DNA of 64,000 nt from Holophagales bacterium (lineage in GTDB: Bacteria > Acidobacteriota > Thermoanaerobaculia > Multivoradales > UBA5704): NCBI GenBank assembly GCA_031404815.1, contig JANNIH010000081.1:1972-65971 (forward strand), given 5' to 3'. Positions within the stretch are counted from its first letter, which is position 1; the number at the start of each line of letters is the position of its first letter. The notes beneath the pieces are model-generated. The model was given only the letters and a program-made list of their open reading frames with translations, ran no database searches and was not told the DNA's origin. A program made the translations under genes and the position numbers. Positions 1 through 64,000 of the stretch are shown in pieces.

Positions 1-1
1 G

Positions 2-730
2 CTCGACACATTGTACCTGCTCGAGGGCTTCGGATTCCGCGACCTACCGGTATCCCGACAGCGTAAGATTATGAATCGGTCGATACGCGGCATTGTGCTC
101 AATGAGCATGCCGACGAACAGGCGCGGTTTGACCTTTTTGACCGGATCAACACTGGCAGCAAGATCGCCAACAAAGCCGAGGTGCGGCGGGGTGCGTTAG
201 TGGGGCCCTTCCTCGACTTGGTGATTTCTCTGGCTACGGATTCGAGGTTCACGAAGCTGGCGCCCGTGCCGGAGGCACAGAACAAACTGCGTGCCGGGGA
301 GGAGCTCGTTACCCGATTCTTTGCATATGGAGACGGACTTGTCGGCTATCACGATAAAGTTTCCGAATTCCTGTTTGAGTACGCTCGGAGAATGAACCAG
401 AAGTTCGCGGAGAACCCGGACACTGTAGAGCAGTACCGGCAGCGGTTCTTTGACACCCTGGCGTTCGTCGCGCGAATCTTTCCGTACGGGTTCCGTCGCG
501 CGAGAAAGGGTGTGGCAACACCGAGGGCTCGATTTGAAGCCATCGCAGTTGGTAGCTACCTCGCGTTGAAGGAGCGGCCAGGCTTGGCCTCTGAATCTCC
601 CAACATTGATTGGTTGAACGGCGACGCCTTCAAAGAAGTAACGGGGTCGGACGGCGCGAATGCCATCAGTAGGCTGACCAATCGCCTTCATTTTGTGCGA
701 GATCGTTTGCTTGGAGAGCCTGGAGCGTGA
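2..730 (+). CDS. DUF262 (ParB/GmrSD-like) domain protein, 5'-truncated by window edge
   Basis: Frame is open from base 2. 'ARFDLFDRINTGSKIANKAEVRR' matches the DUF262 'LFxRINTG...L...E.R' segment. Its stop overlaps the next start (GTGA, 727-730). Confidence 0.8.
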   Translation, partial: LDTLYLLEGFGFRDLPVSRQRKIMNRSIRGIVLNEHADEQARFDLFDRINTGSKIANKAEVRRGALVGPFLDLVISLATDSRFTKLAPVPEAQNKLRAGEELVTRFFAYGDGLVGYHDKVSEFLFEYARRMNQKFAENPDTVEQYRQRFFDTLAFVARIFPYGFRRARKGVATPRARFEAIAVGSYLALKERPGLASESPNIDWLNGDAFKEVTGSDGANAISRLTNRLHFVRDRLLGEPGA

Positions 731-1461
731 GCGCCTTGACCGAGGCGTTTGAAACGCGACGGCAGGAGATCGACGCCTATCTGGATTTCCTCGCGGCCCT
801 CGACCAGCAAATTCAAGAAGGTGTGCCGAGGTTGGGAAAAGTTACAGTTACGGCACAGCAGCAGAAAATTCTCTATTCTGCCGTCTATCTGCATCTCTAC
901 AATCTGATCGAGGCAACCGTCACCCGCTGTGTGGATGCTGTTTCTGCTGTGGCGGCGTTGAGGTGGTACCCCCGCGACCTGTCAGCGCACCTCCGTCGCG
1001 AATGGGTTCGAGCCGCAGCGCGAACCCACGTCGGGATGGACTACGAGAAGCGCTTAGAGTCCGCACTTGAGCTTTGCGATGTTTTGGTTCGGGCGCTTCC
1101 AGTCCCGAGTTGGGAGATCGAGAAAGGTAGTGCCAACTGGGACGACCGACAGATTGAGAGCATCTCTTCTCGCATTGGGCTTAACCTTCGAATCAGCGCG
1201 GCGGTCCTTGAAGGCGTGAAACGCCCTTTTCGTGACGATCGAGGACCTCTGGGTCTTGTTAAATGTCTACGAAATGATCTCGCTCACGGTAGCCTCTCGT
1301 TCACAGAATGTGGCGAGGGGGCAACGGTCGAAAACCTGAAGGACTTGGCTCAGCGAACCGTCCATTACTTGCGAGAGGTTGTCGCGGCCTTTCAGACGTA
1401 TATCGAAGGTCACGAGTTTCTCGTTCCAGAGAAGCGACCTCGAACGGAAACACCCCCTTGA
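727..1461 (+). CDS. MAE_28990/MAE_18760-type HEPN domain protein (putative RNase)
   Basis: Rx4H motif 'RNDLAHG' and N-terminal 'YLHLYNLIEAT'. Lies between DUF262 and a DNA methylase, the known context of this family. Confidence 0.75.
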   Translation: MSALTEAFETRRQEIDAYLDFLAALDQQIQEGVPRLGKVTVTAQQQKILYSAVYLHLYNLIEATVTRCVDAVSAVAALRWYPRDLSAHLRREWVRAAARTHVGMDYEKRLESALELCDVLVRALPVPSWEIEKGSANWDDRQIESISSRIGLNLRISAAVLEGVKRPFRDDRGPLGLVKCLRNDLAHGSLSFTECGEGATVENLKDLAQRTVHYLREVVAAFQTYIEGHEFLVPEKRPRTETPP

Positions 1462-2537
1462 ACCACCTAGAGTACAAAACCGTCGACCACCCCAAGATCT
1501 CTTGCGTGGATCTCTTTTGCGGACTGGGTGGCCTTACGCACGGACTCATTCGAGGTGGCGTTCGGGTCGCTGCAGGGATCGACATCGATTCGTCTTGTCG
1601 ATTCCCTTACGAAACGAATAACGACGCTGCGTTTGTCGAAAGAGATATCCGCAACCTTACAGGGCCGGAGCTCTCAGGATTGTTCGGCCCCACTTCGGGC
1701 GCAAGACTATTGGCGGGCTGTGCTCCATGTCAGCCTTTCTCGACCTATAGCCGAAAAGGGCGCCATATCCGTAAGGATGCCAAGTGGGATCTGGTCAATG
1801 ACTTTGGGCGACTTGTCCAGGAAGCTCAGCCTGACCTCGTGACGATGGAGAATGTTCCTCAGCTTCTCGACCATCAGGTCTTCGAAAATTTTCTCGACGC
1901 GCTCGCCGGGTACTCGAAATGGTGGGGCGTTGTCGAGTGCGCGCGTTACGGCGTACCCCAGTCTCGCAAGAGACTCGTCTTGCTGGCCTCTCGATTGGGA
2001 CCCATTACCTTGACGCCACCAACGGAGAGCGAGAGCAGGAGAACCGTCCGCGACGCGATCGCCCATTTACCCCCGCTCGCGGCAGGAGAATCGGATCATG
2101 AGGATGCGCTCCATTCCGCCTGCTCATTGGCCCCGATCAACCTTCAGCGAATCAGAGCTTCGCGGCCAGGCGGAACTTGGCGCGATTGGGACGAATCATT
2201 GAAAGCAGGATGCCATCGAAAGGTGTCAGGAGAAACATATCCGAGCGTCTACGGGCGAATGGAGTGGGATAGCCCCGCCCCAACCATAACGACGCAGTGC
2301 TTCGGCTACGGAAATGGCCGATTTGGCCATCCCGAACAAGACCGAGCGATCTCTCTGCGAGAAGCTGCTGTGCTCCAAACGTTTCCGGACACCTATCGAT
2401 TTCTGCCAGAAGGAGAGCGCCCACGCTTCAGTGTGCTGGGCCGCTTGATCGGGAACGCGGTACCCGTTCGAATTGGTGAAGTCGTCGCAACAAGTTTGCT
2501 GTCCCACCTAGCCCCAGGAAACGAGAACTGCCCTTGA
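1458..2537 (+). CDS. C5 DNA cytosine methyltransferase
   Basis: Motif I DLFCGLGG, IV GCAPCQPFS, VI ENV, VIII YGVPQSRKRL, X IGNAVP. TTG start at 1458 overlaps the HEPN stop (TTGA); the track start at 1308 is too far upstream. Confidence 0.93.
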   Translation: MNHLEYKTVDHPKISCVDLFCGLGGLTHGLIRGGVRVAAGIDIDSSCRFPYETNNDAAFVERDIRNLTGPELSGLFGPTSGARLLAGCAPCQPFSTYSRKGRHIRKDAKWDLVNDFGRLVQEAQPDLVTMENVPQLLDHQVFENFLDALAGYSKWWGVVECARYGVPQSRKRLVLLASRLGPITLTPPTESESRRTVRDAIAHLPPLAAGESDHEDALHSACSLAPINLQRIRASRPGGTWRDWDESLKAGCHRKVSGETYPSVYGRMEWDSPAPTITTQCFGYGNGRFGHPEQDRAISLREAAVLQTFPDTYRFLPEGERPRFSVLGRLIGNAVPVRIGEVVATSLLSHLAPGNENCP

Positions 2538-5011
2538 GACGCTTCGTCCTTTTGTACGTCCTGCCCGCGATGCTGCTGCTCGGGGCGATCGCTCTCCCCC
2601 TCGCCCGCGGCGATCGGACCTTCTTTCTTCGCGATGTCCTGAACTCGCATCTGAACATGAAATGGTCGCAGGCCGAGGCGATGCGAGCGGGCTACCTGCC
2701 TCTGGTCGACATCTACCGGGCGGGAGGCCAGCCGCTCGCCGGGAACCCGAACGCCGCGCCGTTTTATCCCGACAATGTGCTCTACCTCTTCGCGTCACCG
2801 CTCTGGGCCGAGAACGCCCATTTCTGGATTCATCTGCTGCTCGCACCGTTCGCCTTCTTCTGGATGGCGCGCGCGTTCGGCCTGGGGCGCGAGGCGTCTT
2901 GGGCGGCCGCGCTCGCCTATACCTTCTCGGGGTTCTACTTCTCGCACCTGAACTTCTTCAACCTGATCGCCGGGGCGACTCTCGCCCCGGCGTTCGTCGC
3001 CGCCTGTTTGCGCCTGGGGGTTTCCGAGCGGAAAGCCGCCCGCGCTTGGATGCCGCTCGCGCTCGCGCTGCTCTGGACCCTGCTGCTGCTCGGTGGCGAC
3101 CCGTTTCTCGCTGTCCTCGCCCTCGCGCTCGGCGGAACCGCGTTCCTGATGCGGAAACCGCGGCCGCGCTTCGCCCATTGGGCGATCTTGGCCGGCGCGC
3201 TCGCGCTCGGCTCGGTGGTCGCGCTGCCGCAGATCGTCGAATTCCTGCGTATTCTACCCCTGTCGTTTCGCGGTCACTACGGCTACACCGCCAAGGTCGC
3301 GATGGTCGCCAGCTGGGATCCGCACCAGCTGATCGAATGGCTGGTGCCGTTCTTCTTCGGTCGGCCGGATCGCCTGGGAGGCGGGGGGTTTTGGGGGCAT
3401 CGGTACTTTACGGACGTGCCCCCCTACTACTTCTCGCTCTACCCCGGCTTGCTGGTCCTGGCGCTCGCCGCCACCTCGGGCAAGCCGCGCTCGCGCGCCG
3501 CGCTCTGGTCTTGGGGTGCCGTGGCGTTCGGACTGTTCTTCGCTCTGGGCAAGTTCAACCCCGGGGTCGATTGGATCTTCGAGCTCGGTCGCGGATCGTT
3601 CCGCTACCCGGTCAAGTTCTGGCCGCCGGTGGCCGTTGGGCTCGCGATGCTCGCCGGCATCGGTTTCGAGCGCCTGTTCGCTCGAACGGACGCCGAGCGA
3701 CCCCGGGCGTTTCGGGTCGCGCTGTCGGTGCTCTTCATCGCCCTGTTCGGCGCGTGGATCTTCTTGAGTTTCTTTCCCGAACCGGCGCGCGCCGGAGCGA
3801 AGTGGCTGATGACCAACCGGCCGGCCGCCCTGATCGAGAACGAGCGCCTCCGCTGGGCCGGTCTCTGCCTGTTTTCCTGGGTTGCGGTCGCCCTGTTCGG
3901 CCTGGCCGCGCGCCTTTCGCGTCGGCATGCCGTCCTCGGTGGTGCCCTCCTGCTTTCGCTCCACGTCGCCTTCCAGCTGTTTTTCTTGGGGCCGCTCTAC
4001 GCGACCGACGAGGTCGGTCCCTACCTTACGACACCCGCTGCGCTCGCCTTCGTGCCGCCGGGATCGCGGGTGGTCCACGGCTCGTTCCTGAACCTGTTCC
4101 ACGATGCGAAGATCGAGGGGGGTAACTTTCCCCAGCCGCTCACTCTGTTTCTGGAGCGCCGCGCGTTCGCCGAGCTCTATCCGTTCACCGGCCCGATCCA
4201 CAAGAGGCGCTTCGAGCTCAACGTGTCGCCCGAAGGGCTCGATTCGTTCCTGACCCGGATGTCCCAAGGGGGGATCAAGACGGCCAAGGATATCGACCGG
4301 GTGCGCCTGCTCGCGGCGTGGGGGGTGAATCGGCTGTTGATCGGCGCGCCGCTCGCGGCGGATGCGGAAAGACAGGTCCGACGGCTCGCCAAGCTGCCGA
4401 GCTTCGGCCGCGAGCTGCTGATCTACGAGATCCCCAATGCCGCCCCCTCCGCCTACTTGGCCACCCGATTGATTGGGGCGCCCCACATGAACAGCGGCTA
4501 CGCCGCGCTGCTCGCGCCCGACTTCGATCCCCGAAGCGAAGCGGTGGTCGAAGGCAAAGTCGGCTCACAACGGCGCGGCGGCGGCACGGTGCGCATTCTT
4601 CGTGACGAATCGGAACGGTTCGTGGCCGAACTCGACTCCCGTGGACCCGGTTTCCTGGTCGTCCAGCGCGCCGACCTGTCGATCTATCGGGTGACCCTCG
4701 ACGGGAAACCCGCGGAGCGCAGGATCGCCAACCTCCAACGTATCGGGATCCCGGTTCCCGCCGGCCGGCACCGGGTCGAGATCGAAACCGACCGCCGACC
4801 GCTCCACCGCTCGACCGCCGCGGCGCTCGCCGCGCTGCTGCTTCTGCCGCTCCTCGGATGGTTCGGAGGACGGGTGCGGCCTCCGGTTCAGCCGGAAGTA
4901 CCGGCCGAGGAAAGTCTCGCGGACGAAGTGGATTCGCCGGTAGAGCTTCCGGAGACCGCGGAGATACCCTCGGACATTCCGGTCGAAAAACTAGAAAGTG
5001 GGGAGCTGTGA
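2534..5011 (+). CDS. YfhO-like multi-pass membrane protein (GT-C-type glycosyltransferase)
   Basis: 825 aa with many hydrophobic helices; 'GGQPLAGNPNAAPFYP', 'RYPVKF' and a C-terminal 'GIPVPAGRHRVE' segment typical of YfhO proteins. Confidence 0.75.
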   Translation: MRRFVLLYVLPAMLLLGAIALPLARGDRTFFLRDVLNSHLNMKWSQAEAMRAGYLPLVDIYRAGGQPLAGNPNAAPFYPDNVLYLFASPLWAENAHFWIHLLLAPFAFFWMARAFGLGREASWAAALAYTFSGFYFSHLNFFNLIAGATLAPAFVAACLRLGVSERKAARAWMPLALALLWTLLLLGGDPFLAVLALALGGTAFLMRKPRPRFAHWAILAGALALGSVVALPQIVEFLRILPLSFRGHYGYTAKVAMVASWDPHQLIEWLVPFFFGRPDRLGGGGFWGHRYFTDVPPYYFSLYPGLLVLALAATSGKPRSRAALWSWGAVAFGLFFALGKFNPGVDWIFELGRGSFRYPVKFWPPVAVGLAMLAGIGFERLFARTDAERPRAFRVALSVLFIALFGAWIFLSFFPEPARAGAKWLMTNRPAALIENERLRWAGLCLFSWVAVALFGLAARLSRRHAVLGGALLLSLHVAFQLFFLGPLYATDEVGPYLTTPAALAFVPPGSRVVHGSFLNLFHDAKIEGGNFPQPLTLFLERRAFAELYPFTGPIHKRRFELNVSPEGLDSFLTRMSQGGIKTAKDIDRVRLLAAWGVNRLLIGAPLAADAERQVRRLAKLPSFGRELLIYEIPNAAPSAYLATRLIGAPHMNSGYAALLAPDFDPRSEAVVEGKVGSQRRGGGTVRILRDESERFVAELDSRGPGFLVVQRADLSIYRVTLDGKPAERRIANLQRIGIPVPAGRHRVEIETDRRPLHRSTAAALAALLLLPLLGWFGGRVRPPVQPEVPAEESLADEVDSPVELPETAEIPSDIPVEKLESGEL

Positions 5012-5535
5012 TGAAAAACACGTCCGCCGCATGGATTTTCCTCGGCCTGCTCGCAGGCTGCCGCGCTCCCGCGCCGGAGGCGACGGAGCCGGCCGTCAGG
5101 TCCGATCTCTCTTCCGGACTCGACAGCTCCGCCGTTGAACCGGAGACCACCACACCGGACAAGGTGAAGGCGACGAAGAGCCTTTCGGGGAGGTTCGTCG
5201 GCTTCGAGGCGGGCGACTATCTGCACGGCGTGTTCAGCCAGCCGGACGGCGAGAGGGTGTCGTTCTTCCTCGAGCGCGGGATGGAGATTTTTCTCCTCGA
5301 CCATGCGCAGGAATCGCTGGAGCTGGAGGTTCAAACGCTCGACACCAATATCCCCGAAGCGGGCGGGATCATCGAGATCGATCGGCTTCACTCCATTCGG
5401 GCGGGCGGCGTGAGCTTTGCCGATTGGTGGAAGACGGCGGAACCGAACTTCGGCAAGCTGCTCGACGAGTATCAGGCAGGAATCGAAAAAGCGACGCTCG
5501 CGCCGGATTTGGGGGAGACGAGCGACAACCGTTGA
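5011..5535 (+). CDS. Hypothetical lipoprotein
   Basis: ATG overlaps the upstream TGA. Signal peptide with lipobox LLAG-C; 174 aa. Confidence 0.65.
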   Translation: MKNTSAAWIFLGLLAGCRAPAPEATEPAVRSDLSSGLDSSAVEPETTTPDKVKATKSLSGRFVGFEAGDYLHGVFSQPDGERVSFFLERGMEIFLLDHAQESLELEVQTLDTNIPEAGGIIEIDRLHSIRAGGVSFADWWKTAEPNFGKLLDEYQAGIEKATLAPDLGETSDNR

Positions 5536-5536
5536 A

Positions 5537-6256
5537 TCAGACCGACCCGCCCAAAACCAGCACGAACTCACCTTTGAGGCTCGGCCGGGCGGTAAAGACG
5601 ACCAGCAGGTGAGAGAGCGGCCCGCGCACGATCTCCTCGTGGAGTTTGGTCAGCTCCCGGCCGATCGCGGCGGGGCGGTCGCCCAGCTCGGCATGCGCGT
5701 CGGCGAGCGAAGCGAGCAGGCGATGCGGCGATTCGAACAGGATGACTGTGTGACCGAGCGCGCCCATCTCGCGGTAGAAGGTGCGGCGCTTGCCCGAACG
5801 AAACGGTGGAAAGCCGGCGAACGTGAACGGGTACGGGGGGAGAGCCGAAGCGACCAACGCCGCAAGGATCGCGGAGGCCCCGGGGATCGGCTCGATCCTG
5901 GCGCCGCGGGCCGCCGCTTCTCGGACGAGCAGAAAGCCGGGGTCGGAGAGGAGCGGGGTGCCCGCGTCGCTCGCCACCGCCACCGTGGATCCCCGTTCCA
6001 GCTCGGCGAGCAGGCGCGGCAGGCGCTGCCGTTCGTTGTGCTCGTGCAAGGAGACCAGCGGTTTGCGAATGCCGAGATGGGCGAGCAGCTTGCCGGTCTG
6101 CCGGGTGTCCTCGCAGGCGATCAGGTCCGCGCGTTCGAACGCCTCGCGGGCGCGCGCCGAAAGATCTCCGAGGTTGCCGATCGGGGTCGAAACCAGCAGC
6201 AGCCGACCGGGATACGGCGCATCGGGCGCGCGGGAAGTGTCCGCAGGGGAAGACAT
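5537..6256 (-). CDS. rsmI: 16S rRNA (cytidine1402-2'-O)-methyltransferase
   Basis: 'LVSTPIGNLGDLS.RA', 'ACEDTRQT', 'SDAGTPLLSDPG', 'FESPHR', 'RELTKLHEE'. Start chosen at ATG 6256. Confidence 0.93.
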   Translation of the reverse strand: MSSPADTSRAPDAPYPGRLLLVSTPIGNLGDLSARAREAFERADLIACEDTRQTGKLLAHLGIRKPLVSLHEHNERQRLPRLLAELERGSTVAVASDAGTPLLSDPGFLLVREAAARGARIEPIPGASAILAALVASALPPYPFTFAGFPPFRSGKRRTFYREMGALGHTVILFESPHRLLASLADAHAELGDRPAAIGRELTKLHEEIVRGPLSHLLVVFTARPSLKGEFVLVLGGSV

Positions 6257-6282
6257 CGTGGCGGATGCTAGCATCCGCTGCG

Positions 6283-7002
6283 ATGGCATCGACGATCGCG
6301 CGCACTCTCGCCGGATTTCTCCTCGCGGCTTTGCCGGCAGCCGGATTCGGTGCGGCGGTCGGCCCGGTCGCCCGGCTGCTCGATCGGGTGGTCGCGGTGG
6401 TCGACGAAGATCCGATCCTCGCCTCCGACCTAGAGCGGGTGATCGGCCTCGGACTGGTCACCGCCCGAGCGGGCGAAAGCGCCGACTCGCTCCGCCGCAG
6501 GGTACTCGATCAGCTGATCGAGCAAAGGCTGCGCTCACACGAGATCGACCGTTCGGGGTTTGTCGAGGTCCCGGTCGAAGAGATCGAGCTTCAGATCGGC
6601 GAGATCCGCGCCCGCTTTCCCGACGAGGCGGCGTTTTCGCTTCGGCTGACCGAGTTGGGGATGACCCGGGCGACTCTCGCGCAGTTGGTCGCGCGCCAGA
6701 TCGCGGTGTTGGTCTACATCGACGAGCGCTTGGGACCGCGGGTGTTCGTGAGCCTCGACGACATTCGGGATTACTACCTTGCGACCCTCACCCCCGAGCT
6801 CGAGAAGCGCGGCGAGAAGGTACCGCCGCTCGACGATGTGCGAGAGCAGATCCGGGCGGTCCTGCGCGAACAGCGCTTGAACGTCGAGCTGGCCCGCTGG
6901 TCCGAAGAGCTCCGACGCAATTTCGATGTCGAGAGCTTCTACGACGAACCGGTCGACCGTCTGCCGCCGCTCCTGCGCACGATCGAAACGCCGCCCGGCT
7001 GA
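6283..7002 (+). CDS. SurA N-terminal-domain chaperone-like protein
   Basis: Signal peptide, then 'LDRVVAVVDEDPILASDL' and 'RRRVLDQLIEQRL'; no PPIase domain visible. Confidence 0.72.
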   Translation: MASTIARTLAGFLLAALPAAGFGAAVGPVARLLDRVVAVVDEDPILASDLERVIGLGLVTARAGESADSLRRRVLDQLIEQRLRSHEIDRSGFVEVPVEEIELQIGEIRARFPDEAAFSLRLTELGMTRATLAQLVARQIAVLVYIDERLGPRVFVSLDDIRDYYLATLTPELEKRGEKVPPLDDVREQIRAVLREQRLNVELARWSEELRRNFDVESFYDEPVDRLPPLLRTIETPPG

Positions 7003-7021
7003 GCGCGACCGCTTCGTCCGC

Positions 7022-9289
7022 TCAAGGGCGGACGCCGACGCTGTAGACCTCTCGGTAGTGGGCCCAGGAGGCGACCACTGCGGCGAGGTAGGCCCGAGCG
7101 GCGGGATCGGTGATCTTGGTCCAGTACTCCTCCGGTTCGGAGGTCGCGCAGTACCCTTGCCAGATCCGCGCCGCTTCCGAACCGGCTTCGAGCGCGGTGA
7201 TCGCCCGATGAACGGAGCCGCGGGCGACCCCCAACTCGGCCCCCAGCTCCGCGGCGACCAAGGGGATCGCGACCTCGGGACGTTCCAGATCGTCTGCGGT
7301 CGGGCCGGGCAACCCGGCTTGGGCTGCGACTCGAACCTGCCGGGCGAGCAGCGAACCGGCAAGGCCGCGCCCGGCGCCGCGCACCAGGCTGGGATCGAAT
7401 CGGCTCTCCTCGCGCAAGATCGCCGCGAGCAGCAGCGGATCGACGCCACGCCGCGGCCCTTCGCGACGCAACAGATCGGCGTACGGAAAGGGATAGAGCA
7501 GACGGCGCAGAGCGAGGGGCAGGAGCGGCTCGGGAAGATTAATGGGTACCCTTGCGCGCACCCCTTCGGCCAGCGCGATCGAACGGCGCGTATGCCCGAC
7601 CCTGGCGAGTTCCTGAGCGGCGGTGAACGCCAAATCCGGGTCGTTCGGTGGAAAGAGGTCCGGGGCCGCAACGCCGCCATCGGTCCAAATCCCTAAGCCG
7701 AGGAGCATCACCTCGGCGCGGAAGCGCCCATGGGTCGAGGCCGGGCTCCAGACCGGCCAGCGCTCGACCGGCACCCGAGTCAACCTCAGAAACGGCGCCG
7801 CCTCTCGGTCGGCGAGCAGGACTTTGGCCAGCCGCCCCCGAGCGGAGCGGCCGAGCGGATTTCTGTCGCCCAAAATCAGCCAAGCTCCCAGCAAGTCGGC
7901 CGGCTTTCCCGTTTCGGCCATCCGTTGGGCGAGAATCGTCGCCGTGGGCGCGAGGCCCGGTCCCGCCAAGCGGCGGCGGGCGCCTTCCGCGAGCAGGTGG
8001 TACGGGTCGATCCGGAGCACCTCCAAATAGGCGTTCACTTTGGCCTGCGGGCTGCCCGAGAGCTCGATAGACCGCGCGCGCCAGTAGGCGAATTCGATCG
8101 GTTCGCCGACCGCACCCGGTCCGCCCAGCCAAGCGCGAGCCCGGTCGCCGCGGCCGCGGACGAGATCCGACGCCGCGAGAAACAACGCCGCCCGAGCGGC
8201 TTCGCCGCGCCAAGCGGGGCGTGCGGCGAGGCGCGCGAGCAGGTTGCCCGCGGTCGCCTCGTCGCCGGATCGCGCCGCGAGCCGGAGCGCCGCAGCGTAG
8301 GCCGCAGCCGTCTGCGCTCCGTCCGGATCGGCGGCCGCCGCCGCGAGATAGCGCCCCATCGCCATCTGCGCCTGACCGCGCGCTTCGAAGCCACGCCCTT
8401 GATCGAAGCGCGCCTCTGCGCGGGACGAAGCGCCGCCCGCCTGATGCGCCGCGATTTCGAGCTGGGCGATCGCCGGGTCGTATTGCCCGGCCTGGAGCTG
8501 AACCCTTCCGAGCGAGACCGCCGCCGCCGACTGGTCGCGGCGCGAAGCCGAGAACCCGGCGCGGCGCAACGAGAGGATCGCCCGCTCGAACTCTCCGCCC
8601 AACGCGAGCACCAGGCCGGAAAGGAGCGCGGAGCGCCCGCGGGGAGCGGCTTGGATTTCGCCGAGATCGGCGAGGCGCTGGGCCGCAGCGAACGCCCAGT
8701 CGTCGATCGTCGACTCATCGAGAAGATCGACCAGAAGGCTGCGGCCGAGTTCGGTATCTCCCGCGCGGAAGGCACAATCGGCGCGGGCGAGCTGGAGCGC
8801 CCGCCGCTCGGGCGGCGCGAAGGCGAGGAGCGTGATCGCCTTGAGCAATCGACAGTCGCCCCCTTGCTCCAAGCTGCGCTGGAACAGCCGGACCGCTCTC
8901 TGAGCCAGGGGCGATCGGGCTTCCTGTGCGGCCACCGCGGCGAGCAAGCCGGCGGCCACCTCCGGATGCCCCGCACGCATTTGGCCGAGCGCGAGCCGAT
9001 ACCGACCATATGCGGCGAGCGCAGGGGCCTCGATCATCGCCGCCGCGAACGCTTCCCCGGCACGCCGCTCATCGCCCAGTCCTTCGAGCAGATGGCCGCG
9101 AAGATAGGAGAGGCCGAGTTCGCGCGCGAGCGGTGGCCGGCTCGCGAGCTCGCGATCGACCCGGGTCAAGGCGTCGCGATCCCGCCCGACCCGCTGCAGC
9201 TCGACCAACTGCGGTCGGGGATCCGGACCAGCCGAACCACCCGACAGGGCCAATGCGAAAGTGGCAACGAAGAAAGGCGCGTTCAGCAT
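7022..9289 (-). CDS. TPR-rich soluble lytic transglycosylase-like protein (degenerate SLT motifs)
   Basis: Signal peptide, long helical repeat region, and 'LLYPFPY...VDPLLLAAILREESRFDP' at the start of the SLT domain. Confidence 0.75.
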   Translation of the reverse strand: MLNAPFFVATFALALSGGSAGPDPRPQLVELQRVGRDRDALTRVDRELASRPPLARELGLSYLRGHLLEGLGDERRAGEAFAAAMIEAPALAAYGRYRLALGQMRAGHPEVAAGLLAAVAAQEARSPLAQRAVRLFQRSLEQGGDCRLLKAITLLAFAPPERRALQLARADCAFRAGDTELGRSLLVDLLDESTIDDWAFAAAQRLADLGEIQAAPRGRSALLSGLVLALGGEFERAILSLRRAGFSASRRDQSAAAVSLGRVQLQAGQYDPAIAQLEIAAHQAGGASSRAEARFDQGRGFEARGQAQMAMGRYLAAAAADPDGAQTAAAYAAALRLAARSGDEATAGNLLARLAARPAWRGEAARAALFLAASDLVRGRGDRARAWLGGPGAVGEPIEFAYWRARSIELSGSPQAKVNAYLEVLRIDPYHLLAEGARRRLAGPGLAPTATILAQRMAETGKPADLLGAWLILGDRNPLGRSARGRLAKVLLADREAAPFLRLTRVPVERWPVWSPASTHGRFRAEVMLLGLGIWTDGGVAAPDLFPPNDPDLAFTAAQELARVGHTRRSIALAEGVRARVPINLPEPLLPLALRRLLYPFPYADLLRREGPRRGVDPLLLAAILREESRFDPSLVRGAGRGLAGSLLARQVRVAAQAGLPGPTADDLERPEVAIPLVAAELGAELGVARGSVHRAITALEAGSEAARIWQGYCATSEPEEYWTKITDPAARAYLAAVVASWAHYREVYSVGVRP

Positions 9290-9348
9290 GGTCGGTCGAG
9301 TCGGTGAAGTTCGCTCCCGAGGGGGTTGTGGTGCGAGAGGCGCTCGTT

Positions 9349-10629
9349 TCAGGGTGTTTGCGGCCCGGCGATCCGCTCCACCCGCGCTCCGAGGGCACGG
9401 AGTTTCTCTTCCATCGCTTCGTACCCGCGGTCCAGGTGATAGATCCGCTCGACGATCGTTTCGCCGTCGGCGACCAGGCCGGCGAGCACCAGGCAGGCCG
9501 AGGCGCGCAGATCGGTGGCCATGACGTTGGCGCCGGCGAGCGGCGTCGGTCCCTTGACGCGCACGTCCCGCCCCTCGACGTGCAAGTCGGCCCCCATGCG
9601 CATCAGCTCGGGGACGTGCTGAAAACGGTTCTCGAACACGCTTTCGCGGACGGTGGCTGCGCCCTCGGCCTGAGTCATCAAGGCCAGGTACTGGGCTTGG
9701 AGATCGGTCGGAAATCCAGGGTGCGGTGCGGTTTCGATATCCGCCGCCTGAAGCGGGCCGTCGGCGCGGACGCGGATTCCGTCCGGCCCCAAGGCCACCG
9801 CGGCACCGATCCGGTCGAGCTGTTCGAGGAGCGGTGCGAGAGCGGCCGAATCGGCACCCTGAAGCGTCACATCGCCGCCGGTGAGCGCGGCGCCGATCAA
9901 ATAGGTACCCCCTTCGATCCGATCCGAGATCACCTCGTGCTCGGCGCCGTGAAGCTCGTCGACGCCCTCGATCTCGATCGTTTCCGAGCCCTCGCCGTCG
10001 ATCTTGGCGCCCATCGCGCGAAGCAGGTGTGCCAGATCGACCACTTCAGGCTCGCGGGCGCAGTTGTCGAGCACGGTGGTGCCGCGGGCGAAGCAGGCGG
10101 CCATCAAGAGGTTCTCGGTGCCGGTGACCGTCGCGACATCGAAACGGAAACGGGCGCCGGTCAGCCGGGCGCAGCTCGCTTCGACGTAGCCATGCTCGAG
10201 ATGAACGCGAGCACCGAGCGCCTCCAAACCTTTGAGGTGCTGGTCGATCGGGCGGACGCCGATTGCGCATCCGCCAGGGAGCGAAACCCGCGCCCGGCCG
10301 AACCGAGAGAGCAACGGGCCGAGCACGAGAACGCCCGCCCGCATGGTTTTGACCAGATCGTAAGGGGCCTCGACCGGCGGCAAACCGGGCGCCGCGGTCC
10401 GTTCGAGCACCAGCTCGCCTCCCACACCGATTTCACTCGCTCCGACTCCCAAGTGCTCAAGCAGCCGGAGCATGGTGCGGATGTCGCGCACGCGCGGCAT
10501 CCGAGTGAAGCGGATCGGTGAATCGGTGAGCAGGGCGGCGGCGAGCGCCGGCAGCGCAGCGTTCTTGGCACCGCTCGCGCGCACCCGGCCTAGGAGCCGC
10601 GTCGGTCCGATGATGCGGAATCTGTCCAT
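9349..10629 (-). CDS. murA: UDP-N-acetylglucosamine 1-carboxyvinyltransferase
   Basis: 'SGAKNAALP', '[13 protein letters not shown]' (active-site Cys), '[12 protein letters not shown]', 'TDLRASA', 'HLDRGYE'. Confidence 0.97.
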
Positions 10630-10745
10630 GATCGAGTTCGCTCCGGCTTCCGCCTGGTTCTACTGTTGCGATGTTTTGCGCCCGTTTGGCTCGCGCCGGA
10701 TCGGCCTCGCGAAATGTGTCGCCTGCAAGCCCGGCGCCTGGCCTT

Positions 10746-11591
10746 TTAGCGGCGGGCGAGCACTGCGATGCGCGGAATGCCGGCGTAGTCGGCCTCTGCC
10801 GCGACCAGATCGAACCCGGCCGACCCGGCCGCCGATTCGACGGCGTCGAGCTGGCCGCGCCCGATCTCGAGCAAAACCCGAACGCCGGCGCGCAAATCCG
10901 CAGCCGCGGCGAGCAGGCGGGCGATCGTCTCCACCCCCCCTCCACCGGGCGGAAAGAGTGCCAGGTGGGGCTCGAAATTGCAAACCTCCGGTGACATGAG
11001 GGCAGCCTCGTTGCGATCGACATACGGCGGGTTGCTGACCAGCAGGTCGATCCTCTCAGGCATGATTCCCGCGAGGAGATCGGTGTGTACCAGCCGCACC
11101 CGACCGAGGGCACTGTGGCGTGCCGCGTTGGCCCGGGCCACACCGAGCGCTCCGGCCGAAAGGTCGGTGGCGATGATCCGGGCGGAGGGGAGCTCACAGG
11201 CGAGGGTCACCGCGATGCATCCTGAGCCGACGCCCACCTCCAGAATGCGAGGGCGTGGCGGGAGCGGCAGCCCGAGCGCCGTTTCGATCAGATGCTCGGT
11301 CTCGGGGCGTGGAATCAACACTCGGCGATCGACCCGAAAGAGCCGGCCGTAAAACTCCCGCTCGCCGAACAGGTAGGCGACCGGCTCGCCACCCGCCCGG
11401 CGTTCGATCCAATCTCGGTACTGCGCCGCGGCCGCAGGTTCGACCGGCCGCTCGTCGCGCGCCAGGACCTGCGCCTCGGAAAGCCCGAGTGCGCGACCGA
11501 GCAGGAGCGCCGCCTCGCGCGGCGGCGGAGCGAAAGGCGCCGCGGTCAGCCGCGCTTTGCCCGCAAAAAGAAGCTCTCCGATGGTCGCCAT
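10746..11591 (-). CDS. prmC: Release-factor glutamine N5-methyltransferase
   Basis: 'GEPVAYLFGEREFYG', 'VLIPRPETE', 'EVGVGSGCIA', 'SNPPY'. Confidence 0.95.
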   Translation of the reverse strand: MATIGELLFAGKARLTAAPFAPPPREAALLLGRALGLSEAQVLARDERPVEPAAAAQYRDWIERRAGGEPVAYLFGEREFYGRLFRVDRRVLIPRPETEHLIETALGLPLPPRPRILEVGVGSGCIAVTLACELPSARIIATDLSAGALGVARANAARHSALGRVRLVHTDLLAGIMPERIDLLVSNPPYVDRNEAALMSPEVCNFEPHLALFPPGGGGVETIARLLAAAADLRAGVRVLLEIGRGQLDAVESAAGSAGFDLVAAEADYAGIPRIAVLARR

Positions 11592-11654
11592 TCCAGCGGA
11601 GTCTATGGCCGGGAGGAAAGCGGCCGGGTACGCCGTCCCGGATCGCCGCTCGTC

Positions 11655-12179
11655 CTACTCATCCCGCTCAGGTGGCCCGTCGTCCTTCTCGTCCTCGCCA
11701 CTGCCAAACACGGCCTTCCAGTGGGCTTGGTCGCTGCCGCTCGGGTGGGGCTTGTCCGCGCCATCGCGCGCCGAAACTCGGCGGCTCGGGGGTCGGTGCC
11801 CTCCGGGCCGGGCCAGGACGCGGCGGGCGAGCGCGGAGGAAAGCTGCGTCGTAGAGCCGAGTTCGCGACAGGCGCGGGCGAGCGCAGCATCGTTGGTGAC
11901 CACGATCCAGGCTTTCGGATTCGCTCGAACGCGCGCCAAAATTGCGTCGTCTGCCGAGCGCGGGGCCGCGAACTCGACCGCCATCCGGCCATAGTGGGTC
12001 GCTACATCCGGACGCACAGCGCCGTCGAACACCACGATCATCCGACCACGGTCCGAGCGCTCGCGGGCCCAGGGGAGGAGCCAGGCAACCACCGCCCGCG
12101 CGTCGCGCGCGCCGGCTCGCCCTCCTCCCACGCCACCGAGCACGCCACCGAGATTGCTGCCGTCGATCAGATAGGACAC
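11655..12179 (-). CDS. NYN-domain (YacP-like) protein
   Basis: 'YLIDGSNL', 'VVFDG', 'SADDAI', 'VVTNDAAL'; GTG start preceded by GGAGGT. Confidence 0.8.
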   Translation of the reverse strand: MSYLIDGSNLGGVLGGVGGGRAGARDARAVVAWLLPWARERSDRGRMIVVFDGAVRPDVATHYGRMAVEFAAPRSADDAILARVRANPKAWIVVTNDAALARACRELGSTTQLSSALARRVLARPGGHRPPSRRVSARDGADKPHPSGSDQAHWKAVFGSGEDEKDDGPPERDE

Positions 12180-12265
12180 GAAAACCTCCCGGATGAAACC
12201 GGTCGGGAGGTCCCCATGCTAATGTCGTGCCGGTCCAATTTGGCTGGCTTGAAGGGTAGATCCCA

Positions 12266-13702
12266 ATGAACATCACGAAGCTCGCTCTCGTCGCGCTGGG
12301 ATTCGGCGCAGCCCTCTCCACCCCTGCGCTCCAAGCGGTAGCCGCCCCTCTGACACCCCGGCCGAACCCCGTTCGCACCCTGCGCGTCGACACTTTCCAT
12401 ACCGGAAACGCGACAACGGAGATGTTTGCGGTCGAGCGGGTGGTGATCGAGCCGCTCCCCTGGCCGGGCAACCCGCGCCGGCCGCTCGACGACGGGAATC
12501 TCGGCCTTTATTTCTTCGAGGTCGTCCTCCGGGAGACGAATCGGGTGGTCTACTCGCGCGGGTACGCCTCGATTTTCGGCGAATGGCAAACCACCGACGA
12601 AGCGAAGGAGCGCTGGGGGACGTTTTCCGAATCGTTCCGTTTTCCGGTGCCCGACCGGCCGGTCCGCATCAGCTTGAAGAAGCGCGATGCGAGAAACGAC
12701 TTCCGCGAGATCTGGAGCGTGGCGATCGATCCGGCCGACATGTTCGTCGACACCTCCGCGCCGAGCGCGCCCGGGCCGCTGCTCGCGCTCGAACAGCATG
12801 GCGATCCGGCGGACCAGGTGGATCTGCTGATCTTGGGCGACGGCTACACCGCGGCCGAACGACCGAAGTTCGAGCGCGACGCGCGGCGAATGATCGAGAT
12901 GCTGTTCGCCCAATCTCCGTTCAAGGAGCACCGCGGCGATTTTAACGTCTGGGGCTTGAGCCCGGCCTCGCCGGAGAGCGGTATCTCGCGCCCCTCGACC
13001 GGCATTCATCGGCGGAACCCGGTCGGCGCCACCTACGACGCGTTCGGCTCGGAGCGCTACGTGCTCACCTTCGACAACCGGGCGTTCCGGGAGGCGGCCC
13101 AATTCGCGCCGTACGATTTCGTCGAGATCCTGGTCAACGCCGAGACCTACGGCGGCGGCGGAATCTTCGGCCTGTACGGGACGGTCGCGGCCGACAGCGT
13201 TTGGGCGCCGTACATCTTCGTCCACGAGTTCGGCCACCACTTCGCCGGGCTCGCCGACGAGTACTACACCTCGGACGTCGCGACCGACTACAGCGCCGTC
13301 ATCGAGCCTTGGGAAAAAAACGTCACGGCGAACGCCTCCCTCGAAACCATCAAATGGCGGGCGCTGCTCTCCCCGGGCACACCCCTGCCGACCCCCTGGA
13401 AGAAAGCGGAGTTCGAGGCGTTCCAGAAAGACATCCAAGCCCGACGACGGAAGATCCGTGCCGAACGCCGTCCGGAATCCGAGATGGACGCGCTGTTCCG
13501 CGAGGAGCGCGCCCACGAGACGGAGCTGCTCGGCAAGGACCAACATTCCGGAACAGTCGGCGCGTTCGAAGGGGCGAGCTACCAGGCGACGGGAATGTAC
13601 CGCCCGCAAGAAGACTGCATCATGTTCACCCGCGACGAGGTCGGCTTCTGCGCCGTCTGCCGCGCGGCGATCGAACAGGTGATCGAGCTGTATTCGAAGT
13701 AA
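12266..13702 (+). CDS. Secreted peptidase family M64 (IgA-peptidase-like)
   Basis: Signal peptide; 'VDLLILGDGYT', zinc motif 'HEFGHHFAGLADEY', C-terminal 'CIM...FCAVC'. Confidence 0.88.
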   Translation: MNITKLALVALGFGAALSTPALQAVAAPLTPRPNPVRTLRVDTFHTGNATTEMFAVERVVIEPLPWPGNPRRPLDDGNLGLYFFEVVLRETNRVVYSRGYASIFGEWQTTDEAKERWGTFSESFRFPVPDRPVRISLKKRDARNDFREIWSVAIDPADMFVDTSAPSAPGPLLALEQHGDPADQVDLLILGDGYTAAERPKFERDARRMIEMLFAQSPFKEHRGDFNVWGLSPASPESGISRPSTGIHRRNPVGATYDAFGSERYVLTFDNRAFREAAQFAPYDFVEILVNAETYGGGGIFGLYGTVAADSVWAPYIFVHEFGHHFAGLADEYYTSDVATDYSAVIEPWEKNVTANASLETIKWRALLSPGTPLPTPWKKAEFEAFQKDIQARRRKIRAERRPESEMDALFREERAHETELLGKDQHSGTVGAFEGASYQATGMYRPQEDCIMFTRDEVGFCAVCRAAIEQVIELYSK

Positions 13703-13720
13703 TTCAACTGGAGGTCGGTT

Positions 13721-14629
13721 CTAGGGGGCGGAGACTAGGCCTTCGCGAGTGGTTGGCGCGCCCTTCCCCCGGAAGCCTACTTGCAGCGCTTCCTTCGAGG
13801 TGGTGTTGAAGGCGGCGCCGAGGGCTTGGAGGAAGTACTCCCCCCACGCGGTCAGGTCGGCTTCGGCCCGCCCTTCGTAGTAGTTGTGGTGGGGATGGGT
13901 GGCCAGCGAGGTGTAATAACTCACGAGGTCACGGGCGTGATACTCCTCGAGCGAGAAGAACCCGTTGAGCCCATAACCGCCCCGGTGAAGAAGGAAAGTG
14001 GCCAGCAAGCGCGCAGTGCGGCCGTTCCCGTCGTAGTAGGGGTGGATGGTCACGAACTGATAGTGCGCCAACCCGGCGATCAAGGGCACCGGCAGGATCT
14101 CGCGCTGGTGCTCCATCCACGCCACCAGGGAGGACATGAGCTCCGGAACATCTTTCGCCTCAGGAGGCAGGTAGACGATCGCTCCCGTCGCGGAGTCGCG
14201 GATGACGTTCTGGCCATCCCGCCAGGGTGTTGGCCGTGCCCGAGGGCCCTTTTCGACCAGTGCATGAAGGCGCTGGAGAAGATCTTCGGTGAGCGGCCCC
14301 TTCCGGACCGCCCACTCTTCCACGCGGAGCAGCGCGTTCCAATAGTTGCGGACCTCGGTCACGTCCCGCTCGCGACCGTAGAAGTCGGCGCTTTGCCCGG
14401 ATACGGCCTCTTCGGCCTCCTCAAGAGTCAGCCGGTTCCCCTCGATTCGGGTCGAAAAGTGGGTGGATCGGACCCGGGCACGTCGGCGCAGCTCTTCCGT
14501 CACCGTCGGCGAAAACTGGGTGACCTTCACGATGGCCTTGGCCGCCTCGACCTCAAGGAGCGATCGGAGGGCCACCGGAGTCAGGGTAAATCGGGGCTCC
14601 CAAAAGGGGCGATGACTCGGTTTCGCCAT
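13721..14629 (-). CDS. Fic family protein (class II, possibly C-terminally truncated)
   Basis: Fic motif HPYYDGNGRTAR; N-terminal inhibitory motif STRIEG. Confidence 0.88.
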   Translation of the reverse strand: MAKPSHRPFWEPRFTLTPVALRSLLEVEAAKAIVKVTQFSPTVTEELRRRARVRSTHFSTRIEGNRLTLEEAEEAVSGQSADFYGRERDVTEVRNYWNALLRVEEWAVRKGPLTEDLLQRLHALVEKGPRARPTPWRDGQNVIRDSATGAIVYLPPEAKDVPELMSSLVAWMEHQREILPVPLIAGLAHYQFVTIHPYYDGNGRTARLLATFLLHRGGYGLNGFFSLEEYHARDLVSYYTSLATHPHHNYYEGRAEADLTAWGEYFLQALGAAFNTTSKEALQVGFRGKGAPTTREGLVSAP

Positions 14630-14653
14630 ACGGGGATCATCGGACTCCCGGAC

Positions 14654-15007
14654 CTACGGCTCTCCGAGATCCGAGGGGAGCAGTGCCTCTACAGTTTGGA
14701 GCAGAGGCTGCAGCTTTGCTTCGAGGATTCCCCAGACGACATCGTGTGCAACCGAGCCATAGCCGTGCGCCAGAACGTTCCGGAACGCCGCGATTTGCCG
14801 CGATTCCGGAATCGCCGCGGCTACTTCGGGCGCTATCTTGCCGAGCTTCCCAATCGCCTCGCCGAGGATTTCGAGTTGCCGTTCGACAGCCGAGCGTAGC
14901 ATCGGGTCGTCCAGGTAATCGTCAAAGGATTTTCCTTCGACGAAGAGCGCGATCAGGCGGCCGGCTTCGCGAACGTCGAAGAGAAGCTTCTTTGCCTCAA
15001 GCTGCAA
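14654..15007 (-). CDS. hepT: HepT-like (DUF86) HEPN RNase toxin
   Basis: 'AVERQLEILGEA' and Rx4HxY motif 'RNVLAHGY'; TTG start inferred, overlapping the MNT stop. Confidence 0.85.
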   Translation of the reverse strand: MQLEAKKLLFDVREAGRLIALFVEGKSFDDYLDDPMLRSAVERQLEILGEAIGKLGKIAPEVAAAIPESRQIAAFRNVLAHGYGSVAHDVVWGILEAKLQPLLQTVEALLPSDLGEP

Positions 15008-15305
15008 AGAGCGGGCTCCGGGTGGCTTCAACACTCTGGCGGAAGTAAGGATTCCGCACGGAGCTCTCGATCACCAGATCGATCGACCGACCAAAGAGAC
15101 TTTCGAGATCCCCGAGAAGGCCCAGGTAGCGATCGGCGATTTCGGCGGGTTTTCCGGGTGCGAATTCGACCAGAAAATCGAGATCGCTCCGCGACGGGTC
15201 GAACGAACCGCGTGCCGCAGAGCCGAATAGATCGAGTCGGACGGCTTCGCGCTGTCGGCATGCCGCTTCGATTGCAGACTGTTGTTCGAGGACTCGGTTC
15301 GTCAT
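14997..15305 (-). CDS. mntA: Minimal nucleotidyltransferase (MNT) antitoxin
   Basis: 'LFGSAARG...SDLDFLVEF' (GSx10DxD); about 102 aa, directly upstream of the HEPN gene. Confidence 0.87.
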   Translation of the reverse strand: MTNRVLEQQSAIEAACRQREAVRLDLFGSAARGSFDPSRSDLDFLVEFAPGKPAEIADRYLGLLGDLESLFGRSIDLVIESSVRNPYFRQSVEATRSPLFAA

Positions 15306-15356
15306 GGTGTTGCACAGCTTAACAGGACGTTGGACGCCCGTCGCCTGCCGCCCCAC

Positions 15357-16352
15357 TTACGACTCGATCGCTTCGAGCAGCTCGTCGAGCGCGCGCTCGA
15401 CCGCTTCGGGGCGGTCGAGCTGGATCCAATGTCCGGTGCCGCCGACCGGGAGGACGGGCAGCTGCTCGTCGAGCCGGTGCAGGCTGATCGGCAGGCTGTT
15501 GAGCTCGCTCACCAGGGCGATTTTGGGGCCGGGGTAGGCGGCGAGCGAAGCGATCGGCGACCAGATCGAAGCGCCTTCGAGCGCGCGGATGATCGCCTGC
15601 GGGTTGGTTTCGCCGAGATCCTCGAGGATGCAACCCGCCGCGTCTCGATCTCCTCCAACCACCAGCTGCCGGAAATAGCCCTCGGCCTCAGCCACCGGAT
15701 CGCGACGAACCGCGTCGAGAAAGGCGTCGATCTCGGCGCGCGGCAGGAGCGTCTGGTCGCCGTTCGGATCGACCAGAACGAGGGCCGCCACCCGATCGGG
15801 GTTTGCCGCGGCATAGGCGATCGCAGGCAGGGCACCCAAACTGTGGCCGACCAGGACGAAGCGCCCCAGGTGGAGCTGGTCGGCGACCGCGGCGATGTCT
15901 TCGCTGAACGCGGGCACCGAATAGTCGCCATCCGCAGCCGGGTCGGACTCGCCATGGCCACGCAAGTCGAACGCGATCGCCCGCCGCTCGGGGCGGAAGG
16001 CGTCGAGCTGGAGCACCCACTGCCCGCCGTTGCCGCCGAGGCCGTGAACGAACAGGAGTGGCACGTCGTGCGCGCCACCCGCCCCGCCGTCGCGCACGAA
16101 CAGATTGCCGGCCGGGCCGGGGAGCCAGAGCGCCAGATCCTGAAGCCGTGGCGCGGGCGAGAACAGCTCGCCGCCGATCCGGCCGGGGTCGAAATCCGGA
16201 TCGAGGTCCATCCAGCCGCGCAGATAGCCGCGCCGGTGCGCCACGATCACAGCCGCGGTGGCCGCGGCGGTCGCTCCGAGCAGGGCGAGGCCGAGCCAGG
16301 GCCCGGCGGGGCTCCGCTTTCTGCGGCGGTGAGGGGGGTTTTTCCGACTCAT
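15357..16352 (-). CDS. Alpha/beta-fold hydrolase with N-terminal membrane anchor
   Basis: 'FVHGLGG', 'DLRGHGES', nucleophile elbow GHSLG, 'GHWIQLD'. Confidence 0.88.
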   Translation of the reverse strand: MSRKNPPHRRRKRSPAGPWLGLALLGATAAATAAVIVAHRRGYLRGWMDLDPDFDPGRIGGELFSPAPRLQDLALWLPGPAGNLFVRDGGAGGAHDVPLLFVHGLGGNGGQWVLQLDAFRPERRAIAFDLRGHGESDPAADGDYSVPAFSEDIAAVADQLHLGRFVLVGHSLGALPAIAYAAANPDRVAALVLVDPNGDQTLLPRAEIDAFLDAVRRDPVAEAEGYFRQLVVGGDRDAAGCILEDLGETNPQAIIRALEGASIWSPIASLAAYPGPKIALVSELNSLPISLHRLDEQLPVLPVGGTGHWIQLDRPEAVERALDELLEAIES

Positions 16353-16410
16353 CGACGAAATTCTATCTCAGGGGAAACGCTCGCGCTCTCGAATCATGGA
16401 ATCCGAAGGC

Positions 16411-17499
16411 TCAGACCGCGGGCTTGAGTGTCCCGATGACGATCTTGTCGTCGATCACCAGGCTGTGGTGGTTGCCTGTCTTCTCGACTTCCGGTTGACC
16501 GAAGGGGTCGAACTCGTACGGTTTGATCACCCGGCCGAACACCGATTTGAGCGCGCGGGCGCCGATTCGGCTGCTCTTTGAAGCCTCCTCGGCGATCTTC
16601 TGGATCGCCGGCTCGGTCACGGAGAGCTCGATGCCCATCTTGCGGAAGAAGTTCTGGGAGATCTGGAGCACCCCTTCGGCCGGCTCGCGGAAAATTCGCG
16701 CGAGGGTGCCGGGAGTCAGGTCCTCGAGGATCACCGCGTTGTCGAAGCGGGAGAGGAACTGCGGCTGCATGCCGTACTCGAACAGATCTTCCTGCCGGAA
16801 ATGATGGCGCAGGGTGAAGTACTCACGGATTTGGATCTTGCCGTTCTCGTAAATCGTCGTGGTCGGCAGTTTGATCCCGCTCTTGGGCGAGATCACACGC
16901 TGGAACACCTGGTCGTAGAGGGTCTCGAACGCTCCGGCGCAGAGGAAGAGCATCTTGCCGGTATCGAGCCAGACGGTGCTCGACTCGGGCACTTTGTCGC
17001 GCACCACGGTGATCTTATGGCTGACCCGCTCGCCCTCGATCAGGGTGAGCAGCGCCTGCTGGATGTTGATTCCGGTCACATACGGCTTGCCGCCGACGAC
17101 TCCGGAGACCTTGTCGATCTCGTCCAGGCAGACCGTGGCACGCTCCATCGCCCGGCCGATCTCTTCGGCCGTGGCATTGGCCCCGAGCACTTGGCGGGTC
17201 CGCTCCTCCAGGCGATGAAACAGACGGGAGGTGTCGATCGCGCCATCTTCGGCCGCGATCGTGCTCGCGTTCATGATCAGCACCACCCGGTACTCGACGA
17301 ACTCCTCGTGCTCGGCGTAGAGCGACTCGATGCCGCGCATGATCGTGGTCTTGCCGGTGCCGGAGTTGCCGATCAGCAACAGGTTGCCGTACTTCTCACC
17401 TTCCAGATGCTTGAAGATCGCGACCGCGACGAACCGCAGGGTCTCGTCCTGGCCGATGACGCGCTGGGATAGGAACTCGTGAATTTCGACGGGCTTCAT
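16411..17499 (-). CDS. ClpX-like AAA+ ATPase lacking the zinc-binding domain
   Basis: 'L...VIGQD', Walker A GNSGTGKT, Walker B CLDEIDK, 'QQALLTLIEG', 'GARAL'. Confidence 0.8.
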   Translation of the reverse strand: MKPVEIHEFLSQRVIGQDETLRFVAVAIFKHLEGEKYGNLLLIGNSGTGKTTIMRGIESLYAEHEEFVEYRVVLIMNASTIAAEDGAIDTSRLFHRLEERTRQVLGANATAEEIGRAMERATVCLDEIDKVSGVVGGKPYVTGINIQQALLTLIEGERVSHKITVVRDKVPESSTVWLDTGKMLFLCAGAFETLYDQVFQRVISPKSGIKLPTTTIYENGKIQIREYFTLRHHFRQEDLFEYGMQPQFLSRFDNAVILEDLTPGTLARIFREPAEGVLQISQNFFRKMGIELSVTEPAIQKIAEEASKSSRIGARALKSVFGRVIKPYEFDPFGQPEVEKTGNHHSLVIDDKIVIGTLKPAV

Positions 17500-17591
17500 G
17501 GTCTGGCGTAGGATCTCAAGGTACGAAGTGCAGTGGTTTCAAGGAATTCGTGCGGGCGACCCGCGCGACGACATCGGACGGAGGATTCTAC

Positions 17592-18212
17592 GTGCGAAAG
17601 CCAGATTCGCGTCGGGGTTGGGTGCTGGGCCTGATGTTGGTTGTCGCGACTCTCGGCCTGATGTTCGTCATGGGCCGCCAAGGGGCATCGCTCGATCGTA
17701 GCGATCCGCAGGAGCGGGCTCGGGTCGATCGGAGCGTGCGCAGCATCCTCGACCTCGAGTTCGCCCGCACGGCGGAGCGCACCGAGCAGATCCGGAAGGT
17801 CTGGGGCGAAGAAGGGATGAGTGTGGCGCGCGGCAACATCGCGATCGACTACCTCTATCTCCTCGCGTACGGCTCCTTGCTCGCCCTCGCCTGCCACCGC
17901 TCGGCCGGGTGGCTCGCGGTCCACCCCCGGCGCGGCATCCGACGCCTCGGCCGATTCGGCCGGTGGCTGGCGCTCGCCCCGCTCGCCGCGGCGGCGCTCG
18001 ACGCGGTCGAGAACTTCGCCATGCTGCGCATGCTCGCCCCCTCGTTTTCGGGCGACTCTTGGCCGAACCTCGCCGCCCGCTGTGCCGGGATCAAATTCAA
18101 CCTGCTCTATGTCGCCCTCGCCTGGATCATCCTGGCGACCGTCCTGTCGCAGCCGCGCGCCGATGTCTGTGGGTCCGCCGTCGAAACAGAGACCCCCCGA
18201 CCCGCGATTTGA
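17592..18212 (+). CDS. Hypothetical membrane protein
   Basis: GGAGG precedes a GTG start; about 4 hydrophobic helices; 'DYLYLLAY' and 'LDAVEN' motifs. Confidence 0.6.
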   Translation: MRKPDSRRGWVLGLMLVVATLGLMFVMGRQGASLDRSDPQERARVDRSVRSILDLEFARTAERTEQIRKVWGEEGMSVARGNIAIDYLYLLAYGSLLALACHRSAGWLAVHPRRGIRRLGRFGRWLALAPLAAAALDAVENFAMLRMLAPSFSGDSWPNLAARCAGIKFNLLYVALAWIILATVLSQPRADVCGSAVETETPRPAI

Positions 18213-18237
18213 CCGCCCGCCGGGCGGGAGCTACCAT
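18209..18237 (+). promoter_or_regulatory. Putative sigma70 promoter for the PKD-protein gene
   Basis: TTGACC-N17-TACCAT, 33 bp upstream of ATG 18271. Confidence 0.55.
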
Positions 18238-18270
18238 CTCGGACGAGACACTTGGAGGCTCGACCCGGCT

Positions 18271-19128
18271 ATGGTTTTCAAATTGCGCACCCGCACTCTT
18301 CTTGTCGGCCTCGCGGCCGGGGCCGCCTCGACACTCGGCGCGCCCGCCTGGGGCCAAGGGACCTCCACCCTCGCCAACCCGATCGCCGTCTTTTCGACCC
18401 CCGGCAGCAAGCAGGTCTCTTTGCAGTCGTGCAACGCGGCGGGGTGCGATACCGAGATCAAGACGGTCACGGTGCTCGACGCGCAGCCGGTGGTCGTTAC
18501 GGCGACCGCGAATCCTGGGGCGGTCCAAGTTGGAGAGCTCGTCCGGCTGATCGGGTCGGGAACGGGCGCGCCGCCGCTCACTTACACCTGGAAGATCTTC
18601 TCGGGACCGACCCTGATCGCCACCCTGCCGGGCGCCACAACCTGGTGGGACACCCTCGGCCAGCCGGTCGGTCCGTACACGGCGCAGCTGTCGGTCGCCA
18701 ACACCTTCAACACCGCGCTGTCGGCGCTGCTTCCGCTCAATCTCGGGGCGTTTCAACCGCGGAGCCTGTTTACCATCTCACCCTGCCGTGTGCTCGACAC
18801 GAGGAGTTCGACGCCGCTGGTCTCTGGCATCGCTCGCCCGATCGTGATCGCCGCGGCGGCATGCGGTGTGCCCGAGACCGCCAAGGCGATCTCCGCCAAC
18901 ATCTCGGTGACGACCCCGACCGGCTCGGGCTTGGTCGTCGTCTATCCGGGTAACTATCCGCGGCCAGGCACCCAAACGCTCAGTTTCAGCTCCGGACAGA
19001 CGCGCACCAACAACATCGTGATCGCGCTCGCTTCGGATGGCTCGACCTCCTTGAGCACCGAAGCCTCGATGACCGCCACGGGAGACACCGTTCACCTCAT
19101 CCTCGACGTCAACGGATACTTCCAGTAG
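18271..19128 (+). CDS. Secreted PKD-domain protein with C-terminal 'CRVLDTR' domain
   Basis: Signal peptide; PKD-like 'LTYTWKI...YTAQLSVAN'; 'SPCRVLDTR...HLILDVNGYF' tail. Confidence 0.7.
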   Translation: MVFKLRTRTLLVGLAAGAASTLGAPAWGQGTSTLANPIAVFSTPGSKQVSLQSCNAAGCDTEIKTVTVLDAQPVVVTATANPGAVQVGELVRLIGSGTGAPPLTYTWKIFSGPTLIATLPGATTWWDTLGQPVGPYTAQLSVANTFNTALSALLPLNLGAFQPRSLFTISPCRVLDTRSSTPLVSGIARPIVIAAAACGVPETAKAISANISVTTPTGSGLVVVYPGNYPRPGTQTLSFSSGQTRTNNIVIALASDGSTSLSTEASMTATGDTVHLILDVNGYFQ

Positions 19129-19160
19129 TCGAGCGACCCGCAGAGCGGAAAAGCTCGCGC

Positions 19161-19547
19161 CTACCCCTTCGGCACCTCGCTCATCAGGTGCTGGACGCGC
19201 CCCTCGGAATCGAGGAAGACGGCGAGCCAGAGCACCCGGTCACCCAATTCGGCGACGACGTGCGGCTTTTGCCGGACCACAGCACCCCCGGCTTCGAGCG
19301 CCGCAGCCGCCCCTTTGATATCGTCGGTCAGAAAATAGACGAACGTTTCGGAAACGGTGGCGCCGCTCGATTCTTCGCTCGATAGCATCAGACGAACGCC
19401 GCCGCAGTCGAAAAACGAGAGGCCGGGCGGGGCTGAAAACAAGAACTTCAAGCCGACCACGTCGCGATAAAACGCGGTCGCGGCGTCCAGGTCCTTGACC
19501 GACCAGGCGATCTGGCCCACGGCGGTGATGTTGGGGGTGGAGGGCAT
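19161..19547 (-). CDS. VOC/glyoxalase family protein
   Basis: 'GQIAWSVKDLDAATAFYRDVVGL', 'FFDCGGVRLML', 'FLDSEG'. Confidence 0.88.
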   Translation of the reverse strand: MPSTPNITAVGQIAWSVKDLDAATAFYRDVVGLKFLFSAPPGLSFFDCGGVRLMLSSEESSGATVSETFVYFLTDDIKGAAAALEAGGAVVRQKPHVVAELGDRVLWLAVFLDSEGRVQHLMSEVPKG

Positions 19548-19679
19548 CGGCAGCTCCTTTCCGAAGGTTGGCGCTCGAACCAAGAGGGTAGGCGCCGATT
19601 CTAGGAGAACTACCCGGCGCGAAGTTTGCTTCACCGCCTACCGTCTGGCAGGATCGGCACCGTTCACGCCCACCCAAAT

Positions 19680-20492
19680 ATGAGCTTTCCCGAAACCCTC
19701 TACCGCGTGGCCAAAGGCGTTGCCAACTACCGGCGGCCGTTTTCGCTTCTCGCGCAACGCGCCCTCGGACGCGAGATCGTCCGCGTCGCCGACCGCCGCA
19801 CCGGCCTCTCCTTCCGGTGCCTTCGCGGAGCGGACCGGATGCTCGGCGAGATCTGCCATTCGCGGGTCTACGACATCGAGACCGCTCCGGTGCGGCCCGG
19901 CGACGTGGTGCTCGACGTGGGGGCCAATCACGGTTTCGCCGCATGCTGGTTCGCCTACCACGGCGCCCGGGTGTACGCCTGGGAGCCGGCGCCGCAGGTT
20001 TTTTCGCTGCTCGAACGGAACGTGGTGGACAACGGTCTCGCCGGCCGAGTGCGCGCCTTCCCCGAGGCGATCGGAGGACAGGAAGGTCGCGCGGAACTGC
20101 AGATCAGTCCGTTCCTCGGCGGGGGAACCAGCACGCTCCATCCGGAACTGGCCGCCACCTTGCCCATCACCGGACGAACCGAGGTGCGGGTGCGGTCGCT
20201 TCCCGCGGTGATCCGTGAGCTGGGCCTCGACCGGATCCGCCTGCTGAAGCTGGATTGCGAGGGGAGCGAGCTCGACATCCTGCGCTCGTTCGACCGCGAC
20301 CTGCTCGATCGGATCGATTCGTTCGCGATCGAGTATCACCCCGCGGTCTACCCGGTGTCCGATCTGATTGAAACCCTCGAAGCCGCGGGCGACCTCCACA
20401 TCTCGAAGGTGACGACCCTGGGCGTGACGAACGCGAACCTCCATGCCGTGCCGCGGCGCGTCCTCAAGGAATGGGCGGCCGAGGCGGGATAG
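19680..20492 (+). CDS. FkbM family methyltransferase
   Basis: 'VLDVGANHG', 'AWEP', 'LLKLDCEGSE'. Confidence 0.88.
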   Translation: MSFPETLYRVAKGVANYRRPFSLLAQRALGREIVRVADRRTGLSFRCLRGADRMLGEICHSRVYDIETAPVRPGDVVLDVGANHGFAACWFAYHGARVYAWEPAPQVFSLLERNVVDNGLAGRVRAFPEAIGGQEGRAELQISPFLGGGTSTLHPELAATLPITGRTEVRVRSLPAVIRELGLDRIRLLKLDCEGSELDILRSFDRDLLDRIDSFAIEYHPAVYPVSDLIETLEAAGDLHISKVTTLGVTNANLHAVPRRVLKEWAAEAG

Positions 20493-20532
20493 GGGCCCCC
20501 GCTTCCTTCTTCCTTCATGCCCGCCTTCCTTC

Positions 20533-21696
20533 ATGCCCGCCCCCACCGACTTGCCTCGCCCGCGCGACTTGGCGCTTATCTCGACCGGCCTCGACCTCGA
20601 AGGGGGCGGACGGGCGCTCGCCGGCCGGCTGCTCGCCCGAGGAGGGGCGGATTGGGCACGGGTGCGGGGCGCGCGTTTCGATGTCCTCTCCCTCGGTGAT
20701 CCCGAGCCCGGCCTGGTCGGCCCGATCCCCGGGCGGCAACGCGGATTCGGTACACGGGAGAAGGGCGCCTTCGCGCGGCTCGCCGCGGCGGTTGCGGCGC
20801 TGCAACTGCGCCCGCGGCGGCCGGCATTGATGTTCGATCTGCTCGGACCGGCGCGGATCGAGGCGCTTCTCCCCCCCGCTCTTCGGTCGCCCTATTTGAT
20901 CTGCCTCCTGGGCATTGAGGTCTGGCGCCGGCTCGAACCGGCGAGGAAGCGCGCGCTCGATGGCGCCGCGATCCGCCTCTCGATTTCGCGCTACACGCTG
21001 GCCCGGGCGCGCGAATTCCATCCCGGGCTATCCGCCGAAATCCTGCCGCTCGCGCTCGAAGAGCGCTCTCCCGCGGGGGATGCCGACCGGGCGCTGCTCG
21101 AACGGGCGGGCGACGGTTTCGCCCTGATCGCCGGACGGATGGCCGAAAGTGAGCGCTACAAGGGCCACGACGCGCTGCTCGAAGCGCTCCCCCGGGCGCC
21201 CGAGGCCCGGCTGGTGATCGCGGGCGGCGGGGACGACCGCCCCCGGCTCGAAGCGAAGGCCCGGGCGCTAGGCCTGGCCGATCGCGTACTGTTTTCCGGG
21301 TTCGTTTCCGAGGCGACGCTTGCGGCGCTCTATGATCGCTCGGCCCTGCTCGCGATGCCCAGCCGGGGAGAGGGATTCGGCCTGGTCTACCTGGAGGCGA
21401 TGCGCGCCGGCCGGCCCTGCCTCGCGGCCCGAGGAAGCGCGGCCGACGAGGTGATCGTCGACGGCGAGACCGGCCGGCTGGTCGATCCGGAAGACCGGGA
21501 GGAGATCGCGGCCTCGCTCCGGCTGCTGCTTGGCTCCCCCGAGACCGCCCGGCGGATGGGCGAAGCGGGCAGATTACGCTGGCGGCGGGAGTTCGGCTAC
21601 GCTCTGTTTCGCGACCGTCTGGCCAGCCACCTCGACCGATTGACCGGCCGGACGGACGCTCCCACCGAACCGAAGCGAGAGATTGAAGAGCGATGA
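20533..21696 (+). CDS. GT4 glycosyltransferase
   Basis: 'YKGHD' and 'PSRGEGFGLVYLEAM' (EX7E). Confidence 0.88.
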   Translation: MPAPTDLPRPRDLALISTGLDLEGGGRALAGRLLARGGADWARVRGARFDVLSLGDPEPGLVGPIPGRQRGFGTREKGAFARLAAAVAALQLRPRRPALMFDLLGPARIEALLPPALRSPYLICLLGIEVWRRLEPARKRALDGAAIRLSISRYTLARAREFHPGLSAEILPLALEERSPAGDADRALLERAGDGFALIAGRMAESERYKGHDALLEALPRAPEARLVIAGGGDDRPRLEAKARALGLADRVLFSGFVSEATLAALYDRSALLAMPSRGEGFGLVYLEAMRAGRPCLAARGSAADEVIVDGETGRLVDPEDREEIAASLRLLLGSPETARRMGEAGRLRWRREFGYALFRDRLASHLDRLTGRTDAPTEPKREIEER

Positions 21697-22532
21697 CAAC
21701 GGGGCGACAGATAGGTGCTTTGGAGGTCGAGGTCGGAACGGTGCCCTCGCCGCGCGACCTCGAATACCCTGAGTACCTGCAGTACGAGGACGGCTCGGCA
21801 GACCGGGCGGCGGCGGCGATTTCGGGTCCGCATGCGGAACCGTGGCAGAACGTGATCGCGGCCTATGAGCCGGGCAGCCAGCCGCAGCTCGAACAGTTGC
21901 TCGGCCATCCGCGGCTCGGTCCGCGGGTCCACGGCAGGGTGCTCGACCTCGCCGCCGGAACCTGCTGGGCGACCGCCCGGCTGTCGCGCGTGCCGGCGGT
22001 CGAAGAGGTGACGGCGGTCGATCTTTCGCCCTCTTTTCTCGCCGGAACCGGCAACCGGATGCTCGAAGTCTGCGCCGCGGATCGGGCCAAGGTCCGCCTG
22101 CTCGCGAGCACCTTCGAGCGGGTACCCCGCCCTGACGCGACCTACGACGCGGTGTTCTTGATCGCAGCGATCCACCATGCGCTGGCACCGATCCGGGTGT
22201 TGCGGGAAGCGTTCCGGATGCTCAAACCGACCGGTACGCTGTTCGTCTTGGAATCGCCCGCCCTGCCGTGGCAGATCGAGGCACGGCGGCGCCAGGCCGT
22301 CTCGATCTCCCGCGCGACCGGGACGACGGAGATCGCCTACACGAAGAGCGAGTTGCTCTATCTGCTCCGCTGCGGCGGCTTTGCGATCGACGAGGCCGTG
22401 CCGAGCGAAGGCCTCTCCTCCCGGCCGCTCCAGCGACTGGCGCGGCGCTCTCTCCGCATCCTGGGATTGGAAGGCGGGCTGATGAACGTCGCCTACATCT
22501 TCGCCGCTCGGCGCGATCCCGAAGCGGCTTAA
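21693..22532 (+). CDS. Class I SAM-dependent methyltransferase
   Basis: 'VLDLAAGTCW', 'AVDLS', 'YDAVF...HH'. Confidence 0.8.
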   Translation: MTTGRQIGALEVEVGTVPSPRDLEYPEYLQYEDGSADRAAAAISGPHAEPWQNVIAAYEPGSQPQLEQLLGHPRLGPRVHGRVLDLAAGTCWATARLSRVPAVEEVTAVDLSPSFLAGTGNRMLEVCAADRAKVRLLASTFERVPRPDATYDAVFLIAAIHHALAPIRVLREAFRMLKPTGTLFVLESPALPWQIEARRRQAVSISRATGTTEIAYTKSELLYLLRCGGFAIDEAVPSEGLSSRPLQRLARRSLRILGLEGGLMNVAYIFAARRDPEAA

Positions 22533-22545
22533 GGCCCGAACCTCG

Positions 22546-24366
22546 ATGTGCGGCATCCACGGTCTGTTCCGCTTCTCGTCCGAAGCTGTGCCGCTCGATC
22601 CAGAGGAGATCGCGCGGACCTCGCGCGCGCTCGCCCGGCGCGGGCCGGACGGGGAGGGAAGCTGGATCTCGCCCGATGGCCGTGTTGCCCTCGGCCACCG
22701 AAGGCTCGCGATCCTCGACCTTTCCGCGGCGGGAGCGCAGCCGATGGCCTCCGCCGACGGCTCCTGCCAAATCATTCTGAACGGCGAGATCTACAACTTC
22801 CGGCAGCTGCGGACGGAGCTGGAACGGGAAGGGCAGACGTTCCGGTCGGAAAGCGACACCGAGGTGATTCTCGCGCTCTGGCGCCGTGAACGAGAAAGGA
22901 TGCTAAGGCGCTTGCGCGGCATGTTCACGCTCGCGCTCTGGGACAACTCGACGGGGGAGTTGCTGCTCGCGCGCGACACCTTCGGGATCAAGCCGCTCTA
23001 CCTCTCGACCGAAAGGGGTACTCTCCGCTTCGCGTCGCAGGTCAAAGCGCTCGAAGCGGGCGGCGGCATCTCGCGCGAGATCGAACCGGCAGCCGTCGCG
23101 GGGTTTCTCCTTTGGGGCTCCGTCCCCGAGCCCTGGACCTTCCGCCGCGGGGTGCGGGCGCTTCCCGCGGGGACCTATCAAATCGCCCGAGAAGGGGACC
23201 CGGGGACGCCGATTCCGTTTGCCACCTCCGTCGAACCGGCAGGCTCTTTCGCCGGTCCGGCCGAGCTGCTCGCCGACTCGGTGCGCGCCCATCTGGTCTC
23301 GGACGTGCCGGTCGCGGTGTTTCTCTCCGCCGGCCTCGATTCCGGGCTGATCGCGGCGCTTGCGGCACGGGAGGCCAGGAAAAACGGCGCGCCACCGCCG
23401 CGAGCGTTCACCATCTCGTTCGATCGCCTCTCTGGCACGCCGCTCGACGAGGCGCCGCTTGCCGCCGAGGTCGCCCGCGCGCTCGACCTGCCGCACACTA
23501 CGACGAAGATCGACCGCGGCGACTTCCTCAATCTTTGGGACGATGCGCTGGCCGCGATGGACCAGCCGTCGATCGACGGATTCAACACCTTCGTGGTCGC
23601 CCGAGCCGCGCGGGGGGCCGGGATCAAAGTCGCCCTTTCTGGCTTAGGCGGCGACGAGCTGTTCGGCAGCTACCCCTCGTTTCGCGAGGTGCCGCGGCTC
23701 GCTCTCGCCGCCCCGTTCGCGCGCTTGGCGCCGCCCGAGCTTCTCGCCGCTCTCGGCCGCCGCCGCGGCCAGCCGAAGCTCGCGGCGCTCGGCCGTACCG
23801 GATCCGGGCTGGGAGGCGCTTATGCGCTCCGGCGCGGGCTGTTCCTGGCGGAAGAGCTGGCCGAGATCCTCGGGACGCCCTCGGCGGCCGAAGCTCTCGC
23901 AGCCTACGACCAAGCGGCCGAGACGAGGAGAGCTCTCGCGGACTGGCACCCAGCCAGGTCGAACAGCTGGACCGCCGTCCACCGCCTGGAAACCCGCCTC
24001 TACATGAAGAACCAGCTGCTGCGCGATTCGGATTGGGCGTCGATGGCACATTCGCTGGAGCTGCGCGTGCCGCTGGTCGACCCACAGCTCGAAGCGGGGT
24101 TTGCCGCGCTTGGCTTCGAGCCGGCCAAATCGCAAGGTAAGGCGGCTCTCGTGCGGAGCGTGGCTCCCGAGCTGCCGGCCGCCCTCTTTTCCCGGCCGAA
24201 GTCGGGTTTCTACATGCCGGTGATGGAGTGGCTCGAACCCGAACGGGCGGGCAGGGCGCGCAACCATGGCGAACAATCGCGCCAGCTGGCGCTTCGGGTG
24301 CTGGCGGCGTTCGGGGTCGAGGCCGGGGGTCGAGAAGCGGTTTCAGGTACGCGATGGCGCGCTTGA
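22546..24366 (+). CDS. asnB: Asparagine synthase (glutamine-hydrolysing)-type amidotransferase, probably acting on polysaccharide
   Basis: N-terminal MCGI, 'RGPD', 'HRRLAILD', 'NGEIYNF', 'LSAGLDS', 'SGLGGDELFGSY'. Confidence 0.9.
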   Translation: MCGIHGLFRFSSEAVPLDPEEIARTSRALARRGPDGEGSWISPDGRVALGHRRLAILDLSAAGAQPMASADGSCQIILNGEIYNFRQLRTELEREGQTFRSESDTEVILALWRRERERMLRRLRGMFTLALWDNSTGELLLARDTFGIKPLYLSTERGTLRFASQVKALEAGGGISREIEPAAVAGFLLWGSVPEPWTFRRGVRALPAGTYQIAREGDPGTPIPFATSVEPAGSFAGPAELLADSVRAHLVSDVPVAVFLSAGLDSGLIAALAAREARKNGAPPPRAFTISFDRLSGTPLDEAPLAAEVARALDLPHTTTKIDRGDFLNLWDDALAAMDQPSIDGFNTFVVARAARGAGIKVALSGLGGDELFGSYPSFREVPRLALAAPFARLAPPELLAALGRRRGQPKLAALGRTGSGLGGAYALRRGLFLAEELAEILGTPSAAEALAAYDQAAETRRALADWHPARSNSWTAVHRLETRLYMKNQLLRDSDWASMAHSLELRVPLVDPQLEAGFAALGFEPAKSQGKAALVRSVAPELPAALFSRPKSGFYMPVMEWLEPERAGRARNHGEQSRQLALRVLAAFGVEAGGREAVSGTRWRA

Positions 24367-25622
24367 GCCCGCGCGCAAAACGCTGGATCGGCTTGCTCGG
24401 CGCCTACTTCACCGCGCAGAGTCTGACCCAGCTCGCGGGCATTCTGGCCGGCGTCCTGGTCGTTCGCCATCTGTCCGTGGACGAGTTTGCGCTCTATACC
24501 CTGGCCTCTTCCGTGACCGCTCTGCTCGCCATCGCTTCCGACCTCGGGAGCACCTCCTCCCTGCTCCACTTCTACCGCGGCGCAGAAGCGCGCGGCGAGC
24601 GGTTCGCCGACTACGTGGGCGCGGTGCTCGACCTGCGCCGGACCGCTTTCGCCGTCGGCTCTCTCGCGCTGCTCGTCGCAGCCCCGTGGGTCGGCGCGGC
24701 GCGCGGGTTCGGCCGGCTCTAATCGCTCGCCGCGACGCTGATCGTCCTCGTCACGGTCTGGTGCCAGATCGGCTCGTCGATCCGCCTGGTGCTGCTCCGC
24801 CTCGCCACCCGCTATGGCGCGGCCTACCGCGCGGAGCTCGGCGGCGGCCTCTTCCGTCTGGGCGTGATCGCGCTCCTGATCGCCCTCTCCCGCCTCTCCT
24901 CGCTCGCCGCTCTAGCGGCCGGTTCGCTCGCGGCGATCCTGGCGCTCGCGCTCGCCGATTCGCCGGCCGCTCATCCAGAGCGCGGCGAGCGCGCGGCGGC
25001 ACGGCGGTCGGTCGGCCGCTACCTCCTGCCCACCCTGCCGAGCGCCCTCTACTTCGCGGTCCAAGGACCTCTGACGATCTGGCTCGCCGCGACGTTCGGC
25101 AATACTCGGAGCATCGCGGAGGTAGGCGCGCTCGGTCGGTTCGGTCTGGTCGTCGGCCTGCTCACCGGACTGTCGGGGGCGGTTCTCGTGCCCCGTCTCG
25201 CTGGCATCGCCGAACTGCGTTCGTTCGCCTTGGCCTTCCTGCGCTACGGCGCGCTGCTCATCGCTCTCGCGGCGGCGATCTTCATTTCGGCCGCGCTCGC
25301 GCCGAACGTCTTCCTCGCGATCCTCGGTCCCCACTATCGGGGGCTCCAGCACGAACTGCTGCTCTTGATCACGGGCTCTTGCTTGAGCATGCTCGGTTCC
25401 TACGTGGCAACCGTCAACCTCTCCCGCGGGTGGACCCGCCTGCAGGCCGTAGCGCTCGCCGGCGAAGTCGCCGTGCAGGCCGCATTGATCGCGACTTTGC
25501 CGCTCGCGACGACGGCCGGCGTGCTTTGGTTTCAAGTCGGCGGCGCCACCGCGGGTCTCACGTTTCAGCTCGCGGTCTTCGCACTGGGATTTCGGAGGCC
25601 CGCGTGGGTGACGTGGAGCTAA
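24354..25622 (+). pseudogene. wzx: Wzx-type polysaccharide flippase interrupted by an in-frame TAA at 24720-24722
   Basis: Track ORFs 24228-24722 and 24789-25622 are in the same frame, separated by one TAA. Read-through gives a ~422-aa multi-pass protein with a Wzx-like start ('VVRHLSVDEFALYTLA'). Confidence 0.78.
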
Positions 25623-25672
25623 CTCCGGGCCACGACCCTCTACGCGCTCTTGGATTCGGTACGATGGCTCCG

Positions 25673-26221
25673 ATGAACGAGCTACCGAAGCGGCTCAACC
25701 TCGGAAGCGGGCGGCGCAAGCGCGCCGATGCCTGGAACGTCGATCGCGTCGCGGCCGTCGAGCCCGACCTGGTTTGGGACCTCGAACGCACCCCCTATCC
25801 GCTGCCAGCCGGCCATTTCGAACGGATCTACGCGTTCGACGTCGTCGAGCACCTCGGCGACCTGGTCGCCTTTGTCGAGGAGACGCACCGGCTGCTCGCG
25901 CCGGGTGGCGTTCTCGAGATCACCACGCCGCACTACTCCTGCGCCAACTCATACACCGATCCGACCCACCTCCACCACCTGGGCTGTTTCTCGTTCGACT
26001 ACTTCACCGACCGCTCGGGCTGGAACTTCTACTCCGAAGTCCGCTTCGAGATCGCGCGTCGCCTGCTGGTCTTTCCGCCGGGCCGCCTGACCGGCCGATT
26101 CGCGCGCTGGGCGAACCGGCACCCGGAGACCTACGAGCGCCGCTGGGCCTGGATCGTCCCCGCCTGGTTCCTACACTTCGAGCTGGTCAAGGTGGCGGTC
26201 GTATCCACGGGCCCTGCATGA
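25673..26221 (+). CDS. Methyltransferase-domain protein (type 11-like)
   Basis: 'RLNLGSG', 'DLVWDL', 'DVVEHL', 'DPTH'; alternative ATG at 25664. Confidence 0.8.
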   Translation: MNELPKRLNLGSGRRKRADAWNVDRVAAVEPDLVWDLERTPYPLPAGHFERIYAFDVVEHLGDLVAFVEETHRLLAPGGVLEITTPHYSCANSYTDPTHLHHLGCFSFDYFTDRSGWNFYSEVRFEIARRLLVFPPGRLTGRFARWANRHPETYERRWAWIVPAWFLHFELVKVAVVSTGPA

Positions 26222-26228
26222 CACCCTC

Positions 26229-27320
26229 ATGAGGAAGATCCGCTGCATCAGCCCGACCTATTTCGCGGCGGAATCGGTCCTCGGAGGTGGCGAACGCTTC
26301 GCCGAAGAGCTGAGCCGAGCGCTCGCGCAGAGCGGTGCTGCCGAAGTCCGGTTCGTCAGCTTCGGCAGCCGTGCTCTGCGCGAGCGACCCGAGCCCGCTC
26401 TCGAGCGTTCGATCCTGCGCAGCTGGACTCGCGACCCGATGACTCCGTTCTCCCCTCACTTGTTTCGCGAGCTTGTCGGCGCCGACGTGATCCACTGCTT
26501 TCAGCGCAACGTGCTGCCCACCTTCCTCGCCGCCTGGTGGGGGCATCGCCACAAGGTTCCCGTCTTCGTCACGGATCTCGGCGGCGGCGGTTGGACGCCC
26601 GGCTATCAGATCGACGTCGCCCGCTGGGTCGCGGCGGAGCTGCCGATCTCGGCGTACGCCGCTGCGGACCTCGCACGGTTGGGGCGCCGCTTCGAGGTGA
26701 TTTACGGTGGAGTCGACCTCAGTCGCTACCCTCCCAGGCCGCAAGAAGAGCACAACGGGTCGGTCGTCTTCCTCGGCCGGATCTTGCCCCACAAGGGAAT
26801 ACACCTGCTGATCGAAGCCCTACCCCCGGAGGTGCCGCTACACGTTGTGGGCAGCAGTTCCGACAACGCCTATCTCGATCGCCTGCGCACTTCGGCCGTA
26901 GACAAATCGGTGCACTTTCATGGTGCGCTGAACGACGATCAGGTGATCGCCCTGCTTCAGCGCGCGATGGCGCTCGTCCATCCGACCCCCGTCGATGCGG
27001 ACGGGTCCGCCGGTGTCCGGGAGCTGTTCGGCCTCGCGCTGGTTGAGGCGATGGCCTGTGGCGCCCCGGTCATCGCAAGCCGCGCGGCGTCGCTTCCAGA
27101 GATCGTCGTCGATGGTGAAACCGGAATTCTGTTTTCGGCGAACGACCCGCTCTCGCTCGCAGCGGCGATATCGCGCTTGTCCGCCGATCCGAAGCTCTGG
27201 CACACGTTGTCTGCGGCGGCACGCCAACGGGTCGAGGCGAATTTTACCTGGCGCGCCGTAGCGGAGCGTTGCCTCGTCGCATACCGGAATGCCGGCGGGG
27301 ATCGCGAGGACCACCTCTGA
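26229..27320 (+). CDS. GT4 glycosyltransferase
   Basis: 'GRILPHKG', 'ELFGLALVEAMACG'. Confidence 0.88.
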   Translation: MRKIRCISPTYFAAESVLGGGERFAEELSRALAQSGAAEVRFVSFGSRALRERPEPALERSILRSWTRDPMTPFSPHLFRELVGADVIHCFQRNVLPTFLAAWWGHRHKVPVFVTDLGGGGWTPGYQIDVARWVAAELPISAYAAADLARLGRRFEVIYGGVDLSRYPPRPQEEHNGSVVFLGRILPHKGIHLLIEALPPEVPLHVVGSSSDNAYLDRLRTSAVDKSVHFHGALNDDQVIALLQRAMALVHPTPVDADGSAGVRELFGLALVEAMACGAPVIASRAASLPEIVVDGETGILFSANDPLSLAAAISRLSADPKLWHTLSAAARQRVEANFTWRAVAERCLVAYRNAGGDREDHL

Positions 27321-28402
27321 TGCGCGTCCTGATCGTAAGCTTCGCCCCCCTTTCGGCGCATCTGGGCGCCGCACAGATCGTGCTCCGATCCGCCGAATCG
27401 CTGTGCGCGCGAGGCCATGATGCAATCGCCTGGGCGCCACCAAGCCCCATACCTCCGGTCGCATGGTGGCGGCACCCGGAATGGCGGCGGCGCGAGCTCG
27501 AACGATTCCTCGATCGCGAAAGACCCTTCGATCTCCTGGACCTGCCTCCGGTGGCCCTCGACCGCAGGCTCGCCCGCCGGGCGCGGACGGTGGTCAGAAG
27601 CGTCCAGCCGGATTGGCTCTACTTTTGCGCCGAATGGACCGACCGGGCAAAATTTTGGGGCAATCCTCTGCGGATCGGCGCGAACCTCGCCTACGACCTG
27701 GCGCAGCAGAAAGCGGTCCGCGACGGACATCGCCTCGCCGGGCGCATTCTTTGTCTGGGCAGCCTCGAGCGCGATCGGCTCGCTGGTCGCGCCGGAATCG
27801 AGACCGAGCCCTTCTTCTACGTCATGGCACCCTCGGCCGAGGAGCAACGCGACCTCGCGGCGATTCGCGCCGCGCGCTCCCTCGGCCATCCCGATGCCGT
27901 CCGCTTTCTCTGGATCGGCCGCTGGGCGGCGCACAAGGGGACCTCTCGGTTGGTCGCGTTCCTCGACCACCGGCTGCGCGAGAGCCCGGGCGATTCCTGC
28001 ACGATCGCCGGCTGCGGTCCGGCGGCCGAGCGTGCCCTGCCCCGAGACCTGCTCGATTGCGGAAGAATCCGCATCGTGCCGTCGTTTTCGCGCGCCGAGT
28101 TGGGCGAGTTGCTCGCCGGCCACGATGCGGGTCTGTTCACCAGCGTGGCCGAAGGGTGGGGTGTCACGCTGAACGAAATGCTCGAATCTGGAATGCCCGT
28201 TTACGCCACCCGCGCGGGCGGCGTGGTCGATCTTCTGCCTTGCTTCCCGCGCGCGTTGCGGCCCTTTCCGCCACCGCCGGGGCCGCTCGACCTCGACGCA
28301 CTCGACGATCCGCTGGCGACCGGTTATTACGACCGGTTTACTTGGGATCACATCGCCCTCGCCTACGAGCGCGACATTCTCAAAGAGGGGGAGGCCCAGT
28401 GA
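27320..28402 (+). CDS. GT4 glycosyltransferase
   Basis: 'IGRWAAHKG', 'EGWGVTLNEMLESG'; ATG overlaps the upstream stop. Confidence 0.82.
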   Translation: MRVLIVSFAPLSAHLGAAQIVLRSAESLCARGHDAIAWAPPSPIPPVAWWRHPEWRRRELERFLDRERPFDLLDLPPVALDRRLARRARTVVRSVQPDWLYFCAEWTDRAKFWGNPLRIGANLAYDLAQQKAVRDGHRLAGRILCLGSLERDRLAGRAGIETEPFFYVMAPSAEEQRDLAAIRAARSLGHPDAVRFLWIGRWAAHKGTSRLVAFLDHRLRESPGDSCTIAGCGPAAERALPRDLLDCGRIRIVPSFSRAELGELLAGHDAGLFTSVAEGWGVTLNEMLESGMPVYATRAGGVVDLLPCFPRALRPFPPPPGPLDLDALDDPLATGYYDRFTWDHIALAYERDILKEGEAQ

Positions 28403-29133
28403 CCCCCGTCGATCCACCGAACGCCCGGGAGGCTTATGAGGCCTGGCATAGCACCCTGTCTCCGGTCGATGCGGAGGTACCGCCCTGGATCCGGATGGTC
28501 CGCGAGGCCCTCGATCCGGTCCGGGACCTTGATGGGCGCAGGGTGTTGGAGATCGGCTGCGGGCGCGGCGACTTTGCGCGCTGGCTGGGGGAGCGGCAGC
28601 CGCCCCTCAAGCAGCTGGTCGCGACGGATTTCGCGGTGAGCGCCGTCGCGGTCGCCCGGCGGGTCGCGCGGGAAAAGAATCTCGAAACGATCTCCTGGCA
28701 GGTCGCGGACATCGGCGCGCTCGACTTCCCCGACGCCACATTCGACACCGTCTTCTCGCTCGAAACGATCGAGCACACCCCCTCGCCGGCGCGGGCGGTG
28801 GCTGAGCTGGCCCGCGTGCTCGCCCCAGGCGGGCGGCTCTTTCTGAGCACCCCGAACTACCTGAACGCCGCGGGGCTCTATCGGATTTACCTGCGCCTCC
28901 GCGGCAGGCGGTTTCAGGAAGCGGGCCAGCCGATCAATCAGCCGATGCTACTGCCCCGCACCCGCGCGCTCGTCCGCCGGGCTGGTCTGCGGGTGCTCAA
29001 AGTTGACGCCGTCGGCCATCCCCTCCCCTGGCCCGGCGGCGCCTTCGAGTTGGGATGGATGGAGCGCCTGCGCCCCTGGAGCCGTTGGTTCGGAGTCCAG
29101 TCGATCGTGATCGCGGAGAAGAGCGGCCGATGA
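28399..29133 (+). CDS. Class I SAM-dependent methyltransferase
   Basis: 'VLEIGCGRG', 'FDTVFSLETIEH', 'LAPGGRL'; GTGA overlap. Confidence 0.85.
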   Translation: MTPVDPPNAREAYEAWHSTLSPVDAEVPPWIRMVREALDPVRDLDGRRVLEIGCGRGDFARWLGERQPPLKQLVATDFAVSAVAVARRVAREKNLETISWQVADIGALDFPDATFDTVFSLETIEHTPSPARAVAELARVLAPGGRLFLSTPNYLNAAGLYRIYLRLRGRRFQEAGQPINQPMLLPRTRALVRRAGLRVLKVDAVGHPLPWPGGAFELGWMERLRPWSRWFGVQSIVIAEKSGR

Positions 29134-30257
29134 GGATAGTCTTCGTCCTCCACGCGCCGCGCGACTCGCGGACGGCAGTCTTTGCCCATGCGGCCGAACG
29201 TGGCGCGTTCCTTGCGTCGCGAGGGCACCAGGTGGAGATCTGGACCCATGACGACGAGCCCGGCCTTTCGCGGATCGAGCCGCGCTGGTGGCCGTTCGCG
29301 TTTCCGGTGCGGATCGCGCGGCGGCTTGCCACGGCCCCTCCTGATCTCGCGATCTTCCACTCGTATTCTGGATGGGCTTTCCATCTGCTCCGGCGGTTCC
29401 GATCGCGGCTCCGCCGGACCCGTTCGATCGTTCAATTTCACGGCATCGAAACCCTGCACTATCGAGCGATGCGCGCCGAAGAGAAACGCCGAGGCCGCGA
29501 TTTTCCTCTCAAGCACCGCCTGCTCCAGACCATCGTGCTGCCGGTTCTGCTCCGGCTCTCGTGCCGCGGGGCCGTGCGCGTGTTCTGCTTGAACCGGGCC
29601 GAGCGGGAGTTCCTCTCCGGGCGCGGCTGGGCGAAGCGTGAGCGGATCGAGATCGTTCCGAACGCCGCCCCCGAGGCGCTCCTCGCCCTCCGGCCTCGCG
29701 AAGCGCGATCCGCGCAGCGGCTTCTCTTCCTGGGTCAATGGCTGGAAGGCAAGGGCATCCGCGATCTGGTTTCGGCTTTCGTGGCACTGGCGGCGGAGCG
29801 GCCGGACTTGACGCTCGCCTGCGTCGGCACGCGAGCTTCGGCCGAGACGGTTCGCACCCAATTTCCCGCTGAGCTTCGCGCCCGAGTGGTCGTCGTTCCG
29901 GACGCCGATCGCGCCGAGATCGCGGCCGCTTTCGAGGAAGCCGACCTGTTCGTCTTCCCCAGCCTCTCCGAAGGGTCGAGCCTCGCGCTGCTCGAAGCGA
30001 TGGCCGCGGGGTTGCCGGTCGTGGCCACTCCGGTGGGTTCGGCGCCCGATCTTCTGCGCGACGGGGAGAGCGCACTGCTCGTCCCGGTCGAGTCTCCGGA
30101 TTCGATCGCCGCCGCGATCCGCCGCCTGCTCGACGACCCTGCCCTCCGCGCCCGGATCGGCGCCGAAGGCCGCGAGGTCGCCCTAGGCTACGCGTGGTCC
30201 CGGCTCGGTCCGGAATATGGCCGGCTGATCGAAGAGATCGGCGGGGAGCCGCGTTGA
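29130..30257 (+). CDS. GT4 glycosyltransferase
   Basis: 'LGQWLEGKG', 'PSLSEGSSLALLEAMAAG'. Confidence 0.88.
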   Translation: MRIVFVLHAPRDSRTAVFAHAAERGAFLASRGHQVEIWTHDDEPGLSRIEPRWWPFAFPVRIARRLATAPPDLAIFHSYSGWAFHLLRRFRSRLRRTRSIVQFHGIETLHYRAMRAEEKRRGRDFPLKHRLLQTIVLPVLLRLSCRGAVRVFCLNRAEREFLSGRGWAKRERIEIVPNAAPEALLALRPREARSAQRLLFLGQWLEGKGIRDLVSAFVALAAERPDLTLACVGTRASAETVRTQFPAELRARVVVVPDADRAEIAAAFEEADLFVFPSLSEGSSLALLEAMAAGLPVVATPVGSAPDLLRDGESALLVPVESPDSIAAAIRRLLDDPALRARIGAEGREVALGYAWSRLGPEYGRLIEEIGGEPR

Positions 30258-30259
30258 CA

Positions 30260-31324
30260 ATGCTGATCCAGATCGTGCCCCGCCTGCCGCCGCCGGAAGA
30301 AGGCGTGGGCGGAATCGCCCTCGCGCTTGCCGGAGCGCTCGAACGCCACGGCATCGGAACCCGCTTCGTCGTCCCCGCGCCGTACGGTGCCGGAGCGCGG
30401 AGCGCGGGACTCGATGTCGTCGAGATCGCCCCGAATCGCGCGGCGCTCGTGACGGCACTCGCGGGTTCGCCATCCGGCGTGGTGCCCCGGCTTCTCCACT
30501 ATGCAGGTTACGGTTATGAGGCGCGCGGCGCGCCCGTCTGGCTCGCGGAGGGACTGGCGCAGGTTCCCGGCCGCCTGTGGACGCAGTTCCACGAGGTCTG
30601 GGCTTCCGGCCCCCCCTGGCGCAGCTCGTTCTGGCTGGGGCCAAGGCAGCGCCGGATCGCGGGGGCGATCGGCGACCGGAGCGAGAGGATCTCGACCAGC
30701 CTCGACCTCTACGCCGGCCTGCTGCGGAGTCGGCTGACCGAACCGAACCGCGAGATCACGGTCCTGCCGGTCATCTCCGCGGTCGGCGAGTGCGCCGCGC
30801 CGATCCCGTTCGATCGCCGGATACGGCGCTTGGCGGTTTTCGGCGGGCCGGGCCTGCGGGGCCGGGCGTACCGGGACCACCCTGCGGAATTGGAAGCCGC
30901 GGCGCGCATGCTGGCCATCAGCGAGATTTGGGATCTCGGACCCGGAGATGTCGCGCCGGGGCAGGTCGGCCCGTTCCCGGTTCGACGGCTGGGCGCCTTG
31001 CCAGCCACCGAGGTGAGCGCAATCCTGGCCAAGACCGCCGCCGGTTTTCTTGCCTACCCCTTGGGGTTTCTAGCCAAATCGAGCGCGTTTGCAGCGTTCG
31101 CCGCTCACGCCGTCCTACCCTTGTGCACCGGCCGGACCGTCACCCCGCGCGAGGCGAGCCCACTGGGACCTCTCCCGGGAGTGCATTTTTGGGCAACCAA
31201 GAGCACCTGCCCCGACCCAGGTGCCGTTGCCACCGCGGCGTGGACCTGGTACGAAGGGCATTCGCTCGCCGCCCAAGCCGCCGCGGTCGCCGCGTGGGTG
31301 AACTACCCCGTTCGAGACCCATGA
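30260..31324 (+). CDS. Atypical GT4-like glycosyltransferase
   Basis: 'LIQIVPRLPP..EGVG' GT-B-like start and 'KSSAFAAFAAH' C-terminal motif; operonic context. Confidence 0.65.
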   Translation: MLIQIVPRLPPPEEGVGGIALALAGALERHGIGTRFVVPAPYGAGARSAGLDVVEIAPNRAALVTALAGSPSGVVPRLLHYAGYGYEARGAPVWLAEGLAQVPGRLWTQFHEVWASGPPWRSSFWLGPRQRRIAGAIGDRSERISTSLDLYAGLLRSRLTEPNREITVLPVISAVGECAAPIPFDRRIRRLAVFGGPGLRGRAYRDHPAELEAAARMLAISEIWDLGPGDVAPGQVGPFPVRRLGALPATEVSAILAKTAAGFLAYPLGFLAKSSAFAAFAAHAVLPLCTGRTVTPREASPLGPLPGVHFWATKSTCPDPGAVATAAWTWYEGHSLAAQAAAVAAWVNYPVRDP

Positions 31325-32373
31325 ACATCTTGCTCTACTCTCCCGCCTTCGCGCCGAACTTCGGAGGTCTCGAAACCTTCGTCGAGATCCTCGCCGAGGA
31401 GTGGAGCCGCGCAGGGTGCGACGTTACGGTGGTCACCCAGACGGCGGGCGCGGAAGGCGACGGGCGGCGACCGTTTCGGGTCGCCCGGCAGAGCGGCGCC
31501 CGCGAGCTTTTCCGCCTCACCCAGCGTTGCGACGTGTACTTCCAGGCCAACGTCAGCCTGCGCGGGCTCTGGCCACTGCTTCTGGCGCGCCGGCCCTTGG
31601 TGGTCTCGCACCATAGCTGGTACTGCCAGACGGACGGAAGGATCGCCTGGCCGGATCGGTTGAAGCGCCGGCTTTCGCGGCGGGCGGCGGCATCGATCGC
31701 GGTCTCCCGGGCGGTCGCCGAGGATCTGGGCGTGGGCACGATCGTGATCGGCAACCCCTATCGCGACGAGATCTTCCATACCCATCCCGGCGTCGCCCGC
31801 GATCTCGATCTCGCAGCGGTCGGCCGTCTCGTCTCGGACAAGGGGTTCGACCTGCTGCTCGACGCCCTGGCGATCCTCGTCCGGGAATTCGCCCTCGCGC
31901 CGCGCTTGACGCTGATCGGCGACGGCCCCGAGCGGGCTGCGCTCGCCATGCAGGCGGTACGGCTGGGACTTGCCACCCGGGTCGAATTCACCGGTTCACT
32001 GGCTCCCACCGAGATTTCCCGGCGGCTCGCCGCGCATCGCGTGCTGGTCGTCCCATCGCGCTATCGCGAACCGTTCGGCATCGTCGCGCTCGAAGGGATC
32101 GCCTGCGGCTGCGCGGTCGTCGGCTCGGCCGGCGGGGGTCTCATCGATGCGATGGGACCCTGCGGGTTGACGTTTCCAAACGGCGACGCCCGGGCGCTTG
32201 CCGCGCGAATCTCCGAGCTGCTCGGCTCTACGGAACGACGCGCGGCGCTGCTCCAACAGGCGCCGAACCATCTGGCCGGGCATCGGCGCGATTTCGTCGC
32301 GCGGAGCTATCTTTCGGTGCTCGAACGGGTGGCGGCGAACCCTGGCACCCCGGGGGGCGGCGCGGCATGGTGA
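31321..32373 (+). CDS. GT4 glycosyltransferase
   Basis: 'GRLVSDKG', 'EPFGIVALEGIACG'. Confidence 0.88.
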   Translation: MNILLYSPAFAPNFGGLETFVEILAEEWSRAGCDVTVVTQTAGAEGDGRRPFRVARQSGARELFRLTQRCDVYFQANVSLRGLWPLLLARRPLVVSHHSWYCQTDGRIAWPDRLKRRLSRRAAASIAVSRAVAEDLGVGTIVIGNPYRDEIFHTHPGVARDLDLAAVGRLVSDKGFDLLLDALAILVREFALAPRLTLIGDGPERAALAMQAVRLGLATRVEFTGSLAPTEISRRLAAHRVLVVPSRYREPFGIVALEGIACGCAVVGSAGGGLIDAMGPCGLTFPNGDARALAARISELLGSTERRAALLQQAPNHLAGHRRDFVARSYLSVLERVAANPGTPGGGAAW

Positions 32374-33833
32374 GGTTCCTGGTCCTCCTGATCGCCGCGG
32401 CAGCAACGGTGTGGGCGTTTCGCAACTGGCGTCGCGCGGTCCAATACGTAATGGTCCTGCTGATCCTCGAAGGGGCGATCCGCAAGTGGATCTTCCCCGG
32501 CGCCCAAGACATCGTCTACTTCGGCAAGGACCTGCTGCTCCTCGGCGTCTACGCCGGGTTTTTGACCCGTGACCGGCCGGGGCTCCGCCCGCCGCAGCTG
32601 GAGTTGTTGTTCGGGGTGCTGGGAGTGGGAGCCTTGTTCGGCGTGCTCGAGATCTTCAACCCTCACCTGCCGAGCCTGCTGGTCGGCGTGCTCGGTTTCA
32701 AGGCCTACTTTTTCTACGTCCCGCTGTTCTGGGTCCTGCCGGCGGCCTTCTCGTCGGATGCCGAGCTGGCCCGGTTCCTGCGGCGTTATGGCCTGATCGC
32801 GATCCCCGTCGGCCTGCTTGCGGCAGCCCAGTTCGTCTCACCTTCTTCCAGCATGCTCAACACCTATGCCCGCGCGGCCACCGAAGTGAGCGACATCACG
32901 ACTTTCGGAACCTCGTCGCGGGTGCGGGTCACCGCCACTTTCGCCTACATCACCGGATTCACCTCTTATCTGTTTGCCAACGTGGCCCTGCTGCTCGCGC
33001 TTCTCGGCGCCGAGCGCTGGCGGATGCAGCGCAACCTCTGGCTGTTTGCCGCCCTGGGCCTGACCCTGCTCGGCATGATGATGAGCGGTTCTCGCGGTCC
33101 GATCGCGGTGCTGATCGTGCTGACGCCGATCTACGGCTGGCTGGCCGTTGCGCGTGAACGGGGTAGCGGCGCCACCATCGGCCGCTTGGTGGTCGCCGTG
33201 CTCTTCGTCGGTGGGCTTGCGGCCTACTTTGGAGCCGATGCGATCGCGGAATGGCGCGGTCGAGCGAGCGGCACGACCGACGCGGGAGAGCGGATCCTAA
33301 CGCCGTTCATCGCGCCTTTTTCCGTCCTCGACCGCGCCGGCTTGTTCGGCTACGGCATCGGCGCCACCCACCAGATGGCCATGGCGATCATCCAGACCCC
33401 CCGCCCGTTCTATTGGCTCGAAGGGCCAAACACCGAAGTTGAGAGCGGCCGGGTCATGCTGGAGCTCGGCCCGATCGGATTCCTGCTCACCTATGTCGTG
33501 CGCCTGATCCTGGTCGCCTATGCGCTGCAGCAGGTCTTTCGGCTGCGCACCCTGTTCCACCGCTCGGTGGCCGTCGGCTGCCTGCTCTTCTTTCTCGCTC
33601 AGATCACCGGAACCGTCGTCTTCGAGGTCACCTCCGGTCTTTATTACTGGTTTTTCGCCGGCGTACTTGCCACGGTGGTGGCGCTCGACCGCCAGATGCT
33701 GATCGCGGCGCGCGTAAGCCTGCCCCAGCCCGTCACTCTGGCCGCCGCGACCCAGGCGCATGCTCTCCTGCCTAGGGCGGTCCGCTCGACACGCACCGCG
33801 GTTTCGCGGACCGCGCAGCCGCGCGACCTTTGA
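32367..33833 (+). CDS. Wzy/O-antigen ligase-like polymerase membrane protein
   Basis: About 11-12 hydrophobic segments, 'SGSRG', 'GYGIG' and a periplasmic loop; lies inside the polysaccharide operon. Confidence 0.72.
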   Translation: MVRFLVLLIAAAATVWAFRNWRRAVQYVMVLLILEGAIRKWIFPGAQDIVYFGKDLLLLGVYAGFLTRDRPGLRPPQLELLFGVLGVGALFGVLEIFNPHLPSLLVGVLGFKAYFFYVPLFWVLPAAFSSDAELARFLRRYGLIAIPVGLLAAAQFVSPSSSMLNTYARAATEVSDITTFGTSSRVRVTATFAYITGFTSYLFANVALLLALLGAERWRMQRNLWLFAALGLTLLGMMMSGSRGPIAVLIVLTPIYGWLAVARERGSGATIGRLVVAVLFVGGLAAYFGADAIAEWRGRASGTTDAGERILTPFIAPFSVLDRAGLFGYGIGATHQMAMAIIQTPRPFYWLEGPNTEVESGRVMLELGPIGFLLTYVVRLILVAYALQQVFRLRTLFHRSVAVGCLLFFLAQITGTVVFEVTSGLYYWFFAGVLATVVALDRQMLIAARVSLPQPVTLAAATQAHALLPRAVRSTRTAVSRTAQPRDL

Positions 33834-33843
33834 GATCGGCGTT

Positions 33844-35052
33844 TTGAAAGTCCTCGTCACTCACCCTGGCCGGCAGCACTCGCACCAGGCGGCCCTGGCG
33901 CTCGCCGCGGCGGATCTCCTCGCCGGCTACTGGTCGGGCGTGCCGTCGTGCCCGGAGCACGGCCGGTTCGTGCCGCGCCCGCTCTGGCACCGGTTGATCC
34001 GTTATGGCCCGGTCGCTCTGCCGCCACGGCTCACCCGGTGGGCTCCGGCCGCCCCCGCGCTGCGCCAGGTCGCACACAAACTACCGGCGGCACTGGCCCG
34101 GGAGATCGACTATGCGGCATGCCGGATCTTCGACGCCCAAGCGGCGCGCCGGCTCGCGCGACTGCCTCCGGCGGAACGCCCGGACGCCGTGCTCGCCTGC
34201 GAAATCTCGGCGCTGAATACGTTTGAGGTCGCCCGGCGGCTCGGCATTCGCACCTGGCTCGACGCCCCTTCGCTCCACCGGCTCGCCCAGGACCGCCTGC
34301 ACGGAACCACCGATCCTCCAGGACTGCATGCGCGGATCGCGAGGGTAAAAAATCGAGAGATCGAGCGGGCCGACGCGATCGTCACCGTGTCCGAGCTGGC
34401 GCGGTCCACCTACGTCGAGGCGGGGATCGATCCTGCCTGCATCCGCGCCGTGCCGCTCGGTGCCGACCTGGAGCTGTTCGCGCCGCCGGCCGTGGAGCCC
34501 GCGCGCGGCGCGGGAACCGTCTTCCTGTTCGCGGGTGCGCCGATCGTTCGAAAGGGGTTCGACCTGCTGCTCGAAGCCTTCGCCCGGGTCGCCAGGGCCG
34601 AGCCTTCCGCCGTGCTCCGCGTGGTCGGTCCGCGCGGCGGGCAGGCCGCCCGCGAGCGGATCACTTTCGTCGGCCCGGTTGCGCAAGCGCAGCTCGCGGC
34701 CGAGATGAGCCGCGCCGATTGCCTGGTCCTCCCCTCGCGCAACGACTCGTACGGCATGGTGGTCGCCGAAGCGCTCGCGGCAGGGTTGCCGGTGGTCGTG
34801 TCCGACATGGTGGGAGCCGCCGAGTTGGTCCTTCCGGGCGAAAACGGCTGGGTGGTTCCGGCGGGTGACGCCGGAGCGCTCGGCGACCGGCTGCTCGCCC
34901 TGGCGCACCCGCCGACGGGTCCCGCGCTGCTGCGCGCGATGCGGCCGGCATGCCGCGCCTCGGCCGAAAGGGCGACGTGGGGTGCCTATCGCGAACGCTT
35001 CGCGGCGCTCGCTCGCGAGCTCCTTTCGGCCCCTCCCGGAGAGCGGCCTTGA
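33844..35052 (+). CDS. GT4 glycosyltransferase
   Basis: TTG start 'MKVLVTHPGRQHS'; 'RKG', 'DSYGMVVAEALAAG'. Confidence 0.87.
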   Translation: MKVLVTHPGRQHSHQAALALAAADLLAGYWSGVPSCPEHGRFVPRPLWHRLIRYGPVALPPRLTRWAPAAPALRQVAHKLPAALAREIDYAACRIFDAQAARRLARLPPAERPDAVLACEISALNTFEVARRLGIRTWLDAPSLHRLAQDRLHGTTDPPGLHARIARVKNREIERADAIVTVSELARSTYVEAGIDPACIRAVPLGADLELFAPPAVEPARGAGTVFLFAGAPIVRKGFDLLLEAFARVARAEPSAVLRVVGPRGGQAARERITFVGPVAQAQLAAEMSRADCLVLPSRNDSYGMVVAEALAAGLPVVVSDMVGAAELVLPGENGWVVPAGDAGALGDRLLALAHPPTGPALLRAMRPACRASAERATWGAYRERFAALARELLSAPPGERP

Positions 35053-36233
35053 GGCTCCTCCACGTCGTGCCGACTTACCTGCCGGCCTGGCGGCACGGCG
35101 GGCCGATCCGCGCCGTCCACGGCCTCGCCCGGTGGCTCGTCGCCCGCGGCCATCAGGTCGAGGTGTTGACGACCGACCTGCACGGCGACGGGCGCCTCGA
35201 CGTGCCGCTGGGGAACCCGGTCGATCTCGACGGCGTTTCGGTGCGCTATTTCCCCGTCCGCTCGTTGCGCCGCCTTTCGTACGCGCCCGCGATGAGGTCG
35301 GCGCTCTTAAACCTGTCGCGCTTCGACGCGGTGCACCTTCATTCGGTGTTCCAGTGGCCGACGCTGGCCGCGGCGCGGGCAGCGGAACGCGCGGGAGTCC
35401 CCTGGATCGTGGCGCCGCGCGGCATGCTGGTGCCGGAGCTGATCGCCGCGCGCGGGCGGTGGCGCAAATCGCTCTGGCTGCGGCTGTTCGAGCGGCGGAC
35501 GATCGAGCGCGCCGCGGGCTTCCACGCGACGACCGAAATCGAGGCGCGCGACGCCGAGCGGCTGGGTTTGACGCTGCCGCGGGTCTACGTCGTGCCGAAC
35601 GGGGTCGAGGCGGATCCCTGGGCGGGCGAACTTGAAGCGCTCGCGCCGGCCGTGCGCGAGCTGGTTTCGGATCCCCAGCCGTTCATCCTCGCGCTCGGCC
35701 GGGTGAGCTGGAAGAAAGGGCTCGACCGGCTGATCGAGGCAATGGCGGCGGTGACCGCGTCCGGCGCACGGCTCGCGATCGCCGGCAACGACGAGGAGGG
35801 GCTGATCCCCCGGCTCGAACGCCTGGCCGAGCAGAAAGAGGTTTGCGAGCGGGTGCACTTCCTCGGACCGGTCGACGGCGCGGAGAAATCCGCTCTACTT
35901 GCCCGCTGCGCGCTCCTCGCGATGCCTTCGACATCTGAAAACTTCGGTAACTCGCTGCTCGAAGCGATGGCCGCCGGACGGCCGGTGCTCGCCACCCCCG
36001 GGGTGGGGCTCGCGCCGCTGATCGCGGAGGTCGGCTGCGGCAAGGTTGCGGAGGGCGATGCGGAATCTCTCGCCGCCGCCCTCCGCGAGATGCTCGCCGA
36101 CCCGCGCGCGCTCGACGAGATGGGACGGCGCGGCCGGCGCGCCGCGGAGGAACGCTACGGCTGGCCCGGAATCGCCGAACGGATGGAGGCGGTCTACCAC
36201 GAGGTCGGGGCCGGGCGGAGGGGCGCGCGATGA
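35049..36233 (+). CDS. GT4 glycosyltransferase
   Basis: 'LHVVPTY.PA...GGP', 'GRVSWKKG', 'ENFGNSLLEAM'. Confidence 0.88.
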   Translation: MRLLHVVPTYLPAWRHGGPIRAVHGLARWLVARGHQVEVLTTDLHGDGRLDVPLGNPVDLDGVSVRYFPVRSLRRLSYAPAMRSALLNLSRFDAVHLHSVFQWPTLAAARAAERAGVPWIVAPRGMLVPELIAARGRWRKSLWLRLFERRTIERAAGFHATTEIEARDAERLGLTLPRVYVVPNGVEADPWAGELEALAPAVRELVSDPQPFILALGRVSWKKGLDRLIEAMAAVTASGARLAIAGNDEEGLIPRLERLAEQKEVCERVHFLGPVDGAEKSALLARCALLAMPSTSENFGNSLLEAMAAGRPVLATPGVGLAPLIAEVGCGKVAEGDAESLAAALREMLADPRALDEMGRRGRRAAEERYGWPGIAERMEAVYHEVGAGRRGAR

Positions 36234-37399
36234 GGTTGATTTTCTTCGTCGAGCGGCCGACGCAGTTCGAGGTGCCGTTCTACCGCTTCGCGGCGCGCGA
36301 TCCCGAGCACCACCTGCGCGTGGTCTACACCGGGGGCGACCCCGCGGTATCGGCCTATGACCCAGAGCTTTCGCGCCGTGTCGATTGGGGCTTCGATTTG
36401 GTTTCCGGCTACGACTGGGCGGTACTCCCCGCGCAAAGGCGCGGCCGTTGGCTCGCGGCGGAGCTTTCCTCCCGCCGTTACGACCTCGCGATCGTGAACG
36501 GCTACACCCAAGGCACCTACCTGCGGGCGGCACTCGCCGCGCGGAAAAGCGGAACCGCCACCGCCTTGCGGCTCGATTCGGTCCTGTTCGCCGGAGAGGC
36601 TTCCGGCCGAGCGTTCGCCAAACGCGCCCTCTATCGGATCGTCCTGCCGCGCCTGTTCGATCGCTTCCTCGGGGTCGGCACCGGGACGCTCGATTTCCTT
36701 GCGGCGCACGGCGTTCCGGAGGAGCGGCGCGGACTTTTCCCCTACGCGATCGACGCCGAGGGTTTCCGCGATCGGTCGCGTCTTTCACCTGAAGAACGGG
36801 CGGCGGGGCGGGCGGCCTTGGGCGCGGCCAGCGACGATCGGATCGTTCTCTCGCTTGCGAAATTCGGTCCGCGCGAGGCACCTTGGGATCTCCTCCGCGC
36901 CTTTCCGGCGATCGCCGCGACCGATCCTTCCGCGCGCCTCGCGCTCGCGGGCGACGGTCCGGAACGCGGCGCGCTCGAAGCCGAGGCGCGTACGCTGGGG
37001 ATTGCCGCACGGGTCGCCTTTCCGGGCTACGTCCCCTACCCCGAGCTGCCCGCGCTGTCCGGCGCGGCCGACCTGTTCGTCCACCCCGCGGCGGAGGAGC
37101 GCTGGGGCGTTTCGGTCCAGGAGGCCCTCGCCTGCGGTCTGCCGGTCGTCGCTTCCGAGCGGGTCGGCGCGGCGCGCGATCTGATCGAGCCGGGCAAGAA
37201 CGGCTTACGCTATCCCGCGGGCGACGCGGCGGCGCTGGCCCAAGCGATCCTCGCCGCGCTCGCCCTTCGCCAGGCCGATGTCGAGGCCGCGAACCGCGAA
37301 ATCCTCGCCCGGTGGGACTACGCGGCGACCTGGCGCCACCTGCTCGCAGCGGCATCCGGCGGGATCTTTCAAGGTACGATCCGGCGAGTGCCTCTATGA
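36230..37399 (+). CDS. GT4 glycosyltransferase
   Basis: 'EERWGVSVQEALACG'; ATGA overlap. Confidence 0.87.
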   Translation: MRLIFFVERPTQFEVPFYRFAARDPEHHLRVVYTGGDPAVSAYDPELSRRVDWGFDLVSGYDWAVLPAQRRGRWLAAELSSRRYDLAIVNGYTQGTYLRAALAARKSGTATALRLDSVLFAGEASGRAFAKRALYRIVLPRLFDRFLGVGTGTLDFLAAHGVPEERRGLFPYAIDAEGFRDRSRLSPEERAAGRAALGAASDDRIVLSLAKFGPREAPWDLLRAFPAIAATDPSARLALAGDGPERGALEAEARTLGIAARVAFPGYVPYPELPALSGAADLFVHPAAEERWGVSVQEALACGLPVVASERVGAARDLIEPGKNGLRYPAGDAAALAQAILAALALRQADVEAANREILARWDYAATWRHLLAAASGGIFQGTIRRVPL

Positions 37400-38283
37400 A
37401 AATCCCCTTGACCATCCTGGTGACCACGCGCGACGAAGAGGCGAACATCGAGCGCACCCTCGCCTCCGTCCACGGCTTCGCGGATCAGATCTTCGTGATC
37501 GATTCCGAAAGCCGCGACCGGACGAAGGAGATCGCCCGCCGTTACGCCGACGACGTGATCGACCTGGCCTACGAGCACGGCCGGATCATTCCGTGGATCT
37601 TCCAGTGGGGGCTAGACCACCTGCCGATTCGCAACGAGTGGGTGCTGATCCTCGAAGCCGATCAGGCCGTCCCCGAGGCGCTGCGGCGGGAGATCGCGGC
37701 CGTCCTCGCGCGCCCCGAGACGCCCGAATCGGGCTTTTACATTCGGCGGCGCCAAATCTTCCGCGGCCACCGAATCGAGCATGGCGGCTACGGCAGCAAA
37801 TACCTTCTGAAGTTGTTCCGCCGCAGCGTTTCGGGGCTCGATCCGGTCGAGCAGGACACCCGCGTCTACGTGCGCGGCGCCACCGCAAAGCTGCGCGAGC
37901 CCCTGGAGGAATGGAACAAAAAAGAAGACGCGATCCTCTTCTACCTCGAAAAGCACCTGCGCTACGCCGAGGCGTTCGCGCACGAGGAATTCGAGCGGCG
38001 AACGAAGAAGCTGCCGTGGAAGGCGACACCGCGGCTGTTCGGCACGCCGGACGAGCGGATCCTCTGGATGAAGAGCCAGTGGTACCGGATGCCGTTGTTC
38101 GTCCGGCCGGCGCTCTATTTCGGCTACCGGTACTTCTTCCTGTTCGGCTTTCTCGACGGAGCGGTCGGCACGTTGTTTCATTTCCTCCAGGCCTTTTGGT
38201 TTCGCTTGGTGGTGGACGTCCGCCTCGCCGAGCTGCTGCGTGAGGCAAAAGAGAAGAACCAGCAGAAGGTGGACGTTGCATGA
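37396..38283 (+). CDS. GT2 glycosyltransferase
   Basis: 'TRDEEANI', 'VIDSESRDRT', 'WVLILEAD' (EAD in place of DAD). Confidence 0.87.
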   Translation: MKIPLTILVTTRDEEANIERTLASVHGFADQIFVIDSESRDRTKEIARRYADDVIDLAYEHGRIIPWIFQWGLDHLPIRNEWVLILEADQAVPEALRREIAAVLARPETPESGFYIRRRQIFRGHRIEHGGYGSKYLLKLFRRSVSGLDPVEQDTRVYVRGATAKLREPLEEWNKKEDAILFYLEKHLRYAEAFAHEEFERRTKKLPWKATPRLFGTPDERILWMKSQWYRMPLFVRPALYFGYRYFFLFGFLDGAVGTLFHFLQAFWFRLVVDVRLAELLREAKEKNQQKVDVA

Positions 38284-40070
38284 GCCGCATCCTCGGCCTC
38301 TCCGTATTTCACGCCGACGCCTCGGCCGCGGCGGTCGAAGACGGCCGTTTCGTCGCCGGGGTGGAAGAAGAGCGCTTCCGCCGGATCAAGCACTGGGCGG
38401 GCTACCCCGAGCAGGCGCTCCGCTTCTGCCTCGAAGAGCTGGGGGGAGACTTGGGGGGCGTCTCCGCCCTCGCGGTGGCGCGGAAGCCGCGCGCCTACCT
38501 GTGGAAGAAGGCGCTGCTCGCGCTCTCCCATCCGCGCAGCCTGGTGCGTGCCGCCTCGCGGGTGAAGAACCTCGCTCAGATTTCCACCCTCGAAGAGCGG
38601 GTGGCGAAGACCTTCGGAGTCGCGAAGGCACCGCCGCTCCGCGAGGTCGAGCACCATCTGGCGCACGTCGCCTCGGCGTTCTACTGTTCGCCGTTTGAAG
38701 AGGCCGCATGCCTGACCGTCGACGGCTTCGGCGATTTCGTCTCGACCATGATGGCGGTCGGTCGCGGCCACCGGATCGAGGTGCTCGACCGGGTTCATTT
38801 TCCGCATTCGCTCGGGCTGTTCTATTCCGCGATCACTCAAGTTTGCGGTTTCCTGGGCTTCGGCGACGAGTACAAGGTGATGGGCCTGGCGGCCTACGGC
38901 GAGCCACGCTTCGTGCGCGAGTTGCGCCAGGTGGTCCCTACCACCTCCGACGGCACGTTCCGGCTCGACCTGCGCTACTTCCGGCACCTCTCGGAAGGGG
39001 TCGAGATGACCTGGGACGACGGCCCGCCGCGCCTGGGTCTGATCTACACGCCCGCGCTGGAGACGTTGCTCGGTCCCGCCCGGCGGGCCGACCAAGAGCT
39101 GACTCAAGGTTATAAGGATCTCGCGGCCTCCCTTCAGGCGGTCTACGAGGAGCGCTTCTTCGCCCTGGTGAACGCGCTGCTCAAGCGCACGGGCATGAAG
39201 CGACTGGCGCTCGCGGGCGGCTGCGCGATGAACTCGCTCGCCAACGGCAAGCTGTTCGAGCGAACGGACGTCAAAGACGTCTTCATCCAATCCGCGGCGG
39301 GCGACGCCGGCACCTCGCTCGGAGCGGCGCTCTGGGTCGCCCATGCCGAGCTGAACGCGCCGCGCGGCTTCGTGATGGAGCACAGCGCCTGGGGACCGCG
39401 CTACGGCCTGGAGGCGATCCGCGCCGCGATCGCCGCGCGCATCCCGGAGTCGGGAGGCCGCGACGGCCGGTTTTCGGGCGAGCACGGTGACCTCGCGATC
39501 GAGACCCATTCTGACGAGCAGCGCCTGTGCGCCGAGACCGCCGCCGCGATCGCGCGCGGCGAAGTGATCGGCTGGTACCAGGGCCGGTCCGAATGGGGGC
39601 CGCGGGCGCTCGGCAACCGCTCGATCCTCGCCGACCCGCGGCGCGCGGACATGAAGGACATCCTGAACCTGAAGATCAAGCGGCGCGAGTCGTTTCGGCC
39701 GTTCGCGCCGTCGATCCTCGCCGAGCGGACCGGGGAGTGGTTCACTCTCGACTACCCCGATCCGTTCATGATCAAGGTCTACCCGATCCGCCCCGAAAAG
39801 CGCCCGCTGATCCCCGCGGTCACCCACGTGGACGGCACGGGGCGCCTCCAGACCGTCGCGGAGCGCGCGAACCCGCGCTACTGGCGGCTGATCTCGGCCT
39901 TCGAACAGCAGACCGGCGTGCCGATCGTGGTCAACACGTCGTTCAACGAAAACGAACCGATCGTCAACCGGCCGGAGGAGGCGCTCGACTGCTTCCTGCG
40001 CACGAAGATGGACCGCCTGGTGCTCGGCGACGTCGTGATCGAGCGGGCGGTTTCGGGCGCCCGGCCATGA
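38280..40070 (+). CDS. Carbamoyltransferase (NodU/CmcH/TobZ family)
   Basis: 'EEERF.RIKH', 'EHHLAH', 'EYKVMGLAAYG', 'GPRALGNRSILADP', 'KRRESFRPFAP', 'NTSFN'. Confidence 0.93.
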   Translation: MSRILGLSVFHADASAAAVEDGRFVAGVEEERFRRIKHWAGYPEQALRFCLEELGGDLGGVSALAVARKPRAYLWKKALLALSHPRSLVRAASRVKNLAQISTLEERVAKTFGVAKAPPLREVEHHLAHVASAFYCSPFEEAACLTVDGFGDFVSTMMAVGRGHRIEVLDRVHFPHSLGLFYSAITQVCGFLGFGDEYKVMGLAAYGEPRFVRELRQVVPTTSDGTFRLDLRYFRHLSEGVEMTWDDGPPRLGLIYTPALETLLGPARRADQELTQGYKDLAASLQAVYEERFFALVNALLKRTGMKRLALAGGCAMNSLANGKLFERTDVKDVFIQSAAGDAGTSLGAALWVAHAELNAPRGFVMEHSAWGPRYGLEAIRAAIAARIPESGGRDGRFSGEHGDLAIETHSDEQRLCAETAAAIARGEVIGWYQGRSEWGPRALGNRSILADPRRADMKDILNLKIKRRESFRPFAPSILAERTGEWFTLDYPDPFMIKVYPIRPEKRPLIPAVTHVDGTGRLQTVAERANPRYWRLISAFEQQTGVPIVVNTSFNENEPIVNRPEEALDCFLRTKMDRLVLGDVVIERAVSGARP

Positions 40071-40858
40071 GCTTCGCGGCGACGCTGCGCGAACGGGCGC
40101 CCCAACTGTTCCTGGCGCTGCGGACGTTGCGCTACAGCCTTCGCTCCGAGCGGCTCGACCCGGAGACCGCGGCAATCGCGCACGCCCTCTGCGGCTCGGA
40201 GCTGCGGGTCCTCTCCGGCCCGTTTGCGGGCCTCCGCTATCTGCCTTTCGCGAGCGGCAGCGGCCTCCTGCCCAAGCTCGTGGGCTCGTACGAGCTGGAG
40301 ATCCACGCCGCGGTCGAGGCGGCGATCGGACGCGGCCCCGCCCGGGTGATCAACATCGGCAGCGGCGAGGGGTATTACGCCGTGGGCCTCGCCCGTCGTT
40401 TGCCCGGCGCCCAAATTCATGCCTTCGACACCGACATCGTGGCACGCCAACGTGCCCGCCAACTGGCGCACGAAAACGGAGTAGCCGACCGGGTCCGGGT
40501 GGGCGGCCTGTGCCGGCCGGAAGACCTCCGCCGCCTCGCGGGGCCGGGATCGCTGGTCGTCTGCGACTGCGAAGGGTGTGAGCTGTACCTGCTCGACCCG
40601 GTTCGGGTTCCTGAGCTCGTCCTCGCCGATCTGATCGTCGAGCTGCACGATTTCCTCGATCCGGCGATCTCCGCGACCTTGCTCGACCGCTTCCGCCCGA
40701 CCCACGAGATCGAGGTCTTCTCGATGGCGGATCGCTCGACTCTGCATTGGCCCGTTTTGGATGCGCTCGGACCCGAACGGCGCGCGAACGCGCTTTGGGA
40801 GGGCCGTCCCGAAGGGATGCAGTGGGCCTGGCTCCAGGCGCGCGCGGGAAACGTATGA
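40067..40858 (+). CDS. Class I SAM-dependent methyltransferase-like protein
   Basis: 'PKLVGSYELE', 'INIGSGEGYYAVGLA', 'CDCEGCE'. Confidence 0.72.
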   Translation: MSFAATLRERAPQLFLALRTLRYSLRSERLDPETAAIAHALCGSELRVLSGPFAGLRYLPFASGSGLLPKLVGSYELEIHAAVEAAIGRGPARVINIGSGEGYYAVGLARRLPGAQIHAFDTDIVARQRARQLAHENGVADRVRVGGLCRPEDLRRLAGPGSLVVCDCEGCELYLLDPVRVPELVLADLIVELHDFLDPAISATLLDRFRPTHEIEVFSMADRSTLHWPVLDALGPERRANALWEGRPEGMQWAWLQARAGNV

Positions 40859-41763
40859 GCGGCGTCGAACGAGCAAAAGCCCTCCTCAGCCGAACGATTG
40901 GGCCGCGGCGGCTCGATTCTGTACGCCGTGCCTGGCATTGGCTGCGCGCGAGCGATCCGCGGCTCGCCCTGCGTCGGCGGGCTTTTTCTCGCGCCAATGC
41001 CGGCCTCCCCGCCGACCGGATCGAGATCCGCCCCGGGCTGCGGCTGTCGGTCGAGCCGGCCGCGCGCGACGGTTTCGAGTACTTCTGTTTCCGCTCGCTC
41101 GACATGGCCCGCGAGCTGGACGGCTTTCTCGCCCGGTGCCGCGGAGGCGGAACGCCCCGGCGGCGCCTGCTCGACGTGGGCGCTCTGCACGGAATCTTCT
41201 CCCTCGCCTTCTCCGAAGGTCGCGCCGACGCCGAGGCGCTCGCGATCGAGCCGTCCCCACTCGCCTTCCCGGTCCTCGCCGCCAACGCCGGCAGAAATCC
41301 GGCGGCCAAGACCCGGGCTCTCCAGATCGCGGCCGGCGCCACCGAGAGGACGGTTCCGATGCGGCTCGACTGGCACCACCTGGAAGCCTGTGCGGAAGGG
41401 GAGGCGGACGCACCCGGCGTTCTCGCCATTCCCGTCCGTACGCTCGACGCGATCTGCGCCGGAGAGGACTTCGTTCCGGATGTGATCAAGATCGACGTCG
41501 AGGGCTACGAGCTGGAGGTGCTGCGCGGCGCCGCGCACCTGCTCGGGCAAGTCCGGCCGGATCTCTTTCTCGAAGCTCACCCGGCGAGCCTCGGGCGTTT
41601 GGGGACTTCGATGGCGGAGCTGTTCGAGCTTCTGCGGCGGTTCGACTATCGAGTCTTCGACGTCCGGGACCGGCCGGTCTCGGCCGCAGCGTTCGCGACC
41701 GAACGGGCAGTCACGCGGTTCCGCTGCGCCCCCGAGCCACTCGGGCTGCTGGAGCGCGCATGA
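40855..41763 (+). CDS. FkbM family methyltransferase
   Basis: 'LLDVGALHG', 'IEPSP', 'VIKIDVEGYE'. Confidence 0.87.
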   Translation: MSGVERAKALLSRTIGPRRLDSVRRAWHWLRASDPRLALRRRAFSRANAGLPADRIEIRPGLRLSVEPAARDGFEYFCFRSLDMARELDGFLARCRGGGTPRRRLLDVGALHGIFSLAFSEGRADAEALAIEPSPLAFPVLAANAGRNPAAKTRALQIAAGATERTVPMRLDWHHLEACAEGEADAPGVLAIPVRTLDAICAGEDFVPDVIKIDVEGYELEVLRGAAHLLGQVRPDLFLEAHPASLGRLGTSMAELFELLRRFDYRVFDVRDRPVSAAAFATERAVTRFRCAPEPLGLLERA

Positions 41764-42542
41764 TTCGCCGCCTGATCGAGCACTTGAGCCGCGGACGTGT
41801 GCTACGGCGCCGCCTACCCGCTGATCTCGGAGGAGCCGCCGTTTTTGTTACCCCCGACGCGGCGCTCAAGTTCTGGGGACGCGATCTGCGCCGCGTCGAT
41901 CCGGCCCTCCTCGACGCCGCTACCGAACTGGTCTTTCCGGGCGCTTGGGTCTGGGACCTCGGCGCCAACGTCGGCCTGTTCGCGTTCGCAGCGGCTTTCC
42001 TGGCCGGCGAAAAGGGAAACGTCCGGGCCGTCGAGCCCGACCCGTTCCTCGCAAGCCTCCTGCGCCGTTCGGCCGCGAACCAGCCCGCCGGGCGGGCGGC
42101 GGTCGAGGTGATCGAAGCGGCTGCGACCACCACGGCCGGCACGGTCGAATTCCAGATCGCCGAACGGGGCCGGGCCGCCAACCATCTGGCCGCCGTCGAG
42201 GGTTCTTCCCAGGCGGGCGGCGTGCGCACGACCCGCAAAGTCACGGCGGTCACGCTCGACGGCCTGCTCGAAACCGGCCCCGCTCCCGACGTCTTGAAGA
42301 TCGATGTCGAGGGCGCCGAGCTGCTCGCCCTCCGCGGGGCGACGAAACTCTTGACGGACGTCCGGCCCCGCATTTTCTGCGAGGTCACGGCGGAGAACGC
42401 CGGTCCGGCCGGCGCGTTGTTTGCCGCCTTTGGCTACGACGTGTTCGACGCGTCGGTGCCCGCGGCGAACCGCTCGCCGCTCGAAGTGGCGCCTTGGAAC
42501 ACGCTCGCGATTCCCCGGCCGCGGGAGCGCGGTCCGGCATGA
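41760..42542 (+). CDS. FkbM family methyltransferase
   Basis: 'VWDLGANVG', 'AVEPDP', 'VLKIDVEGAE'. Confidence 0.88.
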   Translation: MIRRLIEHLSRGRVLRRRLPADLGGAAVFVTPDAALKFWGRDLRRVDPALLDAATELVFPGAWVWDLGANVGLFAFAAAFLAGEKGNVRAVEPDPFLASLLRRSAANQPAGRAAVEVIEAAATTTAGTVEFQIAERGRAANHLAAVEGSSQAGGVRTTRKVTAVTLDGLLETGPAPDVLKIDVEGAELLALRGATKLLTDVRPRIFCEVTAENAGPAGALFAAFGYDVFDASVPAANRSPLEVAPWNTLAIPRPRERGPA

Positions 42543-43657
42543 CCGAACCCTTGACCGAACCGAAACCGGGCTTCTGGGCGCGAGCGCGGAAGCGGCTCCC
42601 ACGGCTGGCCCTGCTGTTCGCGGTTCTGATTCCGGCGGGCGAAATTCTAGTCCGGGTGGTCGAGCATTTTCTGGCGCCGAGCGGCTCGCTCTACTCGCTC
42701 ATCGTCCCGCGCCCTTCCGGCCGTTTCGTGCTCCGCCCGAACGCCGATCTGATCGTGCCCGAGCGTTACGGCAACATCCGGTACCGCTTGAACCGGGAGG
42801 GGTACCGCGACGCCGACCACGACCCGGAAGGAAAGGCCGCCCGGCGCGTTCTGCTGCTCGGCGACTCGGTCACCTTCGGGCTTGGCGTGGCGCAGGACCG
42901 GACCTATGCCGCGCGGCTGGCAAGCGAGCTGGCGCGGCGGGGTGGGACTTCTCCCGAGGTGATCAACCTCGCGGTTTTCGCCTACGACACGCTCGACGAG
43001 CTGGCCGCCTTTGAGGAGGACGGCGCGAAGTACCGTCCGGAGTCCGTGGTCCTGCAGTTCTATCTCAACGATTTCTCCATCCGCATGAAGGTGAAGGCCA
43101 ACGCCGCCCCAGGGGCCGGCGCGACCACGCCCCCCGCACCGCCGGTTCCCACGTTGGGCCAGCGGCTGATCGCGGTCAAGAATCGCGTCCTGTTCGGCTC
43201 CGCGCTCTATCGCCGGCTCAACCAGCTGGTCGCAGGGGCTGCCTATCGCCTGTTTCACGACCTGCGGCGCGAGCGCTACCCCGAGACGCTCAACCGCGAC
43301 GAGATCCGGGCCGATGCCTCTTACCTGGCCGAGCATCCGGACGATGCGACAGTGCCGACGTTCGAAGCCATCGCCCGGGTTCGCCGGGCGGCGGAAGCAA
43401 ACGGCGCACGGTTCCTGGTCTTCCTTTCGCCCGACGAGGTCCAGCTGTTCGACCGATCCTTCGACGGGGTGACGCAGCGCATTTTGCGCTTCTGCGCCGA
43501 TCAAGAGATCGACTGTTTCGATCCGCTCCCTGCCTTCCGCGCCCGGACCGAGAAGGCCCAACTGTTCTTGGACGGCGTCCACTACAGCGCGCACGGCCAT
43601 GCCGTGGTGGCCGGCCTGCTGGCCGACGAGCTGGCGCGCCGAGGCGCGGCGGAATGA
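42539..43657 (+). CDS. SGNH/GDSL hydrolase-family protein (possibly polysaccharide O-acylation)
   Basis: N-terminal transmembrane helix; 'LLGDSVTFG' and 'DGVHY'; coupled to the acyltransferase gene. Confidence 0.82.
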   Translation: MTEPLTEPKPGFWARARKRLPRLALLFAVLIPAGEILVRVVEHFLAPSGSLYSLIVPRPSGRFVLRPNADLIVPERYGNIRYRLNREGYRDADHDPEGKAARRVLLLGDSVTFGLGVAQDRTYAARLASELARRGGTSPEVINLAVFAYDTLDELAAFEEDGAKYRPESVVLQFYLNDFSIRMKVKANAAPGAGATTPPAPPVPTLGQRLIAVKNRVLFGSALYRRLNQLVAGAAYRLFHDLRRERYPETLNRDEIRADASYLAEHPDDATVPTFEAIARVRRAAEANGARFLVFLSPDEVQLFDRSFDGVTQRILRFCADQEIDCFDPLPAFRARTEKAQLFLDGVHYSAHGHAVVAGLLADELARRGAAE

Positions 43658-44820
43658 CTTCGCCTCCGGAGAAGGTCCATTTCGAAGGGCTCAATGCGCT
43701 GCGCTTCCTCGCCGCCCTGTTCGTGGTGATCGGCCACATCCCGCTCAATCAGGCGAGCGGCGGTCTGCCGAGCCCTTCGTACGGGGCGCTGTTCTTTCGC
43801 GGCGCGCCCGCCGTGGCGTTCTTCTTCACGCTCTCGGGCTTCTTGATCACCTACCTGCTGCTCGCCGAGCAGGAGCGCACCGGGACGATCCGGGTGCGCA
43901 AGTTCTACCTTCGCCGCGTCCTTCGCATCTGGCCGCTCTATTTCGCGGTCGTTGCCTTCGGCCTCGCGTTCTACAACTTAGGTCTGCCGGCCCTCGGCAT
44001 CGCCTACCCCGTCGCCTACCCGGTGCCGCTCGCGGCCCTGCTCTATGTCTTCTTCCTGCCCAACTTGATGAACAGTCTCTACACCGTGGGGGGGATCTTG
44101 AACCCCCTATGGTCGATCGGCATCGAAGAGCAGTTCTACCTCGGCTGGGCGCCCGCGGTGAAACGGTGGCATGGGCGGCTTCCCCGGTTGCTGGCGGCAG
44201 TTTTTACGCTCTCGCTCGCGATCTTCGTGCTCAATCAGCTGGAGGTTTTCGGACCGCACCGGGCGAAGTTGTTCTTCGGCCAGCTCAAGTTCCACTTCAT
44301 GGCGATCGGCGGGTTTTTCGCTTGGGCTTTGGTCGAACGGCGCGAACGCCTGCTCCGCTCCTGGCCGTTCGCGAGCCGGATCGCGCAGTGGATTCTCCTC
44401 GCGCTGCTCGCCGACTACTACCTGTTCAACTGGGCCCGATGGGGCGGTTTTGCCGAAGAGCTGATCCAGCTCGTCCTCTACCCCTGGCTGATCGTCAACG
44501 TCGCCGCCAACCCGCGCCGCATTGTCTCTTTCCGAGGCACGACGCCCGCCCGCCGGGCGCTCGACCATCTCGGGGTGATCTCGTACGGGATCTACATGCA
44601 GCACATGATCGCGGTGTATGCGACGACCGCTCTCTTTCAGCGCACCACCTGGTGGCACGACCGGCACTTGGCGCTCTATTGCCTGGCCTATTACACCCTG
44701 GCGATCGGCTCGACGCTCCTCCTCGCCCATCTCTCCTACCGGTTCTTCGAGTCGCCGTTCCTGCGCCTCAAAGACCGCTTCGCGGTCGTCGCGACCACGC
44801 CCCGCCTACCGGGAGCGTAG
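43654..44820 (+). CDS. Acyltransferase family 3 (OafA-like)
   Basis: 'LNALRF', 'FFTLSGFLIT', 'FYLRR.LRIWPLY', 'WSIGIEEQFY', 'SYGIY'. Confidence 0.9.
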   Translation: MTSPPEKVHFEGLNALRFLAALFVVIGHIPLNQASGGLPSPSYGALFFRGAPAVAFFFTLSGFLITYLLLAEQERTGTIRVRKFYLRRVLRIWPLYFAVVAFGLAFYNLGLPALGIAYPVAYPVPLAALLYVFFLPNLMNSLYTVGGILNPLWSIGIEEQFYLGWAPAVKRWHGRLPRLLAAVFTLSLAIFVLNQLEVFGPHRAKLFFGQLKFHFMAIGGFFAWALVERRERLLRSWPFASRIAQWILLALLADYYLFNWARWGGFAEELIQLVLYPWLIVNVAANPRRIVSFRGTTPARRALDHLGVISYGIYMQHMIAVYATTALFQRTTWWHDRHLALYCLAYYTLAIGSTLLLAHLSYRFFESPFLRLKDRFAVVATTPRLPGA

Positions 44821-45714
44821 TCGGCGCACCCGGCGCCGGCCTTCCGTCACCGCGAGGGAAAACGGCGAGAGCGGTCGCGTGGGGACGGTTCGAATCTCGA
44901 CCGAGGCTTCTCCTTCACGATCGAGCGCGCGGGGAAGAGCCTCCAGCAGACGGCCGCGCACGGGGCTCACGAAATGGAGGGCGACCGCCTCGGCAGGCAA
45001 GGGTCCCGCGGCCCTGGGGATCGCGATCTGGCGCGGGTCGTACAAGCTGCAACCGGCGGCGGCCCCGAGGAGCGCCCAGGCGGTCTGCTCGGTCCACGGC
45101 GGAGCGAACTGAAACTCCGGCCGGGAGAGGTACCACTCCAACAGGTCGGGATCGAACTTGGCCGTGCGATACAGGATCAACCCTGAGTTGACCTTTTTTG
45201 GCAGTCGCAGCCGACGATGGCGCAGAAGATGCCACGAGCGCACCGAATAGGCGTTCTGCACATCACTCATGAAGACCGCGCCGGTGGCGGACGAAGGGAA
45301 GCGGAACAGGTGCTTGAACGGGCGCAGAAACAGGACATCGGCGTCGCAATAGGCGACCTCTTCGCCCGCGGTGGGAATCGCGAGATCGACCAGCTTCAAG
45401 AACAGCGGGTGCTCGCGCCGCGCCCGGGCGAGCGACGGGCGGCGGGCGAGCCAGGGCGCCACGAGGTCGTCGGCCTCCGCGCGGGAGACGTACGACGGCG
45501 GTCCGGCCGAGGAGGCGAGCGCCGCTCCCAGAAGCTCCTTGTCCGATTCGCCGAGCGTGCCGTCGTCGCGCAGGCGCAGGCGGAACGGGTCGGCCGAATG
45601 AGTGACCAGGCTGCCCAGGCAGGAGATCGCCATCTCGACCTGTGCCCGGCCGAGCAGGGAATCGACGATCTGCGGCACGGCCGGCTTGCGATTGGGAATC
45701 GGGGGAGGGGGCAT
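44806..45714 (-). CDS. GT-A fold (GT8-like) glycosyltransferase
   Basis: DxD motif 'YCDADVLF', 'VNSG', 'EQT'; start may be 45747; overlaps the acyltransferase stop convergently by 15 bp. Confidence 0.6.
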   Translation of the reverse strand: MPPPPIPNRKPAVPQIVDSLLGRAQVEMAISCLGSLVTHSADPFRLRLRDDGTLGESDKELLGAALASSAGPPSYVSRAEADDLVAPWLARRPSLARARREHPLFLKLVDLAIPTAGEEVAYCDADVLFLRPFKHLFRFPSSATGAVFMSDVQNAYSVRSWHLLRHRRLRLPKKVNSGLILYRTAKFDPDLLEWYLSRPEFQFAPPWTEQTAWALLGAAAGCSLYDPRQIAIPRAAGPLPAEAVALHFVSPVRGRLLEALPRALDREGEASVEIRTVPTRPLSPFSLAVTEGRRRVRRLRSR

Positions 45715-45835
45715 CGGGCATTTTTTCGCCGCTTCGCGGCCGGGCATCGCATCGACTAGACTAGAGATCGGTTTCCACCCTCACAGAGCCTGTAAATCGG
45801 CGCGGCAAATCGGCAGCAGTATGGAGATCTCCTGA

Positions 45836-46855
45836 ATGAATTGGAAGGACAAGCAGGTCCTGGTCACCGGTGGTGCCTCTTTCATCAGCTCGCACCTGAT
45901 CGACCGGTTGGCCGAGAAGGGCGTTCTACGCGTCCGCGTGGTCGATGACCTGACCAGCGGCAAGCTGGCGAATATTCAAGGTCATCTCGATTCGGGGCTG
46001 GTCGAGTTTCGGCAGGAGGATCTGCTGGCCCCGGGGGTCGCGCAGACTTCGGTAGCGGGCATCGATGTCGTGTTTCACCTCGCGGCGATCCATGGCGGTC
46101 GCGGCTATGTCGATCTGCATCAGGCGGCATGTTCGCAGAACCTGGCGATGGACGGCATGCTGATCAAGGCGGCGTACGAGGCGGGGGTGGACAAGTTCGT
46201 CTTCGCCTCCTCCGGCTGCGTCTACCCGAACTTCATCCAGCAGGATGTGACCAAAGAACTCTACCTGACCGAAGAGATGGTCGGGCCGCCCTACGATGCC
46301 GACAATATGTACGGCTGGGCGAAGCTGATGACCGAGATGACGCTCCAGTCGTACTACAAGGACTTTGGGTTCAAGGGCGCCTCCTGCCGTTTCTTCACCG
46401 TCTACGGCGAGCGCGGGGTCGAGAACCACGCGGTGATCGCGATGATCGCGCGCGCCTTCATCCGCCAGAATCCGTTCGAGGTCTGGGGGGACGGCACCCA
46501 GATCCGCAACTGGACGTACGTCGGCGACATCGTCCGCGGCATGATCCTCGCGGCGGAGAAGATCGACGACGGCACGGCGATCAACCTGGGCACCGAAGAG
46601 CGCACGCAAGTGATCGACGCGGTTCGCGAGGTGCTGCGCTACACCGGCCAGGAGGCCGAGATCAAATACCTGCCGCACATGCCCACCGGGCCGCTCAATC
46701 GGGTCGCGAGCAATCGGTTGGCACGAGAGCTGCTGGGCTGGGAACCCGAGATGAAGTTCATGGACGGCCTGCGCCGGACCATCGACTGGTATTTCGGCAG
46801 CCGCGAGCGGGAAGCGGTCTCCGGCTACCTCCAGGAGATGCTCACCGAGCGCTAG
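45836..46855 (+). CDS. NAD-dependent epimerase/dehydratase (GDP-mannose 3,5-epimerase-like)
   Basis: 'VTGGASFISSH', 'ASSGCVYP', YxxxK as 'YGWAK', 'GDGTQIR'. Confidence 0.88.
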   Translation: MNWKDKQVLVTGGASFISSHLIDRLAEKGVLRVRVVDDLTSGKLANIQGHLDSGLVEFRQEDLLAPGVAQTSVAGIDVVFHLAAIHGGRGYVDLHQAACSQNLAMDGMLIKAAYEAGVDKFVFASSGCVYPNFIQQDVTKELYLTEEMVGPPYDADNMYGWAKLMTEMTLQSYYKDFGFKGASCRFFTVYGERGVENHAVIAMIARAFIRQNPFEVWGDGTQIRNWTYVGDIVRGMILAAEKIDDGTAINLGTEERTQVIDAVREVLRYTGQEAEIKYLPHMPTGPLNRVASNRLARELLGWEPEMKFMDGLRRTIDWYFGSREREAVSGYLQEMLTER

Positions 46856-46888
46856 CCTTTTTCGTCCGAAAGGTTGGTCCGGCTTTCG

Positions 46889-48037
46889 ATGCACAAGTTG
46901 GTCTATCTCTGCGACTGGCTGCCGCCCGACTTCGGGGCGGTCGGCCAGTACAGCGTACTGTTTGCCCGCGAGCGCGCGGCGGCCGGCCAGGATGTTGTGC
47001 TCGCCGGCCTCTCTTCCAAGGGTGATTCAGTAGAAGAGGAGAGCGCGGGGGCTGGGCGGCTGCGCATCGTCCGCCTGGCCGCGCCGAGTTACAACCGGGC
47101 GAACTTCCGCGGTCGCGCGCTCTGGACCCTTCGGACCAACCTCCGGCTGCTCTGGCGTTTGGCCCCCGAGCTGCGCCGGTCGGACGAGATCCTGTTCACC
47201 GGGAGCCCGCCGTTCCTGATCCACTTTTTGGTCCCCGCCAACCTATTTTGGCGCAAAAAGTTGACTTACCGGATCACCGACTTTCACCCCGAGTGCCTGA
47301 TGGCGGAGCTGCCGCGGGTACCCGCCTGGCTGCGCGCCTTCTTCTCGCTGACCGTGGCCCTTCGGCGGCGGGTCAGCGGCTTCGAGGCGCTCGGGGAAGA
47401 TCAGCGTCGTCGCCTGCTCGATCTGGGGATCCCTGACGCGAAGATCCGGATTCGGCGCGACCCGGCACCGGTCGAGATCCCGGCGGATTGCTCTCCGCTG
47501 CCGCCTCCCGCCGAGCTTTCTGGCCGCACTCTGCTGCTCTATTCGGGAAACTTCGGCGTCGCCCACGACGCCGCGACCTTCATCGAAGGGTACCTGCTGC
47601 ACCATTCCAAGGGTTCGGGACGCGTCGCTCTCTGGTTGAACGCCACCGGGGCGCGCGCCGATCAGGTTGAAGCCGCCCTGCGCGCAGCAAAGCTGCCGAT
47701 CCACCGAGCGCGACCGGTTCCGCTCGCCGAGCTGGCACGCCTTCTGGTGACACCGGCCGCCCACCTGATCACGCTCCGCGACGAGTTCGTCGGCTACGTC
47801 TTGCCGTCCAAGGTCCATGCCTGCATCGAGTCGGGGCGCCAAATTTTGTTCATCGGCAGCGCAGAATCCGATGTCGATCTGCTCTGTCGTGAGCGCATGC
47901 CCACCGCGGACTACCGGCGGGTTTCGGTGGGCGACTCTTCGGGTGTCGCCCGGGCGCTCGAAGCGATCGCGGATTCGGCTCAGGCATCCGCAAAGGAATC
48001 GGTCGGCGAACCAAGAATGATGGCCGCAATGCGATGA
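46889..48037 (+). CDS. WcaI-like GT4 glycosyltransferase
   Basis: '[14 protein letters not shown]', 'YSGNFGVAH', 'LPSK'. Confidence 0.7.
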
Positions 48038-49164
48038 AGACCCTACTCCTCTACGCCGCGGGCGCCTTCGCCGTCGCCGGTTTGATCACCCACCTTCTGG
48101 TGCCTCCGATCACCCGGCTCGCGATTGCGCTGCGCGCGCTCGACCATCCGGGCGGCCGGCGGCAGCAGAATGCGCCGGTGCCGCGCCTGGGCGGTGTTGC
48201 GATCGGGATCGGCCTCGCGCTCTCGGCGAGCGTGGTGGCCCTGCTCCAATGGCAGGACTGGCAGGCGAGCATCCTGCGCCAGGATTTGGTCGCACTGGGC
48301 CTGGGCACCGCGTTGGTTTTCCTGGTCGGCCTGGTCGACGACCTGGTCGGGGTCTCGACGGCGAAGAAGTTTTTGGTCGAGCTCGGCGCCGCGTTTCTGC
48401 TCGTCCGCGTCGGCTGGTCGTTCTCCGAGCTTCGGCTGCCGTTTTTCGGCGAAGTCGACCTCGGCCTGTTCGGCCCCGCGGTTTCGCTGCTCTGGATTGT
48501 CGGCGTGACCAACGCGATCAACCTGCTCGACGGCCTCGACGGGCTGGCCGGCGGGGTGGTCGCGATCATCTCGGGAACCCTGCTTTCGCTCGCGCTCATC
48601 CAGCAGAACCCCGGCACGGTCGTGCTGATGGCGGCGACCGCCGGCTCTTGCATCGGATTCTTGCGCCACAACTGGCAGCCGGCGAAGATCTTCATGGGGG
48701 ACGCGGGATCGCTCACGCTCGGCTTTCTGCTCGCCGCCGCGAGCGTCCATTCGTCGATCAAGGCGCCTGCGGCGGTCGCGATTCTGGTGCCGTTGCTCGC
48801 CTTGGGGCTCCCGGTGTTCGACACACTCCTGGTCATGCTGGTGCGCTTCATCGATCGGCCGAAGAGCCGCTGGGCGGAACGCTTTCTGCGCATGTTCCAC
48901 GCCGACCGCAACCACATTCATCACCTGCTCGACCAAGCCACCTCGGGGCGCCCGAAGGCGGTGGGCACCCTCTACGGTGTCGCGGTCAGCTTCTGCGCCA
49001 TGGCCCTCCTGGTGGCGACCACGGGGGACTCCACGCTCGGCATCCTCTTGCTTGGCTTGGAGCTCGGAGTGATCGTTCTGATCCGCCGCCGCGGCCTGGC
49101 TTCTCGGGCGCGCCGACAGGCCGAAACGCACCGCGAGCCGGTCGAAGGCACACCCGGCGTTTGA
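48034..49164 (+). CDS. MraY/WecA-family polyprenyl-phosphate sugar-1-phosphate transferase
   Basis: 'PRLGG', 'GLVDD', '[13 protein letters not shown]', 'IFMGDAGS', 'DRNHIHH'. Confidence 0.9.
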
Positions 49165-49190
49165 CCCGCCGCGTCACCGCGCCGTATCCT
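49161..49190 (+). promoter_or_regulatory. Putative sigma70 promoter for ribBA
   Basis: TTGACC-N18-TATCCT; same -10 hexamer as the groES promoter. Confidence 0.45.
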
Positions 49191-49295
49191 CGACCGGTGG
49201 CGGAGCCTGCGCGCTCCGCGTCGTCTGATCCGGCCGTCCCCTCCTCCACCCCTCCCGGCTCCTCGCGAGCCGTTCCGCCGCCGAAAGAGCCCGAC

Positions 49296-50510
49296 ATGCC
49301 GCAGGATTCCCCCTTCGCTTCGATCGAACAGGCCATCGACGAGATCCGCCGCGGGCGCATGGTCATCGTGGTGGATGACGAGGACCGCGAGAACGAGGGC
49401 GACTTGACCCTCGCCGCCGAGAAAGTCACCCCCGATGCGATCAACTTCATGGCCCGATTCGGCCGCGGGCTGATCTGCCTGGCGCTCACCGAAGAGCGCT
49501 GCAACCAGCTCGAGCTGCCGTTGATGGTCGAGACCAACACCTCCCCCTACGGCACCGCGTTCACGGTCTCGATCGAGGCCCGCGGCAAGATCTCGACCGG
49601 CATTTCGGCTGCCGACCGCTCGGCGACCATCCGCACGGCGATCGATCCGCGCACCCGCCCGGAGGATCTCCTCCGCCCCGGGCACATCTTCCCGCTGCGC
49701 GCCCGGCGCGGCGGCGTGCTCAAGCGCGCCGGCCAGACCGAGGCCTCGGTCGACCTGGCAAAGCTCGCCGGGCTCACCCCCGCCGGGGTGATCTGCGAAG
49801 TGATGAACGACGACGGCTCGATGGCCCGAGTCCCCGATCTGACCAAGTTTGCCGCCGAGCACGGCCTGTTGATCGTCACGGTGGCCGATCTGATCAGCCA
49901 TCGCTTGCGCAACGAGACCTTGGTCAAGGAGGTCGCGGCGCCGCGCCTGCCGACGGAGTATGGCGAATTCCGCATCCACGCCTATCGCTCGGACGTCACC
50001 GGTGACGAGAACATCGCCCTCGTGATGGGCACGATCGACCCCGAGGAAGCGATTCTGGTTCGCGTCCACAGCCAGTGCCTGACCGGCGACATCTTCGGCT
50101 CGGCGCGTTGCGACTGCGGCCCCCAGCTCAACCAGGCCCTCGCCCGCATCGGCATCGAGGGGCGCGGCATCCTGCTCTATCTGCTCCAGGAAGGGCGCGG
50201 CATCGGCCTGATCAACAAGCTGCGCGCCTACGAGCTCCAGGATCAGGGCCAGGACACGGTCGAGGCGAACGAGCACCTCGGCTTCCGCCCCGACCAGCGC
50301 GACTATGGGATCGGCGCCCAGATCCTGCGCAATCTAGGCGTGCGCAAGATGCGCCTGATGACCAACAACCCGAGCAAATACATCGCCCTCGACGGCTACG
50401 GCCTGGAGATCGTCGAGCGCGTGCAGCTGGAAGTCCCCCCCACCGACGCCAGCCGCGACTACCTGCGCACCAAGCGGGATAAGCTCGGGCATCTGTTGGA
50501 ACTGGTGTAG
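49296..50510 (+). CDS. ribBA: Bifunctional DHBP synthase / GTP cyclohydrolase II
   Basis: '[11 protein letters not shown]', 'GISAADR', '[11 protein letters not shown]', '[10 protein letters not shown]', 'RCDCG', 'QEGRGIGL'. The track's 753-aa ORF includes a spurious upstream extension. Confidence 0.96.
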
Positions 50511-50577
50511 GGGACCCTCTGGGTCAGTCTTCTCGGCGCGAGCCTTCCGCCGCGCTCCGATCCTCCGGAGGATCTCC

Positions 50578-53298
50578 ATGCGCCGCTACGTATCGATCGC
50601 GTTGCTCCTGTTCGCGGCGAGCGTCCAGGCCCAGGCGTTAACGCCTTACCTGATTCGCGACCTGAACACCGGAACGGTGGGAATCGGCTCGTCACCGAAG
50701 ATCCTCGCGAGCCTGGGCGAGCGCGCCCTGGTCCTGCTGGATCAAGGCCGGGACCTCTGGTCGAGCGACGGCACTCCGGAAGGAACGACCCTCCTGGTCC
50801 GGAGCGAGGGCTTCGTCGAGTTCGCCGTCGTCTTTCCCGGACAGCGCCTCGCCTACCTGATCGAGCAGCGATCGGACAGCCGTCGCTATTGGGCGACCGA
50901 CGGTACCGCGGCCGGCACCTATCCGCTCACCGCGGATTTTCTCCAGGCCCCTCCTCCCACCTGGCAGGGCCAGTTTCTGCGCGTCGCCGGAACCGATCGC
51001 ATTTTCTTCTCCGCCGGAACGCCACAGCGAGGAACCGAGCTCTGGACCAGCGACTCCACGGCCGCGGGAACGCGCCAGATCGCGGATCTGCTGCCCGGAG
51101 CGGGAGGCTCCGAGCCGCACCAGTTGACGTCTTTCCGGGGCAAAGTCTTCTTCGCCGCCGATGACGGCCGCGGCATTTCCCTCTGGTCCACCGATGGCAC
51201 GGCCAACGGCACCCGCCTGATTCTGGATCCCGACCCACGCCGCCGCCAGAGGTTCAGTCCCCAATCGTTCCAGGTGGTCGGCCAGAGCCTCTTTTTCCTC
51301 GTCCCGACCGCCAACGGCTGGTTCCTCTGGAAGAGCGACGGCACCGCGAGCGGCACCCGCTCGATCGCGAAGATCGCGCCGTACCGGCCAGGGCGGGATT
51401 ACAGCATTCAGACGATCGCCCACCTGGACCGCCTCTTTCTGCTGTTCGACGACGGGAGCAACGGCCGCGAAATCTGGACCTCGAACGGCACCGCCGCAGG
51501 CACGCGGCGGATCACCGATTTCCAGGGTGTCAACGATTCGCCCCTGTCGTTTTCGCCGTACCAACTCCCGGGGCGCCTTCTCTTCAACGCGAACGATAGC
51601 GTGCACGGCACGGAGCTCTGGACCTCGAACGGCTCTCCCGGGGGAGCCCGGTTGCTCAAGGACGTCTGCCCGGAGGGGTGCAGTGGAGTGAACACCCCGC
51701 CTCGGCTCGCCTTCGGTGGCCGCCTCTATTTCACCGCCTTCACCCGCGCGCGCGGCCTGGAGCTCTGGAGCACCGACGGGACCGAGGCGGGAACGCGCCT
51801 GTTCAAAGACTTTTGCCGGGGAACCTGCGGTAGCGACCCCCGCCTTCTCGGCGGCCCGGACGGCCGGTTCTACGTCACAGCCGGGACCGCCCTCGGCAAC
51901 AGCCGGCTTTGGCGTTCCAACGGTACCTCCGCGGGCACGGTCCCGGTCACTGACGACTCGTTTTATAGCGGCGGCGACCGCGGCGTGGCCGTCGGTCGAT
52001 ATTTCCTGTTCAACGGCGAAGACGCGACCCACGGCAGCGAGCTGTGGCGCACCGAAGGAACGATCGCTACCACCCGGCTCGTCGCCGATTTCACGGCCAA
52101 CGAGCCCGGCAGCTCTTCGCCCAGAGAGTTTCACCCCACCGGTTCGCGCGCCGTCTTCCTCGCGAACGACGGCCTCAGCCCCATCGGCATCTGGTCGAGC
52201 GACGGCACCGCCGAGGGTACGCGGCTGCTGCTCGACGGGGGGTTCGAGCCCCCGCTGCTGCAATTCGCCAAGAGCGGGGAAAACCTTACCTACTTCTACA
52301 CCAGTAACTTCAGGGCTCTGTGGCGAACCGACGGCACGCCGCTGGGAACGTTTCAGGTCTCGCCGCCCGAGCTGGATTTCTACCAATCGGGAAGCACGCT
52401 GGCGATGCTTGGCGACCGGGCGTTTTTCGTCGGGCTGGACGCGGCGCATGGCGAGGAGCTTTGGACCAGCGACGGCACCGTCGCGGGAACCCATCTCGTG
52501 GCCGAGGCCCGGCCGGGGGCCGACAGCTCGCGTGCGCGCCAGCCGCGGCCCTTTTTGGGCAAAATCCTCTTCGAGGCCACCGACGAGATTTTCAACGACC
52601 AGCTCTACGTGACCGATGGAACCGCACCGGGCACGAAGAAGCTGGGCGAAGCCTATCCGTTCCTCGCCGACGTATTCAGCTTTTCTTTGGCCGGCACCAA
52701 GGTGTTTTACCCGCGGCCCGACCCAGAGGATCTCAATGAGTTTTGGGCGACCGACGGGACGGTCTCCGGCACGGCCCGGTTGTTCGATTCGAGCGTCCAG
52801 GTCTTCCGAAATTACCCGGCCGGCAACCGCCTTCTGTTCGAGACCTTCGGATCGACCTACCTCGGCCTGTATGTCAGCGACGGGACCGCCGCCGGTACCC
52901 GTAAAATCGCGGACGATCTGACCCTCGCCTACCCTCCGACCCATTTCGACCCGGCCGCGTTCGGCAACCTCATCGCGTTCGCCGCCTTTCGAGGGTCCGA
53001 CCCTTCGACCACCGCCCTTTGGGTCACCGACGGCACGGCCGCGGGAACCCGCAGCATTCTCTCGCAGGAGGGCGGTTTGCCGTTTCCGTGGCGCGCGACC
53101 CCCTACCTCGGCGGCCTGTTACTCGCGGGCGGTCCGAACCTCTGGTTCACCGACGGCACCGCGGAAGGTACGGCAGTCGTCCTCTCGGCCGCACCCGGAG
53201 TCGATGCGCCCCTCCCCGTAACCGCCGGAGACCGCGCCTATTTTTCGTGGGCCGATCTGGAAACCGGCTTGGAACCCTGGGCTCTACGGCCGGATTGA
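50578..53298 (+). CDS. Secreted ELWxxDGT-repeat protein (probable beta-propeller)
   Basis: Signal peptide; about 18 (E)LWxxDGTxxGT repeats; ends 'GLEPWAL'. Confidence 0.88.
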   Translation: MRRYVSIALLLFAASVQAQALTPYLIRDLNTGTVGIGSSPKILASLGERALVLLDQGRDLWSSDGTPEGTTLLVRSEGFVEFAVVFPGQRLAYLIEQRSDSRRYWATDGTAAGTYPLTADFLQAPPPTWQGQFLRVAGTDRIFFSAGTPQRGTELWTSDSTAAGTRQIADLLPGAGGSEPHQLTSFRGKVFFAADDGRGISLWSTDGTANGTRLILDPDPRRRQRFSPQSFQVVGQSLFFLVPTANGWFLWKSDGTASGTRSIAKIAPYRPGRDYSIQTIAHLDRLFLLFDDGSNGREIWTSNGTAAGTRRITDFQGVNDSPLSFSPYQLPGRLLFNANDSVHGTELWTSNGSPGGARLLKDVCPEGCSGVNTPPRLAFGGRLYFTAFTRARGLELWSTDGTEAGTRLFKDFCRGTCGSDPRLLGGPDGRFYVTAGTALGNSRLWRSNGTSAGTVPVTDDSFYSGGDRGVAVGRYFLFNGEDATHGSELWRTEGTIATTRLVADFTANEPGSSSPREFHPTGSRAVFLANDGLSPIGIWSSDGTAEGTRLLLDGGFEPPLLQFAKSGENLTYFYTSNFRALWRTDGTPLGTFQVSPPELDFYQSGSTLAMLGDRAFFVGLDAAHGEELWTSDGTVAGTHLVAEARPGADSSRARQPRPFLGKILFEATDEIFNDQLYVTDGTAPGTKKLGEAYPFLADVFSFSLAGTKVFYPRPDPEDLNEFWATDGTVSGTARLFDSSVQVFRNYPAGNRLLFETFGSTYLGLYVSDGTAAGTRKIADDLTLAYPPTHFDPAAFGNLIAFAAFRGSDPSTTALWVTDGTAAGTRSILSQEGGLPFPWRATPYLGGLLLAGGPNLWFTDGTAEGTAVVLSAAPGVDAPLPVTAGDRAYFSWADLETGLEPWALRPD

Positions 53299-53371
53299 CG
53301 ATTGACAAATGTCCCTAGCCCTTGTGTCAGGAGGGATGACGATCGGCCTTGGTGACTATCCTCACATTGCT

Positions 53372-53842
53372 TTAGTCACCCATAAGGGTTAGGCCCAGGC
53401 CTTCAACGAAAGTTCGCTCCAAGCCAACTATTTCTTCACGTCTCAGTTGAATGAAGGTTCGAATATCGCCATCGAAAAGCGCCTGCGCCGCTTCGTCGTT
53501 AATGGCGTGACTCCTGAGGAGCCGGGAATGTCCAAAGAGGCTGTTCTTCTCGCGCAGTAACTTTCGAAGTGCACTGGCCTCTCGCGGTTCTACCAGGAAC
53601 CGATTTTCTGGACCGCCGGAGAAAAGCGGTGCTTCTACCTCCCTGCTTGGGATCAGCTGGGGCATTGCCTCTCGCCCGAAATCGGCCAACAGCTTAAAGA
53701 GATCGGCGATTAAGTTGTCCGCGCCCGGGTTCGAAGAAGAAAAGCTCGAAGGGGGAGGAGCTGCAAGCCAAGGAAGTGCCAGGAAGTGCCAAGGAAGCGA
53801 TCGCACTGGTGCATGGATTTGAGACAATGTACCGAGGACCAC
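53372..53842 (-). pseudogene. Probable C-terminal remnant of a DUF262-type protein
   Basis: AT-richer patch; 'ENRFLV...LLRSHAINDEAAQALFDGDIRTFIQLRREEI' resembles C-terminal ends of DUF262 proteins by eye; no credible start. Confidence 0.4.
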
Positions 53843-54066
53843 AACGCGCTCTTGGCTCTACCCGCCGTCGCCGTAGCATCGGCACTGGTGGCCGCCCATA
53901 ATTACGCGGCCGAAAACCAGCCCCGCCTGCGGGCGAAGACGATCTCGACGCGGGTGATCTATCTGGATTACGATGGCGGGAGGCAAGGCGGACTTGGAGC
54001 CCGGGGCCAAGTTTCACCTGATTCGGAAGCAGGGGCAAAGAGGCTGGGAAATTCGGTGAGTTGGCT

Positions 54067-54297
54067 CCCGAATTCCATTTCGGGACTCCCGAATTCCATT
54101 TTTTGAGTCCCGAATTCCATTTTTTGAGTCCCGAATTCCATTTCGGGACTGCCGAATTCGAATTCGGGACTGCCGAATTCCATTTTCCGGACCGCGAATT
54201 CCATTTCGGGACTCCCGAATTCCATTTCTTTGGCCCCGAATTCCATTTCGGCGCCCGCGAAATCGATTTCGGCGGTCCCGAATTCGATTTCGCGGCC
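54067..54297. repeat. Tandem array of 11 x 21-bp imperfect repeats, consensus CCCGAATTCCATTTCGGGACT
   Basis: Units start at 54067, 54088, 54109, 54130, 54151, 54172, 54193, 54214, 54235, 54256 and 54277; 11 GAATTC sites; the consensus has a CCCGAA-N6-TTCGGG inverted repeat. Confidence 0.95.
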
Positions 54298-54318
54298 CGA
54301 TCGCATCGGGGGATGACC

Positions 54319-55542
54319 GTGAAAATCCTGATCGTCGTCTCACGCTCGCCCTATCCGCCGCGGCGCGGGGATCAGATGCGGGCGGTTCAGACGCTCGAGG
54401 TCCTCGGGACGACGCACGAAATCACCCTGCTCGCACCTACCGATACCAACGCGCCAACCCGTCTCGGTTCAGGCATCCGGCTTCTGACCTACCGGCCGCC
54501 GGGCCGGTTTGCCAAGATCCTGGGCGTCGGCCGCGCGGCGCTCTCGGGCCAGCCGCTCCAATCGGGGCTGTTCCGAAGCGGCGATCTGGCGAGCAAGCTC
54601 CGAGCGCTCGCACCCCGGCACGATCTTGTCCTCCTTCAGCTCGAGCGGCTGGTTGGGCTCCTCCCCGACCTCGGAGAGACACGTCTGGTCGTCGATCTGA
54701 TCGACAGCCTGGCGCTCAACTTCGAGCGGCGGGCCGAATTCGATGCCTTGCTGTTGCGCCCTGCCCTCCGCTTCGAGGCCGCCCGCCTGCTCGCCGCCGA
54801 GCGGCAGCTGGCCCGGCGCGCCTCGAAAATCTTGGTCGTTTCCGAACGGGATCGCCGCTACCTCGAAGAGCGCCTCGGCCCGGAGCTCGCCGACAAGGTC
54901 GAAGTCGTGCCGCTCGGAGTGTCGATCCCCGAAGAGCTGCCGCCGACGCTCAAGCTCTGGAAGAGGCCGGCCGGCGGAGCGACCGAAGAATCGACGTTCG
55001 AGGTTGCCGCCGACGCCCGTCGCCCGCTGCTCGCGATCACCGGCAACCTCGGCTATTTCCCGACCATCGACGGTTCGCTCTGGTTTCTCGGCGAGGTCTG
55101 GCCGAAGCTGCACGCGGCGCGCCCCGAGGTTCGGTTGCTCTTCGCCGGAGCCCGCCCCCCGGCTCGCCTGCGCGCCGCGATCTCCCGTGCGGGAGCCGAA
55201 TTGATCGAATCGCCGACGGACCTTCGCGCGATTCTTGGGCACGCGACACTCGCAATCGCACCGATGCGCGCTGGCTCGGGCCTGCCGATAAAGATCCTCG
55301 AAGCCTGGTCCGCGGGCGTTCCGGTGCTCACGACTCCTTGGACTGCGGCGGGAGTCTCGGGCCGGGCCGGGGAGGATCTCGCCGTGGTCGAGCCCGATCC
55401 GGCCGCCTGGTGCAGAGAGATTCGCCGCTTGCTCGACGACCCGGCCGCGCGGCAGCGTCTGGTCGAAAACGCCCGACAGAGACTCGCGGCGGACTTCTGC
55501 AAAGAGAGCGTGGCGGCTCGTTGGCGCGCGGCGATCGGGTAA
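54319..55542 (+). CDS. GT4 glycosyltransferase
   Basis: GTG start 'MKILIVVSRSPYPPRRGD' after a G-rich SD; 'GSGLPIKILEA'; alternative ATG at 54313. Confidence 0.85.
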   Translation: MKILIVVSRSPYPPRRGDQMRAVQTLEVLGTTHEITLLAPTDTNAPTRLGSGIRLLTYRPPGRFAKILGVGRAALSGQPLQSGLFRSGDLASKLRALAPRHDLVLLQLERLVGLLPDLGETRLVVDLIDSLALNFERRAEFDALLLRPALRFEAARLLAAERQLARRASKILVVSERDRRYLEERLGPELADKVEVVPLGVSIPEELPPTLKLWKRPAGGATEESTFEVAADARRPLLAITGNLGYFPTIDGSLWFLGEVWPKLHAARPEVRLLFAGARPPARLRAAISRAGAELIESPTDLRAILGHATLAIAPMRAGSGLPIKILEAWSAGVPVLTTPWTAAGVSGRAGEDLAVVEPDPAAWCREIRRLLDDPAARQRLVENARQRLAADFCKESVAARWRAAIG

Positions 55543-55560
55543 CGGGGGTAGAGTCGAGGA

Positions 55561-56211
55561 ATGGAACGGACACGCCGCCCGCTCACCGCCGGAGAAGAAA
55601 TCGCCAACAGCGTCACCCACGGGATCGGGCTGATCTTGAGTCTGATCGGCTTTCCCCTTCTGTTGTTCGCCGCCTCGGGGCGCCAGGACCCCTGGCAGCT
55701 CGTGGGCTATGGGGTGTTTGCGACCACCTTGGTCTTCCTCTACGGGATTTCGACGCTCTACCACGCGGCCAAACCCGGCCGGGCGAAGCAGATCCTCCGG
55801 GTGCTCGACCATTCCGCGATTTATCTCTTGATCGCCGGGACCTACACCCCGTTCACCCTCGGCGTGCTCCGCGGCGCCTGGGGTTGGACGCTGCTTGGGC
55901 TGATTTGGGGGCTCGCGGTGTTCGGCATCCTGTTCAAGAGCCTGATCGGCGTCCGGCTGCCGCGCGCCTCGGTCGTTCTCTACATCCTGATGGGCTGGCT
56001 GGTGGTGATCGCGATCCGCCCCTTGGCCGCCCAGCATGATGGCGCGGCGCTCCGTTGGCTGCTCGCGGGCGGCATTCTTTACACCGCCGGAGTCGTGTTC
56101 TACACCTGGGAGCGCCTGCACTACCATCACATGTTCTGGCACCTGTTCGTGCTCGGCGGCAGCATCTGCCACTTCCTCGCCGTGCTCTGGTACGCCGCCC
56201 CCGCGGTCTGA
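55561..56211 (+). CDS. Hemolysin III / PAQR family membrane protein
   Basis: '[10 protein letters not shown]', 'STLYH', '[17 protein letters not shown]', '[11 protein letters not shown]'. Confidence 0.92.
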
Positions 56212-56262
56212 ACTCGGCTTGCCGGCCCACCGACTTTTGGCACCAGAGCACGAAGCGCCCTC

Positions 56263-56291
56263 TTGACAGCTCCAATCCCGGCGCCTATCCT
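56263..56291 (+). promoter_or_regulatory. Sigma70 promoter of groESL
   Basis: TTGACA-N17-TATCCT. Confidence 0.8.
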
Positions 56292-56292
56292 G

Positions 56293-56319
56293 TTAGCAGT
56301 CGTCGCCTGAGAGTGCTAG
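56293..56319 (+). promoter_or_regulatory. CIRCE element (HrcA operator)
   Basis: TTAGCAGTC-N9-GAGTGCTAG versus consensus TTAGCACTC-N9-GAGTGCTAA; directly after the -10 box and upstream of groES. Confidence 0.88.
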
Positions 56320-56396
56320 CAGTCGTTCCGCTGACGCTCTCTGCGGACGAGATGGAAGTTCAATCCACACATGACCTTCGAAGGAGGTATCGAGCC

Positions 56397-56684
56397 GTGA
56401 ATATTCGTCCCCTTCACGATCGGGTAGTCGTCAAGCGTATTGAGCAGGGTGAGCAGGTCCGCGGAGGCATCATCATCCCGGACACCGCCAAAGAGAAGCC
56501 GCAGGAGGCCGAGGTCGTGGCCGTGGGTCCCGGCAAGTTGAACGACGAGGGCAAGCGGATGCCGATCGACGTCAAGACCGGCGACCGCGTGTTGATCGGC
56601 AAGTACTCGGGCAGTGAGATCAAGATCGACGGTGAAGAACTCGTCATCCTCCGCGAGGACGAGATCTTGGCCGTGGTCGGATAA
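56397..56684 (+). CDS. groES: Co-chaperonin GroES
   Basis: AAGGAGGT SD, GTG start; '[12 protein letters not shown]', '[13 protein letters not shown]'. Confidence 0.97.
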
Positions 56685-56714
56685 CCAACTTCTACGACCT
56701 CAGGGAGGTTCTAA

Positions 56715-58367
<1,653 letters not shown>

Positions 58368-58410
58368 GGGAGCGCCTACGGGAGAGTCTCTCCCCGGAAT
58401 CCAGGAGAAA

Positions 58411-58438
58411 ACGGCCGGCCCTTTGCGGGGCCGGCCGT
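58411..58438. terminator. Probably bidirectional intrinsic terminator between convergent genes
   Basis: 11-bp stem ACGGCCGGCCC / GGGCCGGCCGT with a 6-nt loop; T-rich run after it on + and an A-run before it. Confidence 0.8.
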
Positions 58439-58464
58439 CTTGTTTTCCCAGCGGATTGAGAAAT

Positions 58465-59091
58465 CTAGAAGTGGGCGCGCAGACCGAGGTAAACCTTGGT
58501 CTGCAGGCTGTCCTCCGCATCCTGGACCAGGTCGAAACGGCCGGCGCCGAAAGCGCTCAGGTGCTCGCCGAGGAAGAGATCGACCCCGAACTGGGCGTTG
58601 ACTCCGACTTTGTTCTTCGTTCCGGTTTCGTCCGGATTGTCCTTGAGCAGCGCCGCGTCGATCTGGTGGAGGGCGGCGCCGGCCCCGAAGAACGTCTCGA
58701 CATTGCCGAACGGCACCACGCCGATCAAATTGGCGCCGATCGACAGGTCGCTCGCCTTCTCGCCGCCGCGCGCCTCGGAGGTCTCCCAGTAGGCGACCTC
58801 GGGCTCGATGTAACCACGAATCCCGCGATCGACCGAACCGTAGTCCTCCTCGTTCTTGTGACCCGCACGAATGCGTAACGAGACGGTCAGATACGGCTCG
58901 GTGATACCGCTGTTCGAGGGCTCGATCAGACCGATGCCGACACCCAGGGCGAACCGATTCTCTTCTTTGTAATCCGCGTAGGGATCCCGATTCGGATCGC
59001 CATCCCGACTCTGCGGATCTTGAGCCCGCGCTACGGCCGCGGGCAACATCAGGGCCGCCCCTACGGCTACCACGGTGAGCCAATGTTTCAT
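58465..59091 (-). CDS. Outer-membrane beta-barrel protein (8-strand type)
   Basis: AGGAGG SD; signal peptide; alternating beta-strand pattern; C-terminal Phe ('YLGLRAHF'). Confidence 0.75.
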   Translation of the reverse strand: MKHWLTVVAVGAALMLPAAVARAQDPQSRDGDPNRDPYADYKEENRFALGVGIGLIEPSNSGITEPYLTVSLRIRAGHKNEEDYGSVDRGIRGYIEPEVAYWETSEARGGEKASDLSIGANLIGVVPFGNVETFFGAGAALHQIDAALLKDNPDETGTKNKVGVNAQFGVDLFLGEHLSAFGAGRFDLVQDAEDSLQTKVYLGLRAHF

Positions 59092-59167
59092 GCCCGATTC
59101 CCTCCTGTTGCGTAAGAGCCCACGGTCAATAACGAGCGAGAGCCTCAGTTCCTTTTCGGCGCAAGAG

Positions 59168-59185
59168 TTGCAAGTTTCCGGCCAA
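59168..59185 (-). promoter_or_regulatory. Putative sigma54 (-24/-12) promoter
   Basis: TTGGCCGGAAACTTGCAA on the minus strand: GG-N10-GC with TGGC and TTGC cores. Confidence 0.55.
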
Positions 59186-59216
59186 TTCTAGCAAAAAGCA
59201 CTGGGCGCCGCATTTT

Positions 59217-59669
59217 TCAGGACCTGGCTTGCGGGGGTTCGAGAGGCGCGAAGAGATCACCGATCCCGGACACCTCGCCGAGAGGCACGCCGAGGTACTC
59301 GATCCAGGCGTGCGCGACCAGGCTCTCTCCCTCTTTGCGCACGCCGAAGCGGAGTTCGGTTAGGACCCCTTCCTCGGCCAGAAACGAGCGGAGGGCGAGC
59401 GCCCGAGGTACACAGTGCATGGGGTAGAGATGATGGCGGGCGGCGATGTCGACCGCGCGGACCCAAGGTGCGATCGAACTCTCACCGCCGGCCCCAGGCT
59501 CCGGCTTTCGACGGTCGAGGGAGGCGGCCACACGGGCGAAGCCCTGGGCACGCACCCGGAGATCGAGCGCGAGGAGACGGAGGGCGGCACGGATCAATCG
59601 CCGCCGATCCAGCGCAGAAAAAGCGCGCAGTCGGCGCAGGTTAGACCACCGAAAGGTTCGCGGAGACAT
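59217..59669 (-). CDS. Lasso peptide leader peptidase (B2, transglutaminase-like)
   Basis: 'HCVPRALAL' catalytic Cys, 'FGVRK', 'AHAWIE'. Confidence 0.9.
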   Translation of the reverse strand: MSPRTFRWSNLRRLRAFSALDRRRLIRAALRLLALDLRVRAQGFARVAASLDRRKPEPGAGGESSIAPWVRAVDIAARHHLYPMHCVPRALALRSFLAEEGVLTELRFGVRKEGESLVAHAWIEYLGVPLGEVSGIGDLFAPLEPPQARS

Positions 59670-59952
59670 CGATCAATCCGTGCCGCACGAGCTCGTGGAG
59701 CAGGCGGTCGAGATCAGCGGTCACCGTCTCGCGGTCGATTTCGAACTCAGCCAACAGGCGATCTCGAACATCGCCGAGCACCGCTCCTCCGACGAGAAGC
59801 GCCCAGGCGCGGGTTCCGACTTCGTTCAGACCGTAGTAGGTGCCCAACTCGACATTGAGAATGACCATCTCGCCACCGACCTCGCGGGCGAGGACGCCTT
59901 CTCGGGGGCGGACAATGCTGGTGGGCGAGTACTCCAAAGTCGAAATGGTCAT
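59641..59952 (-). CDS. PqqD-family RiPP recognition element (lasso B1)
   Basis: 'EVGGEMVILNVELGTYYGLNEVGTRAWALL...DLDRLLHEL..HGLI'. Confidence 0.9.
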   Translation of the reverse strand: MTISTLEYSPTSIVRPREGVLAREVGGEMVILNVELGTYYGLNEVGTRAWALLVGGAVLGDVRDRLLAEFEIDRETVTADLDRLLHELVRHGLIDVSANLSVV

Positions 59953-59969
59953 GAATTTTCAAGAAGTTA

Positions 59970-60917
59970 TCACAGGGTCGCGAGGCGTTCGAGGATCGCC
60001 TCGCGCACCTCTGGCAGATGCTCGAGGCCGTTCGGATAGACCAGACGAAAGACAGGAACCCGCTCGGCAACCGCAACCAACCGCTCGAAACGTCGGGCGA
60101 CGCCGATCGCCGCTTCGCCGAGCGCGCCGAGGAAGGAGTGGCGTACCAGCTCGATCGTGGCTTCGCGCGGCGTGAGGCGAGTGATCTCAATGTTTGAGCC
60201 CTCCCGGACGGGCAAGAACAACGCGCCGAGCTCGGCCGCGGAATCATGGAAGGCGCCGAGGCCGTTCCCGCCAACGGGGACGCGCAGCTTGTCGAAATCG
60301 GGATGCACCGGCTCGAGCTGGTGAGCATTCTCGACGAATTCTTCAGCCGCGCTTGGCCAGAGCCGCATCTGCGGAAAGCTGGGCTGCGCAAGAACACCGC
60401 CGGTCCCGTCGATGTCGACGGCAAGAACGTCGTCGGTGAGCAACAGGAAGCCAGCGTCCAGGAAGCAGGCCGCGAGACTACTCTTGCCGGCCCGGTTAAA
60501 TCCAAGGAAGCCAACGGCTCCCCCAGGAAGGACTACCGCAGAGCCATGCAAGCAGGTCGCACCGGCCTGTTCGAGCCAGAGCGTCGAGACCAAACCGAGG
60601 AAAAAGATCTCCGCTTCGCCGACTGTGCCACCCTTGAGCTGGTAGTAAATGCCTCCCGCGGCGACATCGAAGCAGGCCACGCCTTTTAGCTGCAGGCGCA
60701 CGTAATTGCCGCGTCGGAATGCACGGAGCCAGGGCTCTTCTTCTAGGAGTCCACTGCTCTGATAGATCTGAACTCCGTTCCCTTCGTCGATAGCTTCAAT
60801 GGTACGGAGTGAGAGGACCGGCTCGCCTCCAACCTCGTGCAGTCGTCCGGCGAGCGCCAGTTCAGACTCGAGAATCCGGCCGTACCAGCGGTAGCGGGGG
60901 AGTGTCGGCGAGTTCAT
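59970..60917 (-). CDS. HPr-kinase-like lasso peptide kinase
   Basis: 'LHGSAV', Walker A GFNRAGKS, 'LLTDD'; ATG overlaps the cyclase TGA. Confidence 0.85.
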   Translation of the reverse strand: MNSPTLPRYRWYGRILESELALAGRLHEVGGEPVLSLRTIEAIDEGNGVQIYQSSGLLEEEPWLRAFRRGNYVRLQLKGVACFDVAAGGIYYQLKGGTVGEAEIFFLGLVSTLWLEQAGATCLHGSAVVLPGGAVGFLGFNRAGKSSLAACFLDAGFLLLTDDVLAVDIDGTGGVLAQPSFPQMRLWPSAAEEFVENAHQLEPVHPDFDKLRVPVGGNGLGAFHDSAAELGALFLPVREGSNIEITRLTPREATIELVRHSFLGALGEAAIGVARRFERLVAVAERVPVFRLVYPNGLEHLPEVREAILERLATL

Positions 60918-62596
60918 GGCTCGAAACGACGGAGCCAAGCCTCAAGCGACAGGCTGTGCCAGAAATCCGTGTTTGCCCTGCGGCCGGAAAGGTAGTCGTC
61001 GACAGCTCGCCGGAGGCTGCTCGGCTCAAGGTACCCTAGTTCTGCTGCGCGCATATCACGAAGAAGCGTCTCGATGTTCGCCCGCTTCACTCGAAGTGCG
61101 CGGTCGAAGAGAGCGGTCGGATAGATCTTGCGGGGACGGTCGAGGATCTCATCGGGAAGGAAGCCACGCATTGCCTGGCGAACGATTGCTTTGGAGAAGC
61201 CATCGGCAAAACTTAAAGTCGCAGGGAAGCTGTACGCGAGATCGATGATTCTGGAATCCAGGTACGGGTGGCGGAGATCGATCCCGAACCTGGCTGCCTC
61301 GGCGGTCATAAGAGCCGTCGTTCCGCGGTGTTGTGAATCGAGAAGGAGTCGTCGATCGTGATCTCCCGGCAAAGCGAACCGGTCTCCCTTCGGAAAGCGC
61401 GGTACGAGTCCACGCAGAGCGGGACTCAGCCATGGGGGAGGCAGCGGTCCATGGAGCGGCAAAAGCCAGCGCGCAGTGCGGCCAAGAATACGGTAGCGAA
61501 TCAGCCAAGGGAGGTCGACATCGACCCTGCGACGATATGCCTTTATTTCCTGAGCTAGCTTGAGCCAACGAAAAGTAAGAAACAAATCGGCGAACGGAAA
61601 TACGGTGCCAAAGGCTAAGTCCCCTCCGTGCCCGGTGAACAGAGTTCCTATTCCTTGCGCACAAGCTTGGATGAATGTCTCTTGCCAGACCTCTCGGTAA
61701 ACGTTGCAAGCCGGGTTTGCGGAATCGGGAGCGAGGCCTCCAGAAGCAGAGAGCGGGTGATGGACATCGGCCGCGATCTCAACGACCTCCATCCCGAGCG
61801 CTCGTGCAACCCGCATTGCAGGCCCGCTCTCGTCTGCATCCGGTGCCGTACGGGCGGCCCAGACAAAGGCAACCATCCCCGCCTCGGGGAGGGCGACGCG
61901 AAGCGCGGCCGCGATCGAGGTCGAATCGAGCCCGCTGCTCAGCGTAATGCCGATTCTTTCGCCTGGTGGAGCGTATTCAGGAACGACAGAGAAGAGCGTC
62001 TTGCGCAACACGGTCGACGCCTCGATCGCACTGCGCGCAGGAAGAAGATGGCGGTGCTGTTGCCGGGATAGGCGAAGCTTGATGCTCCCTCGGTTGATCG
62101 TAAGCGTTGCCCCTGGAGGGAGCACTCGAATACCTCGGAAGAACGTCGTTCCCGGCTCGGGCGTGACGCCACAGATGTGTGCTGCAACCGACGCCGGCTC
62201 GATTCGATCGAAGTTGGCTGTTGCGAAGCACTCCATTCGACTCGATATGACGATCTCGCGGCCGTGCTCGGAGAAAAAAAGTGGGTGTGCCCCCGTTGGA
62301 TCGGCTACCGCAAGGAGCTGCTCCTTTCGGCCATCCCAGATGACAAAGGAGCACGGCCCAGAGATACGATCTGGCAGCTCCATGCCATAGCGGTCATAGC
62401 CGGCTTCCAGGAGAATCTCGATACGGCTGGCAAGTGATGTCTGCCCCTGAGACACAATTTCGCTAGAACAGAGAATGAATCCACCCCACATCAGGCAGAC
62501 TGGCTTGTCGCCGCTCGGAGCGAGGTCCGGTGCGAGGAGATCTCGGCTCCAACGGACGAGTTTCTGCGGCTGAGAGTCAGTGCTCTCCTGTGCCAC
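60914..62596 (-). CDS. Lasso peptide cyclase (asparagine-synthetase-like, no N-terminal Cys)
   Basis: PP-loop 'LSSGLDST', 'FTGHGGD', 'HPYLDSR', 'RPRK'. Start uncertain (GTG 62596, ATG 62650 or ATG 62491). Confidence 0.85.
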   Translation of the reverse strand: MAQESTDSQPQKLVRWSRDLLAPDLAPSGDKPVCLMWGGFILCSSEIVSQGQTSLASRIEILLEAGYDRYGMELPDRISGPCSFVIWDGRKEQLLAVADPTGAHPLFFSEHGREIVISSRMECFATANFDRIEPASVAAHICGVTPEPGTTFFRGIRVLPPGATLTINRGSIKLRLSRQQHRHLLPARSAIEASTVLRKTLFSVVPEYAPPGERIGITLSSGLDSTSIAAALRVALPEAGMVAFVWAARTAPDADESGPAMRVARALGMEVVEIAADVHHPLSASGGLAPDSANPACNVYREVWQETFIQACAQGIGTLFTGHGGDLAFGTVFPFADLFLTFRWLKLAQEIKAYRRRVDVDLPWLIRYRILGRTARWLLPLHGPLPPPWLSPALRGLVPRFPKGDRFALPGDHDRRLLLDSQHRGTTALMTAEAARFGIDLRHPYLDSRIIDLAYSFPATLSFADGFSKAIVRQAMRGFLPDEILDRPRKIYPTALFDRALRVKRANIETLLRDMRAAELGYLEPSSLRRAVDDYLSGRRANTDFWHSLSLEAWLRRFEP

Positions 62597-62768
62597 CCGG
62601 CAAACGCCTTTTCTCAGGGCCCTGATTTTCGCGCGAGCCATCGACGCCATCCGAAGGCCCGAAGTTACCCTCGCGCGTCAGGTCGGACAGCCGTCCATAA
62701 ATCGAGAGCTTTGGCGGGACATATCTCTCACGCAAATCTCCATTCCGGACTGAGCATTTATATCGCAT
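62577..62768 (-). CDS. Lasso peptide precursor (63 aa)
   Basis: MRYKCSVRNGDLRERYVPPKLSIYGRLSDLTR-EGNFGPSDGVDGSRENQGPEKRRLPGGTGEH. Has the YxxPxL leader motif, 'G..xxLT' with Thr at -2, and Asp at core position 8; directly upstream of the cyclase. Confidence 0.78.
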   Translation of the reverse strand: MRYKCSVRNGDLRERYVPPKLSIYGRLSDLTREGNFGPSDGVDGSRENQGPEKRRLPGGTGEH

Positions 62769-62869
62769 CTCTTGAATCCTGTCAGTTTGGCCCGGAGAGT
62801 CTTGAAGCTGCCAAACGGTGATTGAAAGCAAGGCGGCTGGCTCAGCCTAGATTACCGCATCGAGAGCTG

Positions 62870-62898
62870 AAAAAAAAGGCCCGGGGTTCCCCCGGGCC
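62870..62898 (-). terminator. Rho-independent terminator of the upstream secreted-protein gene
   Basis: 9-bp GC stem (62878-62886 / 62890-62898) with a 3-nt loop, followed by T8 on the minus strand. Confidence 0.88.
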
Positions 62899-62949
62899 CA
62901 AAGTCATTGATCAAGAGAGGCTGGCGAAGTGCCAGCCTCTGAAGTGCAA

Positions 62950-63999
62950 CTAGTTACGGTGCGGAGCGCACAGCAACCCGTTGTTGTAGTTGTCCAACAT
63001 CGTGTGCCACGGCGAGGCCGTGGTCCAGGCCGAGCTGCTACCGCGGACGTTGCTGCCGACCGGATAGGTCTTCAGCCAGTTGTCGGCCGAGGTGATGGTC
63101 GCGCTGATGCAGCTGGAGGCATTGCCGACGATGACGTTCAGCTTGGCCGCGATCAGCTGCTTGGCCAAATCGATCGTCTTGTCGCCCCGGCTCGAAGTGC
63201 CGAGCAGCGTGATCGCCTGAGCGACCGTGTAGGTCTGGTTGCCGATCTTGATGCTGGTGACCGGCCAGGCGCTCGCGTGATTTTTCCAGTAACCGATCGT
63301 GGCGGTGCCCGGAGCCGGAGTCGTCGGCGGGCACTGGACGATATCGACGTTGATGTCGCCCTGTCCGGTGGCCGGGAAGCAGGCACCTGAATTGGGCTGC
63401 GTGACCACCGTCCATCGGTACCAACCGGAGGCCCCGAAGTTGAGGTTCTTACCGTTGGCGCCGACTCCGACCTGGAACGCCGGGCCGGTGCGGGTGATGC
63501 TGATGGCGCCGCCGACGTTGTTGTCGATACCGGTCAGGGTGCCGTTATACCCGGTGTAGTAGAACCAGGTCCCGGTGTTGACCGGTCCACCGTTCTCCGA
63601 GTACGCCGAAGCCATGAGCTCTTTCTTCGGGCTGCCGGCGGGAGCGACGCTCGTCCGGCCGGTGAACGTGATGCTCACCACCCAGGCGTTCAGTGGGTTG
63701 GACAAGCTGCGCAACGTCCCGTTCATGTTCGCCGTGCCGTTCGAATTCTGCATGAACGTACCCGGGGACGGAGTGAACTGGTAATCGGTACCGATGCCCG
63801 GGAGCCAGAAGGCATGATTGGCTCCAGCGCCCTGAACCGACGGGTCGTTGATCGCTTCGTCCACACACTGCTCGTTGTTGCTCGGAGTGCGGTAGCCGAA
63901 GTCGACATCGAGCTTCGCCTGACCGCCCGCGAGCGAGAGCGCCACGGTGTTCGCGGTGCCGATCCCATCGAGGTCGTAGGTCTGCACATTTCCGGCCGG
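62950..63999 (-). CDS. Large secreted protein (SdrD-B-like repeat end plus 'IGYWKNH' C-terminal domain), 5'-truncated by window edge
   Basis: Frame is open to the window end; 'YDLDGIGTAN...DVDFGY' and 'TIGYWKNH..AWP...QLIAAKLN'. Confidence 0.7.
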   Translation of the reverse strand, partial: PAGNVQTYDLDGIGTANTVALSLAGGQAKLDVDFGYRTPSNNEQCVDEAINDPSVQGAGANHAFWLPGIGTDYQFTPSPGTFMQNSNGTANMNGTLRSLSNPLNAWVVSITFTGRTSVAPAGSPKKELMASAYSENGGPVNTGTWFYYTGYNGTLTGIDNNVGGAISITRTGPAFQVGVGANGKNLNFGASGWYRWTVVTQPNSGACFPATGQGDINVDIVQCPPTTPAPGTATIGYWKNHASAWPVTSIKIGNQTYTVAQAITLLGTSSRGDKTIDLAKQLIAAKLNVIVGNASSCISATITSADNWLKTYPVGSNVRGSSSAWTTASPWHTMLDNYNNGLLCAPHRN

Positions 64000-64000
64000 A

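Follow-up and report, generated by a model that had tools for sequence, protein, structure and literature searches.

The paeninodin cluster of Paenibacillus dendritiformis and the Firmicute systems of the kinases ThcoK, BaceK, PapoK and PsmK share with the locus described here a cyclase, an HPr-kinase homologue and split B1 and B2 proteins. Paeninodin-type kinases act on the linear precursor, and their His-Lys-Asp-Asp catalytic motif is shared by the kinase of our locus. SyanA from Sphingobium yanoikuyae ATCC 51230 is presented in PMC8498205 and PMC9266682, which refer to Zhu et al. 2016, as a proteobacterial polyphosphorylated lasso peptide, and its cluster also combines split B1 and B2 with an HPr-kinase-like enzyme, SyanK. 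BsfK, the kinase of the Bradymonas sediminis bsf cluster, phosphorylates Ser3 of BsfA (PMC10368454), which provides a precedent for a phosphosite that is not C-terminal and for a kinase stimulated by B1. Attempts to express three lasso clusters of Acidobacteria, obtained from soil metagenomes (BGCs 40.1, 482.1 and 44.1), in heterologous hosts were reported to have failed.

We analysed a stretch of 64,000 nucleotides, called the window, which most probably contains an intact class II lasso peptide operon with an HPr-kinase-like tailoring enzyme, vertically inherited beside groESL in an uncultured bacterium of the Thermoanaerobaculia (Acidobacteriota). The initial annotation had described a tightly packed minus-strand run of A, C, K, B1 and B2, and all five ORFs were found where it had placed them, between 59217 and 62768. 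The features of the region are:

62577..62768, minus strand, precursor gene A, 63 aa, matching NF033521 (lasso_leader_L3)
60914..62596, minus strand, lasso cyclase C, 560 aa from GTG 62596, matching PF00733
59970..60917, minus strand, K, a predicted HPr-kinase-like peptide kinase, 315 aa, assigned by profile and structure model
59641..59952, minus strand, B1, a PqqD-type RiPP recognition element, 103 aa, matching PF05402
59217..59669, minus strand, B2, a transglutaminase-like leader peptidase, 150 aa, matching PF13471 and NF033537
62877..62899, minus strand, intrinsic terminator (stem and T-run) ending the upstream SdrD_B-repeat gene and delimiting the cluster on its upstream side
58465..59091, minus strand, OMP-like gene, 208 aa, with a weak PF13505 match
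58411..58438, no strand assigned, strong hairpin with a 12-bp stem between the convergent OMP-like gene and groEL

The genes are closely packed: A runs 20 nt into C (an overlap absent from relatives), the junction of C and K is an ATGA overlap that is conserved in relatives, 17 nt separate K from B1, and B1 runs 29 nt into B2. An AGGA motif lies 8 nt ahead of the ATG of A. The ORF of C (60914-62650) extends to an ATG at 62650; its homologues are 532-559 aa long, and we chose the start at GTG 62596 by N-terminal alignment with the orthologues from the related loci L001 and L003. The ORF of K spans 59970-60938, the database copy of the protein (P0001) has 315 aa, and translation probably begins at ATG 60917, which gives this length.

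Searches with family models agreed with a kinase-containing lasso cluster with split B1 and B2, as the initial annotation had proposed: A, C, B1 and B2 were recognised directly, K by a profile and a model. C matched PF00733 (E=3e-32, 113 bits, cut-off 21) and PF13537 (E=3e-9) and contains the PP-loop SSGLDS at residues 220-225. Its top NCBIfam matches were the lasso and macrolactam cyclase models NF033535 and NF033561, at scores below the strict cut-offs of these lasso-specific models (144.6 versus 525 bits and 127.5 versus 300 bits, respectively). B1 matched PF05402 (PqqD, E=8.9e-17, 61.6 bits against 23.4), with the lasso PqqD chaperones NF033536 and NF033530 as top NCBIfam matches, under the 'exception' cut-offs of these lasso-specific models (53.6 versus 80 bits). 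B2 matched PF13471 (E=1.5e-18, 67.2 bits) and NF033537 (lasso_biosyn_B2, 57.5 bits against 33), and comparison of its motifs with the B2 sequences of PMC10368454 Data Sheet 3 gave Cys86 in HCVPRA and His120 in AHAWIE as candidate catalytic residues.

Thus, of the HMM checks suggested in the initial annotation, PF00733, PF05402 and PF13471 were passed, but the HPr kinase model PF07475 was not: K reached 12.7 of the 33.3 bits required (E=0.09), and it also failed TIGR04352 (E=0.002, 17.2 bits against 200). The homologues of K were likewise below threshold in HPr-kinase models (E=4e-6 to 0.07). Since single-sequence HMMs did not suffice, the assignment was made from a family profile together with a structure model. 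The profile of 34 K homologues matched the catalytic segment of the HPr(Ser) kinases 3tqf (4e-5), 1jb1 and 1ko7 (2e-3). The AF2 model of K (pLDDT 93.9) has a PEPCK/HPrK-like fold; the top 50 Foldseek matches were all PEPCKs, the best being ATP-dependent PEPCKs (E=5e-8, TM ~0.5), and HPr kinase chains were absent from these 50. The catalytic residues in K are His124, Gly144-Lys145-Ser146 and Asp162-Asp163; all 34 aligned homologues have the His, the Gly, the Lys and the two Asp, and at least 90% of them have Ser146. At the level of profile, predicted fold and catalytic residues, the HPr-kinase-like identity of K was confirmed, even though the domain cut-offs failed.

K and BsfK have the identical spacing H-x14-G-x4-G-K-S-x15-D-D, with His124, Gly139, Gly144, Lys145, Ser146, Asp162 and Asp163 corresponding to H148, G163, G168, K169, S170, D186 and D187 of BsfK. 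The sole deviation from the motif is an Arg at the position of BsfK G166, and a G166A mutant of BsfK was reported to be fully active (PMC10368454). Matches of K to the translated kinase genes of Bradymonadales bsf-like loci reach 28-33% identity over ~200 aa (E=3e-12). By a hand count on noisy OCR text, which covers the catalytic segment (~54 residues, PMC10368454 Fig. S10), K is ~50% identical to SyanK and ~37% to ThcoK. A pairing of kinase and PqqD protein likewise characterises the NCBIfam 'HPr-rel-A system' (HprK-related kinase A, TIGR04352, and a PqqD-family chaperone, TIGR04353). K and B1 matched these models weakly (E=0.002 and E=0.0099), and the equivalog cut-offs ruled out membership (17 versus 200 bits and 17 versus 35 bits).

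K belongs to a large kinase family, with 4,500 clusters (50% identity) scoring E<=1e-30, and its gene lies between C and B1 in the lasso operon. We retrieved 86 loci with the kinase as query and clustered the ORFs of the 82 non-duplicate ones together with the window; the cyclase family was present in 59 and the B1 family in 68. The family containing B2 occurred in 78 of the same loci, a count inflated by spurious overlapping ORFs.

The genes could nevertheless belong to a silent or decaying cluster, or K could be a non-catalytic scaffold. The unusual 20-nt overlap of A and C, a scan of the region that found no σ70-type promoter and the resistance of Acidobacterial lasso clusters to heterologous expression would fit such a state, which we regard as very unlikely: all five ORFs are intact and full-length relative to their homologues, K, B2 and C have their catalytic residues, and purifying selection is visible at the active sites of the family.

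The cluster occupies a fixed position, flanked by an SdrD-like gene on one side and by the OMP-like gene and groESL on the other, and the same order was found in at least eight distinct sister genomes. In agreement with the Acidobacteriota host suggested by the initial annotation, the nearest loci all come from Thermoanaerobaculia MAGs, with GroEL 95-99% identical, and the closest relatives of every gene of the cluster are in these syntenic loci. The strong upstream terminator that had also been noted is located at 62877-62899 (GGGCCCGGGGGAACCCCGGGCC), with a 10 bp stem containing 9 G-C pairs followed by T7-8, and it closes the SdrD_B-repeat gene. At this terminator, DNA identity to relatives falls from ~0.86 to ~0.5. 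Identity to sister genomes is 80-97% in the flanks and 43-76% in the cluster, with a sharp drop at both borders.

These borders, together with the composition, could be read as traces of a recent horizontal acquisition, which the initial annotation had considered probable. The lower GC content that it had pointed out is real but modest: 0.616 in the cluster versus a mean of 0.665 for the window (sd 0.025 for windows of equal size, 3.3% of which are as low), with GC3 of 0.58-0.75 versus 0.79-0.91 in the neighbours. However, the low GC3 is common to the orthologous clusters in L001 and L003, the genes, their order and the locus are shared with at least eight sister genomes, all closest homologues lie at syntenic loci, and no tRNA, integrase, transposase, other mobility gene or flanking repeat was found at the cluster. 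Recent horizontal transfer is therefore not supported, and we consider it improbable. Judging from synteny and sequence comparison, the cluster is inherited vertically at a fixed spot beside groESL. It evolves much faster than its flanks, a pattern compatible with diversifying selection or with alleles being exchanged between relatives; exchange among close relatives would possibly explain the sharp borders.

In the Firmicute systems an ABC transporter is present, in some together with a nucleotidyltransferase, and the bsf cluster contains both; the five-gene cluster of the window has neither, so that no ABC transporter in the cluster would account for the exit of the peptide. The OMP-like gene might replace it, for example as a channel for exit or uptake at the outer membrane. 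Its product has a signal peptide, the C-terminus ...LRAHF and a weak match to PF13505 (E=0.0017). It is co-directional with the cluster, starts 125 nt past B2 with only a weak hairpin in the interval, and, in 23 of 50 related loci, is found after the kinase, including loci with a different order of B1 and B2 (such as L013, L059, L064 and L082). On the other hand, it has its own strong ribosome-binding site (AGGAGG), at least 12 loci have it next to groEL but lack a kinase or cyclase in the vicinity, and its more distant homologues stand alone. Since it is 73-92% identical among close relatives, it behaves as a conserved flank, unlike the fast-evolving cluster. We therefore regard it as a conserved neighbour and only as a candidate member of the system, a role that seems unlikely. 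The hairpin at 58411..58438, with 10 G-C pairs in its 12-bp stem, is likely to end transcription from both sides, i.e. from the OMP-like gene and from groEL.

The product of A matched NF033521 (lasso_leader_L3) with 19.8 bits, slightly above the cut-off of 19. It would consist of a 32-aa leader (MRYKCSVRNGDLRERYVPPKLSIYGRLSDLTR) and a 31-aa core (EGNFGPSDGVDGSRENQGPEKRRLPGGTGEH). Homologues with the same leader length, C-terminal style and position were found in L001, L003, L005, L007, L008, L009 and L011. If cleavage occurs between Arg and Glu, Tyr-17, Pro-14, Leu-12 and Thr-2 of the leader fall at canonical positions, and on this basis we predict cleavage at this site, a 31-residue core and a Glu1-Asp8 ring. 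Among characterised precursors, the most similar leader is that of SyanA, which shares the pattern Y-x-x-P-x-L-x3-G-x5-L-T-x (SyanA: ...YESPELVELGSFESLTQ, cleaved before G) and has a Gly1-Asp9 ring, as opposed to the predicted Glu1-Asp8. The leaders of Firmicute precursors differ, being without the P(-14)/T(-2) register. The Asp at core position 8 agrees with the kinase-linked precursors, 58 of 61 of which have Asp or Glu at positions 7-9.

Glu at core position 1 occurs in none of the 40 characterised precursors that we parsed, and Gly, the commonest first residue, in 27. A cut one residue later, after the Glu, would restore this Gly and yield a core GNFGPSD... with a seven-residue Gly1-Asp7 ring, a known ring size. 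With this cut, however, Thr would sit at -3, Tyr at -18, Pro at -15 and Leu at -13, out of the canonical register, and the orthologous cores would then start with Asp or Glu, in a subgroup that keeps an acidic N-terminus. The later cut is thus doubtful, and we retained the cleavage between Arg and Glu.

According to the proposed pathway, A is translated as the 63-aa precursor, in line with its ORF and conservation. While the precursor is still linear, K would then phosphorylate one of its hydroxyl residues with ATP, with Ser13 as the predicted target and probably with assistance from B1, as for BsfK. B2 would cut after Arg-1, two residues past Thr-2, through Cys86 and His120. Finally, C would adenylate Asp8 and join it to the alpha-amine of Glu1, leaving an eight-residue ring and a threaded tail of 23 residues. 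For the lasso product we expect a monoisotopic mass of 3217.49 Da without modification and of 3297.45 Da when it carries one phosphate.

The peptide of this cluster is probably phosphorylated, as suggested by its gene content, but the site would differ from those described. The likeness to paeninodin noted in the initial annotation holds for the gene set, which is that of phosphorylated lasso systems (PMC8498205, PMC9266682, PMC10368454), and not for the end of the core. The C-terminal Ser that is invariant in the Firmicute systems and is the phosphosite in paeninodin and SyanA is absent from the core of A, which ends in ...GTGEH, i.e. in His. A also differs from BsfA, with Asn instead of Ser at core position 3 and Thr instead of Ile at -2, so that the BsfA-type features (Ser/Thr at 3, Ile/Val at -2) are lacking. 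The only hydroxyl residues in the core are Ser7, Ser13 and Thr28, which makes the C-terminal Ser and Ser3 sites impossible.

A C-terminal Ser is present in only 6 of 61 related kinase-linked precursors. By contrast, Ser or Thr at +4..+8 from the ring acid was found in 55 of 58 kinase-linked precursors versus 9 of 39 characterised kinase-less lasso precursors (Fisher p ~1e-13, relatedness ignored), and Gly-Ser/Thr in the same interval in 46 of 58 versus 3 of 39. Alignment of the nearest orthologous cores (from the loci listed above for A) places just one hydroxyl residue in register, the Ser of G-S-R/Q. Because this position is conserved across the kinase-linked family, we predict that the target is Ser13, in the Gly-Ser five residues past the ring acid.

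SyanA carries Gly-Thr at +7, yet its reported phosphosite is the C-terminal Ser, so the conserved Gly-Ser could be a structural loop rather than the target. The same pathway would then operate with K acting on Ser7 in the ring or on Thr28 near the C-terminus, in line with BsfK, which modifies a ring residue, and with ThcoK, PadeK and SyanK, which act at the extreme C-terminus. This is a possible, though less probable, arrangement: position 7 is Glu in the cores from L003, L005 and L007, the C-terminal regions vary among the closest orthologous cores, and the hydroxyl residue at +4..+8 is nearly constant in the family. Lasso clusters of the kinase type are already known; what the locus would add, with Ser13 as the predicted target, is the probable phosphorylation site, which is probably new among lasso peptides.

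The five-gene run A-C-K-B1-B2 (precursor, cyclase, HPr-kinase-like protein, PqqD-type element and transglutaminase-type protease) claimed in the initial annotation was found as five close-set ORFs on the minus strand (59217-62768), downstream of the strong terminator that it had also described. PF00733, PF05402 and PF13471, three of the models it had proposed as checks, all matched, on C, B1 and B2, respectively. The features are as follows:

62877-62899, minus strand: strong terminator; 10-bp stem with 9 G-C pairs, then a T-run; ends the upstream SdrD_B-repeat gene
62577-62768, minus strand: A, 63 aa; NF033521 'lasso leader' 19.8 bits (cut-off 19)
GTG 62596 as probable start, minus strand: C, 560 aa; Asn_synthase PF00733 E=3e-32
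ATG 60917 as probable start, minus strand: K, 315 aa, as in its database copy (P0001)
59641-59952, minus strand: B1, 103 aa; PqqD PF05402 E=8.9e-17
59217-59669, minus strand: B2, 150 aa; PF13471 E=1.5e-18; NF033537 'lasso peptide biosynthesis B2' 57.5 bits (cut-off 33)

The start of C was placed at GTG 62596 because of the length of its orthologues (532-559 aa) and the N-terminal alignment; with this codon as the start, the last 20 nt of A also belong to C, and the K start and the C stop codon overlap as ATGA. The top NCBIfam matches of C were lasso and macrolactam cyclases, but they fell under the strict cut-offs of those models. A search of the whole window revealed no second precursor, only a single chance match at 16503 without lasso context. 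No ABC transporter was found within or adjoining the cluster; an ABC family was found in 16 of the more distant related loci. A simple σ70-type scan, which says little for this phylum, gave no promoter. Judged from its predicted products, the run has the defining features of a lasso peptide gene cluster.

The HPr-kinase-like assignment of K failed with single-sequence HMMs (E=0.09 for PF07475 and E=0.002 for TIGR04352, both sub-threshold), but it was supported by a family profile and a structural model. When a profile from an alignment of 34 homologues was compared with solved structures, HPr(Ser) kinases (3tqf, 4e-5; 1jb1 and 1ko7, ~2e-3) ranked ahead of ATP-dependent PEP carboxykinases (PEPCKs), and all matches spanned the segment His...GxGKS...DD. 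The AlphaFold model computed from the homologue alignment was confident (pLDDT 93.9, pTM 0.91); its best Foldseek matches were ATP-dependent PEPCKs (E=5e-8, TM ~0.5), and HPr kinase chains were absent from the top 50. The catalytic domain of HPr kinase belongs to the same P-loop fold class as ATP-dependent PEPCKs. His124, Gly144, Lys145, Asp162 and Asp163 of K are invariant in the family alignment, and Ser146 is present in at least 90% of the sequences. The spacing of the catalytic residues is identical to that of H148, G163, G168, K169, S170, D186 and D187 in the lasso peptide kinase BsfK, the importance of which was shown by mutagenesis (PMC10368454), and translated matches to bsf-like kinase genes of Bradymonadales covered ~200 residues at 28-33% identity (E=3e-12). 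From the profile matches, the model fold, the conserved motif and the bsf-like matches, we conclude that K is a lasso-type HPr-kinase homologue, yet one outside the curated HPr-kinase HMM families.

Counted as clusters at 50% identity, the K family comprises 31,269 clusters at E<=1e-3, 17,505 at E<=1e-10 and 4,500 at E<=1e-30, with members in Acidobacteriota, Chloroflexota, Gemmatimonadota, Actinomycetota, cyanobacteria and even methanogen MAGs. As a single sequence K had no match among genome contigs, and its phmmer match to YheS in the PDB was Walker-A noise only, the family alignment being required instead. PADLOC defence-system models did not match K. Among species-representative genomes, a pattern back-translated from SyanA gave no locus. 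With BsfB2 as the query, all matches came from relatives of B. sediminis, at up to 63%, and strain FA350 was not among them. PF27840 occurs as a precomputed annotation on a few homologues. In a cyanobacterial isolate, Nodosilinea sp. P-1105 (locus L018), a gene for a PRMT/PrmA-like methyltransferase (6007-7152) comes after the homologous kinase-lasso cluster and may encode an extra tailoring enzyme for this part of the family.

Counted back from a predicted Arg|Glu cut in A, Tyr, Pro, Leu and Thr stand at -17, -14, -12 and -2, which is the published recognition register, and the orthologous precursors at the same position in sister loci all contain Y-x-x-P-x-L-x3-G-x5-L-T-x. Since this cut puts the leader residues in register, the core is predicted to be EGNFGPSDGVDGSRENQGPEKRRLPGGTGEH, with the ring acid Asp8 as the sole acidic residue at positions 7-9. 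The closest orthologous cores also have Asp/Glu at position 8 (SDNGDGED..., SENGDGED..., EDSGDGAD...), and a slightly more distant one, AAGNFGNPD..., matches position by position once its additional N-terminal residue is set aside. Position 1 is unusual, being Glu in the window and Ser in orthologues; the cores of the characterised precursors parsed (n=40) start with G, A, C, S, L or W. For the lasso, a monoisotopic mass of 3217.49 Da is expected, rising to 3297.45 Da if one phosphate is added.

According to review summaries, the lasso peptide kinases characterised before 2023 all modify a C-terminal Ser, which is called extremely conserved in kinase-linked precursors; the phosphosite of BsfK is Ser3 (PMC10368454). 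The window core ends in His, has Asn at position 3 and contains only Ser7, Ser13 and Thr28 as hydroxyl residues, and therefore the site, if K is active, would differ from every characterised case. The leader type and the kinase motif are closest to the SyanA/SyanK type, but the core has the substrate feature of neither characterised phosphorylation type. The initially drawn analogy to paeninodin holds in that the predicted system would work like published kinase-tailored lasso pathways, and breaks down at the substrate, where the C-terminal residue is His, not Ser.

Among 61 distinct precursors adjoining homologues of K, 58 have Asp/Glu at core position 7-9, and only six have a C-terminal Ser. 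At +4 to +8 from the ring acid, Ser/Thr is found in 55/58 kinase-linked precursors versus 9/39 characterised kinase-less ones, and Gly-Ser/Thr in 46/58 versus 3/39 (Fisher p ~1e-13 for the kinase-linked versus kinase-less contrast, a value not corrected for relatedness); Gly-Ser/Thr anywhere in the tail was observed in 50/61, versus 27.8/61 in shuffled tails. These counts suggest a testable rule by which the conserved hydroxyl residue of the family would be an internal Gly-Ser/Thr located 4-8 residues after the ring acid, and not the C-terminal Ser assumed by analogy with paeninodin. In the window, no hydroxyl residue other than Ser13 (D8-G-V-D-G-S13-R) lines up in the nearest orthologues, and we infer that Ser13 is the likely kinase target. 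Against this, the conserved Gly-Ser may be something other than the site of phosphorylation, as in SyanA, which has Gly-Thr at +7 yet is reportedly modified at its C-terminal Ser. Ser13 remains our predicted target.

The nearest loci all come from Thermoanaerobaculia MAGs, which agrees with the proposed acidobacterial host. At least eight distinct MAGs share the order SdrD_B-repeat gene, A, C, K, B1, B2, OMP-like gene (207-209 aa), after which come groEL and groES, encoded on the other strand. Protein conservation differs between the cluster and its surroundings:

Protein identity of related loci to the window
GroEL: 95-99%
SdrD-like C-terminus: 84-88%
OMP-like: 73-92%
B2: 52-71%
K: 56-65%
B1: 54-64%
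C: 37-56%

In 300-nt windows, the flanks have a DNA identity of 0.80-0.97 and the cluster interior one of 0.43-0.76; the steps are at ~62950 and ~59200, and the minimum falls on the precursor and on the beginning of C. As initially noted, GC content falls in the cluster (0.616; window mean 0.665), to a level reached by only 3.3% of windows of the same size, and GC3 in the cluster is 0.58-0.75 versus 0.79-0.91 in neighbouring genes. GC3 is lowered too in the orthologous clusters of two related loci (L001, L003). No tRNA or Rfam element was found within the window, no flanking repeats, and no mobility gene near the cluster. By this comparison the cluster is an old, quickly diverging resident of its locus, as indicated by the same arrangement in relatives, the low GC3 common to orthologues and the lack of a mobile-element signature. 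The same observations support neither a recent foreign import nor the initial suggestion of probable horizontal acquisition. The divergence could stem from diversification in place or from allele exchange among relatives.

In other Thermoanaerobaculia (L092, L096, L102), the lasso genes straddle groESL, with B2 on the far side, and in L097, L104, L106, L108, L112, L114, L117 and L118 only a B2-like gene is left, adjoining groES. These arrangements point to a history of repeated rearrangement and cluster loss around the chaperonin operon.

The OMP-like gene (58465-59091, minus strand; 208 aa, signal peptide, C-terminus ...YLGLRAHF, weak PF13505 match), wedged between B2 and groEL, is a candidate partner of a system without an ABC transporter. 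It adjoins the kinase in 23/50 loci, and in our scan its product occurred only in Acidobacteriota. However, among 60 fetched loci with homologues it often adjoins groEL where no lasso gene is present, and its evolution resembles that of the flanks; we regard it as a neighbour. The giant SdrD_B-repeat protein (62950-64000, minus strand, continuing past the window end) has a Cys-containing terminal domain of ~130 aa (..TIGYWKNH..LIAAKLN..YNNGLLCAP) with no Pfam, NCBIfam or PADLOC match; PADLOC did not match the OMP-like protein either. In 27-30 related loci, among them L016, L017, L026, L052, L055, L057 and L027, the last being binned as Chloroflexota, proteins with a homologous C-terminus are encoded immediately upstream of kinase-lasso clusters; this adjacency may reflect shared synteny or a functional link.

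Elsewhere in the window, the 5' end of a glycosyltransferase-like ORF (54061-55542, plus strand) carries a 21-bp tandem repeat (54065-54292; 10.9 copies, 81% matches, palindromic consensus CTCCCGAATTCCATTTCGGGA), which in frame would encode PEFHFGT-type repeats; GC dips to 0.55-0.58 there. The gene at 50578-53298 (plus strand) encodes a putative 906-aa secreted protein with a signal peptide and many beta-propeller-like '...ELW(T/S)SDGT..GT' repeats. In a sister genome (L003/L004), a LanC-like gene (9911-10960) follows a 59-aa ORF just beyond groES and may represent a lanthipeptide cluster adjoining the lasso locus; the window, unlike L003/L004, has HlyIII (55561-56211) and the glycosyltransferase, as does L005.

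Kinase-containing lasso clusters in Acidobacteria were noted earlier in silico (PMC10368454; PMC9064862), and attempts to express acidobacterial lasso clusters failed (PMC9064862). Our literature search found no report of a lasso peptide isolated from Acidobacteriota, and the expression attempts found were failures. Because of these earlier clusters and the large kinase family, the cluster itself would be expected by a specialist; what merits testing are the predictions of a phosphosite in the loop and a ring starting at Glu1, together with the cassette-like divergence of a cluster whose locus is fixed. A joint reading for the window and the SyanK-like family, combining a phosphosite in the Gly-Ser loop just above the ring (Ser13), so far described for no lasso peptide, a first Glu1 ring and a fast-diversifying groESL-side cassette, is tentative, and we would sooner expect it to fail in some part than to hold throughout. 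Target recognition usually involves the loop of a lasso peptide. If K acts at Gly-Ser, the phosphate would sit in this loop, and the range of RiPP kinase sites would be widened for engineering. The diverged cluster between conserved flanks provides a natural series of precursor, cyclase and kinase variant sets at one locus for co-evolution studies, and a fast-diversifying cassette at a fixed groESL-side site across Thermoanaerobaculia would suggest a role in an ecological arms race.

Follow-up and report, generated by a model that had tools for sequence, protein, structure and literature searches.

A long-tailed lasso peptide precursor from an uncultured Thermoanaerobaculia bacterium, its HPr-kinase-like partner and a predicted phosphosite within the tail

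A lasso precursor lacking a C-terminal Ser heads a kinase-bearing operon in the 64-kb window (the whole stretch of 64,000 nucleotides under analysis), and a Gly-Ser/Thr pattern that recurs over 62 distinct cores of related kinase loci points to a Ser within its long tail, Ser13, as the likely phosphoacceptor. More generally, the kinases of this family probably target a conserved Ser located within the tail, not one at its end. As a whole, the explanation that on balance we favour is that of an A-C-K-B1-B2 lasso system whose product would be phosphorylated on Ser13 and closed into a Glu1-Asp8 ring. What is new here is the Gly-Ser/Thr pattern; previous descriptions of lasso phosphorylation concern a Ser at the C-terminus, apart from a single case at Ser3.

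The DNA derives from an uncultured Thermoanaerobaculia bacterium (Acidobacteriota) of freshwater sediment. The precursor gene (A) occupies 62577..62768 on the minus strand, running from an ATG at 62768 to a TGA stop at 62579-62577, and its 63-aa product comprises a 32-aa leader (62673-62768), MRYKCSVRNGDLRERYVPPKLSIYGRLSDLTR, followed by a 31-aa core (62580-62672), EGNFGPSDGVDGSRENQGPEKRRLPGGTGEH. Although the mechanical ORF begins further up, with a TTG at 62831, the ATG is taken as the start because the leaders of the homologues have 13-15 residues before the Tyr. The leader segment YVPPKLSIYGRLSDLTR matches the lasso motif YxxPxLx3Gx5Tx exactly, this being the single match within the window, and the 63-aa peptide narrowly passes the NCBIfam model NF033521 (lasso_leader_L3; 19.8 bits, cutoff 19). 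A protein search that used only the precursor as query returned no match. With Thr at -2, the core begins with Glu (Glu1, 62670-62672), has Asn at position 3 and Asp at position 8 (Asp8, 62649-62651), and continues into a 23-residue tail rich in Gly, Pro, Arg and Glu, which holds Ser13 (62634-62636) and, in the near-terminal stretch GGTGEH, Thr28 (62589-62591) before the final His31. An earlier sequence-only reading had described the Glu start, Asp8, the 23-residue tail and the terminal His in just this way, and had taken the ORF for a lasso precursor; given the exact leader motif, the NF033521 pass, the adjoining lasso genes and 13 syntenic homologues, the ORF almost certainly represents a genuine lasso precursor with a real tail.

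That reading had also considered a lost stop codon near 62630, i.e., that a lost stop or frameshift after '...DGS' hides a conventional Ser-terminated precursor. There is a precedent in pseudomycoidin, whose deposited psmA sequence had a terminal Asn that proved to be Ser on resequencing (PMC6993621), and the precursor tail in the window shares its DNA with the overlapping cyclase ORF. Against this, contigs assembled independently from other samples and covering the precursor (X1 at a depth of 23.6; X3 spanning 62573-62929) show 0 differences and no indels over 62573-62929, and all 13 syntenic relatives continue for 12-18 residues past the GS with similarly Pro/Gly/Arg-rich tails and a common PG-x-[ST]-G ending, one of them (L091) having a core of exactly the same 31-aa length. 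The remaining two frames of the tail region yield only an N-terminal extension of the cyclase or a short dead-end peptide, with nothing resembling the relatives. The identical independent assemblies and the comparative data effectively refute a frameshift or lost stop, which is thus hardly credible; by sequence comparison, the long tail is truly encoded and typical of the clade, being neither a chance ORF nor an assembly error.

Precursor A is the first of five genes in the order A-C-K-B1-B2, all on the minus strand, which can with some confidence be read as a class-II-type lasso peptide operon. The Asn-synthase-like lasso cyclase C (60914..62596) matches PF00733 (3e-32) and, below its cutoff, the lasso cyclase model NF033535 (4e-42). 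Its likely start, a GTG at 62596 (560 aa) overlapping the final 20 nt of the precursor, is preferred to the gene caller's ATG at 62641 (575 aa) because the homologues measure 557-564 aa and the N-terminal alignment places their starts at the GTG. The ATG of the HPr-kinase-like lasso peptide kinase K (315 aa; 59970..60917), assigned from its homologues, catalytic residues and fold, overlaps the cyclase stop (ATGA) and couples C and K; K is the sole tailoring gene of the operon. It is followed by B1, a PqqD-type RiPP recognition element (59641..59952; PF05402, 9e-17; lasso_PqqD models below cutoff), and B2, a transglutaminase-like leader peptidase (59217..59669; PF13471, 1.5e-18; NF033537 lasso_biosyn_B2, 57.5 bits against a cutoff of 33). 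No ABC exporter gene is present in the cluster. On its 3' side lies a gene for a beta-barrel-like outer-membrane protein of 208 aa (58465..59091, minus strand; a weak PF13505 match), while its upstream border is marked by a strong intrinsic-terminator-like hairpin with T8 (62877..62899, minus strand) that ends the upstream giant gene. A sigma-70 promoter scan gave no match, and a search for RNA runs found none.

The assignment of K is borne out by several lines of comparison. H124, G144, K145, D162 and D163 (315-aa numbering; H131, K152, D169 and D170 for the His, Lys and two Asp in that of the 322-aa ORF) are invariant in 36 kinase sequences, and the same His/Lys/Asp-Asp residues are required in PadeK and ThcoK (PMC9266682) as well as in BsfK (PMC10368454). 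In BLASTP, K is 27% identical to BsfK over 214 aa (41% in the P-loop block; E = 1e-10), and a profile comparison matches it to the HPr kinase 3tqf at 5e-5. Its structure model (pLDDT 93.5) has a PEPCK/HPrK-like fold. Membership of TIGR04352 (HprK_rel_A) was also considered and rejected, K scoring 17 bits against a cutoff of 200.

A genome scan with a single cyclase sequence gave no match, after which an alignment of the kinases was used as the query, with success. Thirteen syntenic loci share the arrangement giant SdrD_B protein - A - C - K - B1 - B2 - OMP - groEL, each with a precursor at the equivalent place and with tails equally long and rich in Pro, Gly and Arg. In every close locus the cluster is followed by the gene for the 208-aa outer-membrane protein, as it also is in several distant loci of Thermoanaerobaculia without a groEL neighbour, and this protein is possibly associated with the lasso cluster. 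Two further cyclase relatives (L092 and L093), taken up as prospective kinase-free controls, both have the kinase, and the latter carries in addition a 2OG-Fe(II) oxygenase gene, an example of the extra tailoring genes seen in some relatives. The clade spans Thermoanaerobaculia, other Acidobacteriota, Gemmatimonadota, Chloroflexota, cyanobacteria and others. The locus belongs to a large and phylogenetically broad family, in which no characterised member was found, and it can be seen as a RiPP island that diverges fast while its chromosomal site stays fixed.

The cores of the close relatives may be laid side by side as ring, spacer, Gly-Ser and remainder. Those beginning with Glu are EGGLGPDD GFD GS QVGSRPGKDPRGSFPGHE (L091), EDSGDGAD SFPGF GS QPATRPNPGETGRR (L001) and EDSGDGAD SIPGF GS RPATRPNPKGEYK (L087, with the C-terminal end NPKGEYK); SENGDGED ADFL GS RPATKPNPGKFVGSHGGF (L003) begins with Ser, and L004, L006 and L088-90 likewise have S-type cores. 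To these may be added AAGxFGxPD GxF GS R... (L008 and L009) and SGGSVVFD GVT GS RDESRPNP... (L011). Residue 1 is accordingly Glu, Ser or Ala, and the ring acid is an invariant Asp8, or Asp9 in L008 and L009. Position 3 is N, G or S (Ser in L001 and L087 only), and position 7 varies among S, D, A, E, K, N and F.

With residue 1 being Glu, Ser or Ala and Asp8/9 invariant, the cores support a macrolactam between Glu1 and Asp8, and the window peptide probably has this eight-residue ring. Cleavage after Thr(-2)/Arg(-1), which exposes Glu1 and closes the ring on Asp8, had been the first proposal of the sequence-only reading, and this register fits all relatives. Its second proposal, cleavage one residue later with Gly as residue 1, Thr at -3 and a seven-residue Gly1-Asp7 ring, has in its favour that Gly is the most frequent residue 1 (18 of the 62 cores) and that it immediately follows Glu in the cores of both the window and L091. 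Nevertheless, the shifted register brings no gain: the cores would begin with Asp in L001 and L087 and with either Glu or Asp in the S-type relatives, so that the common register is lost. The Thr(-2) register, on the other hand, puts the acceptor at Asp8 in every close relative other than L008 and L009, which have one extra ring residue. The spacing from the leader Tyr to the cleavage site is constant in 62/62 precursors, as the scan itself required, and every one of the 62 cores has its ring acid at position 8 or 9, the scan having selected for an acid at positions 7-9. Moreover, Glu1 has an experimental precedent in palassoptide A2, described in 2026, in which Glu1 with an eight-residue ring was demonstrated (PMC13632552), so that a lasso cyclase is able to use Glu1. 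The Gly1-Asp7 ring is in consequence very improbable. Within the family, Glu1 is found in 6 of the 62 cores, in several cyclase lineages. A comparison of the cyclases of the Glu1 group (three deep lineages) with those of the Ser1 group (one clade, 61-81% identical) gave 13 group-specific columns, e.g., column 510 (A versus E) and column 528 (R/N versus S), from which no conclusion is drawn because phylogeny confounds the grouping.

Since the precursor has no C-terminal Ser, the kinase must use another acceptor, as the sequence-only reading had recognised; the four acceptors that it offered (Ser7, Ser13, Thr28 and His31) do not fare alike, with conservation singling out Ser13 and none of the other three. 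The pattern was drawn from 62 distinct cores, all from loci chosen via this kinase and many of them mutually related, in a scan selecting for the ring acid and a fixed leader spacing. A G[ST] is present in the tail in 55 of these, and in 52 of the 55 the ring acid precedes the Ser/Thr by 4-7 residues. When only the first 10 tail residues are counted, G[ST] occurs in 53/62 cores as against 24.7 +/- 3.4 (maximum 35) in 2000 shuffles of the tails, and five cores judged by eye to be genuine exceptions still have a Ser/Thr at +5 to +7. A C-terminal Ser, by comparison, is found in only 5/62 cores and in one of the 10 distinct cores of the close syntenic set. Because G-S/T is conserved in the tail and a final Ser is rare, we predict that Ser13 is the acceptor, with Thr28 as its main rival.

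The rival holds that, with the same precursor and ring, the kinase acts near the C-terminus on Thr28, alone or together with Ser13, so that this Thr, in a long tail, would take the place of the Ser at or near the C-terminus that other lasso kinases use. It draws on the fact that 12 of the 13 close relatives have a Ser/Thr, mostly after Gly, in the last 2-6 residues (GETGRR, GSTGR, GSVGR, GSHGGF, GSFPGHE, DDTPR, GTRS and GPTR), a second G-[ST] to which Thr28 corresponds in the window, and on the short-tailed relatives, such as L026 (GTQANIEDDGFSGSGAV), whose conserved G-S sits just 3-6 residues from the end. Yet this near-terminal residue varies in position and identity, is absent from L087, and has a roughly 50% chance of occurring in the last six residues at this composition (a rough estimate rather than a computed value). 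The offset of Ser13 from the ring acid, by contrast, is constant across phyla while anything from 3 to 33 residues may separate it from the C-terminus. Phosphorylation at Thr28 thus appears unlikely, and Ser13 the better candidate.

A further alternative is that the conserved G-S/T is structural, serving a tight turn or cyclase recognition, with the HPrK-like protein modifying Ser7 or another substrate, or priming further modification by enzymes encoded elsewhere. Gly-rich loops are indeed frequent in lasso peptides, and some relatives have tailoring genes such as the oxygenase mentioned above. In BsfA, with the core GTSGNEVDGSTPADRGNNPGD (GTSGNEVD-GS-TPADRGNNPGD), the site is Ser3, and BsfK passes over the Gly-Ser after the ring acid, the S10A change in 'D-G-S' not abolishing phosphorylation (PMC10368454); the presence of a G-S beyond the ring acid is thus no guarantee of a phosphosite. 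Against a purely structural role, Thr is the sole substitute for Ser at the G-[ST] position (5 of 55 cases), a retention of the hydroxyl that a modification site would predict. In addition, no second hydroxyl residue is conserved, positions 3 and 7 being variable, and the operon in the window encodes no tailoring enzyme besides the kinase. The structural alternative is therefore rather improbable, and the reading with Ser13 as the acceptor is retained below.

On this reading, B1 would bind the YxxPxL leader, whereupon K would phosphorylate the linear precursor at core Ser13, the Ser of the invariant 'G-S' five residues past the ring-closing Asp. Cleavage by B2 after Thr(-2)-Arg(-1) would then expose Glu1, and the cyclase would link its alpha-amine to the side chain of Asp8, closing the eight-residue ring around the tail. 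We infer this order by analogy with PadeK and BsfK. The monoisotopic masses calculated for the predicted core are 3235.499 Da in linear form, 3217.489 Da as the dehydrated lasso and 3297.455 Da for the latter with one phosphate (+79.966 Da each). The phosphorylated Ser13 and the neighbouring Arg14 may serve as a steric lock, the candidate plugs being pSer13/Arg14, Lys21, Arg22, Arg23 and Leu24; for the window peptide, phosphosite, threading and plug function are all putative. Many distant members have tails with no bulky residue (GS-GAV, GS-VPV and GS-TQTG), so that a bulky group on the Ser of the G-S would supply the lock, and a bulky modification acting as lock was speculated for pseudomycoidin (PMC6993621).

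Directly upstream, the giant SdrD_B-repeat protein ends in a C-terminal domain of ~120 aa (GYWKNH...SCI...YNNGxLCAPxR; 62950..63321, minus strand), which is encoded immediately before lasso clusters of the kinase type in other lineages as well (23 loci, including 2 from Chloroflexota). This domain has 3392 representative relatives, in which it is nearly always C-terminal. It gave no match against Pfam, NCBIfam or PDB, and a single-sequence AlphaFold model was unusable (pLDDT 43). The lasso cluster might conceivably be functionally tied to this domain of the secreted protein upstream, which accompanies such clusters as far afield as Chloroflexota. A bolder proposal, which we hold only tentatively and consider unlikely as a whole, is that of a phospho-locked lasso, wherein the kinases of the clade phosphorylate an invariant loop Ser/Thr about five residues after the ring acid, the phosphate acts as the steric lock, and the cluster might be tied to the ~120-aa domain.

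If phosphorylation at Ser13 is true, it would constitute a third phosphosite, a conserved loop/tail Ser just after the ring, and would widen the regiochemistry of lasso kinases; it would also furnish a rule for predicting the phosphosite from the sequence (Gly-Ser at the ring acid + 5) and might present a case of a lasso held in its threaded state by a post-translational group. The sequence-only reading went too far in holding that either outcome would be new chemistry, for both Glu1 (palassoptide A2; PMC13632552) and an internal phospho-Ser (Ser3 by BsfK; PMC10368454) are known. With a single Glu1 lasso known so far, the locus nonetheless brings natural Glu1 precursors from a second phylum.

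The comparison with known systems yields partial parallels with several of them. Pandonodin, a proteobacterial lasso peptide of ~33 aa, reportedly has an unusually long C-terminal tail and no kinase; a 23-residue tail in a core of 31 aa is thus not without precedent, though the two differ in sequence, phylum and the presence of the kinase. Palassoptide A2, from an oral Actinomyces, shares Glu at core position 1 and the eight-residue macrolactam, which in the window is predicted from the register, but its actinobacterial cluster is unrelated, encodes another core and lacks a kinase (PMC13632552). The resemblance to paeninodin, pseudomycoidin and ThcoA/SyanA lies in the class-II-type cluster, the split B1/B2 and an HPr-kinase homologue with His-Lys-Asp-Asp, the kinases of the PadeK, PsmK, ThcoK and SyanK type acting on the linear precursor (PMC8498205, PMC9266682, PMC6993621). 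The window differs from the paeninodin type in its order A-C-K-B1-B2, in lacking an ABC transporter and a nucleotidyltransferase, in its phylum and in having Glu1 rather than Ala1; furthermore, precursors of that type end in the acceptor Ser, whereas that of the window ends in His31. Another parallel might be struck with BsfA/BsfK of Bradymonas sediminis (2023), wherein a homologous kinase, aided by B1, phosphorylates the internal Ser3 of a linear precursor that ends in Asp (PMC10368454): both precursors lack a final Ser, both have an internal phosphosite (that of the window being predicted), and the cores resemble one another, that of BsfA having Asp8, a G-S past the ring acid and a tail rich in NPG. 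The bsf cluster, however, has additional N and D genes, and its leader has Ile at -2 (Ile or Val in the Bradymonadales type) where the window has Thr. While BsfK uses Ser3 (Ser/Thr at position 3 in its type), position 3 in the window is Asn; and while the G-S of BsfA comes immediately after Asp8 and does not serve as the site, that of the window lies at +4/+5 and contains the only conserved hydroxyl.

The precursor gene (62577-62768, minus strand, 63 codons plus TGA) is the first of a minus-strand operon that continues with genes for an Asn-synthase-like cyclase (60914-62596, minus; PF00733 at 3e-32), an HPr-kinase-like protein, K (59970-60917, minus), whose ATG overlaps the cyclase stop as ATGA, a PqqD-type RRE, B1 (59641-59952, minus), and a transglutaminase-like leader peptidase, B2 (59217-59669, minus; NF033537, 57.5 bits against a cutoff of 33). 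Its product, MRYKCSVRNGDLRERYVPPKLSIYGRLSDLTR-EGNFGPSDGVDGSRENQGPEKRRLPGGTGEH (leader-core), exactly matches the lasso motif YxxPxLx3Gx5Tx in its leader, the single match on both strands of the 64-kb window, and the 63-aa peptide narrowly passes the NCBIfam model NF033521, lasso_leader_L3 (19.8 bits against a cutoff of 19). Together with the adjoining lasso operon, this bears out the sequence-only reading of the ORF as a lasso precursor. The mechanical ORF extends upstream as far as TTG 62831; a start at ATG 62768 leaves 15 residues ahead of the motif Tyr, the homologues having 13-15. A strong terminator-like hairpin with T8 (62899-62877) ends the giant SdrD_B-repeat gene upstream and sets the upstream border of the lasso operon. 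GTG 62596 is the most probable start codon of the cyclase (560 aa), since cyclase homologues have 557-564 aa and N-termini aligning there. This start overlaps the precursor 3' end (last six codons and stop) by 20 nt (62577-62596); in all relatives examined the two genes lie 7-32 nt apart. The gene caller's ATG 62641 would lengthen the overlap to 65 nt and extend the N-terminus in a way seen in no homologue.

The long tail of the precursor is real, as seen from identical independent contigs and from equally long tails in 13 syntenic relatives. Assembled contigs from other freshwater-sediment samples, X1 (depth 23.6) and X3 (spanning 62573-62929), show 0 substitutions and 0 indels against the precursor region. 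The 13 loci hold cyclase and kinase relatives at 50-65% identity, share the order giant protein, precursor, cyclase, kinase, B1, B2, outer-membrane protein, groEL, and each have a precursor at the same position. Laid out as ring / loop / G-S / tail, the window core is EGNFGPSD / GVD / GS / RENQGPEKRRLPGGTGEH, matched in its length of 31 aa by that of L091, EGGLGPDD / GFD / GS / QVGSRPGKDPRGSFPGHE. The other close cores are EDSGDGAD / SFPGF / GS / QPATRPNPGETGRR (L001), EDSGDGAD / SIPGF / GS / RPATRPNPKGEYK (L087), SENGDGED / ADFL / GS / RPATKPNPGKFVGSHGGF (L003), SENGDGED / AEFA / GS / RPASRPPGSTGR (L004), SDNGDGED / VDFL / GS / RPATRPPGSVGR (L006, L089, L090), SENGDGED / ADLL / GS / RPATRPPGSVGR (L088), AAGQFGKPD / GLF / GS / RVASRPTPGDDTPR (L008), AAGNFGNPD / GFF / GS / RANSKPDPGKGTRS (L009) and SGGSVVFD / GVT / GS / RDESRPNPDGPQRPGPTR (L011). 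The suspicion that a stop codon had been lost near 'DGS' was reasonable, given that the deposited psmA gene carried exactly such an error (PMC6993621). It is excluded by the identical contigs and by the relatives' read-through: at none of the 13 loci does the precursor stop at 'DGS', and all close cores run on past G-S for 12-18 more Pro/Gly/Arg-rich residues. Only L009 ends in Ser among the close relatives.

The register with Thr at -2, Glu1 and a ring closed on Asp8 is also the probable one, the ring acid being constant across the close relatives (Asp9 in L008 and L009, whose rings are one residue longer). Residue 1 is Glu in the window, L091 and L001/L087, and otherwise Ser or Ala. A cut shifted by one, making Gly residue 1, had been offered as an alternative; it is highly improbable because the remaining relatives would then begin with Asp1 or Glu1 and the fixed Tyr-to-cut spacing would be broken. 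In the Thr(-2) register, Glu1 is rare, yet with precedent. In the wider set, 6 of the 62 distinct cores have it, including those of the unrelated cyclase lineages L048 and L062, and so does palassoptide A2, characterised in 2026 with an eight-residue ring, whose authors describe Glu1 as unprecedented among lasso peptides characterised (PMC13632552). A large-scale survey, as cited in that paper, found any residue but Pro at position 1 of predicted precursors (PMC13632552).

The K-family profile matches HPr kinases in the PDB (3tqf, 5e-5), the AlphaFold model of K (pLDDT 93.5) matches the PEPCK/HPrK-type P-loop fold, and H124, G144, K145, D162 and D163 are invariant among 36 homologues, with all the His/Lys/Asp-Asp residues essential in lasso kinases (PMC9266682, PMC10368454) kept. 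PadeK, ThcoK, SyanK and PsmK phosphorylate the C-terminal Ser of the linear precursor (PMC8498205, PMC9266682, PMC6993621). BsfK, to which K is 27% identical over 214 residues (41% in the P-loop block), phosphorylates Ser3 of a precursor ending in Asp, in a reaction sped up by B1 (PMC10368454), and thus provides a precedent for an internal acceptor.

From 80 genome loci fetched via kinase alignment, the leader motif yielded 62 distinct cores, all kinase-selected and 2 of them probably spurious matches. A G-[ST] dipeptide is present in the tails of 55 (G-S in 50), with the Ser/Thr at +5 from the ring acid in 29, +6 in 15, +7 in 6, +4 in 2 and 9-14 past it in three further cores; inspection by eye showed that the five genuine exceptions retain a Ser/Thr at +5 to +7. 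In 53/62 cores the dipeptide falls among the first ten residues of the tail, against 24.7 +/- 3.4 after shuffling (maximum 35, 2000 shuffles of each tail). From 3 to 33 residues follow the conserved Ser/Thr, and a C-terminal Ser, rightly reported as missing from the window core, is found in only 5/62. No other hydroxyl residue is conserved: N, G or S occupies position 3, and position 7 varies. Of the acceptors proposed earlier (Ser7, Ser13, Thr28, His31), conservation thus favours Ser13 (codon 62634-62636), on balance the predicted phosphosite, and not Ser7. The main rival, phosphorylation at Thr28, appears unlikely, though a second G-x-[ST], loose in its placing, occurs 2-6 residues before the C-terminus in 12 of the 13 close relatives, and in short-tailed relatives the conserved Ser itself lies near the C-terminus. 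Caution against taking G-S as the site also comes, by analogy, from BsfA, which was still phosphorylated when its 'D-G-S' carried S10A (PMC10368454). Distant members often have no bulky residue after G-S (tails GSGAV, GSVPV, GSTQTG), from which a group on the conserved Ser may act as a steric lock; the idea of locking by terminal modifications has been raised before for pseudomycoidin (PMC6993621). In the close clade, where G-S-R occurs in 11/13, the Arg could be a partner plug.

No ABC exporter, nucleotidyltransferase or further tailoring gene was found in the surroundings of the lasso operon. Downstream, 125 nt after B2, lies a gene (58465-59091, minus), convergent with groES-groEL, for a 208-aa protein whose outer-membrane beta-barrel signature is weak; it might substitute for the absent exporter or be merely syntenic. 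Such a gene is also found 3' of kinase/lasso genes in distant Thermoanaerobaculia with no groEL neighbour (L013, L016, L017, L030, L040, L066, L071). Comparing 56700-64000 with L001-L012 and L087-L091, the flanks are at 95-99% (GroEL), 73-93% (OMP-like) and mostly 84-97% (giant-protein C-terminus) identity, against 36-57% for the cyclase, 54-65% for the kinase, 54-69% for B1 and 56-71% for B2, with very different cores. The lasso cluster is an island that evolves fast while its place in the chromosome stays fixed.

The C-terminal ~120 aa of the giant protein form a conserved two-Cys domain (62950-63321, minus; PGTGTxGYWKNHxxAWPV...DKT...QLVAAKLN..GN..SCI...AD.W...YNNGxLCAPxR-stop), with no match in Pfam, NCBIfam or PDB and 3392 representative relatives, almost always C-terminal. 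It recurs at L016 3758-4123, L025 316-681 and L027 1356-1721, and in L026, L057, L066, L071, L073 and L084. In 23 of the fetched loci, a kinase-type lasso cluster has a protein ending in this domain immediately upstream; two of these loci are from Chloroflexota, where the remainder of the protein differs. A functional tie to the cluster is possible. Separately, 54065-54292 holds a tandem array with 10.9 copies of a palindromic 21-nt unit, CTCCCGAATTCCATTTCGGGA, at 81% matches; the inverted repeat in every unit is TCCCGAA ... TTCGGGA. The array either belongs to the 5' end of a glycosyltransferase-like ORF (54061-55542) or immediately precedes it, and if translated would give PEFHFGT-type repeats.

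The kinase family spans Thermoanaerobaculia and other Acidobacteriota, Gemmatimonadota, Chloroflexota, Actinomycetota, cyanobacteria and methanogen MAGs, with no characterised member found in the searchable literature. The methanogen homologues are in L041 (Methanolinea), with two nearby lasso-type precursors, GGTGVYQDNGGAGSYSPVRLD and GSLGDLQDAGGADSYNPEP, and L060 (Methanothrix); these may be kinase-bearing archaeal lasso clusters or else mis-binned contigs. The G-S rule is broken in two more distant kinase-bearing clusters: L093 9089-9262, from Acidobacteria and bearing a 2OG-Fe(II) oxygenase as well, whose core TSPPDALD-STMRPGERRHRLEESDQRE has Ser-Thr directly past the ring acid and a tail that is long and charged, and L092 4670-4849 (Deltaproteobacteria), core GGTGGNPE-VPPLVGNTSEAV. 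In the only five open-access papers found to bring up both lasso peptides and HPr kinase, the G-S pattern does not appear. The gene is ordinary within its own family, and the interest lies in the family-level rule of Gly-Ser at ring acid plus about 5. The earlier expectation of new chemistry is overstated for Glu1 and for an internal acceptor, for which palassoptide A2 (PMC13632552) and BsfK (PMC10368454) are precedents. In its working, the locus would resemble a kinase-tailored class-II lasso system. It differs from the paeninodin type in the absence of the defining C-terminal Ser of the substrate, and from the BsfA type (core GTSGNEVD-GS-TPADRGNNPGD) in having neither Ile at -2 nor Ser/Thr at position 3.
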